A stretch of DNA of 60,097 nt, the filler included. It is 8 parts of 8 records of this genome, joined end to end, with 100 filler letters (N's around TTAATTAATTAA, not from the genome) between each part and the next. Parts side by side here need not be neighbours in the genome. Positions count along the whole stretch, not along the records: positions 9,260 to 17,092 come from SRR31147125_8899; 7 more parts are not named here. One strand, written 5' to 3'. A program made the translations under genes and the position numbers. Shown here one piece after another: positions 1 to 60,097 of this stretch (positions within the stretch are counted from its first letter, which is position 1; each line of letters opens with the position of its first letter). The notes under the pieces were generated by a model. The model was not told where the DNA came from. It was given only the letters and a program-made list of their open reading frames with translations, and made no database searches.

Positions 1-73
1 TTTTTTCCGACAAAAATGCTTGATTAATTAGTAGCACATTTATTAAATTAGATCTTTATAAATCAATCCTAAA

Positions 74-806
74 ATGAGGTATAGGATATTGAATACAATG
101 ATTAAAATCGGAAACTATTTCTTTCACAACCGCAATTGGGTTTTTCCCATCTTTTATTTGGTTTTATTTATTCCATCTGTTAAACTAAGTGAAAACTATT
201 TACTGGTGCTCACTGTTGGTTTAATCATTGCCCTGACAGGACAAGCGGTCAGAATGATTACTATTGGCCTTATATATATAAGGCGAGGTGGCAAGAACAG
301 ACAAATATATGCTGATGGTCTCGTGGTAGAGGGTATTTTTTCACACTGCAGGAACCCAATGTATGTTGGCAATATATTGATATTATTGGGTATGGCTATC
401 ATTTCAAATTCATTGCTCTCACTTTTGTCTTTTTCCCTTTCTTTGTTTTTGTTTATCAGTCAATCGTACTGGCAGAAGAGAATTTTCTGAGAGGGAAATT
501 TGGATCTGCATTTGATAAATATACCGGAAATGTAAACAGATGGATGATTAACTTCAATGGCCTGTCTGAGACATTAATAGGTACAAAATTTCGGTGGAAA
601 AGAGTTCTGCGTCAGGAGTATGGGACAACTTTTTTATGGACTATGGCTGCTACCGCCCTTGCTATGCAACAGGTATATCTTTTAAATGGATCAGCAAGCC
701 TGAAATCTTCTGGCTCTCAATTTGCTGCTGTTATTGGTTTTTTAATATTATGTTACGGAACTGTCCGATTTTTAAAAAGACAGACCGGCTTAGCGACGAC
801 GTATAA
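74..806 (+). CDS. Isoprenylcysteine carboxyl methyltransferase (ICMT/PEMT)-family membrane protein, split by two apparent homopolymer frameshifts (~430-450 and ~771-778)
   Basis: LVVEGIFSHCRNPMYVGN motif and TM helices. The reading continues in other frames (AEENFLRGKFG...; FLKKTDRLSDDV*). Start may be ATG 98. Confidence 0.7.
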
Positions 807-828
807 TATTTCAGTTAGGGAACATATC

Positions 829-1549
829 ATGAGCAAAAATATGACCGGTGTAGGTGATAATATCGCTGCCGGGAACTCATCATGGACCTTTAAAGGTAAT
901 GTTGCTGAAACATTTGACGCACATGTTGAAAAATCAGTTCCTCTTTATAACGAAGGGCATAATCTTGTAGCGAACATCTCTGATTTTTTCCTGGAAAATG
1001 GTTCTTTTTGTTACGAACTGGGTTGTTCGACTGGTACACTATTGGGAATTATTTCTGAACGACATAACAATAAAGATATAAAATTTATTGGAATTGACTC
1101 CGTCTCTGAGATGATTGACAAGGCCAATAGCAAGTTTAGTGAAACTAAAAATATTGAGTTCATTCATTCAGATGTATTTGATGTGGATTTTGAAAAGGCG
1201 GACCTTATTATCGCGTATTATACCATTCAGTTTATCCGGCCTAAAAAGAGGCAGATGCTTTTTGATAAAATATATTCCTCACTCAACTGGGGAGGTGCTT
1301 TCGCTGTTTGAAAAAGTTCGAGCTCCTGATGCCCGTTTTCAGGATATGATGAGTGCGATGTATGTTGATTACAAGCTGGATCGTGGCTATACACCAGACC
1401 AGATTGTGTCAAAATCAAAAAGTCTTAAAGGTGTTTTGGAACCCTTTTCATCCCAGGCGAATATTGATCTGATGAAACGAGCTGGTTTTGTTGATATTAT
1501 GTCAGTGATGAAATATGTTTGCTTTGAAGGATTTCTTGGTGTGAAATAA
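829..1549 (+). CDS. CmoA-like class I SAM-dependent methyltransferase, frameshift near 1300
   Basis: ATG 829, WTF..VAETFDAHVEKSVPLY, YELGCSTG, YTIQF. The C-terminus (LFEKV...SKSKSLKGVLEPFS) is in the 1115..1549 frame. Confidence 0.75.
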
Positions 1550-2196
1550 ACATTTTATGAACAGATTGTGCCATCTGCAACCGGAATTATATCATAATCT
1601 GTTTTTCTTATCAACTCAAAAATGTTAAAGCCAACAATCGATCCTTCTTTCTGCTGATTCTCATCTGTTATAAATGTGTTTGAATACTTTTTCTATTTCT
1701 CGAACCACATGGTTACCTTTTCCTGCCATGATATCAAATTGCAGGCCATTTCAGTCATTTCGATTTTTAAAATAATTGTTTTATTTAAAAGTTTTTAAGA
1801 GAAAAGAACATGTGAAATAATCATAGCGTTAATAGAGTTTATATGTTACACAATGTGAATGGCGACAACCGCAAATAAGTTCCGGACATCAAAAAGTATT
1901 ATTCTCATCAGATTACGAGAAATGAAACGGATTATAATTTTTTAATAAATTTAGGAAATTTGGTTTTCTTTTTTTATTTTCCGTTTGACATATTATCCAC
2001 AATAATGAAAACTGTTTTGTAAAATCCGGAATCCTGATATTACTTGCTTCATCCTCGAATTTATTTTCCCGGTATCATTAATTATGAATGTAACTCGTAC
2101 TTGTTTTGTTATTAAAATAGGTTTTCTAATAATAAACATGAATAGACATTCTGAAAAAAAGCAAAATCACAAGGAAATAATTGCAGGGAGGAAAAT

Positions 2197-3042
2197 ATGC
2201 GCTGGAAAGGTAGAAGACAAAGCTCCAATGTTGAGGATCGAAGGGGCCGGACTCCCAAACGAGCTGTTGGTGGAGGTATTGGTACGATCATCATCGTATT
2301 AGTTATATGGCTGCTTGGCGGCAATCCACTTGAATTGTTGAATAATGTGCAAGTTGCAGATCAGGTTTCTGTTTCTAATTATCAGGTAAGCGAACAGGAT
2401 AACGAATTGGCTCAATTCGTATCTGTTGTGTTGGCGGACACAGAAGATGTATGGACACTCTTGCTACGACAACAAGGACGGGTTTACAGACATCCCACAC
2501 TTGTCCTTTTTAGTGATGCCGTGCAGTCGGCCTGTGGTTTTTCCAGCGCTGCGACAGGACCGTTTTACTGCCCCGGGGATGAAAAAGTCTATATTGACCT
2601 GGTGTTTTTTCAGGAACTACAAAGACGGTTTAAAGCTCCAGGTGATTTTGCTATGGCTTATGTCATTGCCCACGAAGTAGGCCATCATGTGCAAAATTTG
2701 TTTGGCATAACCGATCGCGTCATATCCCTCCGCGGGAGAATGTCACAAAAAGAATTTAATCAATATATGGTACGCCTGGAATTGCAAGCCGACTTTTTCG
2801 CAGGTGTGTGGGCGCATCATGCGCATCGTCTTGGTAATATTATTGAAGAAGGTGATATAGAAGAGGCTTTAAATGCGGCGAGTGCGGTTGGTGATGACAG
2901 AATCCAAAAAAGAACGCAGGGTTATGTTGTGCCCGATGCATTTACTCATGGAACCTCGGAACAGAGGAAAAGATGGTTTTATAGAGGGTTTACAAGCGGC
3001 GACATAAATCAGGGAAACACATTTGAAGCAGAGAATATCTGA
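2197..3042 (+). CDS. ypfJ: Neutral zinc metallopeptidase, YpfJ family
   Basis: MRWKGRRQSSNVEDRRG N-terminus, GPFYCPGD, AHEVGHHVQ zincin motif, ELQAD, FTHGTSEQR. Confidence 0.9.
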   Translation: MRWKGRRQSSNVEDRRGRTPKRAVGGGIGTIIIVLVIWLLGGNPLELLNNVQVADQVSVSNYQVSEQDNELAQFVSVVLADTEDVWTLLLRQQGRVYRHPTLVLFSDAVQSACGFSSAATGPFYCPGDEKVYIDLVFFQELQRRFKAPGDFAMAYVIAHEVGHHVQNLFGITDRVISLRGRMSQKEFNQYMVRLELQADFFAGVWAHHAHRLGNIIEEGDIEEALNAASAVGDDRIQKRTQGYVVPDAFTHGTSEQRKRWFYRGFTSGDINQGNTFEAENI

Positions 3043-3233
3043 TAAAGGTTGATCATGGGGCACTCGACCAAATTTTGCAAGTCTGAATGAATTTTTTACT
3101 TTAATATGATTGTGCTTTAAAATTTGAAAGGTGGGATTCCGGTATTTTGTCAAGAGTATATAACCGGGTAATTATTCAAACAAAAATATGTAGTAAATCG
3201 TATAATCCTGAATTATAACAGAGAGGAACTTTG

Positions 3234-5603
3234 ATGTTTAAAAAGTATTTTGTTTTGACTTTTGTTTTATTCATCATTCTTCACAGTGCTTGTTTGACAC
3301 AAGCGCAGGGTATTAAAGTTGGAACATTTTCACAGGAAACCAGACAATTTTATACACCTGATAATGGTTTACCAGGAGAGAATGCGAATGTTCTTGCTGT
3401 TGGAGAAGACAATGTTGTTTATGCTGGTTTTGATAATGGTCTGGCTATTTATAAAAGTGGAAAATGGACACAAATTAAAGAGCTGCAAGATCAATCAGTC
3501 CGTGCTCTTGCTTACAGCAACGATCTGCTCGTGGCATTTACCAAGGGAAAAAAGGGTAAAGACTCTGGTGATAAGATCTATTTTATCAGATCTGGTACCG
3601 TCACAAATAATTTTACTGTTCCTAAAGATGTTCATATTATTGATTCCCCACATGCTCTTGTGGCTGTGTCTAACAAGGTGTATCTCGCTGGCGAAAGCGA
3701 TTTGTATGAGTGGAATATCAGTAAACGAAATAAAATAAAGCTGAAGGCGTGCAAGTTTCCAGGGTCTGAAATTCGACAGTTCGACATTGACAGTAAAGGA
3801 GAAATATGGCTTGCTGCTAAAGATGGATTATATCGTTATGATACGGAAAAAGCATGGAACCTTGTCTATCCTGTGGATGGAGATAAAAGTTGGGCGCCGA
3901 TTGATGTGCATGGTGTTGCCTTTGATCAGCAAAGAAAAATATGGTTTGCCAGTCCACAGGGAGTTGGATGCCTGAATAAAATCTGGTCTTTGTTCACAGG
4001 AAAAGAAGGATTACCCTATAATGACTTTACATGCGCTGCCACAGGTGGAGATGGTGCCGTCTGGTTTGGAACGCATAAAGGCGCTATAAGATATGATGGT
4101 CAAGATTGGGAGTATCGGCAGGGAAAGCGCTGGTTACCCGATGATGATATTAAAGATATTGCTGTTGATTCACAGGGAAATGCCTGGTTTGCTACGGAAA
4201 AGGGTGTTGGAGTCATAAAAAGAGAACCAACAACGCTTGCTGAAAAAGCCAAATGGTATGAAGATGAAATTGATCTCTATCATCGACGGACACCATATGG
4301 TTATGTGTTGGAGGTATCATGTAAACATCCGGGAGACAAGACAAGAATAACCAAACACGACAGTGATAATGATGGCTTGTGGACATCTATGTATGGTGCC
4401 GGCGAATGTTTTGCATACGCTGCCACAAAAGATCTTAAGGCAAAGGAACGGGCGCAAAACGCGTTCGAAGCGTTACATTTCTTAGGAAAAGTGACGCAAG
4501 GTGGCTCTCATCCTGCACCGGCAGGATTTGTCGCACGAACAATTCTGCCTACCAGTGGACATGATCCAAACATCGGACGAATTGAAAGGGATAAGCAGCA
4601 TAAAAAGGAACGGGATAAGCTGTGGAAAATAATTGATCCCCGGTGGCCGGTTAGTGAAGATGGAAAGTGGTATTGGAAAACAGATACAAGTTCTGATGAG
4701 CTCGATGGTCATTATTTTTTCTACGCGCAATATTATGATTTGGTTGCGGATACAGAATCTGAAAAATCACGTATACGAAAGCATGTAAAAGCGTTGACAG
4801 ATCACCTCATTGAACATGATTTTATCCTATATGATCATGATAATAAACCGACGCGGTGGTCCCGGTTTAGTCCTAAAGAAATCAATTTTGACAAAGACTG
4901 GTTTGTGGAACGCGGATTAAATTCTCTGAGTATGCTTTCTTATCTAAAAACAACAGAGCATATTACCGGAGATCCAAAGTATGGCGACATTGCCAATGAT
5001 CTGATAGAAAACCATTCCTATATGCAAAACCTCATTGATATGAAATTTCAGCGTGGAATTGGTACAGGCAATCAATCCGATGATGAGATGGCATTCATGT
5101 GCTATTATAATTTGCTAAAATATGAAACAGATCCTGAAAGACGTTCCGTTTTCGCGTTGTCATTCTGGAATAGTTGGAGACTTGAACAACTGGAAATGAA
5201 TCCATTTTTTAATTTTGCCTTTGCTGCTTCCTGTACGGGCGAATCGTACACAGATGCCTTTGGTACAGCGTCTTTAGATCCGACAGGTGACTGGCTGGAG
5301 GATTCCATTGAAACATTGAAGCGTTTTCCGTTAGATCGATTTGATTGGCGTCATGAGAACAGCCATCGCATCGATCTTTTACACTTTGAAGAGTGGCAAA
5401 GAGCCTTTGATGATGGTTCTATGTCGGGAAAAGGCAGAAGGGTGAATGGTAAGGTTATCCCGGTTGATGAATGCCATTTTAACCATTGGAACCGTGATTC
5501 ATGGCGACTTGATACAGGCGGCAGTGGTCGAGGATTGGCGGATGGAACTGTGTTCCTGCTTCCATATTATATGGGTTTGTATCATGGATTTGTGGTTGAA
5601 TAA
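3234..5603 (+). CDS. Secreted protein: two-component-regulator-type beta-propeller repeats plus a C-terminal helical (alpha/alpha toroid-like) domain of unknown function
   Basis: Signal peptide, repeats of the type DSQGNAWFATEKG, and C-terminal motifs DSDNDGLWTSMY and DTSSDELDGH. Confidence 0.65.
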   Translation: MFKKYFVLTFVLFIILHSACLTQAQGIKVGTFSQETRQFYTPDNGLPGENANVLAVGEDNVVYAGFDNGLAIYKSGKWTQIKELQDQSVRALAYSNDLLVAFTKGKKGKDSGDKIYFIRSGTVTNNFTVPKDVHIIDSPHALVAVSNKVYLAGESDLYEWNISKRNKIKLKACKFPGSEIRQFDIDSKGEIWLAAKDGLYRYDTEKAWNLVYPVDGDKSWAPIDVHGVAFDQQRKIWFASPQGVGCLNKIWSLFTGKEGLPYNDFTCAATGGDGAVWFGTHKGAIRYDGQDWEYRQGKRWLPDDDIKDIAVDSQGNAWFATEKGVGVIKREPTTLAEKAKWYEDEIDLYHRRTPYGYVLEVSCKHPGDKTRITKHDSDNDGLWTSMYGAGECFAYAATKDLKAKERAQNAFEALHFLGKVTQGGSHPAPAGFVARTILPTSGHDPNIGRIERDKQHKKERDKLWKIIDPRWPVSEDGKWYWKTDTSSDELDGHYFFYAQYYDLVADTESEKSRIRKHVKALTDHLIEHDFILYDHDNKPTRWSRFSPKEINFDKDWFVERGLNSLSMLSYLKTTEHITGDPKYGDIANDLIENHSYMQNLIDMKFQRGIGTGNQSDDEMAFMCYYNLLKYETDPERRSVFALSFWNSWRLEQLEMNPFFNFAFAASCTGESYTDAFGTASLDPTGDWLEDSIETLKRFPLDRFDWRHENSHRIDLLHFEEWQRAFDDGSMSGKGRRVNGKVIPVDECHFNHWNRDSWRLDTGGSGRGLADGTVFLLPYYMGLYHGFVVE

Positions 5604-5637
5604 GTCTCTGTAAAATAAAAAGGTAAAAGAGTTTGAG

Positions 5638-5663
5638 AAAGCCGGTTATTACCGGCTTTTTTT
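5638..5663 (+). terminator. Intrinsic terminator
   Basis: AAAGCCGGT-TATT-ACCGGCTTT followed by a T run. Confidence 0.85.
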
Positions 5664-5984
5664 ATTAACTCTAATGGAGTTTTCGTTTCTGTATAATGGT
5701 TATTGGTAACTAAAAATAAACATGCCTGTTTTGTATATTGTTATTTTTGTGAAAGGAAATAAATGGTTCGAATTCCTGATATTCTTTATTCAATAACAGG
5801 ATTTTTTTGCAGATTTACTTTTGTTTAAAAAACGAAATTTATAATGATAAATCCATGTTTATTTTGAGTAGTTACTTGTGGTTATGTTTTAATTCAAGAA
5901 TTTTAATAAAAGGAGGATTAATATGAGTTAAAGAATACAAAGTTCCAAGTTAATTAATTTTTATCAAATTAGAAGGAGCGTGGG

Positions 5985-7451
5985 ATGAGTTATCGAAAAT
6001 TTACAAAAAAAGTACTTTTCATATCAAGTACACTATTTCTTGTCTTTTTTAATTGTGGCAGGGAAGACGAAGGTAAAATGCCTGTCACCACCTCATCCGA
6101 AAAAGCGCTGGAGTCCTATTTGCAGGGACGAGCACTAGGTGAAAAATTACAGGGCCAGGAATCTCTTAAACATTTTCAAAAAGCAATAGCTGAGGATCCG
6201 GATTTTGCCCTCGCTTATTTAAATTTGTCTTTTGCGCAGCCAAGTGCGAAAGGTTTTTTTGCCTTTTTAAGCGAGGCCAAAGCTCATGTAGACAAGGTAT
6301 CCGAAGGAGAACGATCCTGGATACTGGGATTTGAGGCCGGAGTAAATGGATTCCCGATGAAACAGAGAGAACATTATCAAAAGCTGGTGGAATTGTATCC
6401 AAACGATGAGCGTGCGCACAATATACTGGCTACCCATTATTTTGGCATTCAGGAATATGAAAAAGCGATCAATGAATATAATAAAGCCATTGAAATCAAT
6501 CCAAATTTTTCGCCAGCCTACAATCAGATGGGATATGCATATCGGACTCTGGAAAATTTTACTGCCGCTGAAAATGCGTTTAAAAAATACATTGAACTGA
6601 TACCGGATGATCCCAATCCTTACGATTCCTATGCTGAATTATTGATGAAAGTCGGAAGATACGATGAATCCATTGAAAATTACAAAAAGGCGCTGGCCAT
6701 AAATCCACAATTCGTGTTTTCGTTTGTAGGAATTGCTACAAACCTCAATCTAAAAGGAGAGTATTCGGCTGCACGTGAAAATTTACAAAAAATGTATGGT
6801 ATTGCCCGTAATGATGGTGAACGGAGAACAGCTCATTTTGCCAGGGCCGTATCCTATGTATTTGAAGGAAAAATAGACAATGCCGTAGACGAAATAAAAA
6901 AGCAATATGAACTGGCTGAAAAAATAAATGATGCGGCAGCCATGTCTGGTGATGAAATCGCTTTGGGTAATTTGTTTTATGAGGCCGGGCAATTCGACGT
7001 CGCAATGAAACACTATGACAAATCCCTGGAGCTAATACAAAACTCGGATTTATCCCAGGACATAAAGGACAATACGTATAGTGGCCATCTCTATAATTCA
7101 GCTCGTGTTGCATTAAAGCAAGATAATGTCAGTACAGCCAAAGTCCATGCTGAAGAATATAAAAAGCGGGCAGAGGCCAGAAATAATGCTTTTCAAATCC
7201 GGCTGGCACATGAATTGGCAGGGATGATTGCTCTTGAGGAAAAGAATTTTGAACTGGCGCAACAGGAATTCAAGCAAGCAAACCAGCAAAATCCGTATAA
7301 CCTGTATAGAATGGCATTGGCTTGTCAGGGAAGTGGTGATTCTGAGAATGCCAAAATGTATTGTGAAAAAGCCGCCAAGTTTAATGCACTCAATAATATG
7401 AATTACGCTTTTATCAAAAATACAGCCGAAAATATGCTCGCATCACTTTGA
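5985..7451 (+). CDS. Tetratricopeptide-repeat protein, probable lipoprotein
   Basis: Signal region ending FFNCG, multiple TPR units (e.g. KAINEYNKAIEINPNFSPAYNQMG), GAAGGAG RBS. Confidence 0.85.
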   Translation: MSYRKFTKKVLFISSTLFLVFFNCGREDEGKMPVTTSSEKALESYLQGRALGEKLQGQESLKHFQKAIAEDPDFALAYLNLSFAQPSAKGFFAFLSEAKAHVDKVSEGERSWILGFEAGVNGFPMKQREHYQKLVELYPNDERAHNILATHYFGIQEYEKAINEYNKAIEINPNFSPAYNQMGYAYRTLENFTAAENAFKKYIELIPDDPNPYDSYAELLMKVGRYDESIENYKKALAINPQFVFSFVGIATNLNLKGEYSAARENLQKMYGIARNDGERRTAHFARAVSYVFEGKIDNAVDEIKKQYELAEKINDAAAMSGDEIALGNLFYEAGQFDVAMKHYDKSLELIQNSDLSQDIKDNTYSGHLYNSARVALKQDNVSTAKVHAEEYKKRAEARNNAFQIRLAHELAGMIALEEKNFELAQQEFKQANQQNPYNLYRMALACQGSGDSENAKMYCEKAAKFNALNNMNYAFIKNTAENMLASL

Positions 7452-7457
7452 AATGTT

Positions 7458-7497
7458 TATATGCATGGAGCGTTAAATCACGCGTTCCATGCATATA
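7458..7497 (+). terminator. Stem-loop downstream of the TPR gene, probable terminator
   Basis: TATATGCATGGA...TCCATGCATATA inverted repeat. Confidence 0.55.
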
Positions 7498-7554
7498 GAT
7501 TTTAGCCGGGGAAAGTCCGTTAAATAGATAACTATAATGATCACTAATTCTTAC

Positions 7555-7583
7555 TTGCACTCTATAAATATATTTTGTAAATT
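7555..7583 (+). promoter_or_regulatory. Sigma70-type promoter for the leuS leader
   Basis: TTGCAC (7555-7560), 17-nt spacer, TAAATT (7578-7583). Confidence 0.55.
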
Positions 7584-7613
7584 ATGCAGAACATTAAAAC
7601 TGTGTATGATAAA

Positions 7614-7676
7614 ATGAAATTAATATCTACAAAATTTCCTGCATTAAAAATCCACCTACTAAGCCTCTTGCTATAA
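7614..7676 (+). CDS. Leu-rich leader peptide MKLISTKFPALKIHLLSLLL (putative leuS attenuator peptide)
   Basis: 20 codons with 7 Leu, 5 of them in the last 6 codons (CTA CTA AGC CTC TTG CTA TAA). It lies directly upstream of a hairpin and leuS. Confidence 0.7.
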   Translation: MKLISTKFPALKIHLLSLLL

Positions 7677-7714
7677 CGGGCTTGAATGCCTGTAATCAGT
7701 ATCAGTCCGCTTTT
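7677..7714 (+). terminator. Putative attenuator terminator hairpin
   Basis: CGGGCT...CTG-TAAT-CAG...AGTCCG followed by CTTTT. The 5' arm can alternatively pair with AAGCCT (7661-7666). Confidence 0.55.
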
Positions 7715-7769
7715 ATTAATTAGTGAATAATAAAAAAAGTACTAAACAATGTAATTGAGGGATCAACAG

Positions 7770-9159
<1,390 letters not shown>

Positions 9160-9259
9160 NNNNNNNNNNNNNNNNNNNNNNNNNNNNNNNNNNNNNNNNN
9201 NNNTTAATTAATTAANNNNNNNNNNNNNNNNNNNNNNNNNNNNNNNNNNNNNNNNNNNN
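9160..9259. other. Artificial contig linker (N44-TTAATTAATTAA-N44)
   Basis: Six-frame stop cassette flanked by Ns. The same linker occurs at 17093-17192, 22496-22595, 29638-29737, 36861-36960, 45707-45806 and 54819-54918. Confidence 0.98.
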
Positions 9260-10163
9260 AAAAGATTTACATAAAGTAGATAAACAAAAAGATTTATCGA
9301 TGTATAGAGATAAAAAAGTATATAATCATGAACACAAGCATATTGAAATCGCTGCAAATATTGCACATCCTAAAGATGTCTTAGAAGCTCTTGAACAAGG
9401 TGCAGAAGCCATCGGTTTATTTCGCTCAGAGTTTTTATATATGGATAAAAAACATGCGCCGACAGAAGATGAACAATATCAAGATTACACCTATGTCCTA
9501 AGTAAAATGAAAGATAAGAAAGTTGTCATTAGAACATTGGACATCGGTGGGGATAAACACTTAGATTATTTAGCACTTGATCATGAAGAAAATCCATTTT
9601 TAGGAAAAAGGGCGATTAGACTATGTCTCGACCACGTTGATTTATTTAAAACACAAATTCGTGCTTTATTAAGAGCAAGTGTTCATGGCAATCTACATAT
9701 GATGATTCCAATGATTTCAACCATTGAAGAATTAAGAGAAACAAAAGCAATTATACAAGCGTGTGAAGAAGAACTCGAACATGAAAACATTGCATATCAA
9801 AAAGATTATAAATTAGGTATGATGATGGAAGTACCCGCTGCTTGTCTTAATGCAGATGAATTTGCAAAAGAAGTTGATTTCTTTTCTATTGGAACAAATG
9901 ATTTAATTCAATACACATTTGCAGCTGATCGAATGAATCCATCAGTTTCATATTTATATCTTCCAGATCACAAAGCGATTTCTAAACTTATTGAAATGGT
10001 TGTGAGAGCTGCGAAAAAACAAAATATATGGGTTGGTGTATGTGGCGAGATGGCATCTATGCCTAATCTAGCACAAAAACTTATGACACTTGGTGTTGAT
10101 GAATTAAGCATGCAAGCAACACATATCTTAAAGGTAAAACAGTTTTTATTTGACCATAAGTAG
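9260..10163 (+). CDS. ptsI: PTS enzyme I (phosphoenolpyruvate-protein phosphotransferase), C-terminal part
   Basis: IGLFRSEFLYM, RTLDIGGDK, EENPFLGKRAIR, DFFSIGTNDLIQY, GVCGEMA. 5' truncated. Confidence 0.95.
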
Positions 10164-10178
10164 AACTATATGATATAG

Positions 10179-10217
10179 AAAAAGACTGATATTCAAATTA
10201 AAATATCAGTCTTTTTT
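10179..10217. terminator. Bidirectional intrinsic terminator between ptsI and the ABC exporter
   Basis: AAAAAGACTGATATT...AATATCAGTCTTTTT inverted repeat between convergent genes. Confidence 0.85.
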
Positions 10218-10229
10218 ATTATGATTTAA

Positions 10230-11822
10230 TTAAAATGAAATGACTTGATCGAATAAATGATTTTCCAACTGATGATGTGAAATTAAGATGATAGTTTTAT
10301 TTTTTAATGATTGTAAGTGAGTGATTAGTTTTTCTTCTAATTGAATGTTTAATGCAGATGTGACTTCATCTAAACATATGATTGGTGCATCTTTGAGTAA
10401 GGTTCTTGCGATGGCTAGTCTTTGTATTTGTCCAATAGATAAACCAGAACCTTTTTCATTTAAATGAATATCTAATAGATCTAATCCATGTGATAGTTCA
10501 TCATATAGAGAAACATCTTTTAATGCTTGGATTAAGCGTTGATCATCATGTGTTTTAAATAGATTGAGATTATCTCTAATCGTGCCAGATAGTATCAAAT
10601 TATCTTGTGGGACATATGTGAAATAAGTACGTGTTTGTGATGAGATGTCATAGGTGCTATTTTTAGTCTTTAATACTAATTTTCCATGTGTAATGGGATA
10701 AAAACCTAAGAGTAGTTTCATCAGTGTAGATTTGCCGACACCCGAAGGACCTTTAAATAAAACTGAAGATTGACTTTTGATTGTAAATGATAGGTCATCA
10801 ATAACTTTATGTGTGTCATACTGAAATGAGATATGATTTGCTTCAATCTCAACGAAATCTTCTAATAAAGCCGTTAAGTCTTTTTCTAAAGGCATAGATT
10901 TTAATGTTTCTAATCGATCAATAGATGCCAGTGACTGCATATATTTAGGATACAATAAACTAAGACTACTAAAAGGAGATTGGAGATGTTGAATCAATTG
11001 AATCATGGCAATTAAATAACCTACACTTAAGCCAAATTGTAGTTGATAACCACCAAAGATAAGAGCAAATGCATAACCAAAAGCAAAAAATAAATTCATT
11101 CCACTAGATGTCACAAGTGATAACTTTACTTGTGATATTTTAGCATCATTGACATGTGATTGAAGAGTTGATTGTTTTTCTCTAAATGGTTGTTCTGCTT
11201 GAAATGCTTTAATCACTGATACGTTTTCGATTGATTCTTGCATATAACTTCTTAAATGATCTTTTTTTATTTGTAGGTTTTTATGTCTTGCTTTTATTTT
11301 TGGAGCAATCCATCGACTTAATATAAACAAAATGATCCCAAGTCCTAAAAATATCATAGAAAATGTAGGCTCAATGAGTAATAAAAGTATAAATGCACCC
11401 ATCATGCGCACAACATAAAAACATAATCTAGGAATGAGGAGTATCATTTGATTCGCAACAATTTCAATATCATTTTCTAAATGATTAAGTAATGTACCAC
11501 TATGATATGCAGATAAATCTGACATGTTAGCTTTTAATATATGATGATAATGATAAGCTCTTAAATGTTTAATGCTCGTATTCAAAAACTTTTGTGACAT
11601 ATACTTAAATAATGCTTGTAATAACATATTTAATAAAAGTAATATTGCTAGCATCACAGCAAAAAACACAAAAGATTGCATATTGGCACTCATGGCTTCA
11701 TCAATTAAATCTTTTGAGTAATATGCAAAAAAGAGTGCAAGCGTGCTTGCACATATATTAATCACTGATAGAATGATTATTTGTTTTAAATAGGGTTTAA
11801 TATATTTCAAATATAGTTTCAT
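10230..11822 (-). CDS. ABC exporter, fused permease plus ATPase (no C39 peptidase domain)
   Basis: N-terminal multi-TM domain, GPSGVGKST, LSIGQIQRLAIAR, ICLDEVTSAL. Confidence 0.9.
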   Translation of the reverse strand: MKLYLKYIKPYLKQIIILSVINICASTLALFFAYYSKDLIDEAMSANMQSFVFFAVMLAILLLLNMLLQALFKYMSQKFLNTSIKHLRAYHYHHILKANMSDLSAYHSGTLLNHLENDIEIVANQMILLIPRLCFYVVRMMGAFILLLLIEPTFSMIFLGLGIILFILSRWIAPKIKARHKNLQIKKDHLRSYMQESIENVSVIKAFQAEQPFREKQSTLQSHVNDAKISQVKLSLVTSSGMNLFFAFGYAFALIFGGYQLQFGLSVGYLIAMIQLIQHLQSPFSSLSLLYPKYMQSLASIDRLETLKSMPLEKDLTALLEDFVEIEANHISFQYDTHKVIDDLSFTIKSQSSVLFKGPSGVGKSTLMKLLLGFYPITHGKLVLKTKNSTYDISSQTRTYFTYVPQDNLILSGTIRDNLNLFKTHDDQRLIQALKDVSLYDELSHGLDLLDIHLNEKGSGLSIGQIQRLAIARTLLKDAPIICLDEVTSALNIQLEEKLITHLQSLKNKTIILISHHQLENHLFDQVISF

Positions 11823-11892
11823 CTCATCACCATTTCTATTTTATCATTTAAAATAAATATTTGATAAAGAAATTAAAACATCTAATTTTTAA

Positions 11893-11901
11893 TGATATAA
11901 T
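11893..11901 (+). promoter_or_regulatory. Extended -10 promoter of the kinase-PqqD-peptidase operon
   Basis: TG-A-TATAAT upstream of a GAGGTGA RBS. Confidence 0.55.
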
Positions 11902-11912
11902 GAAAAAAAGAG

Positions 11913-12743
11913 GTGATGACTTTGTTTTTAAAATACGTAAACATTATGGGACTATCCTTAGAGCTACATTATCAATATGAGAAATATTTCAAAAACAACA
12001 TCGAAAAATATGAAATCCCTTTTAAACCAGAACATATAGATTATCAAATCACCGTATCATACACTGATCATATTGATGCAAGCAAGTATAAAGATTTTGA
12101 AGTTTTTTCAAAAACTAAATCTGGTGATGTAAAGTCTGGCATCGCTATCCGTGATCGAAATTATATGATATATATGCTGAAAGATGCGTTTGAAGATGAA
12201 GCAGAAACTGAATACATTTATATGGGTATTGCATTTTTAAAAATTGCATTACATGAAAAAATGTTTCCACTTCATGCATCAACCATTCTTTATAAAAACG
12301 AAGCCATATGTTTTTCAGGACCATCTCAAACTGGTAAATCAACGCATACAAGTTTATGGACGAAACATATAAAAAATGCAGTTAAATTAAACGATGATAA
12401 AACCATGCTCACATTTGAAGATGATCATATTTATGCACATGGGATACCTTTTAGTGGATCAATGAGTATTAATATGAATAAAAAAGCTAATCTTAAAGCC
12501 ATTGTATTTTTGAAACAATCAAAAATCAATGTCATTAAACGTATGAAGCCAGAGGTTGCGACCATAGAACTTGCAAGAAATATTTATCAACCAACAGATG
12601 GACAAGCATGGCAATTCATCTTTACCCAAATAGAAAAGATAATTAACGAAGTACCTATTTATCTTTTACTCTGTGATATTAGTGAAGAAGCAGTCAATAA
12701 AGCATATGATGCGATTTATAAAGGAGAAGTTGATGAGAATTAA
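11913..12743 (+). CDS. HPr-kinase-like P-loop protein of PqqD-associated cassettes
   Basis: PLHASTI...AICFSGPSQTGKSTH...LNDDK...HGIPFSGS, i.e. His, Walker A and DD motifs of the HPrK fold. Start may be TTG 11922. Confidence 0.8.
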   Translation: MMTLFLKYVNIMGLSLELHYQYEKYFKNNIEKYEIPFKPEHIDYQITVSYTDHIDASKYKDFEVFSKTKSGDVKSGIAIRDRNYMIYMLKDAFEDEAETEYIYMGIAFLKIALHEKMFPLHASTILYKNEAICFSGPSQTGKSTHTSLWTKHIKNAVKLNDDKTMLTFEDDHIYAHGIPFSGSMSINMNKKANLKAIVFLKQSKINVIKRMKPEVATIELARNIYQPTDGQAWQFIFTQIEKIINEVPIYLLLCDISEEAVNKAYDAIYKGEVDEN

Positions 12744-12999
12744 AGAAGGATTTGTTGTGAGAAAAATCAATGATTTTTATGCAGTTGTACCGGTTAATAA
12801 AAAAGTATTAGATTTTAGTGGGATGATGACATTAAATGAATCAGGGAAAATGCTATATGATTTATTGCTAACAGATGTCAGCAAACAAACACTCATAGAC
12901 TTTATGTGTAAAACATATGATGTTAGTCAAGAAGTAGCAGAAAAAGATATTGATGCTTTTTTAAATAAATTAATATCACATCAATTGTTGATCAAATAG
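12733..12999 (+). CDS. PqqD-family protein (RiPP recognition element, RRE)
   Basis: AAGGAG RBS, ATG 12733, MRIKEGFVVRKI...LNESGKMLYDLL...YDVSQEVAEKDIDAFLNKL, 88 aa. Confidence 0.9.
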   Translation: MRIKEGFVVRKINDFYAVVPVNKKVLDFSGMMTLNESGKMLYDLLLTDVSKQTLIDFMCKTYDVSQEVAEKDIDAFLNKLISHQLLIK

Positions 13000-13007
13000 G
13001 GGGAGTT

Positions 13008-13411
13008 ATGAAGAAAGTGATTGTATCCAATCATGAGATGTTTGATTTAATTATCAAACAACTCAATGATTCAGGTCTGGTTCATTTTAGTGTAAAAGGT
13101 GATTCAATGCGTCCTTTTTTTCAAAATGATCGTACAATGGTCACAGTTAAAAAGTTTGACACATATGAAAAAGGCGATGTCGTCTTATTTAAATATAACG
13201 ATCAAGTGTTACTTCATCGTATTATTAAAATAAAAGGTGATCGATATATTATTCAAGGTGATGCTGCATATCGAAAAGAATACGCAATGCTTCATGATAT
13301 ATATGGTAAGGTTGTATTGTTTGCACCACCAGTAAAAGATTATGAAAAAAAGCAAAATGGTGGGTTTTCTTTAGACCTTTTAAAAGATTATTAATAAAAT
13401 TTATAAAATAG
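13008..13411 (+). CDS. S24/S26-family serine peptidase (signal-peptidase-like), probable frameshift in the A run near 13346-13351
   Basis: VKGDSMRPFF (catalytic Ser), GDVVLF, LLHRI, IQGD. An alternate-frame tail KAKWWVFFRPFKRLLIKFIK* ends at 13411. Confidence 0.8.
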
Positions 13412-13443
13412 CGCTTACATGTAATGTTTGTGCTAAATTCAAT

Positions 13444-13473
13444 AAAATAACCTTGCGAGAGGTTATTTTTTTT
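13444..13473 (+). terminator. Intrinsic terminator after the peptidase gene
   Basis: AAAATAACCT-TGCGAG-AGGTTATTTT followed by a T run. Confidence 0.75.
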
Positions 13474-13522
13474 GATATTATCAACACATAGGGCAGATTT
13501 ATAGAAAGAGGGATAAGTAAAT

Positions 13523-13651
13523 ATGGAAAAACAAGTAATTAAGCAAGACTATGTCGTGCCTTCAATTGATATTGTTGAATTTCAATTAGAGGATTCTATT
13601 GCAGCATCTGGAGAATCAAGTGGAGCAGCATTCTGGGAAGAATGGGACTAA
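13523..13651 (+). CDS. 42-aa putative RiPP-type precursor peptide MEKQVIKQDYVVPSIDIVEFQLEDSIAASGESSGAAFWEEWD (not in the ORF track)
   Basis: AGAGGG RBS, ATG 13523, TAA 13649-13651. YxxPxI leader motif, adjacent to the PqqD, kinase and peptidase genes. Confidence 0.8.
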   Translation: MEKQVIKQDYVVPSIDIVEFQLEDSIAASGESSGAAFWEEWD

Positions 13652-13655
13652 ACAC

Positions 13656-16163
13656 ATGAAAATGAAAAAGTTAATACTAGGAATATTTTTAAGTTTAGGA
13701 CTGTTCATGGCATCTATTGGATTATTTCCAAATGTATATGCTGCACATGTTGGGAATAACTATGATGTTGAAGTAACCATCGTTTATGGTGATGGACCCA
13801 GTGATTTTGTGAGTGCGAACTTATCAAATAAGGGTTATGGTTCAGCTGTAAGTGTTGATTTTGGGTCTTGGTTAAACACAAATTCATTTGCATACTATAT
13901 TGTAAATGGTGAAGTGATTACGAATCAAGGTGAAATGTTTCGCGTAAAAAGTGATTTAAATATTATTGCTGTCGTGCAACCTGCAGGAGAAAATGTCGCA
14001 GTGTTTATCGATAGTAATGGTAAATATTTAGGTGTTGATTATGTGGTAAATGGTGGTACACCAGTAGCACCAGATATATCAGAGTTATCTAAACCAGGAT
14101 ATTCAGTAGATAGTGAAAATCCATGGTCACCTGCCATATCAACATTATCAGGAAATCAAATATATGAAGTACAATATGCATTAGATGCAGCTGACACATT
14201 TAGTGCATCTGCAACAAATGCAAGTCTATCTAATGAAAATCCAGTATTTAATGAAATTGTCACAGCAACAGCTGTGGGGACATCGGGATATTGGTTAGAC
14301 AATAATGTAAAAATAGCATATGGTTTAACATATGAATTCTCTGCATTAAGTGATCGAGACATAGAATATGTTGAAAGTGCAGAAGCAGAAGAAGCACTAG
14401 TTAGCATACATGATGTTTCAGGTATTAGAGACGGTTATGAATCTTATTTAGGTCAAGTTTATGTACCAGATGGTTATGAACTGATTGAATGGGGATTCTT
14501 ATTTGATAGTGAAGAAGAAGCATTAACACTTGATAATGCTGAAGTAGTTAAACCAAGTTCAGCATTAGCTGGCACCAATGAGTTCTTAAGATCAGTAGAA
14601 TCAGGTTTATATACATCAATTAGAGCATATGCAACAGTTGATAATGGATCTAGTTTAGAAACGATTTATAGTGATGTTAATGTGTTTGTTGCGAGTTCAG
14701 GAGCAAGTGATTTATTTATATCAGAGGTATTGGACTGGAATGGTGGAACTAATAAAGCAATTGAGTTATACAATGGTACAAACTCACCAATTAATCTAAG
14801 TGATTATAGCATTAAAGTAAATGCAAATGATAACACAACATGGACGAATACCACACCAAATCCATTACCTGATATTGATTTGAATGCAGGACAAACTTAT
14901 GTGTTGACAAATGCTAGCGAGTCTTCAATCACAGCATTATCAGATTCTACAACTACTGCATCGTTCAATGGAGATGATGCGATTGGATTATTTAAAAATG
15001 ATGTTCTAATTGATATATTTGGTGTATTTGGAGAAGATCCAGGTTCAGGTTGGGCTATAAACGGTGGTAACACTGCTGATGTATCAATTATCAGAAATGC
15101 ATCTGTGACTGGTCCTTATGTTAATAATGATGCAGATCCGATGTGGGAGCAAAATGAATGGACAGCTACTTCTAACACAGTTGATAATCTAAGTTCTCAT
15201 ACAATGGAATCAGGTTCAACCTCATCAAGTCTAAAATTAATATCTACTATTAAAACTGAAGTGGAATCAGATTTAAATGCACCTAGTGTTACATTAGATA
15301 TCGATAGTGATTATACATTACCAGATACTAATCTTTATGGTTCATCAGTATCTTGGTCAGTATTATCAGGTTCTAGTTACATAGATAATGCAGGTGTCGT
15401 TTCAAGACCAGCATATGGTGTTGGAGATCAAGAGGCAACACTTCAATATACAATTAGTGTTGGTGGAGAAGATGTTGTTGGAACAATTACATTAAATATC
15501 TTAGAAGAAGAGCAAACATTTACAGTATCATTTGATGCAAATGGTGGAGATGCAAATCCTGATCCGCAAGTTGTTGTAGCTGGTGAATTTGCAAGTCAAC
15601 CAACAACACCAACAAATGATGGTTATGTACTTACTGGTTGGTTTGATGCTGCTAGTGGCGGTAATGAATGGGATTTTGCAAATGATCCTGTATCAGGCGA
15701 TATGACGCTTTATGCTCAATGGAACCAAGCTTCAGAAGATAAAGAAGCAACTCTTACATATGGTACAAACAAATATACAAATTCCGCATCTGCTACAATT
15801 GATGATACAGTTGATTTTGCAATATCGAGTGGTGGAATTCTAAGTGCATCTTCAATAACTTTCTCAAAAGCATACTGGGTATATTCGGCTACTGATGGTG
15901 GTAACACAATGCGTTTAGGAAGTTCTAGCACAGATGGGTCAATTACATATAATTTTAACGCATCGGTTACCGTAACAAGTGTTATTGTTACAGCGTTGGA
16001 ATATGATAGTGGAGCGTCACTAACAATTGGTACGACTACTCTAAGTTTAACTGATACAGCTGCAGATTACACTTTTGATATTGTTGATGGTTCAAGCTTT
16101 ACAATTGAAGGCAATGATAGAGTTCAAATAGTTAGCGTAACAGTTATATATTTGGGGGAGTAA
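13656..16163 (+). CDS. Large secreted/surface protein with lamin-tail domain and InlB B-repeat-like domain; probably N-terminal part of an extracellular nuclease
   Basis: Signal peptide MKMKKLILGIF...VYA, LTD motif DLFISEV...NKAIELYNGT...INLSDY, B-repeat FTVSFDANGG...GWF...TLYAQW. Confidence 0.8.
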   Translation: MKMKKLILGIFLSLGLFMASIGLFPNVYAAHVGNNYDVEVTIVYGDGPSDFVSANLSNKGYGSAVSVDFGSWLNTNSFAYYIVNGEVITNQGEMFRVKSDLNIIAVVQPAGENVAVFIDSNGKYLGVDYVVNGGTPVAPDISELSKPGYSVDSENPWSPAISTLSGNQIYEVQYALDAADTFSASATNASLSNENPVFNEIVTATAVGTSGYWLDNNVKIAYGLTYEFSALSDRDIEYVESAEAEEALVSIHDVSGIRDGYESYLGQVYVPDGYELIEWGFLFDSEEEALTLDNAEVVKPSSALAGTNEFLRSVESGLYTSIRAYATVDNGSSLETIYSDVNVFVASSGASDLFISEVLDWNGGTNKAIELYNGTNSPINLSDYSIKVNANDNTTWTNTTPNPLPDIDLNAGQTYVLTNASESSITALSDSTTTASFNGDDAIGLFKNDVLIDIFGVFGEDPGSGWAINGGNTADVSIIRNASVTGPYVNNDADPMWEQNEWTATSNTVDNLSSHTMESGSTSSSLKLISTIKTEVESDLNAPSVTLDIDSDYTLPDTNLYGSSVSWSVLSGSSYIDNAGVVSRPAYGVGDQEATLQYTISVGGEDVVGTITLNILEEEQTFTVSFDANGGDANPDPQVVVAGEFASQPTTPTNDGYVLTGWFDAASGGNEWDFANDPVSGDMTLYAQWNQASEDKEATLTYGTNKYTNSASATIDDTVDFAISSGGILSASSITFSKAYWVYSATDGGNTMRLGSSSTDGSITYNFNASVTVTSVIVTALEYDSGASLTIGTTTLSLTDTAADYTFDIVDGSSFTIEGNDRVQIVSVTVIYLGE

Positions 16164-17092
16164 CGACCCCTACTGAAGATACTACTTCACCTATACTTTC
16201 AATTACACCTTCGGAAACGGAGGTGTATGTTTCCGTAGGGGAATCATGGTCATTGCCGAGTGTGTCGGCAACTGATGACGTCGATGGTGACATCTCAGAG
16301 TTTGTAACTCTTGATGATGATAATTACGACTTAAACACAACAGGAACATATACACTCATTTGGAGTGTATCAGATACTGCAGGGAATGCTGCAACTTTAT
16401 CATTAACACTAAATGTGTATGACAATAATGGTGGAAATAATGATACTTTTTATTCTGAAGATTCATATTATAGTTCATTAAATGGACTATCAGGAACTAG
16501 TTTAGAAGATGCATTATATACGCTTATTAATAATACAGGCACTTATACAACAACGACGTACGGAGAAGCTAGAGATTATTTAGCAATATCCGATGTGTTA
16601 ACTACAGATAATACTAAACTTGATATGATTTATTCAACCACTTTATCTTCTGGAACATACGCTACTGCTTCATGGGATAGTGGAGCAACTTGGAATAGAG
16701 AACATGTATGGGCTAAATCACTGCTAGGCAGTGGTTATACTGTTGATAATGGTGATAGAGGTATTGCTGCTGATCTTCATAACTTAAGAGCAGCAGATAC
16801 TGGTATAAATTCATCACGTGGTAATAAATTATTTTCCGCATCAACCTCACTTCTTGGCACGTATGGCGATGATGGTAGTGGTAGATGGTATCCAGGAGAT
16901 AGTTATATTGGAGATGTCGCAAGAATCATTTTCTATATGGATATCAGATGGGGAAGTGAAACGTCGATATCGAGTATTGGTACGCTTCAAACATTTATAT
17001 CTTGGGCGTCAACTGATACTGTCGATACATTTGAAGAAAATAGAAATGATGTGATATACTCATATCAAGGAAATAGAAATCCATTTATTGAT
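16160..17092 (+). CDS. Ig-like (DUF5011-type) domain plus endonuclease I domain; likely continuous with the upstream ORF across a G-run frameshift; 3' truncated
   Basis: ATDDVDGD...GTYTL..SVSDTAGN, WNREHVWAKS, DLHNLR, NSSRGN, GDVARIIFYM, QGNRNPFID. Confidence 0.85.
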
Positions 17093-17192
17093 NNNNNNNN
17101 NNNNNNNNNNNNNNNNNNNNNNNNNNNNNNNNNNNNTTAATTAATTAANNNNNNNNNNNNNNNNNNNNNNNNNNNNNNNNNNNNNNNNNNNN

Positions 17193-19655
17193 TTTATCTA
17201 TATCAGCTTGTGACATTTGACCACCGCTTGAGGCGTCTACTGGAGCTGCTGCCACAGCTTCCGTCGCTCCAGCTAAAGTTTCTTCTCCAATGTTTAAGCT
17301 TTCGTCCTCTACATCAACATCAGAATCTTCAGCAGGCTCATCTTCAAGCTCATCAGCGATTTCCGCTAACATCTCATCACTAAGGTTTAAGCCACTAGCG
17401 ATTTCCTCATCCGAAATCTCTTCTGCTTCATCATCTAAATCATCGGCAATTCCAGAAAGCATTTCATCACTTAAATCAAGTCCGCCAGCTCCAAGTTCTT
17501 CGGAAGCTAATTCTTCTTCTAATTCCTCCACAGGAATTTCCTCTATTGAGTTTTCTGGTGAATCAAAAGATGATTCCTCTTCTAGTGATTCTTCAAATTC
17601 TTCCTCTTCAATAATTTCTTCTGAACTGTCATCAAAACTCTCTTCAACCACAGCACTCTCGTCCAACAGATCCTCCATAACATCTTCCATCATATCTTCA
17701 TCCATTGTATCAACAAACTCAGAAGGTAAGTCATCTTGGATATCTGTCATTACTTCCTCTTCAACTTTCTCCTCTACTTTTTCTTCACTTACAACTGCTG
17801 ATTTATATGTTTGGAATACTACTCTATATTTCTCATTGATCATATTATCCCCAGAAGTAATAATCCTAGGCATATCATCTATACCCTCTAAGAACAATTT
17901 CGAATTCCTATAAGTTACTGAAAATGTATCATCAAACGGTTCTAGAGAAACGTCTAATCCTTCATTTGCTAAATATACCGTTTGAAGCTGTTTTAACATT
18001 ACATATTTAGATGACAAAAAGTTATGGAACGAGTCTTCAGCAATACATTCTGGATTACTTTTATCCTCAAAAGGTTCCAAAGAGAACATCTGGTCACCCT
18101 TATCTGCTATTCTATATGTAAAAGCATGTCCTAGGTTTAATTCATATATTTTATCATTAAACAAATTCACTTCTTTAAATGATTTTCTTCCATCACCATT
18201 AATAAATGACATATTATAAATTAAATCTGAATTTATATCGTTTTCATTCTCTTGTTTAGAACCATTCTGTATGTTTCCATTCTCTGTTTGTACTAATACA
18301 TGTTTTCCCATTGCAACATATTGAGAGTTAATTCTTATATCATTAAGCCTGCTACGTCCGATATTTATCTCTTTTTTTCTAAATATTACAAATGTTTGTT
18401 TTGTTTCAATGTTTTCTATTTCAAGCTTAAATTCACCTTTAATCTCATATGAGTTTTGAAGAGATTCATGTTTATTTTGTAAAAGTTTTTTCAATGCTTC
18501 TGCAAAACTTACTTCCAGTGTGTTACATCTCTTAATATGTGCTTCAAGTTGAAACAGTTTTTCTCCAACAGAGGCAGTTTCAAGCGTGTCACACACCTCA
18601 TTTAAGAACGCTATTACATCCTCTTCTGTATGTTCATTGATAAGTCTCTCTATTAAATATACTTTATCAACATACTCCCTATTAGGTAAAACATCATCAA
18701 ATAAAAAGTTAAACTGTGCTTCAGCATAAACTTCATTATATTTTGCAAAACTTTTATTTAATTTAGACATAATTCCTTTTATTGCTTCATTTTTTGAATC
18801 AGAATGAAGAAGACTAATATATTTTTCCCCAAACTTCTTTACTTGCTCATAATCAGTATATTCAATGTCATTCTCTAAAAATGATATTATTAAATTTGCT
18901 GTAAAAAATTGATTTATTATACTTGCATATTCATTAAAAGCCTTTGTATTAAAATAAGATATATACTTAAGTGTTGTTTTAATATCTTTCTTGCTAGCTT
19001 TTTTTAACTTTTCTTCATTTAAAACCCACTCTTCAGCGGAATTAACACTCTGTCTGAATTTACTTCTTATCTCAGTATCTAAAGCTCTTACTAATTTACT
19101 AGCAGATGAGAAATTCTTTTTATACTCACTTCTAGCTTGATTAACTGAGGAAAAGTTTATGTCCATAAATTTCTTATAAGAATCATAAGCTTTTTCATTG
19201 TCTTTCAATTTTATTCTATAAGTTGAGGCGTGATTATGTCTTATTGCTTCTAATGCTTCTATCCCTTGCTCCAATAAAAATATTTCATTTTTTTCAAATG
19301 TTTCCTTTAATTCAAGGTTATTTTTTACATATTCTTCAAGAACTTTCTTATATTTCTCTTTTTGGATATCAATTCCTTTTCTTGCTCTTTTATCTTTCTT
19401 TTTACTTCTATAATAAGCAAAATAATAGTAACCCAAAGCTTCCTGTATTCCCTTTATCTTTTTGACAAAAGGACTGCTAGCAGTAAGCTTGTTTATTATT
19501 TTATCACCCTTTTTTATATTTTTAAGGACTGTTTCTGAAGAAATCAATTCAAGGGACTTCATAAGCCAGTTTTTACTATTTTGTTCATTATTATTCAAAT
19601 CCTCAGCTTTTTTTCGTATTTCTACTAAGGAGTGTATTACCTTTTCCTCTTCCAT
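17193..19655 (-). CDS. FHA-domain protein with helical N-terminus and long acidic disordered tail (3' truncated)
   Basis: EINIGRSRLNDIRINSQYVAMGKH FHA-like motif and an E/D-rich C-terminal ~190 aa. Confidence 0.6.
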
Positions 19656-19707
19656 CTTATCCCCCTATCCGAAAGTATGTATTTTCAAAATAAGTATTCT
19701 GTTGTAA

Positions 19708-22284
19708 TTACTCTTCTTCTATATCCTCTATCATGATTACTTCTGATTCTACTATCTCTTCTTCGGTTGCTTCTTTACTTTTTTCTTTGATTTCTTCTTT
19801 TACTCCAGCAAGATCAAGCCACCTCTTTGCTTCATTAAGGTCTCTTTTTACTCCATATCCATTTTTATAAAGTTCAGCCACCTTTATTTGAGCTTCTTTA
19901 AATCCCGCTTCTGCTGCTTGTTCAAACCAATTGAACGCTAATTGATAGTTTTGCTCAATGCCTATACCATCAAAATTCATCTCTCCAAGTTTATAGCAAG
20001 CTTCTAAGTTTCCAGCATTAAATGCTTTTTTAAACCACTTCAAAGCCTCTTTCAAGTCTTGGCTAAAGCCATTTCCGTTATAATAAAGCATCCCAATATT
20101 ATATAGTGCTTTATCACTACCCTGATCTCCAGCTTTTTGATAAAGTTCATAAGCTATATCAAAATCTCTCTCCGTACCATAGCCATTTTCATACATTCTA
20201 GCTAAATTGTTATGTGCCGGTGTATAACCTGCGTCTGATGCTGACTCGTACAGTGTAAAGGCCATATTATGATTTTGGTTCACACCTTCCCCTAGTTCGT
20301 ATAACTTTGCAAGGTTATTTTGAGCAGGCGTATACGCTTTATCTGATGCTTTTTTATACCATTTGAAAGCCTCTTCATAGTTTAACTCTATTCCTTCACC
20401 AGTTTGATATGCTACCCCCAAATTATTCATTGCATTGGCATTTCCATTAAGTGCCGCAGCTCTATACCATTCAACTGATTTTTGCTCATCTTTAATTACG
20501 CCTAAACCATTACGATACATATAAGCTAAATTAACTTGAGCAGAACTGCTTCCATTTTCAGCTGCTTTCTTATACCATTTAACGGCTTCTTTGAAATTCT
20601 CTTTTAGGCCCAAACCATTCTTATACATATATCCAAGATTATTTTGAGCTTCACTATTTCCCTCTTTTTCTGCTTTTCTATAATATTTAAGCGCTTTTCT
20701 ATAACTTTGCTCTACCCCTAGGCCATCTCTATAGATAGTTCCCAGGTTATTTTCAGCAGGTGAGTAGTCTTGTTCAGCTGCTTTTTCATACCAAAATATC
20801 GCATTTTCATAATCTTCAGATAGTTTATATAGATTTCCTAATTCATTGTAAGCTGGTAAATCATTATAACTTGCCGCATTCTCAAGTAAATTCTGAGCTT
20901 CCACTAAATCCTGGTCAAAGAAAATTCCTTTTTTATACATGTATGCCATACGTACCTCTGCTTTTGCAGATCCTTTATTAATTAACTCCTGGTAAATTTC
21001 AACTGCTTCGTTATATTCACCTTTTTTGAAAAGTCGTTCAGCTTTCTTAAAGTCAGCTCTTGTTTCATTTTCTAAATTAGCTTTAAATTTAATAATATTT
21101 GTTTCAAAATATTCGTCTATCTCCTCTATATCAACATCAACATATGATTTTTCTAAATTTTCACAAAACTCCTTAATTGTATCTTCTAACAACCTAGCTT
21201 TTATTGTCTCAACCTGTGCCTCTATAAGCTCAATAACCTCGGATAGATGTGTATTATATTGTTTTTTAGTATTTGTTAAGCTCATAGCTCTGGCTATACA
21301 GTTTTTTATCTGATTTTCCGTAAGTCCTTTATCTTTTCCTATTAAAAATAGTTCTTTCTCAAGAGCTTCAGATAAGATATCCTCCGTTAATTCAGGGATG
21401 ATAATATCCTCTATAAATGATTCCAACCTGAACTCCATCAACAGTTCAGCAAAACTTCTAAACCTATCTTCACCTTTTTTCTCTAAACATCTACTTATTA
21501 TTTTCCAGTGCTTCTCAGAAACACCTTCAAATTTTTCTGGTGCTTCATTTAATATTCTATATTTTATCTCACCAAATGCAAATGGTACCTCGCCAGACAA
21601 TGTTTCATACAGCATAACTCCATATGAATAAATATCTGTTGCAAAAGCAAGCTCTTTATTCTCCAACTGCTCTGGACTCATATATTTTAATGTCCCGGCG
21701 AACTGTTGCTCCTCATCACTACCTATTACTTGAGCAACACCAAAATCGAGGAGTTTTATGCTTCCATCTTTTTTTAGCATTATGTTTTCACTTTTCAAAT
21801 CCCTATGAATAATCCCTTTAGAATGGGCATATTCCATCGCTTTAGCTATATCTATAAATATCCTATCTACATCTCCTGTGGCTAACTTTTCGTTCTCAGC
21901 GATATGTTTTTCCAGAGTTTCTCCCTCTATATACTCCATTAATATAAAAGGAGGCTCTCCTGCCTCAGCTTTATTAAATCCTAAAACTTTTACAATATTT
22001 TCATCGTCAAAAATTTCAAGTTTTCTTACTTCTTTCTCCAGCAAATCAGAAAGCTTAGAATTTTTAATTACCTTCACACAGTAAAAAACCTCTTCACTCC
22101 TATGTAAATCCTGGACTAAAAAGACCATCCCTAAGCCACCTTCACCAAGCTTTTCGATTATTCTATATCTTCCATTCAGTTTACTTCCAACCAAATCTTC
22201 TTTTGCAAGGTCAAATTTTTCACCATACAAATTGTCTGCCATAAACAAGGTATTCCCTAATATTGTTTGCTGCATATCCGGCAT
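19708..22284 (-). CDS. Hanks-type Ser/Thr protein kinase with SEL1-like repeats
   Basis: LGEGGLGMV, VKVI, HRDLKSEN, DFG, GTLKYMSPEQ and about ten SEL1 units (AQNNLGYMYKNGLG). GGAGG RBS. Confidence 0.92.
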   Translation of the reverse strand: MPDMQQTILGNTLFMADNLYGEKFDLAKEDLVGSKLNGRYRIIEKLGEGGLGMVFLVQDLHRSEEVFYCVKVIKNSKLSDLLEKEVRKLEIFDDENIVKVLGFNKAEAGEPPFILMEYIEGETLEKHIAENEKLATGDVDRIFIDIAKAMEYAHSKGIIHRDLKSENIMLKKDGSIKLLDFGVAQVIGSDEEQQFAGTLKYMSPEQLENKELAFATDIYSYGVMLYETLSGEVPFAFGEIKYRILNEAPEKFEGVSEKHWKIISRCLEKKGEDRFRSFAELLMEFRLESFIEDIIIPELTEDILSEALEKELFLIGKDKGLTENQIKNCIARAMSLTNTKKQYNTHLSEVIELIEAQVETIKARLLEDTIKEFCENLEKSYVDVDIEEIDEYFETNIIKFKANLENETRADFKKAERLFKKGEYNEAVEIYQELINKGSAKAEVRMAYMYKKGIFFDQDLVEAQNLLENAASYNDLPAYNELGNLYKLSEDYENAIFWYEKAAEQDYSPAENNLGTIYRDGLGVEQSYRKALKYYRKAEKEGNSEAQNNLGYMYKNGLGLKENFKEAVKWYKKAAENGSSSAQVNLAYMYRNGLGVIKDEQKSVEWYRAAALNGNANAMNNLGVAYQTGEGIELNYEEAFKWYKKASDKAYTPAQNNLAKLYELGEGVNQNHNMAFTLYESASDAGYTPAHNNLARMYENGYGTERDFDIAYELYQKAGDQGSDKALYNIGMLYYNGNGFSQDLKEALKWFKKAFNAGNLEACYKLGEMNFDGIGIEQNYQLAFNWFEQAAEAGFKEAQIKVAELYKNGYGVKRDLNEAKRWLDLAGVKEEIKEKSKEATEEEIVESEVIMIEDIEEE

Positions 22285-22595
22285 CTCAGCACCTCCCTGT
22301 TTTTATCGTAGATTATTAATCATAAATATAATTAAGCCAAAGCCTTTTCACTAATTTTAACATATTTTACTTGGAAAATCACTAATAAATGAAAAAGCAC
22401 TACCTATTTTCTCCTATAGAATAAACGAAAGTATTTTTTTATAAATTTAGAAAACTTTTTCAAGAAATTTTAAGCAATTAAGATTCTCGATTTTTNNNNN
22501 NNNNNNNNNNNNNNNNNNNNNNNNNNNNNNNNNNNNNNNTTAATTAATTAANNNNNNNNNNNNNNNNNNNNNNNNNNNNNNNNNNNNNNNNNNNN

Positions 22596-23575
22596 TTTAC
22601 AAAAGTTATCAGGAAATGTTTGAAAATGAAGCCAAACTTCCTGAAGGAGAACGAATGGATTTTGTAACCATTGTTACCCCAAACTTTGTTCATTTTGATC
22701 CGGCAACGATGGCACTTGACAATGGCTTTCACGTTGTGCTTGATAAACCCATCACCTTTACCCTAAAAGAAGCACTTCAACTGAAAGAAAAGTTAGATAA
22801 AACGGAATTAACACTTGCATTAACACACACTTATTCGGGATATCCTGCCGTTAAAGATGCTAAACAAAGGGTGGCAAATGGAGAACTTGGTGATATAAAA
22901 CGAATCTATGTTGAATATCCACAGGGATGGCTTTCGTCAAAATTAGAAGATTCTGGAAACCCACAGGCTAGCTGGAGAACCGATCCAAAACGGTCAGGAA
23001 AAGCTGGATGTATGGGTGACATTGGCACACATGCACATCATTTAGCGGAATATATTTCAGGATTAAAAGTAACTGAACTTTGCGCTGAACTAAATGTATT
23101 TGTCCCTGGTCGTTTGCTTGACGACGACGGCACTGCCTTATTGCGTTTTGAAAATGGCGCACGGGGTGTTTTAATGGCAACCCAGATTGCTGCAGGTGAA
23201 GAGAATGCAATAAGAATTCGCATGTACGGCGAGAAAGGCGGAATGGAATGGAACCAAATGGAACCAAACACCTTATGGATGAAATGGGCTGACCGACCAA
23301 CAGAAATGGTGCGTGTAGGAACTGGTCAAATGGGTGATATTGCTGATCACAACACACGTACTCCCGGAGGACACCCAGAAGGCTATCTGGAAGCATTTGC
23401 CAACATCTATCGCAATTTCTCATTGACTATTCGGGCAAAGATGAACGGAGAAGAACCAACCGACGCCATGCTTGACTTTCCAGGAGTTGATGATGGTATC
23501 CGTGGCATGAAATTTATCGACAAAGTGGTAGAAGCCGGATACAACGACGATATGAAGTGGATCTCATTTGAATAA
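22596..23575 (+). CDS. Gfo/Idh/MocA NAD-dependent oxidoreductase (5' truncated)
   Basis: [36 protein letters not shown]. Confidence 0.9.
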
Positions 23576-23598
23576 AAAACAACAAAACAAACAATATT

Positions 23599-24594
23599 AT
23601 GGCTAGACCAGTTACCCTTTTTACAGGACAGTGGGCAGACCTTCCCATTGAAACCATGTGCAAAAAAGCCCAGGAGTTTGGATATGACGGCATTGAACTC
23701 TGCTGCTGGGGAGACCACTTAGAAATTGACAAAGCTGACCAGACCTACTGCGACGAACGCAAATCTTTACTCGAAAAATACAACCTGAAACTGTTCTCAA
23801 TTTCAACTCATTTAGTTGGACAATGCGTATGTGATAACATTGATGAAAGACACCAAAATATTCTTCCTCCTCATATATGGGGCGATGGAGATCCTGAGGG
23901 AGTTCGGCAACGTGCTGCCAAAGAAATCATCAAAACCGGCAAAGTCGCCAAAATGCTTGGACTAGATACTGTAAACGGTTTTACCGGAAGTTCAATCTGG
24001 CATATGCTTTATTCTTTTCCTCCTGCTTCTCAAGAGATGATTGACAACGGATATAATGATTTTGCCAAACGCTGGAAACCTATTTTGGATGAATATCAGA
24101 AAATGGGTGTGAAATTTGCATTGGAAGTTCATCCGACCGAAATTGCATTTGATATTGAATCAGCCAAACGTGCACTTAAAGCTATTGACTACCATCCAGC
24201 TTTTGGATTTAACTACGATCCGAGCCATTTCGGATATCAACATGTTGACTACGTAAAATTTATATACGAATTTTCAGATCGAATTTTTCATGTTCATATG
24301 AAAGATGTGTATTGGAGCGATGTTCCTGTAACTGCTGGAGTATTTGGCGGACATGTTGACTTTGGGGATAACCGTCGTTACTGGAACTTCCGCAGTCTTG
24401 GAAGAGGAAAAATAAAATTCGAGAACATAATCCGCGCATTGAACGACATCAAATATAATGGCCCTCTTTCTGTTGAATGGGAAGATAGTGGAATGGATCG
24501 AGAAGCCGGAGCAAAAGAAGCATGCGACTTTGTTCGATACAGCGATTTTGCCCCATCAAATGTTGCTTTTGATGATGCCATGCAGAATGAATAA
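23599..24594 (+). CDS. Sugar phosphate isomerase/epimerase (xylose-isomerase-like TIM barrel)
   Basis: [46 protein letters not shown]. Confidence 0.9.
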
Positions 24595-24612
24595 CCTGAA
24601 TACTTAAACCAT

Positions 24613-25932
24613 ATGAAAACCGACAGAAGAACATTTATTAAAAAAACCTCAGCAGCAACAGCGGCTGTTGGATTAGCAGCCGGAATGCCAGCTGCAATGA
24701 GTGCCTGCTCCGGAGCAAATGAGAAAATTCGTTGCGGATTAATTGGTGCTAAAGGGATGGGATTTTCAAACCTCAGAGCTTTCTTAAATCAAGAAAATAC
24801 AGAATGTGTTGCCATTTGTGATGTTGACCAACGAGTTATAGATGCAAGAGTTGCTGACACTGAAAAACTTCAGGGAGTTAAACCTAAAGTTTATACAGAC
24901 TATCGAAAGCTCCTAGAAGATAAAGATGTTGATATTGTAATTATTGGCACTCCTGACCATTGGCACTGCATTCCTTTTGTTGAAGCCTGTCAGGCCGGTA
25001 AAGATGTTTATTGCGAAAAGCCTCTTGGCAATTCAATTGAAGAGATAAACATTATGGAAAAGGCTGCTAAAAAATACAACACTGTTGTGCAGGTAGGTCA
25101 ATGGCAACGAAGTGATCCGCATTGGAGAAAAGCAGTAGAATTTGTACAATCCGGGAAACTTGGGAAAGTTCGAACAGTTCGAACATGGGCTTACCAGGGT
25201 TGGATGGAGCCTGTTCCTGTAAAACCTGATCGGGAACCGCCAAAAGGTGTTGATTATGATTTTTGGTTAGGACCTGCGAAAAAACAACCCTTCAATCCAA
25301 ATCGTTTTCACTTTAACTTCCGATGGTTCTGGGATTATGCTGGAGGATTAATGACCGACTGGGGAGTACACATTATTGACTATGGTTTATTCGGCATGGA
25401 CGCTAAAGCTCCAAAATCTGTTATGGCGATGGGTGGAAAATTTGCCTACCCAAACGATGCCGCTGAAACTCCAGATACCATGCAGGCAATTTATGAATTT
25501 GACAATCACACCATGCTATGGGATCATGGAACTGGAATTGACGGAGGACATTTCGGCAGAAATCATGGTGTAGGTTTTGTTGGGAATAACGGTACTCTTG
25601 TTGTTGACCGCCAAGGTTGGGAAGTTATCCCAGAAAAGAAAAATGGCAAAGACTTAATTGAAGCCGTGCCCTTAACAAAAGGTGAAGGAAAAGGACTCGA
25701 TCTTCACTGGGCAAACTTTTTGGATGGGGTTCGTAATCGCAAATACAACTTAAATTGTAGCATTGACATAGCTGCAAATACAGCACGAGTTGCACACTTA
25801 GGTAATATTGCCTTAAAAACAGGTAGGCGTCTTTACTGGAATAGTGAAGCAAGTCAATTCATTAATGATGATGAAGCCAATAAATTACTAGTGCCAACTT
25901 ACCGTTCACCTTGGGAGTTGCCTAAGATTTAA
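24613..25932 (+). CDS. Tat-exported Gfo/Idh/MocA oxidoreductase
   Basis: DRRTFIK twin-Arg signal, GTPDHWH, YCEKP, GGLMTDWGVH. Confidence 0.9.
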   Translation: MKTDRRTFIKKTSAATAAVGLAAGMPAAMSACSGANEKIRCGLIGAKGMGFSNLRAFLNQENTECVAICDVDQRVIDARVADTEKLQGVKPKVYTDYRKLLEDKDVDIVIIGTPDHWHCIPFVEACQAGKDVYCEKPLGNSIEEINIMEKAAKKYNTVVQVGQWQRSDPHWRKAVEFVQSGKLGKVRTVRTWAYQGWMEPVPVKPDREPPKGVDYDFWLGPAKKQPFNPNRFHFNFRWFWDYAGGLMTDWGVHIIDYGLFGMDAKAPKSVMAMGGKFAYPNDAAETPDTMQAIYEFDNHTMLWDHGTGIDGGHFGRNHGVGFVGNNGTLVVDRQGWEVIPEKKNGKDLIEAVPLTKGEGKGLDLHWANFLDGVRNRKYNLNCSIDIAANTARVAHLGNIALKTGRRLYWNSEASQFINDDEANKLLVPTYRSPWELPKI

Positions 25933-25949
25933 GTATAATCCTATAGTTC

Positions 25950-25979
25950 GGAAGGCTGCCAGATTTGGTAGCCTTTCTT
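25950..25979 (+). terminator. Intrinsic terminator
   Basis: GAAGGCTGCCA-GATT-TGGTAGCCTTT stem-loop. Confidence 0.65.
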
Positions 25980-25990
25980 ATCTTTACGAA

Positions 25991-26689
25991 ATGAGTTTGT
26001 CAAATATTGAAATCATCGCTTTTGATGCGGATGATACCCTCTGGGAAAATGAAAATTTCTTTAGAGAAGCTGAAAAAGAATTCTGCGAAATAATGTCAAA
26101 CTTCAATACTGAAGAAAATGTAATGACTGAACTTTTTCAGATTGAAGTACAAAATCTAGAGATATACGGTTATGGAATAAAAGCCTTTATCCTTTCATTA
26201 ATGGAAACAGCTTTGCTGATTTCAAATCATCAGATTAGCCAGTCTCAAATTGGAAAAATTCTTCAAATTGGAAAAACCATGCTTCATAAAGAAGTAAATA
26301 TTCTTACCGGGGTTGAAGAAGTTCTTGCTAAACTATCTTCTAAATATAGATTGGTTATGGCAACCAAAGGGGATTTGCTCGATCAAGAACGAAAATTAAA
26401 AAAGTCAGGCTTAAAAAAACATTTCCATCACATTGAAATAATGACACATAAAAAAGAAGGTAACTATCAAGAGCTTATTGATCACCTTGACTTGCCTCCT
26501 GAAAATTTTATGATGATTGGCAATTCTCTAAAATCAGATGTTTTACCTGTTATAAATTTGGGGGGCACAGCAGCACATGTTCCATATTACACCACTTGGG
26601 AATATGAAAAGATGGATCCAAATGATATAAAAAGTGATAGGTTTTTTGAACTTAACGATATTCGTGGCGTTTTGGAATTACTAAAATAG
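25991..26689 (+). CDS. HAD-family hydrolase
   Basis: FDADDTLW, TKGD, IGNSLKSD. Confidence 0.9.
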   Translation: MSLSNIEIIAFDADDTLWENENFFREAEKEFCEIMSNFNTEENVMTELFQIEVQNLEIYGYGIKAFILSLMETALLISNHQISQSQIGKILQIGKTMLHKEVNILTGVEEVLAKLSSKYRLVMATKGDLLDQERKLKKSGLKKHFHHIEIMTHKKEGNYQELIDHLDLPPENFMMIGNSLKSDVLPVINLGGTAAHVPYYTTWEYEKMDPNDIKSDRFFELNDIRGVLELLK

Positions 26690-26737
26690 AGCTTCAATAC
26701 AGATTAAAGAAATTTTATACCACAGAATAGACTCGGC

Positions 26738-27541
26738 ATGGAATACAAAGGAAACATTGAAAAAATGCACACTGAATTGGCAGAACCAATTCAATATAAA
26801 TTACCAATTGGGAATCTTGAAATTGATATGAATGAACTAATTGGTACAAACGTCAAAATGGTGTTTGAAGGTCAGATCAACTGTATTTCATGTGGCAGCA
26901 AAACCAAAACTTCATTTAATCAGGGTTTTTGCTATTCCTGTTACAAAACTGTTCCCGAAGCAAGTGAAACCATTATGAGACCAGAACTCTCTAAAGCTCA
27001 ATTTGGTGTTGCCCGAGACATGGAATGGTCAGAAAAACATGACTTGATTGATCATTACGTTTATTTAGCTGCATCAAGCGATATAAAAGTTGGGGTTACC
27101 CGACACCATCAAGTTCCAACCCGATGGATTGACCAAGGAGCAAGTAGTGCAATAAAGCTAGCAAAAACCCCCAACCGGCACATTGCAGGAATAATTGAGG
27201 TTTTTCTAAAAAAATACTTCAGCGATAAAACAAACTGGAGAGAGATGCTTCAAAATAAAGTCAATAAATCCATTAAACTGATTGATGAGAAAATGAAGGC
27301 AAAACAATACCTTCCTCTTGAATTGCAACAATATGTATCTAATGATAATTCTATTCTGAACTTAAACTATCCGGTTCAAACGTTCCCTGAGAAAATAACG
27401 AGCCTAAACTTTGATAAAAATCCAGATATAGAAGGAAAGTTAATGGGTATAAAAGGTCAATACCTTCTTTTTGATCAGGATCGAGTTTTAAACATTCGCA
27501 GGCACAATGGCTATTTTCTCAAGCTAATTACGAATCCTTAA
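26738..27541 (+). CDS. DUF2797-family protein
   Basis: CISCG..TKTSFNQGFCYSC, KVGVTR..QVPTRWIDQGA, GIKGQYL. Confidence 0.85.
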   Translation: MEYKGNIEKMHTELAEPIQYKLPIGNLEIDMNELIGTNVKMVFEGQINCISCGSKTKTSFNQGFCYSCYKTVPEASETIMRPELSKAQFGVARDMEWSEKHDLIDHYVYLAASSDIKVGVTRHHQVPTRWIDQGASSAIKLAKTPNRHIAGIIEVFLKKYFSDKTNWREMLQNKVNKSIKLIDEKMKAKQYLPLELQQYVSNDNSILNLNYPVQTFPEKITSLNFDKNPDIEGKLMGIKGQYLLFDQDRVLNIRRHNGYFLKLITNP

Positions 27542-27715
27542 CATCTACTGCCTCTCAAATTGAATGGGTATTTTTATTAAAAACTATTTTTACCTGTTTT
27601 ATAGTATATCGTTAAAACATTACTTTTTGTGCCTTCATAACATATCCCTTTTATTCTCAGGCTTTTTTTTGTTATTTTAGCTGCTGAAAAGAATCGGTAG
27701 AAATCAACATAGTAT

Positions 27716-28728
27716 ATGGAAAAAAAGATTGGAAAAATATAGGCTTTGGTTATTCTAAGGCAGATTTTAATGTTCGCTGCTGGTATAAAAATGGGAATTG
27801 GGGTCCTCTGGAGATAAATGACTCAGAGCATGTTAACATGCACATTGCCGCAACCTGTCTTCATTATGGGCAAGAATGCTTCGAAGGTTTAAAAGCTTTT
27901 ATGGGAAATGATGGAAAAGTTCGTGTTTTCAGAATGGAAGAAAATGCCAAGCGTATGCAAAGTTCATGTGATGGTATTTTAATGCCTCATTTCCCAATCG
28001 AAAAATTTACCGAAGCTGTAAGCCTTGCGGTCAAAAAGAACATGAAATTCATCCCTCCATACGGGTCTGGCGCCTCACTTTATATTCGTCCTGCACTAAT
28101 AGGTACTGGTCCTGAAATAGGTGTAAAACCGTCAGAAGAGTATCTTTTTATGATATTTGTGATGCCAGTTGGTCCTTACTTTCCTGAAGGATTTAAACCA
28201 ACCGATTTGTTAATTATGCGCCAGTATGACCGTGCTGCTCCACAGGGAACCGGAAAATATAAAGTTGGAGGAAACTATGCAGCCAGCCTTACTGCCGGGA
28301 AAGAAGCCAAAAAAGGTGGCTATTCTGCGGTATTGTATTTAGATTCGAAAGAAAAAAAATACCTTGATGAATGTGGTCCTGCAAATTTCTTCGGAATTAA
28401 AAACAATACCTACATTACTCCTGAATCTGATTCTATTCTTCCTTCAATAACAAATATGAGCCTGATACAACTTGCTAAAGATTTGGGGATGGAAGTTGAA
28501 CGCCGAAAAGTTCCTGTTGAAGAGTTGGCAAGTTTTGAAGAAGTAGGTGCATGCGGAACAGCAGCTGTTATTTCTCCAATCAAACGTATTTATGATGCCG
28601 ATATTGACAAAGAATATACTTACGGGACAGAGGCTGGTCCGATGAGTACTAAATTGTATGAAAAACTTAGAGGCATACAGGATGGTGACGAACCAGATAC
28701 TCACAACTGGACAACTATTATTGAATAA
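27716..28728 (+). CDS. ilvE: Branched-chain amino acid aminotransferase (apparent frameshift in the A run just after ATG 27716)
   Basis: DWKNIGFGY, LHYGQECFEGLKAF, LYIRP, KVGGNYA, EEVGACGTAAVISP. Confidence 0.92.
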
Positions 28729-28748
28729 TCTTACCCTTCAGATATATT

Positions 28749-28779
28749 GAGCTGTTCTTAAAAGTACAGCTCTTTTTTT
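28749..28779 (+). terminator. Intrinsic terminator after ilvE
   Basis: GAGCTGT...ACAGCTC followed by T7. Confidence 0.85.
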
Positions 28780-28826
28780 GCCAAAATTTTTCAGGATGTA
28801 ATCACATGTTTTTCAGCAGAAAAATG

Positions 28827-28834
28827 TACTTTTG
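28827..28834 (+). promoter_or_regulatory. Bacteroidota-type -7 promoter element
   Basis: TACTTTTG matches TAnnTTTG, upstream of asnS. Confidence 0.6.
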
Positions 28835-28885
28835 CCTTTTCTAAAATTAATTGGAATAATTACAGAACCTGCAAAAGGACATAAG

Positions 28886-29637
28886 ATGAAACGACTGAAA
28901 ATTAAAGAGGTACTGACCGGAAGTCAAAAAGGTCAGCAAGTTTTAGTAAAAGGATGGGTGAGAACAAAACGAGGTAGTAAAAATGTTAATTTTATTGCTT
29001 TGAATGATGGTTCCACAATTAATAATTTGCAGGTTGTAGCCGATGTTGAGAAATTTGGTGAAGATTTTTTAAAAGATATTAACACCAGTGCTTCACTCGC
29101 AGTTACTGGAGATTTAACGGAATCACAGGGAAGTGGGCAATCCGTCGAACTAATTGCTACTAACATTGAGATATATGGGAAAGCCGACCCTGAAGTTTAT
29201 CCAATTCAACCAAAAAAACATACTCTAGAATTTTTGCGCGAAAATGCGCATCTGCGTTTCCGAACTGCAACATTCAGTGCTGTTTTCCGCATTCGACACG
29301 CTATGGCTTTTGCCATTCATAAATATTTCAACGACAAGGGATTTTATTACATGCATACGCCAATTGTTACAGCGTCAGATGCAGAAGGTGCAGGACAAAT
29401 GTTCCGGGTGTCAACCTTACCGCCAACAAATCCGCCAATGACTAATGAGGGTGATGTTGACTACGCACAAGACTTTTTGGAAGGGCAACAAACCTTACGG
29501 TTTCTGGTCAGCTTGAAGGAGAACTTGCCGCAACGGCATTAGGTGAAGTTTATACGTTTGGACCTACTTTCCGTGCTGAAAATTCGAATACAACACGTCA
29601 CTTGGCAGAGTTCTGGATGATTGAACCAGAAATGGCT
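28886..29637 (+). CDS. asnS: Asparagine--tRNA ligase, 5' part (frameshift ~29475, truncated)
   Basis: [30 protein letters not shown]. Continues in another frame as [10 protein letters not shown]...[24 protein letters not shown]. Confidence 0.95.
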
Positions 29638-29737
29638 NNNNNNNNNNNNNNNNNNNNNNNNNNNNNNNNNNNNNNNNNNNNTTAATTAATTAANNNNNNN
29701 NNNNNNNNNNNNNNNNNNNNNNNNNNNNNNNNNNNNN

Positions 29738-32019
29738 AATCTGTTCCGATAGTGAAACCGATTTAGCTATCTATTTGCTGAAAACAAAGGACATATCAAC
29801 AATTCATCCTTTGTTGTCAGAAAAATTTCCAGATATTCAATTGCCGGATCCGGAGGGATACTCATTATCAGTAAATAATCATGGTGTATTGATCTGTGGT
29901 ATAGATGACAGAGGTCTCATGTATGGAGTGGGTAAACTACTGCGTAAGATTGAATTCAGAAAAAGTGAACTAACAATCGAATATTTGGTTATTAACTCAA
30001 ATCCTCAAAATGAATTTCGCGGGCACCAGTTGGGGTATCGTCCAAAAACCAATGCTTATGATGCCTGGTCTAAGGATCAATATAAAACATATATAGAAGA
30101 CCTTATTCTGTTTGGTGCAAACGGAATCGAGATATTGCCGCCAAGAACAGATGATGATGCAGATGGACCGCTACTGAAATACGATCCGCTTGAAATGATG
30201 GTCTACTTATCGGAACTAATTTCCAGTTATTATATTGATGTCTGGATTTGGTATCCAAACATGGGAACGGATTATACCGATTCAGAATTGGTTCTTCGGG
30301 AACTTGAAGAGAGAGCTGAAATATTCAAACGATTGCCCACCATAAACCATCTGTTCATTCCCGGTGGAGATCCGGGAGAAATGGAACCGGATAATTTATT
30401 TGCGCATATGAGTGATATCGCCTCAATCCTGAAAAAGGATCATCCGGATGCTAAAATATGGATATCTCCGCAATCGTTCAAGGAACAAAAATCCTGGGTA
30501 GATGGGTTTATTGATCACATCAATAGAAAGCCTGACTGGTTGGGCGGTGTGGTATTTGCTCCCTGGGTAAGAACATCAATTAAAGAGTTGAGAAGTAGAG
30601 TTTCAAAAGATATCCCTATTAGAAGATATCCAGACATAACTCATTCATATGCTTGTCAGTATCCTGATATTGATTGGGACTTGCCTTATGCCTTAACTTT
30701 GGGCAGAGAATGTATTAACCCAAGACCTGAACGAGAAAAAGATTCACAATATATTCAGTGAGTATGCAAATGGCAGTGTTTCATATTCAGAAGGTATTAA
30801 CGACGACCTGAATAAATTTGTTTGGAGTGATCAGGACTGGGATAAGACGATTAATCCCCGGCAGACTGTTGAAGAATACTGTTCAGTTTTTATTTCATCA
30901 GCATATAAAAGGGCAATTGCTGATGGGATTTATGCGTTGGAGAAAAATCTATATGGACCAATGATCTCCAATATGCATATTGATACGTCACTTGCATATT
31001 GGAAAAACTTGGAAAAATCTGTACCGGTAAACATACGGGAAAATTATAGATTTCAACTCTTTTTACTCAGGGCTTATTATGATGCCTTCATAAAAATACG
31101 TCTTATACATGAAACGGCCCAATTTTCCGGTGTTATGGCTCTTTTAGATGATAAAACCAAACAAACTGACACGGCAATTGAAGAATGTCTTGCATTACTG
31201 AGGAAAACACCTGAACAAGTTTATTCCCTGAATTATCGTGAAAAGTGTTTTATGCTTGCCGATTCCCTGTTTGAGAAAATTGGTGCCCAGTTGACAGTTG
31301 AGAAACACAAAGGAATTGCGTGGAACCGGGGAGCTTTCCTGGATGCAATTGATATTCCATTAACCAGCTCGGAGTGGTTGATTGATAATTTGGAATGTAT
31401 AGCAAAATTACCGCAGCCTGCAGACAGAGGCGCTGCTTTAGAAAAATTGACATATAGGAAATGCCCGGAGCCGGGAACTAAGTATATTAATTTTGGAGAA
31501 CCAGGCAGTCTTTCATATGTGATAGATAACTATAATGCAAAAGACTACAATGATCCCGGGGTGCTGCGGTCACCATTTATTGCCTATGCAACACCGCTTT
31601 TATACGAAAAGGGAAAAGATGGTGTTAAGGGAATAACAAAAAACCAATATGAGGAATATGGCCCGGTTCCTTTGGAATGGGTAAGCACACTGACTACTTT
31701 GTATGATACACCGCTGAAAGTTCGGATCAATAATCTTGACCCGGACAAAGACTATGTATTGAAAGTTGCTTATGTTGGAATTTACTACATAACGGATTGG
31801 GGCGGAACCGCTATAAAACTTATTGCGGATAAAGATACCCTTATCCATGATTATTACGATATTACTGGAAAGTGTGAAATTAAAGAGTATCAGTTACCAC
31901 GGAAAACAACATGTAATGGTATGCTTGAATTATGCTGGAGTACCAGAAAGGGAGAGCAGGGACCAAATATTGCTGAACTCTGGTTAATACCAAAACCTGA
32001 ATCTGATGGAAATATCTAA
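29738..32019 (+). CDS. Uncharacterised glycoside-hydrolase-like protein (GH20/GH67-type N-terminal domain), frameshift near 30735, 5' truncated
   Basis: EGYSL...ICGIDDRGLMYGVGKLLR, RGHQLGYRPKTNAYDAW. The reading continues into the 30937..32019 frame via SYSEGINDDLNKFVW. Confidence 0.55.
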
Positions 32020-32047
32020 TTGATTATAAAAAAGGTGTAAAGGATAC

Positions 32048-33648
32048 ATGAAAAAACAGCCAAACATTCTATTCCTATCTACAGATCAGCATAGATATGA
32101 TTTTGTCGGCTGTAACGGGAATTCTGTTATCCAAACAAAAAATATTGATAATTTGGCATCTATGGGAACCAGGTATGCTAATGCATGCACACCTACACCT
32201 CTATGTGTTCCTGCACGAATGAGTTTAATTACGGGAAAAAGGATAGTAGAAACACAACGGGCGGCTAATACGATCCCTTCTGAAAATTGCCCTGAATGGC
32301 CGACAATAATGAGTATTCTTTCAAGAGAGAATTATTGGACACAGGGCATAGGTAAAATGCATTTTTTTGGTCGTCATTACGGATTTCGTGATTTGAAAAC
32401 CCAGGAAGAATGTGTTGAATACTGTAATAGTGATGACTATATAACCTATCTTAGGGAAAACAAGGTCAGAACCAGATATCCATTGGGATTTCGTGACCTG
32501 CTTGCTTATCAGCCGCAGGGAACGAGTATTCCAAGAGAACATTCTCCGATTTCCTGGGTTGGCAGAGAAGCCTGTACATTTCTTGACAACCACAAGAAAT
32601 ATCGAGAAGAACAGCCGTTTTTTCTCTGGGTATCCTGGATTGCCCCGCATTTACCCATGGCACCATGTCGACCTTTTAATAACATGTACTCATCCGATGA
32701 TATGAAACTTCCCGCGAATGCTGACAGACCGGAAGAATCATTAACCTGTTATATGAAAAAGCAGCGGCTTCGACTGGAAAATACCCATAAAGACCCAGCC
32801 AGGATAAAACGGCTGAAAGCGCTCTACTCCGGACAGGTTTCGCATGTCGATTATGAAATTGGAAATGTACTGGAAGCCTTAAAAACAAATGGATTTGATG
32901 AAGATACAATAATATTTTTTTTCTCGGATCATGGAGATATGCTGGGTGATCAAGGTCTTTCCAGAAAGGGGACACCCTATGAGGGGGCAATACATATTCC
33001 CTTAATAGTCAGGTGGAGAGGAAAGACCAGTGCCGGCTCAGTAGACGAAACACCTGTTGATTTAACAGATATTTTGCCAACTCTGTTAAAGGGCTTGGAG
33101 ATTCAGCATCGAACTGATGATCTCTGTGGTGATAATGTATTCGGGCCTTCGATTAAGAAACGGAAATATTCTTTTGTAGATTTCGGAGAAGGACCATCGC
33201 GCTGGGTTTGCCTGAGGAATAAAAATTATAAGTATATAAAATTTCTGGAAAATGGAAATGAAGAATTATATGATCTCCAAAAAGATCCTAATGAAAGCAA
33301 TAACCTTATAGGAGACGGGCTTAGTATTGAATCTGAGATTAGGGCAGATGCTATCAAGTTTGAAAAAAATACGGCTATTCGAACTCCCTCCAGGCAAATG
33401 ATTGGGTTGAATATGCAACCCCGAAAAACCAAACTATAAGTCCAATTGTGTTAAATCAGGATAAATGGCCCGAGAATCTACCAGAGGATGAGCAAGCTGA
33501 AATCGAAAGTTATTCTGAGGCTTTTGATATAGCAATTACAGCTGAACCGACAGTCACTCCCGATAAATTGTCGATTACGGCCTATAAAAAAGCCGGTGGA
33601 AATTCATTGATGGGAACTGCATGGGAGAAGGAGTGGATAGATGCCTGA
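32048..33648 (+). CDS. Sulfatase (formylglycine-dependent, Cys type), apparent frameshift near 33365
   Basis: PNILFLSTDQHR, CVPAR, GKMHF, SDHGDMLGD, ELYDL..DP.E. C-terminus in the 33448..33648 frame. Confidence 0.88.
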
Positions 33649-35044
33649 TAAAAAACCGAACATCCTTTGGATATGCACGGATCAGCAACGATACGATACT
33701 ATTGCAGCCCTTGGATATGATTATATGCATACTCCCAACCTGGATGCTCTGGTTCGGGAAGGAGTAGGATTTGACAATACCTATTGCCAAAGCACGGTTT
33801 GCACCCCTAGTAGAGCCAGCTTTTTAACGGGAATGTATCCAAGCAGTGTACATGGTTGTGTGAATGGAAACGACTACTGGTCAGGAAGATATCCATTGAT
33901 ATCAAAAATTCTCGCCGATAACGGGTATAATTGCGGCTTGGTCGGAAAACAGCATCTTTCATCTGCCCACAAGCGAGTTGAATCACGTAATGATGACGGA
34001 TATACAACGTTCATATGGAGTCATGGACCGCAAAACAGATGGGGAAATGGGAATGAATATACGGCATGGTTGAATGAACAAGATTTAGACCCGGATTTGG
34101 ATGTATATCCTGTTGAACATCATCATACTACCTGGTGTACGAAAAAGGCTCTTGAATTTATTGATGAACAACAGGAGGGCCCCTGGTTGCTTAATGTAAA
34201 CTATTTTGATCCACATATGCCATTTGATCCGCCATTGGAATACTTAAGGAGGTATTCTTCTGAGAATGTTCCAAAACCGCATTTTCGTGAAACTGATCTG
34301 GTTGAGCAGGGGAAACTAAAAAAAGTTGATTTCCAAACATCAGCAAAGAATCCGGATGAATTTGATATTAAAGAGAAACGAGCCGCGTATTTTGCAATGA
34401 TAGAGCTGATTGATAGTAATGTTGGATTGTTGATCAAGGCCTTGGAGGAAAAGAGTATAAAACGTGACACGATTATCATGTTTATGAGTGACCACGGAGA
34501 AATGCTTGGGGATCATGGATTGCTGCTTAAGGGATGTCGTTTTTATGATGGGCTGGCAAAGGTGCCTTTTATTATGTCCTATCCCCCAGCGATCAACAAC
34601 ATAGAGAAATCCAATGTTCTGGTGGAATTAATTGATGTAGTACCAACATTACTGGAGTTATGCAGCATCCCTGTTCCGGAATATCTGCAGGGAAAAAGTT
34701 TGGTTTCATACCTTCAAGGGGAATGTGATACTCATCGCACATATATTCGTTCGGAATATTATGCCGCCCTGAATATTAATTTGCCGCATGTTTCTGCGTT
34801 GATTGATAGAGATGAACGAACGCAATCCTACTCTACTATGATACGGGACAATCAATTTAAGTTAATAGTGCATCATGGGCAAGAACGAGGAGAGCTGTAT
34901 AACATGATTGATGATCCTGAAGAATATAATAATCTCTGGGATGAAAATACAGTTATTGATGTAAAAATGCGATTACTCAAAGAAAGCTTTGACGCATTGG
35001 CTTTCAGTGTGGATTTAGGTCCTGAACAGGTGAATTTGTATTAA
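33641..35044 (+). CDS. Sulfatase (formylglycine-dependent, Cys type)
   Basis: PNILWICTDQQR, CTPSRASFLTG, GKQHL, DPH.PFDPP, SDHGEMLGDH. Confidence 0.92.
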   Translation: MPDKKPNILWICTDQQRYDTIAALGYDYMHTPNLDALVREGVGFDNTYCQSTVCTPSRASFLTGMYPSSVHGCVNGNDYWSGRYPLISKILADNGYNCGLVGKQHLSSAHKRVESRNDDGYTTFIWSHGPQNRWGNGNEYTAWLNEQDLDPDLDVYPVEHHHTTWCTKKALEFIDEQQEGPWLLNVNYFDPHMPFDPPLEYLRRYSSENVPKPHFRETDLVEQGKLKKVDFQTSAKNPDEFDIKEKRAAYFAMIELIDSNVGLLIKALEEKSIKRDTIIMFMSDHGEMLGDHGLLLKGCRFYDGLAKVPFIMSYPPAINNIEKSNVLVELIDVVPTLLELCSIPVPEYLQGKSLVSYLQGECDTHRTYIRSEYYAALNINLPHVSALIDRDERTQSYSTMIRDNQFKLIVHHGQERGELYNMIDDPEEYNNLWDENTVIDVKMRLLKESFDALAFSVDLGPEQVNLY

Positions 35045-35049
35045 TAATC

Positions 35050-35091
35050 ATCTGCAGTGAAATATCTTTCAAAAACTAGTTCACTGCAGAT
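35050..35091. repeat. Perfect 12-bp intergenic inverted repeat
   Basis: ATCTGCAGTGAA (35050-35061) / TTCACTGCAGAT (35080-35091). Confidence 0.8.
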
Positions 35092-35165
35092 TGGATGTTG
35101 AGATTTTTCTGGTTATTTGTGAGAAGTAATGGGAAAGGAAATTTTTGTAAGTCTGGAGAGAAATT

Positions 35166-35993
35166 ATGACTGGTTATGAATTGAAAAAAACAATTTCCAC
35201 AAACGGCAAGGTTTTTGGAACCCTTGTTACATCCACATCCCCAAGTTTTTTTGAGGCTACTCTGAATATTGGGTATGATTTTGTTTTTATTGATATGGAA
35301 CATATCACCTATAACGATAATAGCATGAGTTGGATGTGTAAGGCTTTCAAGGCGGCAGGGATAGTTCCAATCGTCAGGATTCTTGCCCCAGACCCATATT
35401 TGGCTTCAAAAGCGGTTGATTTAGGTGCTGTGGGGATATTAGCTCCTTATGTCGAAACAATGGCAGAGGTGGAAAGTCTTGTAGGTGCTATAAAATATAA
35501 ACCTTTGAAAGGGAAAAAACTTGCATCCATATTGCAGGGGGAAGAAGCTCTTAACGAAAAGGTGAAAGCAAAACTCGAGATACTTAATAAAGACCGTATT
35601 TTGCTATTGAATATTGAAAGTCCTGAAGGTGTATCTAATCTTGATTCATTTTTATCCTGCAATGGTGTCGATGGTATAGTTATTGGACCGCATGACCTGT
35701 CGTATTCATTTGATATGCCGGATGAGTTTGAAAACCCTGATTATTTGAAAGTTGTTTCATCTATTATTAAACGTACACGATCAGCTGGTCGTGGTGCAGG
35801 GTGTCATACAGGTTTTTCTGATAGTGTTGGTATTCAAAGTAAGTGTGTTGCATATGGAGCCAATATAGTTCTCCATGGAGCAGATGTTATTTTCTATTCA
35901 GAAAAAGCTAAACTGGATCTAAATATCCTAAAAACGGAATCCAATAGCGAAGTACCAAGCAACAATACAGATGAACATAAATTAATATTCTGA
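35166..35993 (+). CDS. HpcH/HpaI aldolase family protein
   Basis: DFVFIDMEH, GILAPYVET, NIES.EGV, IGPHDLS. Confidence 0.88.
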   Translation: MTGYELKKTISTNGKVFGTLVTSTSPSFFEATLNIGYDFVFIDMEHITYNDNSMSWMCKAFKAAGIVPIVRILAPDPYLASKAVDLGAVGILAPYVETMAEVESLVGAIKYKPLKGKKLASILQGEEALNEKVKAKLEILNKDRILLLNIESPEGVSNLDSFLSCNGVDGIVIGPHDLSYSFDMPDEFENPDYLKVVSSIIKRTRSAGRGAGCHTGFSDSVGIQSKCVAYGANIVLHGADVIFYSEKAKLDLNILKTESNSEVPSNNTDEHKLIF

Positions 35994-36015
35994 AAGGTTG
36001 CTATAGCGAATTTCA

Positions 36016-36801
36016 TCACCCCGGCGTATCAAGCCCGTAATATGGTCTCCTTTGCTGCCGATAGGTACTTGGGGAGATACCGTGCAATTTTTTGAATGAT
36101 CGTGAAAAGCTCTCCGGGGTGGAGAATCCGCACGTCCGCCCGACGTCACCGATTGCGGAATCGGAAGTTGCCAGCATCAATTTTGCGTGCTGCATCTTTT
36201 TATCAAGCAGATACTGATACGGAGTAGTCTGCAGTTTGGCGTGAAACTGCTGGTGCAGGTAGGAAACACTGATTCCCACAGCTTCTGCCAGAGAGTTCAC
36301 CGTAACCTCAGCGATGGGATGCTGTTCCAGATATGCATTCAGGGCAGATTCCAGAGAGGAGTGTCGAACGGTTTGCTCCTGCTCAATATACTGATGCGCA
36401 TGCGCTTTCCAACGCAGCGTGTTGTAGCAGTACTCCCCGAAAACTGACTGCAGATTATCCCGTGTATTGAATGTGGTTAGCGCTTCCTGTGTAAATTTTA
36501 CTACTTCAACCGGTTCACTCCAGTGGCTGTATCTTGGGACAGGTCTGATCCCGGCTTCCTGAATCTTGAACAGGAAAGTGATGCAGTTATAGGGATCCCT
36601 GACATTATTGCGGTGTACGGTATGCTCTCCCGGTATATGCCAGAGTATGGATCCGCAGTGACATATGTTTTCACGACCATCCCATGCAAAGACAGCCTCG
36701 CCTCCGGTAATAACCTCGACAAGCTGATGTCCCGCGGGAATTATGCGTGGATGAACATACCTGGGAGGTGCCTGATACCAGCCTATATGAATCAATTCCA
36801 T
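36016..36801 (-). CDS. AraC-family transcriptional regulator
   Basis: C-terminal LAEAVGISVSYL...CGFSTPESFSRSFKKLHGISPSTYR. AGGAG RBS before ATG 36801. Confidence 0.9.
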   Translation of the reverse strand: MELIHIGWYQAPPRYVHPRIIPAGHQLVEVITGGEAVFAWDGRENICHCGSILWHIPGEHTVHRNNVRDPYNCITFLFKIQEAGIRPVPRYSHWSEPVEVVKFTQEALTTFNTRDNLQSVFGEYCYNTLRWKAHAHQYIEQEQTVRHSSLESALNAYLEQHPIAEVTVNSLAEAVGISVSYLHQQFHAKLQTTPYQYLLDKKMQHAKLMLATSDSAIGDVGRTCGFSTPESFSRSFKKLHGISPSTYRQQRRPYYGLDTPG

Positions 36802-36960
36802 CAGTCTCGAACTCCTGTATACTATTAGACAGGAAATTGTAGAAATTATCAATGAGAATTNNNNNNNNNNNNNNNNNNNNNNNNNNNNNNNNNNNNNNNN
36901 NNNNTTAATTAATTAANNNNNNNNNNNNNNNNNNNNNNNNNNNNNNNNNNNNNNNNNNNN

Positions 36961-37104
36961 TCCTATTACACTGTCAAGCTTTTCCTTGCTTAACGGTGAA
37001 AGGTTAAGACTCTCCACCGTATAGCTTACGCTGTCTTGTATACCCTGAGAAGTGTTTAATAATGTTCCATCCAAATCAAAGATTACGTAATTATATTTTC
37101 CCAA
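36961..37104 (-). CDS. HAD-family phosphatase, N-terminal fragment
   Basis: VIFDLDGTLLNT. Truncated by the contig end. Confidence 0.8.
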
Positions 37105-37113
37105 TTTTATTTC

Positions 37114-38712
37114 CTAACCATTATACAAGCTGTCTGTTACAAAGTTCAGTGTTAATTTATCGCTTATATTCTTTATTTCGTTCTTAATTATTTCATTCAA
37201 TGTATGTGGAGGTATTTCCTGTTTGAAACTTAAGTAATTGCCTGCATAGTTTTTATCTTCCTGATATGAATATCCATCAAATCCGGCAATATTTACATCT
37301 GTTATGCCTAGTTTTACAAGCAGATTAAACATTATGATTGATGCATTTGTGCTTACGCTTTCATTTTTGCATAAAATTGAGTTGAAGCTAAACATGTAAT
37401 CATAGTTATTATCAACCTCTTGAATGTTAGATGTCAAAATAACACTGGGTTTTATATACAAACCCTGCAGTGAAGCAAACACCTGCTCATATCTTTTGGA
37501 GTTACTTGCAAAAATATAGTCTGTTTTGAAATTATTATTAACATGGTTCAAACTAATTACTGTGCAGTTTTCATCTTCAATAAATTTGTTTATTTTATCA
37601 GCCTCAGTTTCCAAAGATTTACCCGGGCACATCAGCAATATTTTCTTATTTTCTAAATCTTCTTTTAGTTTTTTAATTGAATCAGAATCATCAATATCAT
37701 TATCCAAATAATCGTTGTACAATTTTACAATTTCACTTTCAACGTAAGTGGTTTTATTCGGGCAACTAATCCTTTGAAGTATTTCGTTGATTGATTTCAT
37801 TGTAAGTGTATTTTTAGATGTTAAGAAGTTAACATACTTAGGGTGACACTTGTTTGAAGCTGATACGAAATGACATAATTCATAGCCCCAGTTTTTCTGT
37901 TTTTTGATAGGGATAATGTTCATACTAATTGCTTCTAAAAACTGAGAAACATCATACTCTTTACCGTGGTTAGTATTTAAGTAACTACACAACAATTCTG
38001 TGGCTCCGTTTCCTGCATTTTTACCCATTCCATATAAAGTAGAGTCAACAATCAAACGTCTGCTGTTATTAAAATCTATCAATTCAGCTGCATTAGCGTT
38101 AGCTGCATTAAAGTTGTTATGAGCATGATAGCCAATCCAGACTTTCTCATCTAAATTTTCCTCAAAAATACTAAAATATTTGAACAGTTCTTTTTTGGAT
38201 ACTAATCCATATGTATCAACAATGTAAACAGCATACGGCTCAAGTGCATTAGCTCTTGTTAGCATCTTTGCCAGTTCTTCTGTAGTATAGTCAGTAATTG
38301 ATGCAGGCTGTATGAATACTTTGTAGCCCTTTTCCTTTACCCCTTTCGCATATTCTAGACCTCTGTCAACATCAATATTTTTGAATACAACTCTAATTCC
38401 GTCCATCATAGAATCTTTACAATCGCAAATATTTTCTATAGGACAGTCTCCTAAAATAATCATACCTACTTTCATTACACTGTCAGGTAAATCGCTGTGT
38501 TTATATAGATCATTAAAATATGACGAATGAGGAACGAGGGTGCAGTCATTGCTGTACTCTCTTTTGTTGTTTAGCATTCCAAGCTCCAATATTTCCACGC
38601 CGGATGCAACTAATTTTTTGGATATATTCAAAATGGCATCTTGACCAAAAGTCCAGTCATTAACAAATCCTCCATCACGCAATGTGCAGTCTAACACTTG
38701 TATTTTTGACAT
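37114..38712 (-). CDS. DRE-TIM (HMGL-like) aldolase catalytic-domain protein with C-terminal extension
   Basis: VLDCTLRDGG, YIVDTYG, GYHAHNN, GMGKNAGN. Confidence 0.8.
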   Translation of the reverse strand: MSKIQVLDCTLRDGGFVNDWTFGQDAILNISKKLVASGVEILELGMLNNKREYSNDCTLVPHSSYFNDLYKHSDLPDSVMKVGMIILGDCPIENICDCKDSMMDGIRVVFKNIDVDRGLEYAKGVKEKGYKVFIQPASITDYTTEELAKMLTRANALEPYAVYIVDTYGLVSKKELFKYFSIFEENLDEKVWIGYHAHNNFNAANANAAELIDFNNSRRLIVDSTLYGMGKNAGNGATELLCSYLNTNHGKEYDVSQFLEAISMNIIPIKKQKNWGYELCHFVSASNKCHPKYVNFLTSKNTLTMKSINEILQRISCPNKTTYVESEIVKLYNDYLDNDIDDSDSIKKLKEDLENKKILLMCPGKSLETEADKINKFIEDENCTVISLNHVNNNFKTDYIFASNSKRYEQVFASLQGLYIKPSVILTSNIQEVDNNYDYMFSFNSILCKNESVSTNASIIMFNLLVKLGITDVNIAGFDGYSYQEDKNYAGNYLSFKQEIPPHTLNEIIKNEIKNISDKLTLNFVTDSLYNG

Positions 38713-38825
38713 TTTATCTAATTCCCTTTCTTGAGTACACATTTAAATAGCACTCCCACTTATTATATATTAACAGAAAAAAATGCAACTAATTTATTAG
38801 GGTTTATGTCAAAAAAGGTTATATT

Positions 38826-40199
38826 TTATAATTTATTAATTTTAAACCAAATTACTTTTAATGTATTCCAAATTCTCATATTTAAAACAAATAAAATCTT
38901 CAGAAACCCCTTCGGCAAAACCGCTATGGCTCCATGTATCCAATGCACTTTTCTGTTTTTATTATTTTTTTTAAGCTTTAAAAGTTTCGCGGACTGACCT
39001 GTTAATCCATAATCTTTCAAATCACTGTAAACTAAATCCGCAACTAATGATATTTGATGCTTATTGGAGCTATCATCGCTAAAAGCAATTGCACCGTAAC
39101 AACGTGCATCGTCAGCACTTGGTGAAACCATAAAAGCACGCAAAAGCTTATAAAGCAAGTTCGTATAATCTGCCTTTGAAAACACACTGCAGTCGTAGTT
39201 TTCCACCAAACAATAAGTGAACAGCTTTATTGTCTTTATTTGATAAGCTATTAAATTGTTTTCTTTATATTTCTCGAGTATAGGTGCATAGCGGCCATTT
39301 TCACTTTCATATCCGGTTGTCATACCGTGATTGGCGCTGCAAAAACACTCAAAAACATTATTATTGAAGAAAACTTTCCTTCGACTGTACAAATTATTTT
39401 TTAAATAATACGTGTAAAAATCACCGTCTTCAAATCCGGTATCGTTAATAATTCCAAAATAGAATCCTGCCATGGACACTTTGCTATCATTTGCTTTCTC
39501 AATAATTTTGCGTAGGCTTTTCTGAATAGTTCCCTTCCATCCCACATCTACTACTGCTGCATTTGAAAAATCTAAAACGCCTTCGTTTTCAAGATAACCT
39601 ATGCAGTTTTGATACTCCGACTTCGCATAATTATGTATCACTTCCCTACAGTTTGCGCTATTTAGTATAGAACTTTTTATTTCCTCAAAGTCATGTTCAC
39701 TCAACCTTTCAGTTAATTTTTCTTTAGAAAGTTTTAAAGTGTCCGCAATTTTATCAACTGATTCTTTTGGGAATTGTATTCTGTCAAAAATGTTATAGAA
39801 ACTTAAGTTGTCATTATACTCAAACAAATAATCATATGCTAAATCTTCATCTGCAAAAATCAGTGCTTTTCTCAATGACATTCTTGAACAGTAAATATAT
39901 TTACATTCTATATCATATCCCATTTGCTGAATTAATATATTTGCAATTTCGCATAATATATACCCATCTCTCGCTAAAAAATAAAGTTTCTTAATATTTT
40001 GTTTTTGGGCATTATGAATAATCCACAAAACATAGCTTACCAAGACAGGAGATACGACACAGAACAAAACATTATTATAATGCATAGAAACAGGCATATC
40101 ACTAATTTGAGTACTCATCATGTTCAGAGCAGTTTGATATAGGGCACCGCTTTTATCATACCTTTTCAGCAAATTTAAATATTTTCTGTTCCAATTCAT
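38826..40199 (-). CDS. Polysaccharide-locus protein, HAD-associated (FLARDG / VDVGWKGTIQ family)
   Basis: LYFLARDGYI, YCSRMSL, VVDVGWKGTIQ motifs. Confidence 0.6.
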   Translation of the reverse strand: MNWNRKYLNLLKRYDKSGALYQTALNMMSTQISDMPVSMHYNNVLFCVVSPVLVSYVLWIIHNAQKQNIKKLYFLARDGYILCEIANILIQQMGYDIECKYIYCSRMSLRKALIFADEDLAYDYLFEYNDNLSFYNIFDRIQFPKESVDKIADTLKLSKEKLTERLSEHDFEEIKSSILNSANCREVIHNYAKSEYQNCIGYLENEGVLDFSNAAVVDVGWKGTIQKSLRKIIEKANDSKVSMAGFYFGIINDTGFEDGDFYTYYLKNNLYSRRKVFFNNNVFECFCSANHGMTTGYESENGRYAPILEKYKENNLIAYQIKTIKLFTYCLVENYDCSVFSKADYTNLLYKLLRAFMVSPSADDARCYGAIAFSDDSSNKHQISLVADLVYSDLKDYGLTGQSAKLLKLKKNNKNRKVHWIHGAIAVLPKGFLKILFVLNMRIWNTLKVIWFKINKL

Positions 40200-41197
40200 T
40201 TTTTCTTCACCAATCCTGACAGCTTTTTCATTATAGATAGCATTTTAATTGCAATTTCAAATCCGAAAACATTAAATAACAAGTAAATAATACGACTTTT
40301 TGTTGTATTAACATCTTTGAATAACAAAAGGCTGCTTTTATTTTCATCAATCAGTTTTTCCCTAACTTCTCGCGGAGCATCTATCAACTGACACATTGTG
40401 TAATAGTATTGAGCCGCCAGTTCATCAAACAATTCAGTTTTTATTGAACCTATTTCATTTATATGGTTGCTTACATACTCATGAGAAACATTGATATTAC
40501 TAAATGTATCTTCAAATCTTTTTGTATTAAACGAAGACATAATAGAACCGCTTCTGTTTTTTCTGTATCTGTATCCAGGTTGTTCTATTTTTGTTATATT
40601 AGGTGCAGCGCAATACATCCGAGTGCACCAATCGATATCTTCGCAGTAGATATTTGGTCTAAAATGCAGTGAGTTATCCAAATAGAACTGCCTCTCTATT
40701 ACATACCTCCATACATTACTCAAAGGATTTGGTATATCCTTCAAATAAAGCTGATTGTTTTCAATGCTCTTATTAACCTCGTAAACTTTTATTAGCTCAT
40801 CTTCTTCAGATATTATCTCATAATCAAATGTAATTAATTCAAATTGATTTAAGCTTTGATTTATTTTGGCTAATAATGATTTAATGGCACCAGATGCAAC
40901 TACATCATCACTGTCTACAAAGAAAATGTATTCTCCTGAACTGTTTCTGACGCCGGTATTCCGCGCTTCTGAAAGCCCCATATTTTTTTGAACTATTCTT
41001 TTAATATTAAGATCACTATGTTTATTTATCAGTGTATCAATAAATTCCATGCTATCATCAGTTGAACCGTCATTAACAATAATAAGCTCAACATCCTTAG
41101 TCATCTCAAAAACTAGCTTTCCCAATGAACATTCAAGATATTTGCGCGTATTATAGACAGGTACGATTATTGATAATAAAATCTCATTGTTTTTCAA
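40196..41197 (-). CDS. Glycosyltransferase family 2
   Basis: SIIVPVYN, VNDGSTD, GLSEARN, FVDSDD, CEDIDW. Likely TTG start at 41197. Confidence 0.92.
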   Translation of the reverse strand: MKNNEILLSIIVPVYNTRKYLECSLGKLVFEMTKDVELIIVNDGSTDDSMEFIDTLINKHSDLNIKRIVQKNMGLSEARNTGVRNSSGEYIFFVDSDDVVASGAIKSLLAKINQSLNQFELITFDYEIISEEDELIKVYEVNKSIENNQLYLKDIPNPLSNVWRYVIERQFYLDNSLHFRPNIYCEDIDWCTRMYCAAPNITKIEQPGYRYRKNRSGSIMSSFNTKRFEDTFSNINVSHEYVSNHINEIGSIKTELFDELAAQYYYTMCQLIDAPREVREKLIDENKSSLLLFKDVNTTKSRIIYLLFNVFGFEIAIKMLSIMKKLSGLVKKK

Positions 41198-41294
41198 GTA
41201 TAAAACCCCTTCGTATTTTAGATAATTTTTATAAATCTTGAAGATAAGTAAAATATCTGCGTCAATATCCATTTAAATTTCTAAATTCTATATA

Positions 41295-42478
41295 TTATTT
41301 TCTTTTTATCTTATTTTTAATCTTTTTCAAAAAACGTATTAAAAGGTTGTTTGAGTTTTCGGAAAGTTCCCGTTTTAACTTTTTGTTTTCTTTAGTTAGC
41401 TCTTTTATCCTAATTTTGTATTTCTCAATATCGTCTGTTTTTTTATCAACAAGCTTTGCAAATTCATTGACCACTTCGACATAAAATTCAGTAGAAATGT
41501 TTGATGTATTATTAGTGTAGTTTTCTTTATGATGATATTCAAACGGATCAAATTTATAATCATCATCAAAAAACTGATTTACCCACTCTATTTCATCATT
41601 CAAACGATTTAAATTCTCTTCAGAGATATATGCGTTATGATAGAATTTTTCGTCGTTTTGAACTCTGAATATGCCAAAAGGCAAACTTCTTTTAAAAAGT
41701 CCTCTATTTTTATTTAGTTCTCCATCCTGCAAACATGGATATTTTTTATTGAACTCTACTAAAAAATTTACACCATTATGACCTAATGAGGTGTTGGAGA
41801 TTGATTTCGATTCAACTTTTGCATTCATATCTAACCCAAGTATATCGTAAAAATCATTCAAAATATTTCCATTTTTAAAATTTACTCTATCATACGGTCT
41901 AACAATAACACTTTCTCTGCCAAAAACATCTATCCATTTTTCCAAAAAACGATAATATAATATAAACCATTCCGACTCCATCAAACTATCAACTTGCTCT
42001 TGTATAGAATAGGCATTATAGCACGCTTTAATTTGTTGCTGCGTAATGGAACTGATAAATGTATCATAATGTCTAACATATGCTATTATACTAAATTCAT
42101 CAAAATATTGTGACAAATATTCCTTTAAGCTCTGTACCTCATCTCGATTCATTAGACTCATTATCTCTGCGCTGATTAAAAAGTTAGACAACTTATTAGA
42201 TTCAAACATTGAAGTCCAAATTTCTTTATATCTGCTGACTTGATTTTTTAATGATTTCCCTTTTTCAATATCCCGTTTTATAAAAATTGGTATATTCAAG
42301 TCAGACAATTGATTGTAAGTTGAAAAAAACATCCAGAAAGTCTTGCCATGATTGTAAGGCTTTAGATACGGATAATAAATTCCATTTTTTTTAATTCATC
42401 TCTCGAATCGTAAAGGCTACGTTGAATAACAGATGTACCCGTCTTGCCTTGACCGATATGTAATATTGCTCTTTTCAA
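41295..42478 (-). CDS. Sulfotransferase-like P-loop protein (frameshift near 42385-42392)
   Basis: TTG start with AAGGA RBS gives MKRAILHIGQGKTGTSVIQ. Later ISAE, IIAYVR and W..VFG motifs, and a C-terminal coiled coil. Confidence 0.6.
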
Positions 42479-42499
42479 ATTCCTTATCCTTAGATTATT

Positions 42500-43792
42500 T
42501 TATTCTTTATACAAATATCCTTGGTTCATTGCATGACACGCTTTGCATACCTCGGGTAATTCTTCTTGAGGTGTATCAGGCATCATTATTTTTCGCTGCT
42601 TAATATATTTTTCTCCATGCCATATATCCTTTAAGTTCTCTTTCAAAATATTGCCCATTACTATTTCACAGGTAGAGTCCCAATGACAACGTATTATTTC
42701 TCCATTTGACCTTATAGTAGCCTGTCTAAATACCCTTTTACACACCTTTTTCTTGAACTCAGAATACACCTTTACATTATTTTTTTCTAAAGTTTCTTGG
42801 GATAATTGCGGAAAGTAAAAAGCTCTGTGTGTGTCAATACCGATAAATCCAAAATCATTTAATAGAAACTCCGGAATGCTCTGGTTTTCGCTTTTAGTAT
42901 CTACTAATAAATTATGAATTTTTACTCGGAAGTTGCTCTTGCCTGCAATTTTTTTCAAGAAATAATATGCATTCTTTTTTACTAATTCATAATCTGAGCC
43001 TGCCCTGTAAAAATTGTTTTCTTCAAGAGTATTGCCGTCTATTGAAAAAAAGATTTTGAAATTCAATGGGATTTCTGCAAGTCTATCTGCAATATCTTCT
43101 GTCAGCAACATAACATTTGTGAATAACCAAATATTTTTAATATTCGTTTCATTAACAATTCTCCAGCATACATCAGTGAAGTTACGATTAGTAAACGGCT
43201 CTCCAAGACCATTTAACTGAATAGTATTAATAGATGGCATTTGATTAATATCGTTCAGTGCTTTAGTTAAAACCTCATCACTTATTACACTTCTTTCGAT
43301 TCTTTCATAGTTATTACTTACAACACAATATTGACACCTTAAATTACACAAACTAGATGTTTCGATATGTACCATTCTAAGTCCGGGCTTGAATCCGCAT
43401 TCTCTTTGTTTATTAACAAATTCATCTTCATTTTCGTTTACGGTAATCCCATTTTTAGTCCCAATAAATGATGTAAACTCCTTGGGCATTATATCAGTAA
43501 TATTTATTTTTATTCTTTCTTTTTTTACTTCTCTACCATCAGAATTATACATTTTTAAAGTAACAAAGGTGTTAAAAATTTTTTTTTGCAGAACCTTTAC
43601 AAACACATAGTTTGTAATATTGCTGTTAGGTTTCTTTTTATAACCATGTGCGTACATATTTATCAATGCATCACCTAAATACTGCCCCCCAATTGAAACA
43701 GAAACTTTTGTAATTTTATCGTTAATTAATCCTCTAACTTTCAAAAAATTAGTTGATTTACAATAGTAGCATTCCATATTTTTCGAATACAT
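42500..43792 (-). CDS. Radical SAM/SPASM-domain protein
   Basis: CNLRCQYC, GLGEP, and C-terminal C...IRCHWD...GNI...CKACH. Confidence 0.88.
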   Translation of the reverse strand: MYSKNMECYYCKSTNFLKVRGLINDKITKVSVSIGGQYLGDALINMYAHGYKKKPNSNITNYVFVKVLQKKIFNTFVTLKMYNSDGREVKKERIKINITDIMPKEFTSFIGTKNGITVNENEDEFVNKQRECGFKPGLRMVHIETSSLCNLRCQYCVVSNNYERIERSVISDEVLTKALNDINQMPSINTIQLNGLGEPFTNRNFTDVCWRIVNETNIKNIWLFTNVMLLTEDIADRLAEIPLNFKIFFSIDGNTLEENNFYRAGSDYELVKKNAYYFLKKIAGKSNFRVKIHNLLVDTKSENQSIPEFLLNDFGFIGIDTHRAFYFPQLSQETLEKNNVKVYSEFKKKVCKRVFRQATIRSNGEIIRCHWDSTCEIVMGNILKENLKDIWHGEKYIKQRKIMMPDTPQEELPEVCKACHAMNQGYLYKE

Positions 43793-43822
43793 CTCTCTCT
43801 CCTTCTAACCTTTAAATCTATA

Positions 43823-44932
43823 TTATGAATCTTGACTACTTAACTTGGCAGACATCTCGTCTATGTCACCCTGCATCCTATTGATTTTTTTTACTAACCT
43901 ATGTTTTTTATTATTCATAAAGCTTATTACTTTAAACAAATAACCATACAAGAAATTATTATCATCCTTAAACAATGAATCTCCCACCATAGTTGCCAAT
44001 ACTTTATTTTGGCTTTTCTTACAAGGCACAAAGAACATAATTAAGTTACTTAAATCTTTTGTATCTGCTCTAAAGTATATTTTATATTTTGAGTTCATCT
44101 TGTATATCGCTTTTGTCAGCTTATAAATATCATCAGGTTTATGATAAACACTTATAGCTAACTTTGGAGTATATTTCTTTATTGTGTTTTTAGCACCGGT
44201 AATAACAGAATACTCTGCCCCTTCAGTATCAAGCTTTATCATATCTACTTTTTTTATCTTCAATTCTTTTACTAAGTTATCGACGCTATTGCCTTGAACT
44301 TCGATACCGTCACTGCTGATTTTAGCGCCAATACCGTCTCCTGAAAACTTAAGCTTCTCCTTAGATGATGTAAGAGCATATTCATGTACAGAAATATTAG
44401 CACTGTTTCGTTCCTTAATATTCTTAGATAACTCTTTATAGTTGTTAGGCTCTGCTTCAAAAGCATGAACATGTCCACTTTCGCCTACACCTTCTGCGAA
44501 CTTAAAGCTGGTATTTCCTGTATATGCTCCGCCGTCTAAAATAACATCGTCTTCTTCAGCTTCGAATATACCTGCTATACTGTATGTATCTATTGCATAT
44601 GTTTCTACTGCATCTCTTATGTCGGATAAAATGACTCCATCCATACCTGATACCATTTCCTCGTACTCTTTCCACTTTTCGTGTGAAATTTTTGCAGGAT
44701 ACATTTTGTGAGCATCTGGGTTGTTAAGAATGGAATAAGCACATTTAAACTGCATTAACCATTTGTAGTCAGTTTTTGATTCACTGTCTGACAGTGCATT
44801 ATAGACTGCATTATAGTAAGTACCATTTTTTAGTACTTCCAGCAGCTCTGCCGGTCTTCCGCAATTAACTTTATAATCACTTTTTTTAATATCACTATAT
44901 ACTTTTTTTATTAATTCTTCTAAATACATCAT
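43823..44932 (-). CDS. FkbM-family methyltransferase
   Basis: ILDGGAYTG, HAFEAEP, IKLDTEGAE, LAISVYH. Confidence 0.9.
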   Translation of the reverse strand: MMYLEELIKKVYSDIKKSDYKVNCGRPAELLEVLKNGTYYNAVYNALSDSESKTDYKWLMQFKCAYSILNNPDAHKMYPAKISHEKWKEYEEMVSGMDGVILSDIRDAVETYAIDTYSIAGIFEAEEDDVILDGGAYTGNTSFKFAEGVGESGHVHAFEAEPNNYKELSKNIKERNSANISVHEYALTSSKEKLKFSGDGIGAKISSDGIEVQGNSVDNLVKELKIKKVDMIKLDTEGAEYSVITGAKNTIKKYTPKLAISVYHKPDDIYKLTKAIYKMNSKYKIYFRADTKDLSNLIMFFVPCKKSQNKVLATMVGDSLFKDDNNFLYGYLFKVISFMNNKKHRLVKKINRMQGDIDEMSAKLSSQDS

Positions 44933-44956
44933 TCAACTCTCCCTTATTCTTTGAAA

Positions 44957-45678
44957 TTATACACCTATTTTGTTTCTATACATTTCAAGTGCAGTACTTA
45001 CGTCTCCGTCGTAGATTAACTTGCCTCTGTTGAAGTAAATACATCTTGTACAAAACTCTTCAAGTACGCTTTCGTTGTGAGAAACTATTACAACAGTTTT
45101 TGAGTTTCTTAATAACTCTTTTGTTTTTTGAGCAGATTTTTTGCGAAATGCCCTGTCCCCTACTGCAAAAACTTCATCTACTAAAAGGATATCCGAATTC
45201 GAGTAAGTACTTATCGAGAATGAAAGTCTAGCTTTCATACCTGATGAATACATTTTTACCGGCTTATTAATAAAGTCGTCGATATCTGCAAACTCAACAA
45301 TTGAACTCAGTTTTTCTTCTATTTCCTTTTGGTCATTCCGATTAAATAACACTTACGATAAATATTCTCAATTCCAGTAAAATCGCGCTCCAAACCTGCG
45401 CTTAAATTTATCATGGATGTTACCGTCCCGTTAACCTTGATTCTGCCTTCGTTTGGCAAAGTTATTCCTGCAATTAGTTTAAGCATAGTGGATTTACCTG
45501 TTCCGTTTCTGCCTATTAAACCAACTACTTCTCCTTTATTTATTTTGAAGGACACATCATCTACAGCTTTTTTAATGCTTACATGTCCTTTTCTGGTATA
45601 CAACCACGGAATCTTTTTTATATCGCTATTAAATAAATAATAATATTTTTTTACGTTTTTAAATTCTACTGCTAACAT
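44957..45678 (-). CDS. Polysaccharide/teichoic acid ABC exporter ATP-binding subunit (Wzt/TagH-like), frameshifted near 45350
   Basis: GRNGTGKST, YSSGMKARL, LLVDEVFAVGD, IVSH, split over two ORFs. Confidence 0.88.
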
Positions 45679-45971
45679 ATTACACCCAATCATCAAAATA
45701 TTTTTTNNNNNNNNNNNNNNNNNNNNNNNNNNNNNNNNNNNNNNNNNNNNTTAATTAATTAANNNNNNNNNNNNNNNNNNNNNNNNNNNNNNNNNNNNNN
45801 NNNNNNACAATAGCAGGACAAAATCATTCCCGACCATTCTGAAATGGCAAAACAGCAATACATTAAAGAATCTAATCAACCCCCTATAACTCAAAATCAA
45901 TTTCAATTTCTTCAACTTGAAACAAATATGTTATCTTCGCAGGTAATATTTGACTATGAATTGAAATTGGC

Positions 45972-48900
45972 ATGAAAAACTATAAATCTCTGAACGTTAT
46001 TGTTGGCTGGGCAGTATTTCTGATCTCGGCCATTGTTTATTTAATGACCATCGAACCTACTACCAGTTTTTGGGATTGCGGTGAGTTTATTACCACCTCA
46101 TTTAAGCTGGAAGTTGGACACCCTCCAGGTGCACCTTTTTTCATGATTGTGGGTCGGTTTTTCACCATCTTTGCTAGTCCTGAAAAAGCTGCATTAATGA
46201 TCAATGCATTGTCGGGTCTCGCAAGTGCGTTCACCATTTTGTTTCTGTTTTGGTCGATTACCCACCTTGCAAAAAAACTGGTTAAGATTGAAAATGAACC
46301 TACTTTGGGACAAAGCATTGCCATTATAGGTAGCGGTGTAGTTGGAGCTTTAGCATATACATTCTCCGATACATTTTGGTTTTCAGCAGTTGAAGGTGAA
46401 GTTTATGCATCTTCTTCGTTGATTACAGCCATCGTATTTTGGGCAATACTAAAATGGGAAAATGTGGCTGATCAGCCACAGGCCAATCGCTGGATTGTTT
46501 TGATTGCATACCTTATGGGACTATCTATTGGCGTTCACTTGTTGAACTTGCTTGCTATTCCTGCTATTGTTTTTGTTTATTATTTCAAAAAATATAAAGT
46601 TACCCGAAACGGAATTATTGCCAGCTTTTTAGTTTCTATGCTAATTCTAGGTGTAATCATGTATGGGATTATTCCAGGGGTTATTAAAATTGCAACCTGG
46701 TTTGAGCTTGGTTTTGTAAATGGGATAGGACTTCCGTTTAATACCGGGGTAATCATCTACTCAATAGCTTTGATTAGTCTCATTGTTTTGGGTATTAGCT
46801 ATACCCTTAAAAAGAGACTAGTACTTTGGAATACTGTTTTAATATCGTTCACTGTAATTCTAATTGGCTATTCATCGTTTGCAATGATTGTAATCAGATC
46901 TTCAGCAAACACTCCTATGGATCAAAATAGTCCGGATGATGTATTTTCACTTTTGAGATACCTTAACCGGGAGCAATATGGAGATCGTCCGTTGATGTTT
47001 GGACAGTATTACAACACTCCATTAGATACCCGGAATCCATATAGTGATGACAAACCTTATTATGTGCAAAAAGATGGTAAATATGTAATTTCATATACAC
47101 GTCAGAGTGCCAACTACGATTCTAATTACACCACTTTTTTCCCACGTATGTGGAGCCGTTCGGCACAACATGTTAAAGACTATAAAAGCTGGGCAGGTAT
47201 TAAAGGGAAACCGGCTAGAATTAAAAGTCCTAACGGTGAAGTGGAAACCATTCAACTACCAACCTTTGGTGAGAACATTTCATTTTTTATTCGTTACCAG
47301 ATTGTTCACATGTATTTCCGTTACTTCATGTGGAACTTTGTCGGACGGCAAAACGATACACAAGGGCATGGTGATATTTTAAATGGGAATTGGTTGAGTG
47401 GTGTTAATTTTATTGATTCTGCCAGGTTGGGCGATCAAAGCAAATTGCCAGATCAAATGAAAAACAATAAAGCACGAAATAGGTATTATTTTCTGCCTTT
47501 AATACTTGGATTAATTGGAGCCTTTTTTCATTACCAACGAGACAAGAAAGATACTTGGGTTGTTTTTCTACTTTTTATAATGACTGGTATCGCAATTGTT
47601 GTTTACTTAAACCAATATCCGCATCAGCCTCGTGAACGTGATTATGCTTTTGCTGGATCATTTTATGCATTTGCAATTTGGATTGGACTTGGTGTTTTAG
47701 CAATTGTAGAAGGCTTAAAGAAATGGATGCCTGAAACGATTAGCGCTATTGTGGTTTCTGTAATCAGCCTTTTCCTTGTTCCGGGAATTATGGCTTGTGA
47801 AAATTGGGATGATCACGATCGGTCAGGACGCTATACTGCCCGTGATTTTGGTTCAAATTATTTGAACTCCTGTGAACCGAATAGTGTGATTTTTACAAAT
47901 GGAGATAACGATACTTTCCCTCTTTGGTATAATCAGGAAGTAGAAGAAGTTCGGACAGATGTCCGGGTTTGTAACCTTAGTTATCTGCAAACCGATTGGT
48001 ATGTAGACCAAATGAGGAGGAAGGCTTACAAATCTGATCCTCTTCCAATATCATTTACTGAAGATGAATATGTACAAGGTGTAAATGATGTTATTTACTT
48101 AATGGAAGATCCACGAATTAAAGGTGCAGTGGAACTTAAAAAGGCATTGGATTTTGTGAAAGATGATGATCCGAGAACAAAATTGTCGCAAGCTGACGGA
48201 GCATCCTATATTCCATCAAAAAACCTATTTGTAACTGTTGATAAGGATGCCGTTATTCGAAACAAAGTGGTTCCGGAAGAACTTTATGACCAAATCCAAG
48301 ATACGATATTTATTAGTTTTGGCAGCAAAAATTACATTACCAAAGATGAGTTGATGGTACTTGATATGATTGCTAATTCCAATTGGGAACGCCCGATTTA
48401 TTATGCAATTACAGTTGGCCGTGATAAATATCTCGGCTTACAGGATTATTTTGTTCTTGAGGGGTTTGCGTATCGATTTACTCCAGTTAAATCTCCAAAA
48501 TCAGGAATTCATTTTGGAACAACTGATACCGATAAAATGTATCGATTGTTTATGAATGAATTTAAGTGGGGAGAAATGAACAATCCCGAAGTTTACATTG
48601 ATGAGAACAACCAACGGATGATGATGAATATCCGGAATAGCTTTAACCGTTTGGCTGAAGCTCTTGTCAAAGAAGGTAAAAAAGATTCAGCAATTCAGGT
48701 GCTGGATCGAAGTATTGAATTGATACCTCATAAAATTGTTCCATTTAATTATTTTTCATTGCAAATTGCTGAAAACTATTTTGGAGCAGAAGAAGTTGAA
48801 AAAGGGAAAGATATTATTAATCAAATTCTTTCATCATATGTGGCAGAAGTTGATTATCTCTTATCTCTAGATGATAAGTACATCGCTTCGGTTGATGAAG

Positions 48901-49031
48901 AAATTCAACGAATTCTTTATTTTATGCGTGAAATGGCGATGATTACAAAGAACAATCAGCAGGATGATCTCTCGAAAGAGATCACCCAAAAGTTTAACGA
49001 ATATCTGGAGCTTTATAGTTCCCGAAGCTAA
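45972..49031 (+). CDS. DUF2723 integral membrane glycosyltransferase-like protein
   Basis: SFWDCGEF, VGHPPGAP, FSAVEGEVY, QPRERDY, FTNGDNDTFPLWY. Confidence 0.9.
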   Translation: MKNYKSLNVIVGWAVFLISAIVYLMTIEPTTSFWDCGEFITTSFKLEVGHPPGAPFFMIVGRFFTIFASPEKAALMINALSGLASAFTILFLFWSITHLAKKLVKIENEPTLGQSIAIIGSGVVGALAYTFSDTFWFSAVEGEVYASSSLITAIVFWAILKWENVADQPQANRWIVLIAYLMGLSIGVHLLNLLAIPAIVFVYYFKKYKVTRNGIIASFLVSMLILGVIMYGIIPGVIKIATWFELGFVNGIGLPFNTGVIIYSIALISLIVLGISYTLKKRLVLWNTVLISFTVILIGYSSFAMIVIRSSANTPMDQNSPDDVFSLLRYLNREQYGDRPLMFGQYYNTPLDTRNPYSDDKPYYVQKDGKYVISYTRQSANYDSNYTTFFPRMWSRSAQHVKDYKSWAGIKGKPARIKSPNGEVETIQLPTFGENISFFIRYQIVHMYFRYFMWNFVGRQNDTQGHGDILNGNWLSGVNFIDSARLGDQSKLPDQMKNNKARNRYYFLPLILGLIGAFFHYQRDKKDTWVVFLLFIMTGIAIVVYLNQYPHQPRERDYAFAGSFYAFAIWIGLGVLAIVEGLKKWMPETISAIVVSVISLFLVPGIMACENWDDHDRSGRYTARDFGSNYLNSCEPNSVIFTNGDNDTFPLWYNQEVEEVRTDVRVCNLSYLQTDWYVDQMRRKAYKSDPLPISFTEDEYVQGVNDVIYLMEDPRIKGAVELKKALDFVKDDDPRTKLSQADGASYIPSKNLFVTVDKDAVIRNKVVPEELYDQIQDTIFISFGSKNYITKDELMVLDMIANSNWERPIYYAITVGRDKYLGLQDYFVLEGFAYRFTPVKSPKSGIHFGTTDTDKMYRLFMNEFKWGEMNNPEVYIDENNQRMMMNIRNSFNRLAEALVKEGKKDSAIQVLDRSIELIPHKIVPFNYFSLQIAENYFGAEEVEKGKDIINQILSSYVAEVDYLLSLDDKYIASVDEEIQRILYFMREMAMITKNNQQDDLSKEITQKFNEYLELYSSRS

Positions 49032-49684
49032 TGCAGCGTTATGATCCACGCATACGTTTACCATGGTTTCTGATGCGGTATTTTCCAGAAGCTATATGGC
49101 GGGTTGAGGATAATTTCAAACGGGTTTTTCTAACTTTTGATGATGGACCTGTTCCCGGAGCAACACCTTGGGTTCTTGATTTATTGAAAAAAGAAAACAT
49201 TAAAGCTTGCTTTTTTTGCGTAGGTGAAAATGTGCAACGTTATCCGCATATTTATGCACGTATTATAGTTGAAGGGCACCAGGTCGGGAATCATACCTTC
49301 AATCATTTGCAAGGATTAAAGACTCCCAATAAAAAGTTCTTTCGAAATATTATTAAAGCTTCAAAATATATTGAATCGGATTTATTTCGTCCTCCTCATG
49401 GGTGGATGCGAAAATCACAATATGAACAGATAAAGCATCATTACCAGGTGGTAATGTGGGATATTTTGAGTGGCGATTATAAACCGGAGTTATCGCCTGA
49501 GGATATTATTAGGAATGTGATAAAACCAGTAAGATCCGGATCCGTTATTACATTTCATGACTCAATGAAATCAATTAAAAACCTACAAAAAGCATTGCCT
49601 GTAATAATTGAAGAATTGAAAATGCAAGGATATGAGTTTGGCTCAATTCCTTTAGAAAAAGAAAAATTAGAAATTGCTATTTAA
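49031..49684 (+). CDS. Polysaccharide deacetylase (NodB/CE4)
   Basis: LTFDDGP, GNHTFNH, FRPPHG, FHDS. Confidence 0.92.
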   Translation: MQRYDPRIRLPWFLMRYFPEAIWRVEDNFKRVFLTFDDGPVPGATPWVLDLLKKENIKACFFCVGENVQRYPHIYARIIVEGHQVGNHTFNHLQGLKTPNKKFFRNIIKASKYIESDLFRPPHGWMRKSQYEQIKHHYQVVMWDILSGDYKPELSPEDIIRNVIKPVRSGSVITFHDSMKSIKNLQKALPVIIEELKMQGYEFGSIPLEKEKLEIAI

Positions 49685-49697
49685 TAAATTTAGTCAC

Positions 49698-50969
49698 ATG
49701 TTGAATATTCTTATCGTCGGATCAGGAGGAAGGGAACATGCCCTTGCTTGGAAAATCAAACAATCATCAAAAGTCAATCAATTGTTTATTGCACCTGGAA
49801 ATGCAGGAACTGCAGAATTGGGAGAAAACATCCCTGTAGGTGTTTCTGATTTTGAAGGTTTAAAAAAGGCTGTATTACAAAAGGAAATTGATTTGATGTT
49901 AGTTGGTCCGGAAGTTCCATTGGTAGAAGGACTACATGATTATTTTCTTGCTGATGAAGAACTGAAACACGTGAAAATTGTTGGTCCTCAAAAAGAAGGA
50001 GCTCAGCTGGAAGGCTCAAAAGATTTCTCCAAGGAATTTATGGAGCGTCATAATATACCAACTGCAAAATACAAAACAGTAACTAGTGAAAATATTACTG
50101 AAGGAGTTGATTTTCTGAAAAGTATGAAAGCTCCATATGTGTTGAAAGCTGATGGTCTTGCAGCTGGTAAAGGGGTTTTGATTATTGATAATCTTCCTGA
50201 AGCCGAAGCATCATTGAAAGAAATGTTAGATGGTCAGTTCGGAGATGCCAGTAGCAAAGTAGTGATTGAAGAGTTTCTTTCTGGAATTGAACTTTCCGTT
50301 TTTGCAATAACCGATGGGAAGGGGTACCAAATTCTTCCAGAAGCGAAAGACTATAAACGGATTGGCGAAGGTGACACCGGCTTGAATACTGGAGGAATGG
50401 GAGCAATTAGTCCTGTGCCATTTGCTGATGAAGCTTTCATGAAAAAAATTGAAGATCGCATTATTAAACCAACGGTTGATGGTTTGCAAAAAGATGGAAT
50501 TCCATACAATGGGTTTATCTTTTTTGGTCTAATAAAAGTTGATGGCGAACCTTTAGTTATCGAATATAATGCACGAATGGGCGATCCGGAAACGGAAGCT
50601 GTAATGTTGCGAGTTAAGTCTGATTTTGTAGATTTATTAGTAGCAGCTGCTGATGGAACAATGGCTGAGCAATCTATTGAGATTGATGAACGTACTGCCG
50701 TAACTGTTATGCTTGTGTCAGGAGGTTACCCAGTAAAACATGAAAATGGTAAAGTGATGACTGGCTTTGATCAGGTAGAAAACAGCATTCCATTTCATGC
50801 CGGAACCAAACAAAATGGTGATCAAGTAGTGACTGCTGGAGGGCGTGTACTAGCGATGAGCTCATATGGTTCTTCGATGAAAGAAGCATTGGAACAATCG
50901 TATGTTAATGCTGAAAAAATTAACTTTGAAGGAAAGTATTATCGGAAAGATTTAGGGTTCGATCTATAA
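49698..50969 (+). CDS. purD: Phosphoribosylamine--glycine ligase
   Basis: GSGGREHAL, APGNAG, LEGSK, KADGLAAGKGV, NTGGMGA, EYNARMGDPE. Confidence 0.97.
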   Translation: MLNILIVGSGGREHALAWKIKQSSKVNQLFIAPGNAGTAELGENIPVGVSDFEGLKKAVLQKEIDLMLVGPEVPLVEGLHDYFLADEELKHVKIVGPQKEGAQLEGSKDFSKEFMERHNIPTAKYKTVTSENITEGVDFLKSMKAPYVLKADGLAAGKGVLIIDNLPEAEASLKEMLDGQFGDASSKVVIEEFLSGIELSVFAITDGKGYQILPEAKDYKRIGEGDTGLNTGGMGAISPVPFADEAFMKKIEDRIIKPTVDGLQKDGIPYNGFIFFGLIKVDGEPLVIEYNARMGDPETEAVMLRVKSDFVDLLVAAADGTMAEQSIEIDERTAVTVMLVSGGYPVKHENGKVMTGFDQVENSIPFHAGTKQNGDQVVTAGGRVLAMSSYGSSMKEALEQSYVNAEKINFEGKYYRKDLGFDL

Positions 50970-51029
50970 ATAGAAGGTACAGTCAACCTATTATTTTTGA
51001 CATATGCCTTTTAATTTTGAATTGAAATT

Positions 51030-52013
51030 ATGATACTACGGTTATTAAAAACTAACCAGGCATACCATTTTATCCTGATCCCTGTGGTGGTTACCATCTT
51101 GTGGATCAGGTCGCTTATTTTTCCTGAATTTTTTCATTTTTTCCAGGGTGAGAATAGCATGGTTTTGTATCGGCCAATTCATCAACTCTTAGGGCAGTCT
51201 GCTTTTGCAAATAACTTTCTGGCAATGATTTTTGTAATCTTGCTATCATTCTTTATACTTGGGCTCAACACAACGTTTGCATTTATCCGTATAAGAACAT
51301 TTTTACTTTCTAATATTTTTGTTCTGATTATTAGTGGAATGCTTTCATTGCATACGCTACATCCAGTATATTTTGGGCTACTTTTTCTATTGCTTTCAAT
51401 TCGGCGAATTTTTAAATCGTATGATAAGAAAATTGTTCATTCAAATTCGTTTGATGCTGGTTTTTTAATAGGAATAGGATCCCTATTTTATTTCAATCTA
51501 ATTTTCTATTTCCCAATTGTTTGGATCGGATTTCTGCTCATACGAAAACGTACAGAATGGAGAAACTTTGTTCTTCCGGTTTTGGGTTTAATTGTACCAT
51601 GGCTTTTTGCGTATTCCTATTATTATTTATTTGCTGATTTATCTTTGCTGAAAGAGAGTATACAGCAGAATTTTCTGAGCGAGAATAAGCTTTTTCAAGG
51701 CAATATCTTTTTATTAATATATCTGGGTTTCTTAATTTTTCTAACCCTAATATCCAGTTTCTTTTTGCTCAATCAGTATGATGAAAAGAAAATAAGTACT
51801 CGGAAATACTTTCAGATTTTCTTTATCATTTTTATTATTTCAATTTTATTATTGATGACAGTACCATCTGTTTCGCAAGAAATAATGGTCATTATGGCTT
51901 TCCCTTTAACATGCCTTATCTCAAACTATCTCATTTTTATGAAACGGAAAGTTTGGGGCAATGTATTTTTGTATCTTTTTCTTGCACTCGTTATTTACCT
52001 GCAATTTGTGTAA
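51030..52013 (+). CDS. Multi-pass membrane protein (DUF6427-like, Bacteroidota)
   Basis: About 9-10 TM helices, located after purD. Confidence 0.6.
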   Translation: MILRLLKTNQAYHFILIPVVVTILWIRSLIFPEFFHFFQGENSMVLYRPIHQLLGQSAFANNFLAMIFVILLSFFILGLNTTFAFIRIRTFLLSNIFVLIISGMLSLHTLHPVYFGLLFLLLSIRRIFKSYDKKIVHSNSFDAGFLIGIGSLFYFNLIFYFPIVWIGFLLIRKRTEWRNFVLPVLGLIVPWLFAYSYYYLFADLSLLKESIQQNFLSENKLFQGNIFLLIYLGFLIFLTLISSFFLLNQYDEKKISTRKYFQIFFIIFIISILLLMTVPSVSQEIMVIMAFPLTCLISNYLIFMKRKVWGNVFLYLFLALVIYLQFV

Positions 52014-53661
52014 ATGAATTCCGAAAAAGCAACGCTGGCCATTTATGGAATTCAGGATCGTTTCGAATACGATCATCCATTTTATGTGCACGACCATAAC
52101 TTGTGTATTATGCGTAATGGTAAAGTGGAGCACTTTTTACAACTGGAACGATTAACGCGCAGAAAACGTGACAATAAACTTTATGATGAACTTTATTCAA
52201 TATTAAAAAATAAGAAGCTAGTTGCCGAAGATTATGATCTTGTTTTTGTAGACAATGTGGTTGGTCGAACATTTCTTACTCCAAAAGGAGATTGTCGTTT
52301 TGAGGCGCCGCTTGCAAATGAACTTACAACAGAACTGGAGCGTGGCAAATGTTGGTGGTTTGGGAGAGAAGCAAATGCCTGGGTGCTTAATCACGAATTG
52401 GCTCATGTTTTTAGTTGTCTTCCATTCTTTGGGAATTTTAAAGAAAACAGTTTGCTTGTCCATTTTGATGGTGGTGCCAGTTTAAGCAACTTTTCTGCCT
52501 GGCATTTTACGAATGGTGAAATTAAACTTGTCGAATCGCATTGGGATTATCAATATCTAACTTCATTATTTAATGCCAATGCATTGGTGTTTTCAGTAAT
52601 TGGAGCTAAACTGAGTGAGCAAAACTCTGTCCCTGGGAAAATGATGGGCTTAGCAGGGCATGGCAACTACCGAAAAGAGTTGGCACTATGGCTAAAAACA
52701 AATAATTTTTTCGGATATCTGGGGAAAGAAATCTTCCTTTTTCAGAAAAGTGAAAGAAGATTGGGGAATTGAACTTAAATCTTTCGACCAAAAGAACTCA
52801 TTTATTTTAGACTGTATTGCAACCCTTCATGAATTGTTTATTAAGGAAACTGTATCAATATTACAACAACTAAAAAAGAAGACAGGAGCTGATAGTCTTT
52901 ATTACACCGGAGGTTGCGCCCTAAATATTGTTGCTAACACCCGGATAATTCGATCCAATATTTTCAAAGATGTTTTTATTCCTCCTTGTACGGAAGACTC
53001 AGGACTTGCACTTGGAGCAGCAGCTTTTGCAGAGTGGAAAAAACATGGGACAGTGGAACTACATTCACCATATTTAAATAACTGGAATCTTCCTCAGTCT
53101 GAGTTCCAATATACGATTGAGGATATCAGGCAAACCGCTAGGGAATTAATGGCTGGAAAAATAATTGGTGTTTGCAACGGACATGGCGAAGCCGGTCCAA
53201 GAGCATTAGGAAATCGAAGTTTACTGTGTTTAGCAAGTGATAAAAAGTTGGCTCAGAAACTAAGTATGAGGCACAAAGGACGGGAATGGTACAGACCTGT
53301 AGCTCCAATTATGATCGAAAAGAATACAAAATACTTCACGGGTCAGCAAAAAATTCATTCTCTAAGTGAATACATGCTGCTCGATTTTGATATCCTTCCA
53401 GAAAAGAAACAGGAATTATTTGGAGCAGTTCATGCTGATGGAACTGCCCGAATACAAACACTCTTTAATCGCGAACAAAATCCATTTATCTGGGATTTAC
53501 TTTTTTATCTGGATGAAAAGTACAACTGCAAAGCACTAATCAACACCTCATTCAATAGTCAGGTAGAACCCATTGTTCATACAGCAGAAGATGCAATTGC
53601 TTCTGCTAAAAATATGGAAATTGATGGACTCGTTGTTAATGGGAAACTGAGTTTGATTTAG
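52014..53661 (+). CDS. Carbamoyltransferase (NodU/CmcH/TobZ family), frameshift near 52706-52711
   Basis: HDHN, HELAH, FDGG, PGKMMGLA, GGCALN, EAGPRALGNRSLL, REWYRPVAP, HADGTARIQ, INTSFN. Confidence 0.88.
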
Positions 53662-53663
53662 AT

Positions 53664-53722
53664 CACCTCCCCCAAAATCAGGTTGCTAATTTTGGGTACT
53701 CCTCCTTTTAAGGAGGAGAATT
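53664..53722. repeat. REP-like double hairpin between convergent genes
   Basis: CCCAAAAT...ATTTTGGG then CTCCTCCTT-TT-AAGGAGGAG. Confidence 0.55.
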
Positions 53723-53840
53723 AAAGTTTGTGGCATTAAAGAAATGAATTTGCTATAAGAAAGTATATAATCCAAATTTGCCCTCTTTAACGAGAAATGG
53801 AAATTTAATTTATGGGTATGAATTTGGAATTCGGTAGTTT

Positions 53841-54803
53841 CTAAATATCCATTAAGTCTTCAAACGGTAGTTTCCCTAAATCAAGATTTCCACCACTAAG
53901 GATAATGCCAACCTTTTTGCCTGCCACATCAACCTTATTTTCCAGAATAGCAGCCAGAGGTACTGCAGATGATGGTTCAATAATAATTTTCATGCGTTCC
54001 CAAATTAGTCGCATGGCACGTATGATTCCTCGTTCGGTAACTGTTACAATTTCATCGGTTTTTCGCTGAATAATTCGAAAGTTGATTTCGCCTACTGAAG
54101 TAAGCAACCCATCGCAAATGGTTTTTGGATCAACTGATGGGATTAGTTTATTGGCATGAAAAGAACGGTAAGCATCATCAGCTCCTTCGGGCTCAACAGC
54201 AATTACTTTTCCTTTTGGGTTTATTTCTTTTGATGTGATTGAAGTTCCACTTATTAAACCACCTCCTCCAATCGGACAAAGAATAATATCAAAATTCCCA
54301 TAATCTTCAATGAGTTCTTTGGAGGCAGTTCCCTGTCCGCAAATCACCTGCACATTGTTGTATGGATGAATCTCGGTTGCTCCGGTTTTAGCCTTAATTT
54401 CTGCCAGTGTGCTTTCCCGCGATTTTAATGTTGGCTTGCAATAGGTTATTTTTGCACCGTAAGTTTCAACTGCTTTCTTTTTTATATCAGGAGAATTTAT
54501 GGGCATTACAATAAAAGCAGGTATTCCTTGCTGCTTTGCTGCCAGTGCCAGTGCGGCGGCATGGTTACCAGATGAATGAGTGCAAACACCTTTTGCTGCC
54601 TGATTTTTAGTAAGCGACAAAACAGCATTGCTTGCTCCCCTGAACTTAAATGCACCAACCTTTTGAAAGTTTTCACATTTGAAAAAGATATTGCATCCGG
54701 TAATTTTATTAATTGCAGAAGATGTTAACACCGGAGTATGATGAACCAAACCAGCAATTCGCTCATGGGCTTTCTTAATGTCAATGTATTCGGGTAAATT
54801 CAT
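53841..54803 (-). CDS. PLP-dependent threonine/serine dehydratase (serine racemase-like)
   Basis: KCENFQKVGAFKFRGA, HSSGNHA, PIGGGGL, EPSSA, LSGGN. Confidence 0.9.
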   Translation of the reverse strand: MNLPEYIDIKKAHERIAGLVHHTPVLTSSAINKITGCNIFFKCENFQKVGAFKFRGASNAVLSLTKNQAAKGVCTHSSGNHAAALALAAKQQGIPAFIVMPINSPDIKKKAVETYGAKITYCKPTLKSRESTLAEIKAKTGATEIHPYNNVQVICGQGTASKELIEDYGNFDIILCPIGGGGLISGTSITSKEINPKGKVIAVEPEGADDAYRSFHANKLIPSVDPKTICDGLLTSVGEINFRIIQRKTDEIVTVTERGIIRAMRLIWERMKIIIEPSSAVPLAAILENKVDVAGKKVGIILSGGNLDLGKLPFEDLMDI

Positions 54804-54943
54804 GCTAAACGTTCTTAANNNNNNNNNNNNNNNNNNNNNNNNNNNNNNNNNNNNNNNNNNNNTTAATTAATTAANNNNNNNNNNNNNNNNNNNNNNNNNN
54901 NNNNNNNNNNNNNNNNNNAATGTACTATACATTACAGACACTT

Positions 54944-54965
54944 GGCCCTAATCGAGGGCCTTTTT
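54944..54965 (+). terminator. Intrinsic terminator at the end of the phage-like module (T run on the + strand)
   Basis: GGCCCT-AATCG-AGGGCC-TTTTT. Confidence 0.7.
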
Positions 54966-55006
54966 ATTTGCGTTTTTTCCGTGCATATTTGTACTTAACA
55001 AAATCA

Positions 55007-55459
55007 CTATGTGCTATTTTGTATTTCTCCTCCTTGGTTAGAGGCTTTTTTACCAACTTCAAATGGTTTCTTTGTTAATGCATTGCGCTTGATTTGTTGT
55101 GTATTTACATAACTCCGTTTTTTAAAACTATTGTCTTTGGCAGTTTTCTTCAATTCAACTCTGTATAAATTATCTAATTGCTTTTTTGTAGGTGTTGCAG
55201 TTGTCATTGCTGATAAAACTACATGATTATCTTTATCTTCATCTGCTATCATGACAGGTCTTTTAGCGTATGGATTTTGCTTTTTATTTTGTTTTGTCTT
55301 TTTATATAATCCCCAATTATTTACGATGTATTTTGGATGCACAAAAAACACTTTTCTAATATTGCTATTTTTAGATTTCCAATACTTAATTGGGATGAGA
55401 AGATAATAAATAAAGATGTATATTGCTTTTGTAACTTTTATGATTAGATTTGTTAACAT
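55007..55459 (-). CDS. PemK/MazF-like protein with N-terminal hydrophobic segment
   Basis: AKRPVMI...VVLSAMTT...SYVNTQQI pattern resembles PemK/MazF. Confidence 0.5.
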   Translation of the reverse strand: MLTNLIIKVTKAIYIFIYYLLIPIKYWKSKNSNIRKVFFVHPKYIVNNWGLYKKTKQNKKQNPYAKRPVMIADEDKDNHVVLSAMTTATPTKKQLDNLYRVELKKTAKDNSFKKRSYVNTQQIKRNALTKKPFEVGKKASNQGGEIQNST

Positions 55460-55478
55460 ATTTATGATCCTTTTTTGA

Positions 55479-55856
55479 TTATATGTGCGCGTTATTTATA
55501 TATATTAAAATATATATAGCATTACTTGCTATTTTTTTTGCTTCAAGTGACTTTTTATTTGCTGATAGTTTACGTATCTCTGACTGTAGTTCTTCAATCT
55601 TATTTAGTTTTTGATTGATTATCTCCTGGTGTTCTTGATTCGTCGTAATAAACTTGGCTTTATCAACATAAATACGGTTATCTTCATATAGCTTAACAGA
55701 CTGATGCAAGTTAACTTTTGATTGATAATATGGTGCGATATATAAAGCATTCACGATAAAAAATACCGCAATCATAATTGCTAATGCTAGGACAACTATG
55801 GCACCTGCAGTAATACCCACAATTTTTAATATATATAAAGCTTGTTCTAAAGTCAT
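55479..55856 (-). CDS. Small membrane protein (N-terminal TM plus coiled coil)
   Basis: ~30-aa hydrophobic stretch and heptad-like C-terminus. Overlaps the ATPase stop (ATGA). Confidence 0.7.
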   Translation of the reverse strand: MTLEQALYILKIVGITAGAIVVLALAIMIAVFFIVNALYIAPYYQSKVNLHQSVKLYEDNRIYVDKAKFITTNQEHQEIINQKLNKIEELQSEIRKLSANKKSLEAKKIASNAIYILIYINNAHI

Positions 55857-56767
55857 GTTTGTTTCCCTCCATAATTTACAAATTTATCCATAGGGATATC
55901 ATTCATTGAGTTTTCAAGATTAAATGTATCAAAGTATGTAAGGTCACATGTACGCTCGATGTAATACTTACCTACTTCATAGCGATTAAAACCATTGTTT
56001 CCATTCGGAATCAATTTATAAAATGTAACCCACCAACCAAGTATAGTGATTTTAAATGCTCCGTTTTCCATCCACTCTTGATAGTTAAATCCTTTATGTA
56101 CTTGTACGTCAAAAACCTTTTTTGCAAGTGCCATAAGTTGTGTATCGACTTTTTGCATCTGTGTCCATAAAAAAATGTATTTGATAGTGTGTCTAACACC
56201 AATTGCATATTTTTGAAGTGGAATAAAAATATCATTGTACTCATTGGATCCGTTTTTCCTATAATTCAAATCGAAGTGTGCTTCATCAATTTGTATCGAT
56301 GCATACTTGTGATGATTTGGTCTTACTTTTATTTTCTTATGGAAGAAGTAAGTTAAAGGCTGAAGGCTGTGATATACATAATGTCGTCCTACACGTTCAT
56401 CAAAGCGTGGTTTTTCAAGTTTTGTTGTGACATATGAGCCTTTACCTGTCTTTAGTCTCCAACGTTCCATAAGTTCAAATGCGAGCGATGATTTACCAGC
56501 ACCTGTCCCACCTGTGCCAATGTAAACACCAGGCTCTTTAAAAGGATTGTCATCAGTTAGTTTTGATAAACTATTTAGCCATGAATTGACCCATATTTTA
56601 TGAAGTGGTTTCGTCAATACTCTCGCACGTCGATAGACGTCTTCACTCATCATCAATTTATTGTATCTTTTAATTAGTGGAACAAGTTTATTTGTAAGTT
56701 TTTGATTTACTTTTTGATTAGCTGTAGATAATGCATCAATGTTAGCTGCAATTTTTTTAATATCCAT
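55853..56767 (-). CDS. Zot/pI-like morphogenesis ATPase
   Basis: Walker A GGTGAGKSS, Walker B IQIDEAH, and RH..KYIFLWTQ...VD..L motif. GGAG RBS. Confidence 0.8.
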   Translation of the reverse strand: MDIKKIAANIDALSTANQKVNQKLTNKLVPLIKRYNKLMMSEDVYRRARVLTKPLHKIWVNSWLNSLSKLTDDNPFKEPGVYIGTGGTGAGKSSLAFELMERWRLKTGKGSYVTTKLEKPRFDERVGRHYVYHSLQPLTYFFHKKIKVRPNHHKYASIQIDEAHFDLNYRKNGSNEYNDIFIPLQKYAIGVRHTIKYIFLWTQMQKVDTQLMALAKKVFDVQVHKGFNYQEWMENGAFKITILGWWVTFYKLIPNGNNGFNRYEVGKYYIERTCDLTYFDTFNLENSMNDIPMDKFVNYGGKQT

Positions 56768-56847
56768 GATTCACACTCCAAATCTTACTATTTGTATACT
56801 AAACTGCGCTGGCCATGGGTGAAATGGATCCATTTTGTTTAGTATCA

Positions 56848-57066
56848 CTAAATTATCGCGTCATATGAGAAAACAAGACACACATAGATATGTCTTGTTT
56901 GTTTTCGATTGCTGATATTATCTCTTAACACGTTTAATCGTTTGCTTTTTCTTGTTTTTATAGTTTTTTTCTTGTTTGGGACAAATAGAAACTTACCTAT
57001 TTTATAAATACCTATACCTAATCGATAAGGTAATTTGACAATAAATATAACTAGACTAGTAAACAT
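56848..57066 (-). CDS. Small hydrophobic/basic protein (possible virion protein)
   Basis: AAGGAG RBS, amphipathic N-terminus then Lys-rich segment, overlaps the upstream gene end. Confidence 0.55.
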   Translation of the reverse strand: MFTSLVIFIVKLPYRLGIGIYKIGKFLFVPNKKKTIKTRKSKRLNVLRDNISNRKQTRHIYVCLVFSYDAII

Positions 57067-58369
57067 GTTGTTTCACTCCTTTTTGTTGTTTTTGTACATG
57101 TAACGGTACAACTAAAAATCTTATAATTTTAAAGGGTAGTTTTACCAGGATAACAATACCTTTAATAAACTTCTTGATTATCCAAACGATTAACCTCAAC
57201 AACATTAAGACATACGGTGCTAAAATGATTGCGATTATACCTAAAATGATTGCACCGATAGAACCGACATTTTCTTGAGCCCATGCAATCAGTCCATCAA
57301 TCATGGCTCTAGCATCTGCAAACATGGATAATATATAATCAATATCTGTTACTTTTGCACCAACGATAATACTATCAATGTCATCATAAGGGACATGATA
57401 ATATGTACCTTGATATTGATATAAAATATCTAGAATTGCAATGTCATCTGCAATTTCATAACCTGTTGATCCAAATGCATCAAATCTATCAATTAAAACT
57501 CGATACATGCTGTATTCATTATCAAAAAGTGATGACTCAGTGATAAGGTCTTTATCTTCTTTAAGTAGTTTATTATTGATTTTTGTTGTATATTTTTCTC
57601 GATAATCTTGTGTAGGATTAATTTCATTTAATGCATCATTAAAACTCACTTGTTCTGTATAACTCATACCTTTTGGAAATGCTTCAGGGATAACAAGTAT
57701 TTTAGACCATAACGGTGTTACATTGACACTTTGACCTTTGTATCTGATATCGGTAGAAGTTTTCCAATCTCCCCACGTAGACCAGACGTATTGGAATCTA
57801 TAATCATACTTGAACTCTATTTGAAGTAAATCATCAAGGTTAATATTAAATAACAAATCAAGATATGCTAGACGTCCATCATAATTAACGACACCCATGA
57901 TAGATAATTTTTCAGTCAATAAGTATTCTCCACTTGAAGTGTTCCAGTGCACAAAGGGTCTAAAACCGTATATGTTTTCTTCAATGTCTAAATATATGGG
58001 TTTATCAGATGCATCATTTTGAAACTCATAATATAGATATTTAATACCATCATCAGTATATAAGACACCAGGAGATAATGGCGATTTGCCTAACTCACTT
58101 TTACCAGGTAAATCAACATTTTGTAAAATGTAGGTTGCACCATTAGGATGCATGATATATAAGTCATAAAGATTTGTACCAGATACTTCAATAAAATTCA
58201 CAGATGCAGTCATTTGTGCATCATCTGCATACTCAATGTTACCTGGTGTATCTGGTATCTCTTGAAATGCACTGACTGTGATTGTTGTTTCTACAGCTTG
58301 AACAGTTAAGCCAGGTGCAAACAATATGCTTGCACCTAGTAAAATTGCGATGATGAGTTTTTTCATCAT
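57056..58369 (-). CDS. Signal-peptide protein with C-terminal TM anchor and basic tail (possible virion envelope/minor coat protein)
   Basis: AGGAG RBS, MMKKLIIAILL...VQA signal, C-terminal IGAIILGIIAIILAPYVLMLL. Confidence 0.7.
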   Translation of the reverse strand: MMKKLIIAILLGASILFAPGLTVQAVETTITVSAFQEIPDTPGNIEYADDAQMTASVNFIEVSGTNLYDLYIMHPNGATYILQNVDLPGKSELGKSPLSPGVLYTDDGIKYLYYEFQNDASDKPIYLDIEENIYGFRPFVHWNTSSGEYLLTEKLSIMGVVNYDGRLAYLDLLFNINLDDLLQIEFKYDYRFQYVWSTWGDWKTSTDIRYKGQSVNVTPLWSKILVIPEAFPKGMSYTEQVSFNDALNEINPTQDYREKYTTKINNKLLKEDKDLITESSLFDNEYSMYRVLIDRFDAFGSTGYEIADDIAILDILYQYQGTYYHVPYDDIDSIIVGAKVTDIDYILSMFADARAMIDGLIAWAQENVGSIGAIILGIIAIILAPYVLMLLRLIVWIIKKFIKGIVILVKLPFKIIRFLVVPLHVQKQQKGVKQHVY

Positions 58370-58381
58370 GATCAACTCCTA

Positions 58382-59962
58382 TCATGAAAGATTCACATAA
58401 AATATTTTAGCGATTAAATCAGCAATAAATTGATACAGTGTAATAAATAAATCCTTAGTCCATAACCATGCATCAACAACCCAGGTCCAAATCGCTGTTA
58501 ATACATTGATAAAACCAGTCCAAATCTTAACGAAAAGTGTAGGCTCTGCAGGTCTCAACTCTTCTAAATTAAAGACTTCGATGTTTTGAGTCACTTGTGT
58601 CACTTCGCCACTTGTTGATGTCATGGATAATGTGATTACATAACTACCTGGTATTTCTTCATGACCAAGATATGTGTTTTCATCAATCGTATATGATGCA
58701 AGTTCGATGTTATACATATCAGCCATAAAGTTAGCAAATTGCTCATTTGACATCATGTTTACATCTTCGATATATAAGATTTCATTTGTGAAATAAAACA
58801 CTGGTATTTCATCATCTACTGATGTGTATGTTCTTGTAAATGTTGTCACATTTCCATTTAAATCAGAGACTTGATATTGAACGCTATAAGTACCAGGCGT
58901 ACCATTGACAAAATCATGCGACACAATTTCAATATCACTTGTTAAATCGCCATCAATTTCATCTGATGCACTTAAGCCAATTAAAAAGTCACTCTCTTGT
59001 AAATGTTGTGTATACGAAACAGTGACATTCGCATCACCACTAAACACTGGATCGACTTCATCTATGAGTGAGAATTGAACAGTCATGTTTGAAGCATTTC
59101 CGCTTGCATCAGTTGCAGTCACAACGATATCATAAATACCAACAACATGATAAACATAGTCACTATAATCAATCGTAAAAGTAGGTGCAACATCATAGTT
59201 ATCAGTTGCTTCAAAGAAAGTGTCAATAAATGAGTCCCATTGTGCTTGTGTCATCTCAGGACTATCATATGATGCTTCAAATACTGCAGGACCATTATAT
59301 GTGATTTGTGGTGCTGTTAAATCTCTGACAACAATGTTAATGCTTGCTTGATTTTCATTGCCTTTGGAATCCATGACACCAAATGTGATGGTATAAGTGC
59401 CTAGTGTATCGCTATTTGATGTGTAATTATCATTTACAACATAAATGTCACTTGTTAAATCGCCATCAACTTCATCAATTGCAGTAATACCAGATATGTC
59501 TTTAATTTCTTCAATTGAATATGGATCATCTACATTTGCGAGTACAGTTTCTCCACCAATAGCAGGTGCGAAATCTTGCACCTCACGACGTATAGATAAG
59601 GACCCCCATGTTTCAGGTGTATTTTGTGATGCAGTCTTGATATACGTACCTTGAGGGAATAACACAAGAGAATAAGTTACATTAAATGATGCATCTATTT
59701 CTTGGATTAACTTAATGCCTTGTGTTGTGTTTTCGATAGGATAATAGTTTTGTCCGATTTTAACCTCATAATCAAACGCAGTAAAATCAAAAGCTATGTT
59801 GACAACTTCATCAACCTCGCTAGGTATATCTCCCACATAATAAACATAGTCATCACTAGACTCAAACCAATCGCTCGCATTTTCAATCGCATGAACCGGA
59901 TTGATAGTTAAAAATGATGCTAGCAATAAACTTAAAACTAAAAGTATTTTTTTGTGTTTCAT
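58382..59962 (-). CDS. Signal-peptide protein with tandem Ig-like (DUF5011-type) domains and a Trp-rich amphipathic C-terminal anchor (possible receptor-binding protein)
   Basis: AGGAGG RBS, ATG 59962, repeats A.DE.DGDLTSDI...GTY.....V.D..GN, tail KIWTGFINVLTAIWTWVVDAWLW. Confidence 0.75.
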   Translation of the reverse strand: MKHKKILLVLSLLLASFLTINPVHAIENASDWFESSDDYVYYVGDIPSEVDEVVNIAFDFTAFDYEVKIGQNYYPIENTTQGIKLIQEIDASFNVTYSLVLFPQGTYIKTASQNTPETWGSLSIRREVQDFAPAIGGETVLANVDDPYSIEEIKDISGITAIDEVDGDLTSDIYVVNDNYTSNSDTLGTYTITFGVMDSKGNENQASINIVVRDLTAPQITYNGPAVFEASYDSPEMTQAQWDSFIDTFFEATDNYDVAPTFTIDYSDYVYHVVGIYDIVVTATDASGNASNMTVQFSLIDEVDPVFSGDANVTVSYTQHLQESDFLIGLSASDEIDGDLTSDIEIVSHDFVNGTPGTYSVQYQVSDLNGNVTTFTRTYTSVDDEIPVFYFTNEILYIEDVNMMSNEQFANFMADMYNIELASYTIDENTYLGHEEIPGSYVITLSMTSTSGEVTQVTQNIEVFNLEELRPAEPTLFVKIWTGFINVLTAIWTWVVDAWLWTKDLFITLYQFIADLIAKIFYVNLS

Positions 59963-60097
59963 AATATAAAACCTCCTAATAAATTGTGATACATGTGTAT
60001 CTAATTCCAACATATCATGGTTTTTTGTCTTTGGTCTTTTAGGGAAGGTTGAAAACTGTTTAAAAAAATTTAAAGTCAATTATTTGTTAATCTTTTT

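Follow-up and report, generated by a model that had tools for sequence, protein, structure and literature searches.

What product is made, and by what chemistry, where an operon for a P-loop enzyme, a stand-alone PqqD-type RRE and a peptidase stands beside a divergent ABC exporter gene and a short peptide ORF is the question raised by the locus described here. The window, i.e. the whole 60,097-nucleotide stretch of DNA that was analysed, is composed of eight short contigs joined by N44-12 nt-N44 spacers, and the locus lies on a 7.8 kb contig (9260-17092), the start of which cuts ptsI. ORF calls and profile matches on this contig recovered all five genes named in the preliminary description where it had placed them; no transglutaminase-like or asparagine-synthetase-like gene was found among the proteins of the contig. 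We consider it likely that the locus represents a minimal member, devoid of radical SAM, of a very large RRE-dependent peptide-maturation family built around a ScmC-family ATP-binding enzyme, in which a precursor would be matured by successive PqqD, ScmC-like, peptidase and ABC exporter steps.

The P-loop gene (11913..12743, + strand) encodes a ScmC-family protein of 276 aa for which homologues and a structure model indicate a two-domain PEPCK/HprK-type fold. Directly 5' of it lies the closest match to a sigma-70-like promoter found on the contig (TTAAAA-17-TATAAT with TG, 11873..11901, + strand; consensus match only). H121, the Walker A residues G141-K142-S143-T144-H145, N160 and D162 are invariant across 35 homologues, and the motifs Walker A, H-x-S and N-D-D, which vary little or not at all among the 35 sequences, align to the kinase motifs of PEPCK. 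The structure model was confident (pLDDT 94.1) and had ATP-PEPCK as its top PDB matches (TM 0.56-0.60, E about 1e-9), whereas HprK/P matched it over the C-terminal P-loop domain only (TM 0.31-0.34). PF07475 (Hpr_kinase_C) gave no match to the protein at E 0.1 or better, whereas the kinase of a lasso-type cluster (L126:6512-7414) matched this model at 7.9e-10. The earlier label “HPr-kinase-like” holds insofar as the enzyme is a distant homologue of lasso-cluster kinases (hhalign 98.2% probability, E 2.7e-14), but the protein belongs to the ScmC family and is PEPCK-like overall.

Family membership rests on PF27840 (ScmC), which is precomputed on P0001, a protein 99% identical to that of the window, and on most listed homologues, and is carried by 53% and 39% of the members of the nearest protein-atlas clusters; the window protein had no Pfam match in the Pfam copy used, which lacks the PF27840 model, and scored 24.4 bits (E 1.6e-5) with the ScmC equivalog TIGR04249, the cut-off of which is 125. 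At E 1e-30 or better, the enzyme family comprises 3,618 representatives of 50%-identity clusters, none of its members is characterised, and the literature searched contained no paper on it. The claim that the system is undescribed is therefore to be qualified: no paper on a ScmC/PqqD/S24-S26/ABC cassette was found in that literature, but Pfam and TIGRFAM models of the enzyme family already exist. The SynChlorMet (SCM) cassette (ScmC, ScmD, ScmE, ScmF), known only from TIGRFAM/NCBIfam and Pfam models, is similar in that a ScmC-family enzyme adjoins a PqqD-type protein and in that the Acholeplasmatales relatives of the window have a radical SAM partner. It differs in its radical SAM/SPASM genes (ScmE, ScmF), the window having no radical SAM or NTP_transf_5 homologue on any of its eight contigs, and the ScmD model was not among the NCBIfam matches of the cassette proteins at E 0.1 or better. 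To our knowledge, no peptidase, exporter or surface-protein partner is named in the SCM description.

The PqqD-type RRE (12733..12999, + strand; PF05402 5.1e-12, 46.4 bits against a cut-off of 23.4) is encoded by an ORF that is open from a GTG at 12673, the likely start being the ATG at 12733, which overlaps the ScmC stop codon and gives a homologue-like length of 88 aa. Its best NCBIfam matches were lasso chaperones, all under cut-off (29.3 and 26.7 bits for the lasso-specific NF033536 and NF033530, against 80 and 70). The short ORF (13523..13651, + strand) encodes a 42-aa peptide with the leader motifs Y10-x-x-P13, F20 and I26-A27-x-S29 and the putative core GESSGAAFWEEWD. It is more than a chance ORF: a profile from related peptides matched it at E 1e-16, homologues of 90% and 84% identity were found, all 19 aligned peptides have Y10, P13, F20, I26, A27 and S29, and strain variants differ at the x positions of YxxP and by D16E. 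Its proposed role as the precursor of the cassette, with a YxxP leader, is supported, and the suggested neighbourhood search for co-conserved YxxP short ORFs yielded a precursor family with a YxxP...F...IAxS leader, recognisable in only about 18 of 80 loci, mostly clostridial. The cores are rich in Asp and Glu and have a conserved acidic pair close to the C-terminus; the window peptide ends in Asp, Ser is terminal in one of the 19, and most relatives have Thr at the putative -2 position. On reading the aligned cores, no hydroxyl residue was seen at a fixed position. Prediction of the PqqD-peptide complex gave a median score of 0.44 over three runs (best of three controls 0.01), which supports the pairing weakly. 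In this score range most passes are false, except for pairs that were likely beforehand. In the calibration of the method, the mark was reached by 51 of 78 complexes of known structure and by 2 of 108 mismatched pairs, and at 0.60 or below lie just 5 of the 78 complexes plus all 4 passing mismatches (of 180). The runs, in which our alignments were not used, agreed in at least 89% of contacts, with partner pLDDT of at least 54. Because RRE-leader complexes have already been solved, the pass may reflect likeness only.

The third gene of the operon (13008..13411, + strand) encodes a soluble peptidase of the S24/S26 type, in which the Ser motif is GDSMRP and the His motif LHR (PF00717 2.4e-10, 40.6 bits against a cut-off of 23.3). 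As assembled, its ORF (13008-13394) is frameshifted: the A-run from 13344 has one A fewer than in contigs of three other metagenome runs from three studies, and the basic C-terminal helix conserved in the peptidase family is encoded in the shifted frame, at 13346-13408 (stop 13409-13411). As the extra A restores the frame in these three runs, the frameshift may have arisen in assembly or in a single strain. Among 55 homologues the G-x-S-M-x-P and V-L-H-R motifs are at least 80% conserved and none has a TM-like segment or signal peptide, so that the active site would be cytoplasmic. The best NCBIfam match was the archaeal/SipW-type signal peptidase TIGR02228 (38.5 bits, cut-off 51.85). The Ser and His motifs and the small residues at -3 and -1 of the putative cleavage site are shared with SipW-type signal peptidase I, the LHR His standing where the bacterial signal peptidase has Lys; the window family differs from it in scoring below the family cut-off, in having no membrane anchor, in its basic C-terminal helix and in the fusion of one representative to ScmC.

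The fourth component, an ABC exporter of 530 aa with a six-helix membrane domain and an ATPase (10230..11822, - strand; ABC_membrane 1.4e-29, ABC_tran 3.9e-26), had no C39 peptidase domain in a Pfam domain search. Its gene is divergent from the operon, as it is in the Acholeplasmatales loci L107, L116 and L120, whereas in Clostridia the orthologue follows the peptidase gene. The order ScmC-like, PqqD, S24/S26 peptidase, ABC exporter recurs in Clostridia and Acholeplasmatales; PqqD was present in 59, S24 in 46 and an orthologous ABC gene (E<1e-50) in 19 of 80 related loci, and in 39, 28 and 14, respectively, of the 55 with enough flank. As 16 of these 55 have the ScmC-like gene without a nearby PqqD, the enzyme is not always RRE-linked. 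A search of the top 150 representatives revealed ScmC+PqqD (P0258), ScmC+S24 (P0255) and radical SAM+ScmC (P0165, L106:6879-8762) fusions, the first two of which link the P-loop enzyme with PqqD and with the peptidase. The recurrent order, the fusions and the absence of the B2 protease (PF13471) from four of five cassette-bearing genomes, both Acholeplasmatales genomes included, uphold the earlier proposal of an RRE-type maturation and export cassette without lasso B2 or cyclase. Of the 16 Acholeplasmatales loci that have the three core genes, all carry a nucleotidyltransferase gene as well and 14 a radical SAM gene, of which the window has neither. Peptide chemistry tracks gene content in that all 18 peptides of 12 radical-SAM-bearing loci have one core Cys, and the two loci that lack radical SAM and yielded a peptide (the window and L116) have an ABC gene and no core Cys.

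The extent of the unit proved different from that first proposed. The argument that the cassette is complete because it is bounded by ptsI and a nuclease gene fails, since the contig is just 7.8 kb long and ptsI is incomplete at its edge. A terminator-like hairpin with a 16-bp stem (10178..10217), separating the ABC gene from the ptsI fragment that converges on it, marks the left end. On the right, the supposed nuclease gene (13656..16163, + strand), which starts 4 nt past the peptide stop codon, forms a conserved pair with the peptide gene and is part of the unit; domain searches showed a secreted/surface protein with a signal peptide and an all-beta N-terminal region specific to its family (about aa 20-345; nt 13656-14690), then LTD, aBig_2 and Flg_new domains. 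This pairing was absent from the preliminary description. A weak hairpin (5-bp stem) with a T-run (13449..13481, + strand), found by eye and under the hairpin-scan threshold, overlaps a promoter-like TTGCGA-17-TATTAT with TG 5' of the peptide gene.

Twenty of 20 peptide genes, window included, were followed by a gene for a signal-peptide protein of 538-1170 aa, and all 19 non-window partners matched the window N-terminal region at E 9e-21 or better. Twelve further peptide genes adjoin N-region genes remote from any cassette (12 of 17 such genes examined), so that in Acholeplasmatales a total of 31 of 31 related peptide genes, plus that of the window, adjoin a gene for a large secreted protein with the N-region. 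The N-region copies at the cassette locus numbered 3 of 3, 1 of 1 and 4 of 5 in genomes G033, G020 and G049, respectively. Across 158 Acholeplasmatales genomes, both genes occurred in 32, ScmC only in 12, the N-region only in 12 and neither in 102 (odds ratio 22.7, Fisher p 4e-14, uncorrected for phylogeny). In Clostridia, peptides of the same leader family are usually encoded directly 5' of the ScmC gene, with no such surface protein.

From these data we infer the following course as far as export. The 42-aa precursor would be co-produced with the downstream surface protein, and its leader would be bound by PqqD via the YxxP...F strand. The ScmC-like enzyme, recruited by PqqD, would then modify the acidic, aromatic core with ATP, most likely by O-phosphorylation of a core Ser; we infer phosphorylation by analogy, as the only characterised homologues are the lasso kinases, which O-phosphorylate Ser, the substrate residue of lasso-type kinases being the C-terminal Ser (PMC8498205). 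That the window peptide ends in Asp weighs against this analogy, and the linear phosphopeptide of the preliminary description would be no more than a candidate product. The soluble Ser/His S26-like peptidase is predicted to cleave behind the invariant I-A-x-S29, where the residues at -3 and -1 are small, and the 13-residue product would be exported by the divergent ABC transporter. Finally, the product is probably not a free antibiotic but works together with the surface-protein family encoded beside it, the association of peptide and surface protein being the part of this step that was observed.

The modification step is where another reading has most to offer. The same cassette could perform a different chemistry, in which the PEPCK-fold enzyme activates a carboxylate or uses ATP for core cyclisation or ligation (e.g. 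a Glu/Asp side chain or the C-terminus joined to an amine), leaving no stable phosphopeptide. The structure comparison puts the whole protein closer to PEPCK, in which phosphate is transferred to an enolate oxygen, than to a protein Ser kinase, and the acidic cores with their conserved pair, the near absence of a C-terminal Ser and the want of a hydroxyl at a fixed position point the same way. However, the sole characterised homologues are the Ser-phosphorylating lasso kinases mentioned above, and we know of no precedent for acyl-phosphate chemistry on peptides by this fold, which also counts against this reading; we regard it as possible, though unlikely.

The window copy might also be a decaying, productless remnant of a fuller cassette with radical SAM and nucleotidyltransferase genes, as its frameshifted S24 ORF and its lack of the two genes found in nearly all Acholeplasmatales cassettes would allow. 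This is improbable, as the frame is intact in the three other runs, the radical-SAM-less layout with an ABC gene is found again at L116 and L120 and is usual in Clostridia, the peptide and enzyme genes are otherwise intact with their catalytic motifs retained, and close peptide homologues vary solely at tolerant positions.

Still less credible is that the small ORF is a mere regulatory uORF of the surface-protein gene and the S24/S26 enzyme a SipW-like signal peptidase for surface proteins. The 4-nt spacing, the universal pairing in Acholeplasmatales and the TIGR02228 match would fit this, but the peptide is conserved at the amino-acid level, its clostridial leader family usually precedes the ScmC gene with that surface protein absent, the peptidase is fused to ScmC in P0255, and the lack of any anchor or signal peptide in 55 peptidases places the active site in the cytoplasm.

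Paeninodin/pseudomycoidin-type phosphorylated or phosphoglycosylated lasso clusters of Firmicutes share with the window a stand-alone PqqD RRE, a YxxP leader, an ABC exporter and a homologous HprK/PEPCK-fold kinase, and with its relatives the NTP_transf_5 nucleotidyltransferase family. They differ in having a transglutaminase-like B2 and an asparagine-synthetase-like cyclase, whereas the window has a predicted soluble Ser/His S24/S26 leader peptidase, a ScmC-family enzyme, a peptide that is not Ser-terminated and a peptide gene coupled to a surface-protein gene, and its relatives add radical SAM. That this is a true lasso system with B2 and cyclase encoded elsewhere in the genome is the least probable reading of all, for although the leader, the Thr at -2, the PqqD matches and the kinase homology recall lasso clusters, the PqqD scores are well short of cut-off, a dedicated peptidase is fused to ScmC in P0255, the single PF13471 match in the five genomes searched belongs to another cluster, which has a PqqD and a kinase of its own, and neither B2 nor cyclase families are among the recurrent neighbours at the 80 loci. 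PF00733 in related genomes gave no match (G001), 21 bits only (G002) or matches indistinguishable from housekeeping asnB.

An RRE-dependent cassette centred on the ScmC-like enzyme is thus the preferred reading, and the window offers it at its simplest (a single enzyme, RRE, peptidase, exporter and peptide), which makes it a good system for learning what a PEPCK-fold enzyme does to peptides. If the proposed course is true, a soluble S26-type enzyme would be established as a leader peptidase, a new peptidase type. In Clostridia the cassette is recurrently found beside capsule and S-layer genes, which fits a role at the cell surface. The pairing of precursor and surface-protein genes and the conservation of cores across species suggest a physiological cell-surface role rather than antibiosis. 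As a tentative and rather speculative extension, the matured peptide could be a dedicated partner (ligand, cofactor, anchor or glycan primer) of the surface-protein family and not a free antibiotic or pheromone, each surface-protein gene being accompanied by a translationally coupled precursor gene of its own, while a single ScmC/PqqD/S26 cassette in each genome, whether or not it includes radical SAM, would serve all of them. A modified ribosomal peptide would then have the task of equipping an adhesin-like protein.

The window (1–60097) is not one genome stretch: it consists of eight segments of 5.2–9.2 kb (GC 0.315–0.405) joined by spacers of N44, 12 nt and N44, and gene neighborhoods are not readable across the joins at 9160–9259, 17093–17192 and others. 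The cassette lies on the segment 9260–17092 (7,833 bp, GC 0.325), and runs from three additional studies contain contigs with near-identical DNA. On the left, ptsI is a C-terminal fragment only (PEP-utilizers_C, profile positions 12–288 of 293), cut by the contig start, and on the right the endonuclease I gene runs off the contig; the argument of the preliminary description that the cassette is bounded by these two genes, and hence complete, therefore fails. A terminator-like hairpin (10178–10217) separates ptsI from the convergent ABC exporter gene (10230–11822, minus strand), whose 530 aa product has a membrane domain and an ATPase and no C39 peptidase domain. Divergent from this gene are three tightly packed genes preceded by the contig's best promoter-like site (11873–11901). 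They encode a P-loop protein (11913–12743), a PqqD protein (RRE) and a S24/S26 peptidase (starting at 13008); the PqqD ORF is open from 12673, and a start at the ATG at 12733, overlapping the preceding stop codon, yields 88 aa, the usual length in homologues. A weak hairpin with its T-run and another promoter-like site lie between the peptidase gene and the 42 aa precursor ORF (13523–13651), and 4 nt past the latter begins a secreted protein of 835 aa (13656–16163) with a signal peptide, LTD, aBig_2 and Flg_new. The endonuclease I gene (16223–17092), which carries an N-terminal surface Ig-like domain, comes after this lamin-tail (LTD) surface protein, and the pair may serve in extracellular DNA binding and degradation. 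The next contig contains an 836 aa ORF (17145–19655) whose C-terminal part is a long acidic stretch of low complexity; a Ser-rich ORF runs antisense to it.

The P-loop protein matched no family in the Pfam copy searched, and its only NCBIfam match, to ScmC (TIGR04249), was weak, with 24.4 bits vs a cut-off of 125. Its homologues, one of them 99% identical and one recorded in Acholeplasma equirhinis, carry PF27840, a family for which the protein atlas uses the name ScmC. The AlphaFold model (35 sequences, pLDDT 94.1) aligned with ATP-dependent PEP carboxykinase (PEPCK) over both domains (TM 0.56–0.60, E ~1e-9) and with HPr kinase/phosphorylase over the C-terminal domain only (TM 0.31–0.34). ATP-dependent phosphotransfer is a likely activity: H-x-S, G-x-G-K-S-T and N-D-D, which show little or no variation among homologues, correspond in alignment to the kinase motifs of PEPCK. 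Comparison with the kinase of a real lasso-type cluster from another genome (hhalign 98.2%, E 2.7e-14) indicates genuine, though remote, homology between the ScmC-like protein and that enzyme. The Pfam Hpr_kinase_C family was matched by the lasso-cluster kinase and not by the window protein, labeled “HPr-kinase-like” in the preliminary description, whose two-domain fold is nearer to PEPCK. The ScmC-like family is very large, with 20,392, 9,747 and 3,618 representatives of 50%-identity clusters at E≤1e-3, 1e-10 and 1e-30, respectively.

A locus search from the single protein returned no relative, and the related loci came from an alignment-based search. Scanning for the locus pattern, with each species represented by a single genome, confirmed at least 598 loci; the analysis continued with the best 80, nearly all from Clostridia and two from Acholeplasmatales. 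The usual gene order in these best 80 is ScmC-like, PqqD, S24 and ABC, and the recurrence of this four-gene order bears out the association proposed in the preliminary description. By profiles, PqqD was present in 59 of the 80 loci (39 of the 55 with enough flank) and S24 in 46 (28 of 55), while an orthologous ABC gene (E<1e-50) was found in 19 (14 of 55) and a NTP_transf_5 nucleotidyltransferase in 12 (10 of 55). The ScmC-like gene stood without a nearby PqqD in 16 of the 55 well-flanked loci, so the ScmC-PqqD link is frequent and not obligatory. No other recurrent family occurred in more than 14 of the best 80 loci; the extras include Wzz/CpsC, CpsD and CpsB capsule genes, SLH-domain wall proteins (13 loci), VanZ and MatE. 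At clostridial loci (L010, L024, L058, L069, L070 and others), genes for a SLH-domain wall protein, Wzz, CpsD, CpsB and VanZ often lie downstream of the ScmC-like gene, which places the cassette repeatedly in cell-envelope loci of a second phylum. Among the best 150 family representatives, fusions were found of ScmC with PqqD (P0258), of ScmC with S24 (P0255) and of radical SAM with ScmC (P0165), the last also in an Acholeplasmatales genome (L106:6879–8762, 627 aa). Such fusions are strong evidence that enzyme, RRE and peptidase function together. The L106 locus also holds a second, unfused set of radical SAM, ScmC and PqqD genes ~5 kb downstream of its fusion.

Clustering of small ORFs around the 80 loci recovered peptides sharing the leader of the window peptide, and with iterated profiles family peptides were found in about 18 of the loci, mostly just upstream of the ScmC gene. 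The family was reached via these profiles, the direct, word-index-based search with the peptide giving two close homologues only. In 19 aligned peptides M1, Y10, P13, F20, I26, A27 and S29 are invariant; two close homologues, at 90% and 84% identity, and strain variants from other metagenomes show changes at both x of the YxxP motif, plus D16E. The Y-x-x-P segment resembles the leader element bound by lasso RREs. The predicted core of the window peptide is GESSGAAFWEEWD, and clostridial cores share this acidic character and have Trp, Tyr or Phe close to their end. No long ORF at the 80 loci contained the leader motif as part of a fused protein. At 13608–13651, single contigs in the runs X2, X3 and X5 diverge past the leader into another core (...DTKGAAFF D...), which suggests that related strains have a second precursor allele, or a paralogue, sharing this leader. 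At the related locus L031, a small ORF (7617–7763) whose end lies 4 nt ahead of the ScmC-like gene encodes a lipoprotein-like signal peptide and an acidic Trp-rich tail (..GAEWDENWTNNH); this tail resembles the window core and the N-terminal part differs.

Structure prediction gave weak support to the proposed peptide-PqqD complex, with a median score of 0.44 over three runs vs 0.01 for the best of three controls. At least 89% of contacts agreed between runs, the partner pLDDT was at least 54, and the prediction was made without this study's own alignments. In calibration, 51 of 78 solved complexes reached the tool's mark, as did 2 of 108 mismatched pairs; at scores ≤0.60, only 5 of the 78 solved complexes passed, and all four passing mismatches (of 180) fell there. 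RRE-leader complexes have already been solved, and the pass may therefore reflect only that likeness.

The best family matches of the peptidase were Peptidase_S24 and, below cut-off, an archaeal/SipW-type signal peptidase model. Across 55 homologues, conservation is 80% or higher for the Ser motif G-x-S-M-x-P and for V-L-H-R; none of the 55 has a TM-like segment, so the enzyme is predicted to be cytoplasmic, as expected of a leader peptidase. Ahead of the variable part, the window-family peptides always have A at −3 and S at −1, which presumably fits the S26 small-x-small rule. A basic C-terminal helix is shared by all the peptidase homologues and is missing only from the window's enzyme as assembled. 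Contigs of three other runs (three studies) have one more A after 13344, and the shifted frame from 13346 restores the helix, ending at 13408 (region 13344–13411); the window S24/S26 ORF is therefore frameshifted in an A-run, owing either to a mistake in the assembly or to a lesion particular to the strain.

The ScmC-like gene was present in 44 of 158 Acholeplasmatales species genomes (27–40% identity), and 16 of 22 loci examined there had ScmC-PqqD-S24. All 16 contained NTP_transf_5, 14 had a radical SAM enzyme (335 aa) just upstream of the ScmC gene, three (L107, L116 and L120) had a divergent ABC gene as in the window, and 13 had precursor peptides. In the 12 peptide-bearing radical SAM loci, each of the 18 peptides carries a single Cys within a conserved core (e.g. 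GDFGSATLCGEEIY). The core is Cys-free at L116, the sole peptide-bearing locus without radical SAM, and in the window, so that Cys and radical SAM co-vary. No radical SAM or nucleotidyltransferase homologue was found on the eight contigs of the window, which thus, judged by these gene absences, its Cys-free core and its exporter, represents a minimal form of the cassette.

In the proposed pathway, PqqD would bind the leader, the core would be modified in an ATP-dependent step, cleavage would occur after Ser29 and the product would be exported. By homology with lasso kinases, Ser phosphorylation of the core is the default assumption for the modification. However, lasso kinases act on a C-terminal Ser (PMC8498205), whereas one of the 19 aligned window-family peptides ends in Ser; as the family lacks a C-terminal Ser, other ATP-dependent chemistry stays a serious rival to phosphorylation. 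From the related genomes searched, a true lasso system is very unlikely, in agreement with the preliminary description, since the leader protease B2 (PF13471) was absent from four of five cassette-bearing genomes, both Acholeplasmatales ones included, and the single hit comes from a different cluster, which carries a PqqD, Hpr_kinase_C kinase, nucleotidyltransferase and ABC of its own. For the cyclase (PF00733), there was no match in G001 and only a 21-bit match in G002 (both related genomes), hits in the other genomes being inseparable from housekeeping asparagine synthetase. A lasso-like cluster in genome G003 (L126:3546–13957) comprises ABC, PqqD, Hpr_kinase_C kinase, B2, NTP_transf_5 and several glycosyltransferases, with no asparagine-synthetase-like cyclase evident among the ORFs scanned. 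Literature searches, which covered text outside supplementary cluster tables, found nothing on this cassette, the related matches being papers on true lasso-peptide clusters. Nothing was found under SynChlorMet, “ScmC” having unrelated meanings among the matches listed, and nothing relevant on RRE, S24 peptidase and ABC in Clostridia, on radical SAM, HPr kinase, nucleotidyltransferase and RiPP together, or on RRE-Finder with HPr kinase.

A feature overlooked in the preliminary description is that all 20 peptide genes, including the window's, are directly followed by a gene for a signal-peptide protein of 538–1170 aa. The 19 non-window proteins all match residues about 20–360 of the window protein (E 9e-21 or better). 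This N-terminal region (N-region; 13656–14690 in the window) belongs to no Pfam family and was modeled as an all-beta string of small beta domains (pLDDT 80.2); assignment of its fold by PDB match was weak and uninformative (best YwfG, E 1e-4, TM 0.16). N-region copies lie at the cassette locus in three of three cases in genome G033, one of one in G020, four of five in G049, three of four in G036 and three of six in G002. Across the 158 genomes, ScmC and the N-region occurred together in 32, ScmC alone in 12, the N-region alone in 12 and neither in 102 (odds ratio 22.7, Fisher p 4e-14, with genomes counted as independent and many incomplete). Away from cassettes, 17 further N-region copies were found, with a family peptide gene abutting the start in 12 and absent in five. 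Every one of the 31 related peptide genes detected in Acholeplasmatales, like the window's own, lies directly upstream of such a protein. Unlike those of typical antibiotic RiPPs, the cores of this peptide family are conserved across species, and the boldest reading the data allow is that the mature peptide could be a partner or ligand of the surface protein.

What the first reader, a model, noticed from the sequence alone, without database searches (positions are those of the whole stretch)
13523..13651. Unannotated 42-aa precursor-like peptide with YxxP leader and Ser/Trp/acidic core
The ORF is below the track's size cutoff but has a good RBS. It reads MEKQVIKQD-YVVPSI-DIVEFQLEDSIAAS-GESSGAAFWEEWD. 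YxxPx(L/I) followed by a beta-strand-like segment matches the RRE-binding leader motif known from lasso precursors. Small residues at IAAS/G suggest a signal-peptidase-like cut. The putative core has Ser acceptors and a W-E-E-W-D end. It lacks the penultimate leader Thr typical of lasso peptides.
Basis: partly seen in the sequence, partly recalled or inferred. Interest (0 to 1): 0.8.

Follow-up and report, generated by a model that had tools for sequence, protein, structure and literature searches.

The report
Hidden precursor of a phosphopeptide-type RiPP
The 42-codon gene is real and conserved: it encodes the substrate peptide of a small neighbouring peptide-tailoring gene set, a divergent relative of the "linear polyphosphorylated peptide" systems first described in 2026.

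Summary
The ORF at 13523..13651 (+) exists as described, with a GAGGG ribosome-binding site 10 nt upstream. An ORF this short is not significant by itself; conservation makes it real. A profile of the peptide hits this frame alone in the window (E 1e-14; next best E 2). It finds relatives in 17 of 80 related loci, in 47 of 151 genomes of the nearest order sampled, and in 1921 cluster representatives of a 1.84-billion-protein library. Y10 and P13 never vary, indels are in frame, and dN/dS is 0.10-0.59.

The flanking genes are an MsbA-like ABC exporter, a ScmC-family protein with the PEPCK/HPr-kinase fold, an 88-residue PqqD-type leader-binding protein and a cytoplasmic SipW-like Ser/His peptidase. 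This is the LppD/K/B/S/A gene set of the LPP family (Popov et al. 2026, PMC13381572), without its nucleotidyltransferase and without lasso genes.

The leader differs from the published one. The Px9Fx[T/A] motif occurs in 0 of 149 relatives, which instead share E-D-[IVS]-I-[TA]-x-S. The core is very short, acidic and Trp-rich.

Verdict: a genuine unannotated precursor and a new variant of a known kind. The chemistry (probably phosphorylation of Ser29, with a cut 2-4 residues before it) is inferred, not shown.

The parts
10230..11822 (-). ABC exporter (permease plus ATPase, 530 aa), MsbA-like, with no N-terminal peptidase domain. It is the counterpart of LppD and is transcribed divergently from the tailoring genes.
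   Evidence: Pfam ABC_membrane E 1.4e-29 and ABC_tran E 3.9e-26. The best NCBIfam hit is MsbA_lipidA at E 4.6e-59, below its cutoff. An ABC gene sits near the ScmC-type gene in 29 of 81 sources. The L114 homologue is 53% identical and in the same position.
11913..12743 (+). ScmC-family P-loop protein (276 aa) with the PEPCK/HPr-kinase fold. Presumed peptide kinase, counterpart of LppK.
   Evidence: Relatives carry PF27840, which the Atlas names ScmC. NCBIfam ScmC matches at E 1.6e-5, below its cutoff. There is no hit in the local Pfam copy. Invariant residues in 23 sequences include S138, G141, K142, T144, H145, N160, D161 and D162. The AlphaFold2 model has pLDDT 93.3. Foldseek gives ATP-PEPCK at E about 1e-9 and HprK/P at 4e-5.
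12733..12999 (+). PqqD-type RiPP recognition element, probably 88 aa starting at M21 of the ORF that opens at 12673. Counterpart of LppB.
   Evidence: Pfam PqqD E 5.1e-12, above the gathering score. The family profile hits TbiB1 at 2e-8, PbaB1 at 6.7e-7, TfuB1 at 1.1e-6 and LppB (9x8z_B) at 3e-6. N55, Y82, D92 and F96 are invariant in 20 of 20 sequences. They align with LppB N33, Y60, D70 and F74, the residues that hold the YxxP motif (alignment; paper section 8). Relatives start at the internal Met.
13008..13394 (+). Cytoplasmic S24/S26 (SipW-like) serine peptidase of 128 aa as assembled. Counterpart of the leader peptidase LppS. Its true end is probably 13411.
   Evidence: Pfam Peptidase_S24 E 2.4e-10, above the gathering score. 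NCBIfam archaeal-type signal peptidase I matches at E 9.8e-10, below its cutoff. G31, S33, M34, P36, H70, R71, G84, D85 and E91 are invariant in 19 sequences. The profile hits signal peptidase I (4nv4, 4.9e-4) and SEC11C (7p2q, 1.7e-3). Contigs of 3 of 3 other runs carry one more A in the A-run at 13345-13351. That frame reads a basic/hydrophobic tail like the one in relatives.
13444..13476 (+). AT-rich hairpin followed by a run of eight T, between the peptidase gene and the precursor gene. Possibly a leaky terminator or attenuator.
   Evidence: The fold of 13395-13530 gives MFE -25.3 kcal/mol and z -2.76, with 0 of 200 shuffles folding as well. The consensus terminator scan did not call it because it has too few G-C pairs. 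A promoter-like TTGCGA-17-TATTAT at 13453-13481 overlaps it. The region has no more promoter-like matches than shuffled sequence (15 found against a mean of 16.6).
13508..13512 (+). Shine-Dalgarno core GAGGG, 10 nt before the ATG.
   Evidence: Read. Nearly the same string precedes the homologous ORF in L114.
13523..13651 (+). Precursor peptide gene (42 codons plus stop), counterpart of LppA.
13550..13567 (+). Y10-V-V-P13-S-I15, the RRE-binding motif of the leader.
   Evidence: Y and P are invariant in 22 of 22 and in 32 of 32 distinct relatives. The first position is Y in 148 and F in 1 of 149 library representatives, and P is present in 149 of 149. Binding itself is inferred from the LppB-LppA crystal structure and mutants.
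13589..13609 (+). E23-D-S-I-A-A-S29: the conserved end of the leader, the cleavage region and the probable phospho-acceptor Ser29 (13607-13609).
   Evidence: Among 149 representatives, counting from P: E at +10 in 127, D at +11 in 124, I at +13 in 138, T or A at +14 in 139, S at +16 in 140. The roles are inferred by analogy with F-E-T|x-x-S of LppA.
13610..13648 (+). Variable core G30-D42 (GESSGAAFWEEWD), acidic and Trp-rich. The mature peptide probably also keeps 2-4 residues before it.
   Evidence: Cores differ between relatives while leaders are conserved. A G-A-x-aromatic-aromatic-x-E-x-aromatic/I-W sub-family recurs in L106/L114, L001, L005, L004, L090, L111, P0134, P0135 and P0170.
13656..16163 (+). 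Secreted surface protein (835 aa from the ATG at 13656): signal peptide, lamin-tail domain, atrophied Ig domain and a Listeria-Bacteroides repeat. It starts 4 nt after the precursor's stop codon. Membership of the system is not shown.
   Evidence: Pfam LTD E 3.4e-16, Flg_new E 2.2e-17, aBig_2 E 8.4e-11. A homologous large secreted protein follows the precursor within a few nt in L114, L001, L004, L005, L037 and L052.
16223..17092 (+). Ig-like domain plus Endonuclease I protein, cut off by the contig end. It is syntenic with the cluster in relatives. Membership of the system is not shown.
   Evidence: Pfam Endonuclease_1 E 5.3e-26. The L114 homologue is 58% identical and in the same position.

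Best explanation
The ORF encodes the precursor of a ribosomally made, post-translationally modified peptide. It is processed by the genes beside it, in the way shown for linear polyphosphorylated peptides (LPP).

Proposed steps:
1. The 42-residue precursor is translated.
2. The 88-residue PqqD-type protein grips the leader through Y10-x-x-P13-x-I15 and the beta-strand that follows.
3. The ScmC-family protein with the HPr-kinase/PEPCK fold uses ATP to phosphorylate, perhaps repeatedly, the nearly invariant Ser29.
4. The cytoplasmic SipW-like Ser/His peptidase, helped by the PqqD protein, removes the leader a few residues before Ser29. The best guess is after A27, the second after S25.
5. The MsbA-like ABC pump exports a roughly 15-residue acidic, Trp-rich phosphopeptide.

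Shown here: the gene is real and under purifying selection, the leader is conserved over a variable core, the five parts co-occur, and the leader-contact and catalytic residues are conserved. Inferred by analogy: binding, phosphorylation, the cut site and export. The biological role is unknown. The gene is tightly joined to a secreted lamin-tail-domain surface protein and an endonuclease I gene, which hints at a cell-surface or extracellular-DNA context.
For: The gene is real.
- The profile hit is unique in the window (E 1.1e-14 against a next best of E 2).
- Database relatives are 90% and 84% identical, one of them with an in-frame 2-residue insertion.
- 20 frames match in 18 of 81 sources, plus 12 further loci among 33 fetched later.
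- 47 of 151 genomes of the order sampled have a match.
- 1921 library representatives match at E <= 0.001.
- dN/dS is 0.10-0.59 in 8 pairs; 2 more pairs were saturated in dS. Against the syntenic L114 it is 0.36.
- Strain variants in three other studies are V12A or V12S, D16E and one synonymous change, with no frame break.

The machinery matches.
- S33, H70 and D85 are invariant in the peptidase.
- RRE residues N55, Y82, D92 and F96 are invariant and align with LppB N33, Y60, D70 and F74.
- Of 81 sources, 64 have PqqD and 50 have the S24 peptidase next to the ScmC-type gene.
- The whole order ABC(-)/ScmC/PqqD/S24/peptide/surface protein/endonuclease is kept in L114 at 45-63% identity, and the peptide is the most conserved part at 63%.

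The mechanism has a precedent. LppK phosphorylates Ser3 of the core, LppS cuts only with LppB present, and the Y and P of the leader are needed for binding (PMC13381572, sections read).
Against: - The published LPP precursor motif Px9Fx[T/A] is absent: 0 of 149 library relatives have it, and the window has E-D-S at those positions.
- The conserved Ser lies 16 residues after P, not 15. Only 7 of 149 have Ser at the LPP spacing.
- The P-loop protein belongs to Pfam ScmC and did not match Hpr_kinase_C in the local Pfam scan. No ScmC-family member is shown in what I read to be a kinase.
- The RRE profile is no closer to LppB (3e-6) than to the lasso B1 proteins TbiB1 (2e-8) or PbaB1 (6.7e-7).
- LppN, listed among the conserved LPP genes, has no homologue in the 60-kb window (best tblastn E 1.0).
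- The peptidase gene as assembled lacks the conserved C-terminal tail. This could be an assembly error or a real defect.
- There is no expression or mass-spectrometry evidence for this organism.
Confidence: 0.72

Rival explanations
1. Same precursor and same helper proteins, but different chemistry. The ScmC-family protein is not a Ser kinase. It performs another ATP-dependent step, or only activates the peptide transiently for cleavage. On this reading the family is a RiPP class of its own rather than an LPP.
For: The Pfam family is ScmC, not Hpr_kinase_C. The same family occurs with radical-SAM/SPASM enzymes in L003 and in the SynChlorMet cassette (NCBIfam name). The leader tail differs from LPP in 149 of 149 relatives. 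The RRE is not specifically LppB-like.
Against: The Walker A motif and an N-D-D motif are invariant, and the fold is that of PEPCK/HprK phosphotransferases. The gene set otherwise equals LppK/B/S/D/A. A nearly invariant Ser next to the leader end (140 of 149) mirrors the phosphorylated Ser of LppA.
Confidence: 0.17
2. A lasso-peptide precursor whose cyclase and B2 protease are encoded elsewhere in the genome.
For: The leader has the lasso-type YxxPx[I/L] motif, and the PqqD protein scores with NCBIfam lasso PqqD models (E 6.8e-7 and 4.8e-6, both below cutoff). The contig is only 7.8 kb and no whole genome is held.
Against: No cyclase or B2 gene lies in the contig. The Transglut_core3 (B2) family is found in 0 of 4 related genomes that carry the peptide. 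Their Asn_synthase hits are single genes of about 530 aa; in G189 the gene lies 1.17 Mb from the cluster. No Asn-synthase-like gene is among the gene clusters conserved around the 81 sources, though only the larger clusters were annotated. There is no penultimate Thr. A dedicated serine peptidase takes the protease's place.
Confidence: 0.03
3. A regulatory upstream ORF or leader peptide for the surface-protein gene that starts 4 nt downstream. It is translated but not a tailored product.
For: The tight coupling to the downstream gene is kept in seven Acholeplasmatales-type loci. A hairpin with a T-run lies just upstream.
Against: In Clostridia the homologous peptides lie directly upstream of the ScmC-type gene instead, for example in L011, L013, L019, L051, L073 and L077. 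Selection acts on the amino-acid sequence, and on exactly the residues an RRE contacts. A uORF would not need an invariant YxxP.
Confidence: 0.04
4. A chance ORF in AT-rich intergenic DNA.
For: ORFs of this size are common here: 107 of at least 30 aa in 15 kb.
Against: All the conservation evidence above.
Confidence: 0.01

Closest known systems
Linear polyphosphorylated peptides (LPP): lppA-K-B-S-D-N of Paenibacillus alginolyticus DSM5050 (Popov et al., Nat Commun 2026, PMC13381572). I read the outline and sections 4, 6-9, 11, 12, 16 and 35. The supplements are closed.
   Same: The gene set is the same: a small precursor, a P-loop protein with the HPr-kinase fold, a discrete PqqD-type RRE, a cytoplasmic SipW-like Ser/His peptidase and an MsbA-like exporter, with no cyclase. 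The leader carries Tyr-type YxxPx[V/I/L]. The RRE keeps the Asn, Tyr, Asp and Phe that hold that motif. A conserved Ser follows the leader end. The core is variable.
   Different: The leader tail is E-D-[IVS]-I-[TA]-x-S rather than x-I-x-F-E-T-x-x-S, and the Ser lies one residue further from Pro. The core is about 13-17 residues rather than 45. There is no LppN in this cluster or in L114, although relatives L001, L004, L005 and L007 have one. The P-loop protein is of the Pfam ScmC family. The hosts are Acholeplasmatales-like bacteria and Clostridia, neither of which appears in the paper's main text (0 occurrences). The neighbours are a surface protein and a nuclease rather than capsule genes.
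Phosphorylated lasso peptides of Firmicutes (paeninodin; pseudomycoidin). I read passages of the review PMC8498205.
   Same: A [Y/W]xxP leader is read by a discrete PqqD-type B1 protein. An HPr-kinase homologue phosphorylates a Ser of the precursor before leader removal. An ABC exporter is present, and some relatives have a nucleotidyltransferase.
   Different: There is no macrolactam cyclase and no cysteine protease B2. Paeninodin-type leaders use Trp and these use Tyr. The paeninodin kinase targets the C-terminal Ser, whereas the window peptide ends in Asp.
SynChlorMet (Scm) cassette. Known here only as NCBIfam and Pfam names (ScmC, TIGR04249 / PF27840); its other members are recalled, not tested.
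   Same: The P-loop protein belongs to the ScmC family and is paired with a PqqD-type protein.
   Different: No radical-SAM/SPASM enzyme is in this cluster; one is present in L003. The precursor has no Cys. The NCBIfam ScmC score of 24.4 bits is far below the 125-bit cutoff.

Membership tests
LPP (Popov et al. 2026) | A discrete PqqD-type RRE is encoded in the cluster. | tested here: met
   PF05402 E 5.1e-12, above the gathering score. The profile hits the lasso and LPP RRE structures at 2e-8 to 3e-6.
LPP (Popov et al. 2026) | The RRE residues that fix the Tyr-type YxxP motif are present (LppB N33, Y60, D70, F74). | tested here: met
   Window N55, Y82, D92 and F96 are invariant in 20 of 20 sequences. 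They align with chain 9x8z_B residues N51, Y78, D88 and F92, which is the paper's numbering plus 18 (paper section 8).
LPP (Popov et al. 2026) | The RRE belongs to the monophyletic LppB clade. | tested here: inconclusive
   The profile scores LppB (3e-6) no better than TbiB1 (2e-8), PbaB1 (6.7e-7) or TfuB1 (1.1e-6). No tree could be built because the paper's RRE set was not available.
LPP (Popov et al. 2026) | An archaeal/SipW-type signal-peptidase-like leader peptidase with catalytic Ser, His and Asp. | tested here: met
   S33, H70 and D85 are invariant in 19 sequences. Pfam S24 scores above the gathering score. NCBIfam sigpep_I_arch matches at E 9.8e-10, below its cutoff. PDB hits are signal peptidase I and SEC11C. 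Equivalence to LppS S29/H68/D93 rests on residue order and spacing, not on an alignment with LppS.
LPP (Popov et al. 2026) | An HprK-like kinase is present. | tested here: inconclusive
   The fold and the Walker A motif fit. The Pfam family is ScmC with no Hpr_kinase_C hit.
LPP (Popov et al. 2026) | A Ser near the start of the core is polyphosphorylated. | not testable with these tools
   This needs mass spectrometry. Only the conserved Ser (140 of 149) can be shown.
LPP (Popov et al. 2026) | An MsbA-like ABC exporter is present. | tested here: met
LPP (Popov et al. 2026) | An NTP transferase (LppN, Pfam NTP_transf_5) is present. | tested here: not met
   There is no homologue in the 60-kb window (tblastn best E 1.0) and no gene between the peptidase and the peptide in L114. 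It is present in L001 (E 1.9e-42). In the paper, deleting lppN did not change the products seen.
LPP (Popov et al. 2026) | The precursor leader carries YxxPx[V/L/I]. | tested here: met
   Y10-V-V-P13-S-I15. Y and P are invariant in 32 of 32 relatives.
LPP (Popov et al. 2026) | The precursor motif Px9Fx[T/A] (YxxPxVLxHQxIxFETxxS) is present. | tested here: not met
   0 of 149 library relatives have it. In the window, the positions after Px9 read E-D-S.
LPP (Popov et al. 2026) | No macrolactam synthetase or B2 protease belongs to the cluster. | tested here: met
   All ORFs of 100 aa or more in the contig are assigned to other functions. The B2 family is found in 0 of 4 related genomes.
Lasso peptides | An Asn-synthetase-like cyclase and a transglutaminase-like B2 protease are present, with a penultimate leader Thr. 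| tested here: not met
   The residue before any plausible cut is not preceded by Thr in the window peptide. The window's own whole genome is not held.
SynChlorMet cassette | ScmC is accompanied by radical-SAM/SPASM enzymes ScmE and ScmF (recalled from the NCBIfam naming). | tested here: not met
   There is no radical-SAM gene in the contig. The ScmC model scores 24.4 bits against a 125-bit cutoff.

The most novel reading that the evidence does not exclude
The roughly 1,900 or more precursor clusters sharing the leader Y-x-x-P-E-[IL]-E-[IV]-x-x-F-x-x-E-D-[IVS]-I-[TA]-x-S define a separate, unnamed RiPP class of Clostridia and Acholeplasmatales. Its ScmC-type enzyme does something other than, or beyond, simple Ser phosphorylation. 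In wall-less Acholeplasmatales its very short Trp/acidic product works together with the lamin-tail-domain surface protein and endonuclease I whose genes are translationally coupled to it. It could be, for example, a secreted signal or a ligand that controls extracellular DNA capture.
Probability: 0.15. Interest if true: 0.75.

Novelty: new variant of a known kind. Interest (0 to 1): 0.45.

Why it matters
LPP-type peptides were described only in 2026, from one Paenibacillus cluster. Their final structures and roles are unknown. This window shows a stripped-down four-enzyme version, without a nucleotidyltransferase, in an Acholeplasmatales-like bacterium. Its core is short enough to synthesise chemically. 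It also shows that the underlying precursor family is very large (1921 cluster representatives) and that its 10 tested members match no model in the NCBIfam and Pfam copies searched here. These genes are therefore routinely missed by annotation. The conserved coupling to a secreted surface protein and a nuclease gives a concrete starting point for asking what such peptides do.

Tried and rejected
- Complex prediction of the PqqD protein, the peptidase and the peptide gave no verdict. The score was 0.75, but a control with the peptidase replaced scored 0.70. It is not used as evidence either way.
- The scan of metagenome contigs with the ScmC-type protein found no relative.
- Sequencing runs: no RNA holder was listed, so nothing can be said on expression.
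- PDB searches with the peptide and with its family profile found no meaningful match. The LppA leader chain was not retrieved.
- NCBIfam and Pfam gave no family for the window peptide or for 10 relatives.
- Earlier findings by place and by sequence returned nothing.
- I looked for large proteins carrying the leader at their N-terminus as possible substrates in loci without a small precursor. No long ORF scored; the one long frame in L007 is an upstream extension of a small ORF.
- 63 of 80 loci have no detected precursor within the fetched flanks. It may be diverged, distant or absent.
- The lasso reading was rejected.
- The literature searches found only PMC13381572 for this gene set, and nothing on RiPPs in Acholeplasma.
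- The paper's Supplementary Data 1 and 2, which list the peptidase homologues and their hosts, could not be opened. They may already contain members of this branch.
- I could not fix the cleavage site from sequence. After S25 keeps LppA's spacing from Pro. After A27 puts the conserved [T/A] at -1 as in LppA. After S29 fits the generic -3/-1 rule.
Full report
**Observation.** The window is not one molecule. It contains seven pairs of 44-N runs that split it into eight pieces, and the finding lies on the piece 9260..17092. A GAGGG core sits 10 nt before the ATG. An ORF of 42 codons means little in 35.6% GC DNA: 107 ORFs of 30 aa or more overlap 7000..22000. Everything therefore rests on conservation and context.

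**Neighbours.** On the same contig and strand, directly upstream, lie three genes:
- A 276-aa protein at 11913..12743 with no hit in the local Pfam copy and a weak NCBIfam ScmC hit (E 1.6e-5, below cutoff).
- A PqqD-family protein (PF05402, E 5e-12).
- A 128-aa S24/S26-type serine peptidase with no membrane segment.

Divergently transcribed upstream is a 530-aa MsbA-like ABC exporter. Downstream come a secreted lamin-tail-domain surface protein and an endonuclease I protein.

**Is the small gene real?** The evidence is as follows.
- The word-indexed protein search found two relatives among two candidates. One is 90% identical (42 aa). The other is 84% identical (44 aa) with an in-frame two-residue insertion in the core.
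- The 276-aa protein has 201 relatives at E <= 0.001 among 499 candidates.
- With an alignment of 23 of these relatives, I fetched 80 genomic loci.
- Iterated profile search of all ORFs in those loci plus the window contig found the peptide family in 18 of 81 sources, as 20 frames. All have E <= 4e-9 in the unfiltered search, and the next best is 0.07.
- A search with the peptidase profile fetched 30 loci, and the peptide search fetched 3; 17 of these 33 had a peptide, 12 of them new.
- In the order around the closest complete genome, 47 of 151 sampled genomes have a match at E <= 0.001, and some have up to five.
- Against 1.84 billion cluster representatives, the profile finds 1921 proteins at E <= 0.001. 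Of the best 150, 149 are proteins of 30-72 aa.
- Within the window the profile hits only this frame (E 1.1e-14; next best E 2 among 2285 frames).

**Selection.** Y10 and P13 are invariant in 22 of 22 aligned sequences and in 32 of 32 distinct relatives. Pairwise Nei-Gojobori estimates gave dN/dS of 0.10, 0.11, 0.17, 0.25, 0.30, 0.31, 0.35 and 0.59 in eight pairs. Two further pairs were saturated at synonymous sites. All gaps are whole codons. Against the syntenic homologue in L114, dN/dS is 0.36.

I also laid contigs of three runs from three other studies, plus one run with a small share of the words. The ORF is intact in them, with V12A or V12S, D16E and one synonymous change. Those are the same substitutions seen in the two database relatives. 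In those runs several short contigs share the leader region. They diverge just before the start codon and at 13608/13612, continuing in frame into a different core that keeps a G-A-A-F-aromatic-acidic motif (tables 3, 7 and 8). This looks like additional precursor alleles or copies.

**The machinery.**
- In the 81 sources, the ScmC-type gene is accompanied by a PqqD gene in 64, the small S24 peptidase in 50 and an ABC exporter in 29.
- The P-loop protein's relatives carry PF27840, which the Atlas names ScmC.
- Its AlphaFold2 model (pLDDT 93.3) matches ATP-dependent PEP carboxykinases (E about 1e-9) and HPr kinase/phosphorylase (4e-5).
- A Walker A motif (S138, G141, K142, T144) and N160-D161-D162 are invariant.
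- The peptidase keeps S33, H70 and D85 in all 19 aligned sequences. Its profile hits signal peptidase I and SEC11C.
- The PqqD profile hits the four lasso or LPP leader-binding proteins with solved structures: TbiB1 at 2e-8, PbaB1 at 6.7e-7, TfuB1 at 1.1e-6 and LppB at 3e-6.

**What it is.** A word search of this scan's earlier notes pointed to Popov et al., Nat Commun 2026 (PMC13381572). I read its outline and sections 4, 6-9, 11, 12, 16 and 35. That paper defines "linear polyphosphorylated peptides". Their clusters encode:
- a precursor LppA;
- an HprK-like kinase LppK;
- a discrete RRE LppB;
- a SipW-like peptidase LppS;
- an MsbA-like pump LppD;
- an NTP transferase LppN.

They have no lasso cyclase. 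In B. subtilis, LppK puts up to four phosphates on Ser3 of the core. LppS (S29, H68, D93) cuts after Thr-1, and only with LppB present. LppB holds Y-16 and P-13 of the leader through N33, Y60, D70 and F74 in the crystal structure 9x8z.

The window's gene set is D(-), K, B, S, A. The pairwise alignment of the window's PqqD protein with chain 9x8z_B places the family-invariant N55, Y82, D92 and F96 on the chain's N51, Y78, D88 and F92. That is the paper's numbering plus an 18-residue tag; Cys57 matches the paper's C39 with the same offset. The leader-gripping residues are therefore conserved. The Tyr-type motif fits as well: the paper shows that LPP leaders use Tyr whereas paeninodin-type lasso leaders use Trp, and this family has Y in 148 and F in 1 of 149.

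**Where it departs from the published family.**
- *Leader tail.* The published precursor motif is YxxPxVLxHQxIxFETxxS, searched for as Px9Fx[T/A]. None of 149 library relatives has it. This family's consensus is Y-x-x-P-E-[ILV]-E-[IV]-x-x-F-x-x-E-D-[IVS]-I-[TA]-x-S. Ser lies 16 residues after Pro in 140 of 149, and at the LPP spacing of 15 in only 7.
- *Nucleotidyltransferase.* The window has no LppN homologue, and neither does the syntenic cluster in L114. L001 has an NTP_transf_5 gene between the peptidase and the peptide, and genes of the same BLAST cluster and size sit there in L004, L005 and L007.
- *P-loop protein.* It is of the ScmC family, and I could not compare it with LppK itself.
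- *RRE.* It is no closer to LppB than to lasso B1 proteins.
- *Core.* It is very short, 13 residues after Ser29, against 45 in LppA.
- *Hosts.* By record title they are Acholeplasmataceae, "Tenericutes", Peloplasma and many Clostridia. None of these names occurs in the paper's main text.

I therefore file it as working like an LPP and as a divergent branch of that kind, not as a plain member.

**Cut site and acceptor.** The near-invariant Ser (S29 here) is the counterpart of the conserved, phosphorylated Ser of LppA. It is the only Ser or Thr after the leader in some relatives, for example P0133. That argues it stays in the product. Three cuts are conceivable:
- After S25, which keeps the same distance from Pro as in LppA.
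- After A27, which puts the [T/A] conserved in 139 of 149 at -1 as in LppA, with a mostly hydrophobic -3.

I favour A27, then S25. Sequence alone cannot decide.

**Not a lasso peptide.** The contig holds no cyclase or B2 gene. In four related genomes that carry the peptide, the B2 family (PF13471) has no match in any. The Asn_synthase matches are single genes of about 530 aa; in G189 the gene lies 1.17 Mb from the cluster.

**Context.** In the complete genome behind L114, the order ABC(-)/ScmC/PqqD/S24/peptide/surface protein/endonuclease I is the same as in the window. Identities are 53, 45, 48, 52, 63, 51 and 58%, so the peptide is the best conserved part. In the window the surface-protein gene starts 4 nt after the peptide's stop codon. 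By my reading of the ORF coordinates, the gap is 1-8 nt in L114, L001, L004, L005, L037 and L052. An AT-rich hairpin with a T8 run lies between the peptidase gene and the precursor. The precursor may thus be transcribed with the surface-protein and nuclease genes rather than with its enzymes. In Clostridia the precursor instead sits just upstream of the ScmC-type gene, often beside SLH-domain or other large secreted proteins and envelope-polysaccharide genes. Popov et al. likewise found LPP clusters inside capsule loci and speculated about biofilm roles. The function remains unknown.

**Assembly caveat.** All three other runs that cover the site have one more A in the A-run at 13345-13351. In that frame the peptidase ends with KKAKWWVFFRPFKRLLIKFIK (stop at 13409-13411). 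This matches the basic, hydrophobic tail of all relatives. The window's version is either a homopolymer error or a strain with an altered peptidase tail.

**Verdict.** The gene is a genuine, unannotated RiPP precursor. The system is a new variant of the recently described LPP kind, and its chemistry is inferred rather than shown.

Noticed in passing
window 9160-9259, 17093-17192, 22496-22595, 29638-29737, 36861-36960, 45707-45806, 54819-54918: The window is eight contigs joined by spacers (44 N, 12 bases, 44 N). Genes on either side of a spacer are not neighbours. ORFs that run into a spacer (leuS-like at 7755.., endonuclease I at 16223.., the 836-aa ORF at 17145..) are truncated.
   Followed up: yes
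window 13345-13351: The run of 7 A near the 3' end of the S24 peptidase gene has 8 A in contigs of 3 of 3 other runs. The 8-A frame restores the basic/hydrophobic C-terminal tail conserved in relatives, with the stop at 13409-13411. This is either an assembly error or a real frameshift.
   Followed up: yes
window 13521 and 13608-13612: In three other metagenome studies, several short contigs share the leader-coding stretch but diverge before the start codon and after codon 29-30, into a different in-frame core. This suggests extra precursor copies or alleles in related strains. The window itself has one copy.
   Followed up: partly
window 13649-13658; L114, L001, L004, L005, L037, L052: The precursor's stop codon and the start of a large secreted LTD / Listeria-Bacteroides-repeat protein are only 1-8 nt apart in seven Acholeplasmatales-type loci. 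An endonuclease I gene follows in the window, L114, L001 and L037. A functional link is possible but untested.
   Followed up: partly
L007 1196-1333 and 8958-9095: One locus carries two precursor genes about 7.6 kb apart. Their C-terminal 34 residues differ at a single position (A/E), their N-termini differ, and the synonymous differences are saturated. Each is followed by a paralogous surface-protein gene.
   Followed up: no
L003 4974-6002: A radical-SAM/SPASM gene lies directly upstream of the ScmC-type gene in this Bacilli MAG. It links the kinase/RRE/peptidase core to SynChlorMet-like cassettes.
   Followed up: no
P0124 (library protein, 2241 aa): The best-scoring hit of the peptide profile is a very long repetitive protein with 15 matched stretches. 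This is probably low-complexity similarity to the core part of the profile.
   Followed up: no
63 of the 80 loci L001-L080: Most loci with the ScmC/PqqD/S24 trio have no detectable precursor within the fetched flanks. Many instead have a gene for a protein of 800-1200 aa directly upstream of the ScmC-type gene (for example L028, L040, L041, L048 and L049).
   Followed up: partly
window 19708-22284 (-) and 17145-19655 (-): On the next contig lie an 858-aa protein and an 836-aa protein. The first has an N-terminal stretch that looks like a Ser/Thr protein kinase (the motif is recalled, not tested) followed by many Sel1-like repeats. The second has an extremely acidic C-terminal third. Both were seen only in translation.
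   Followed up: no
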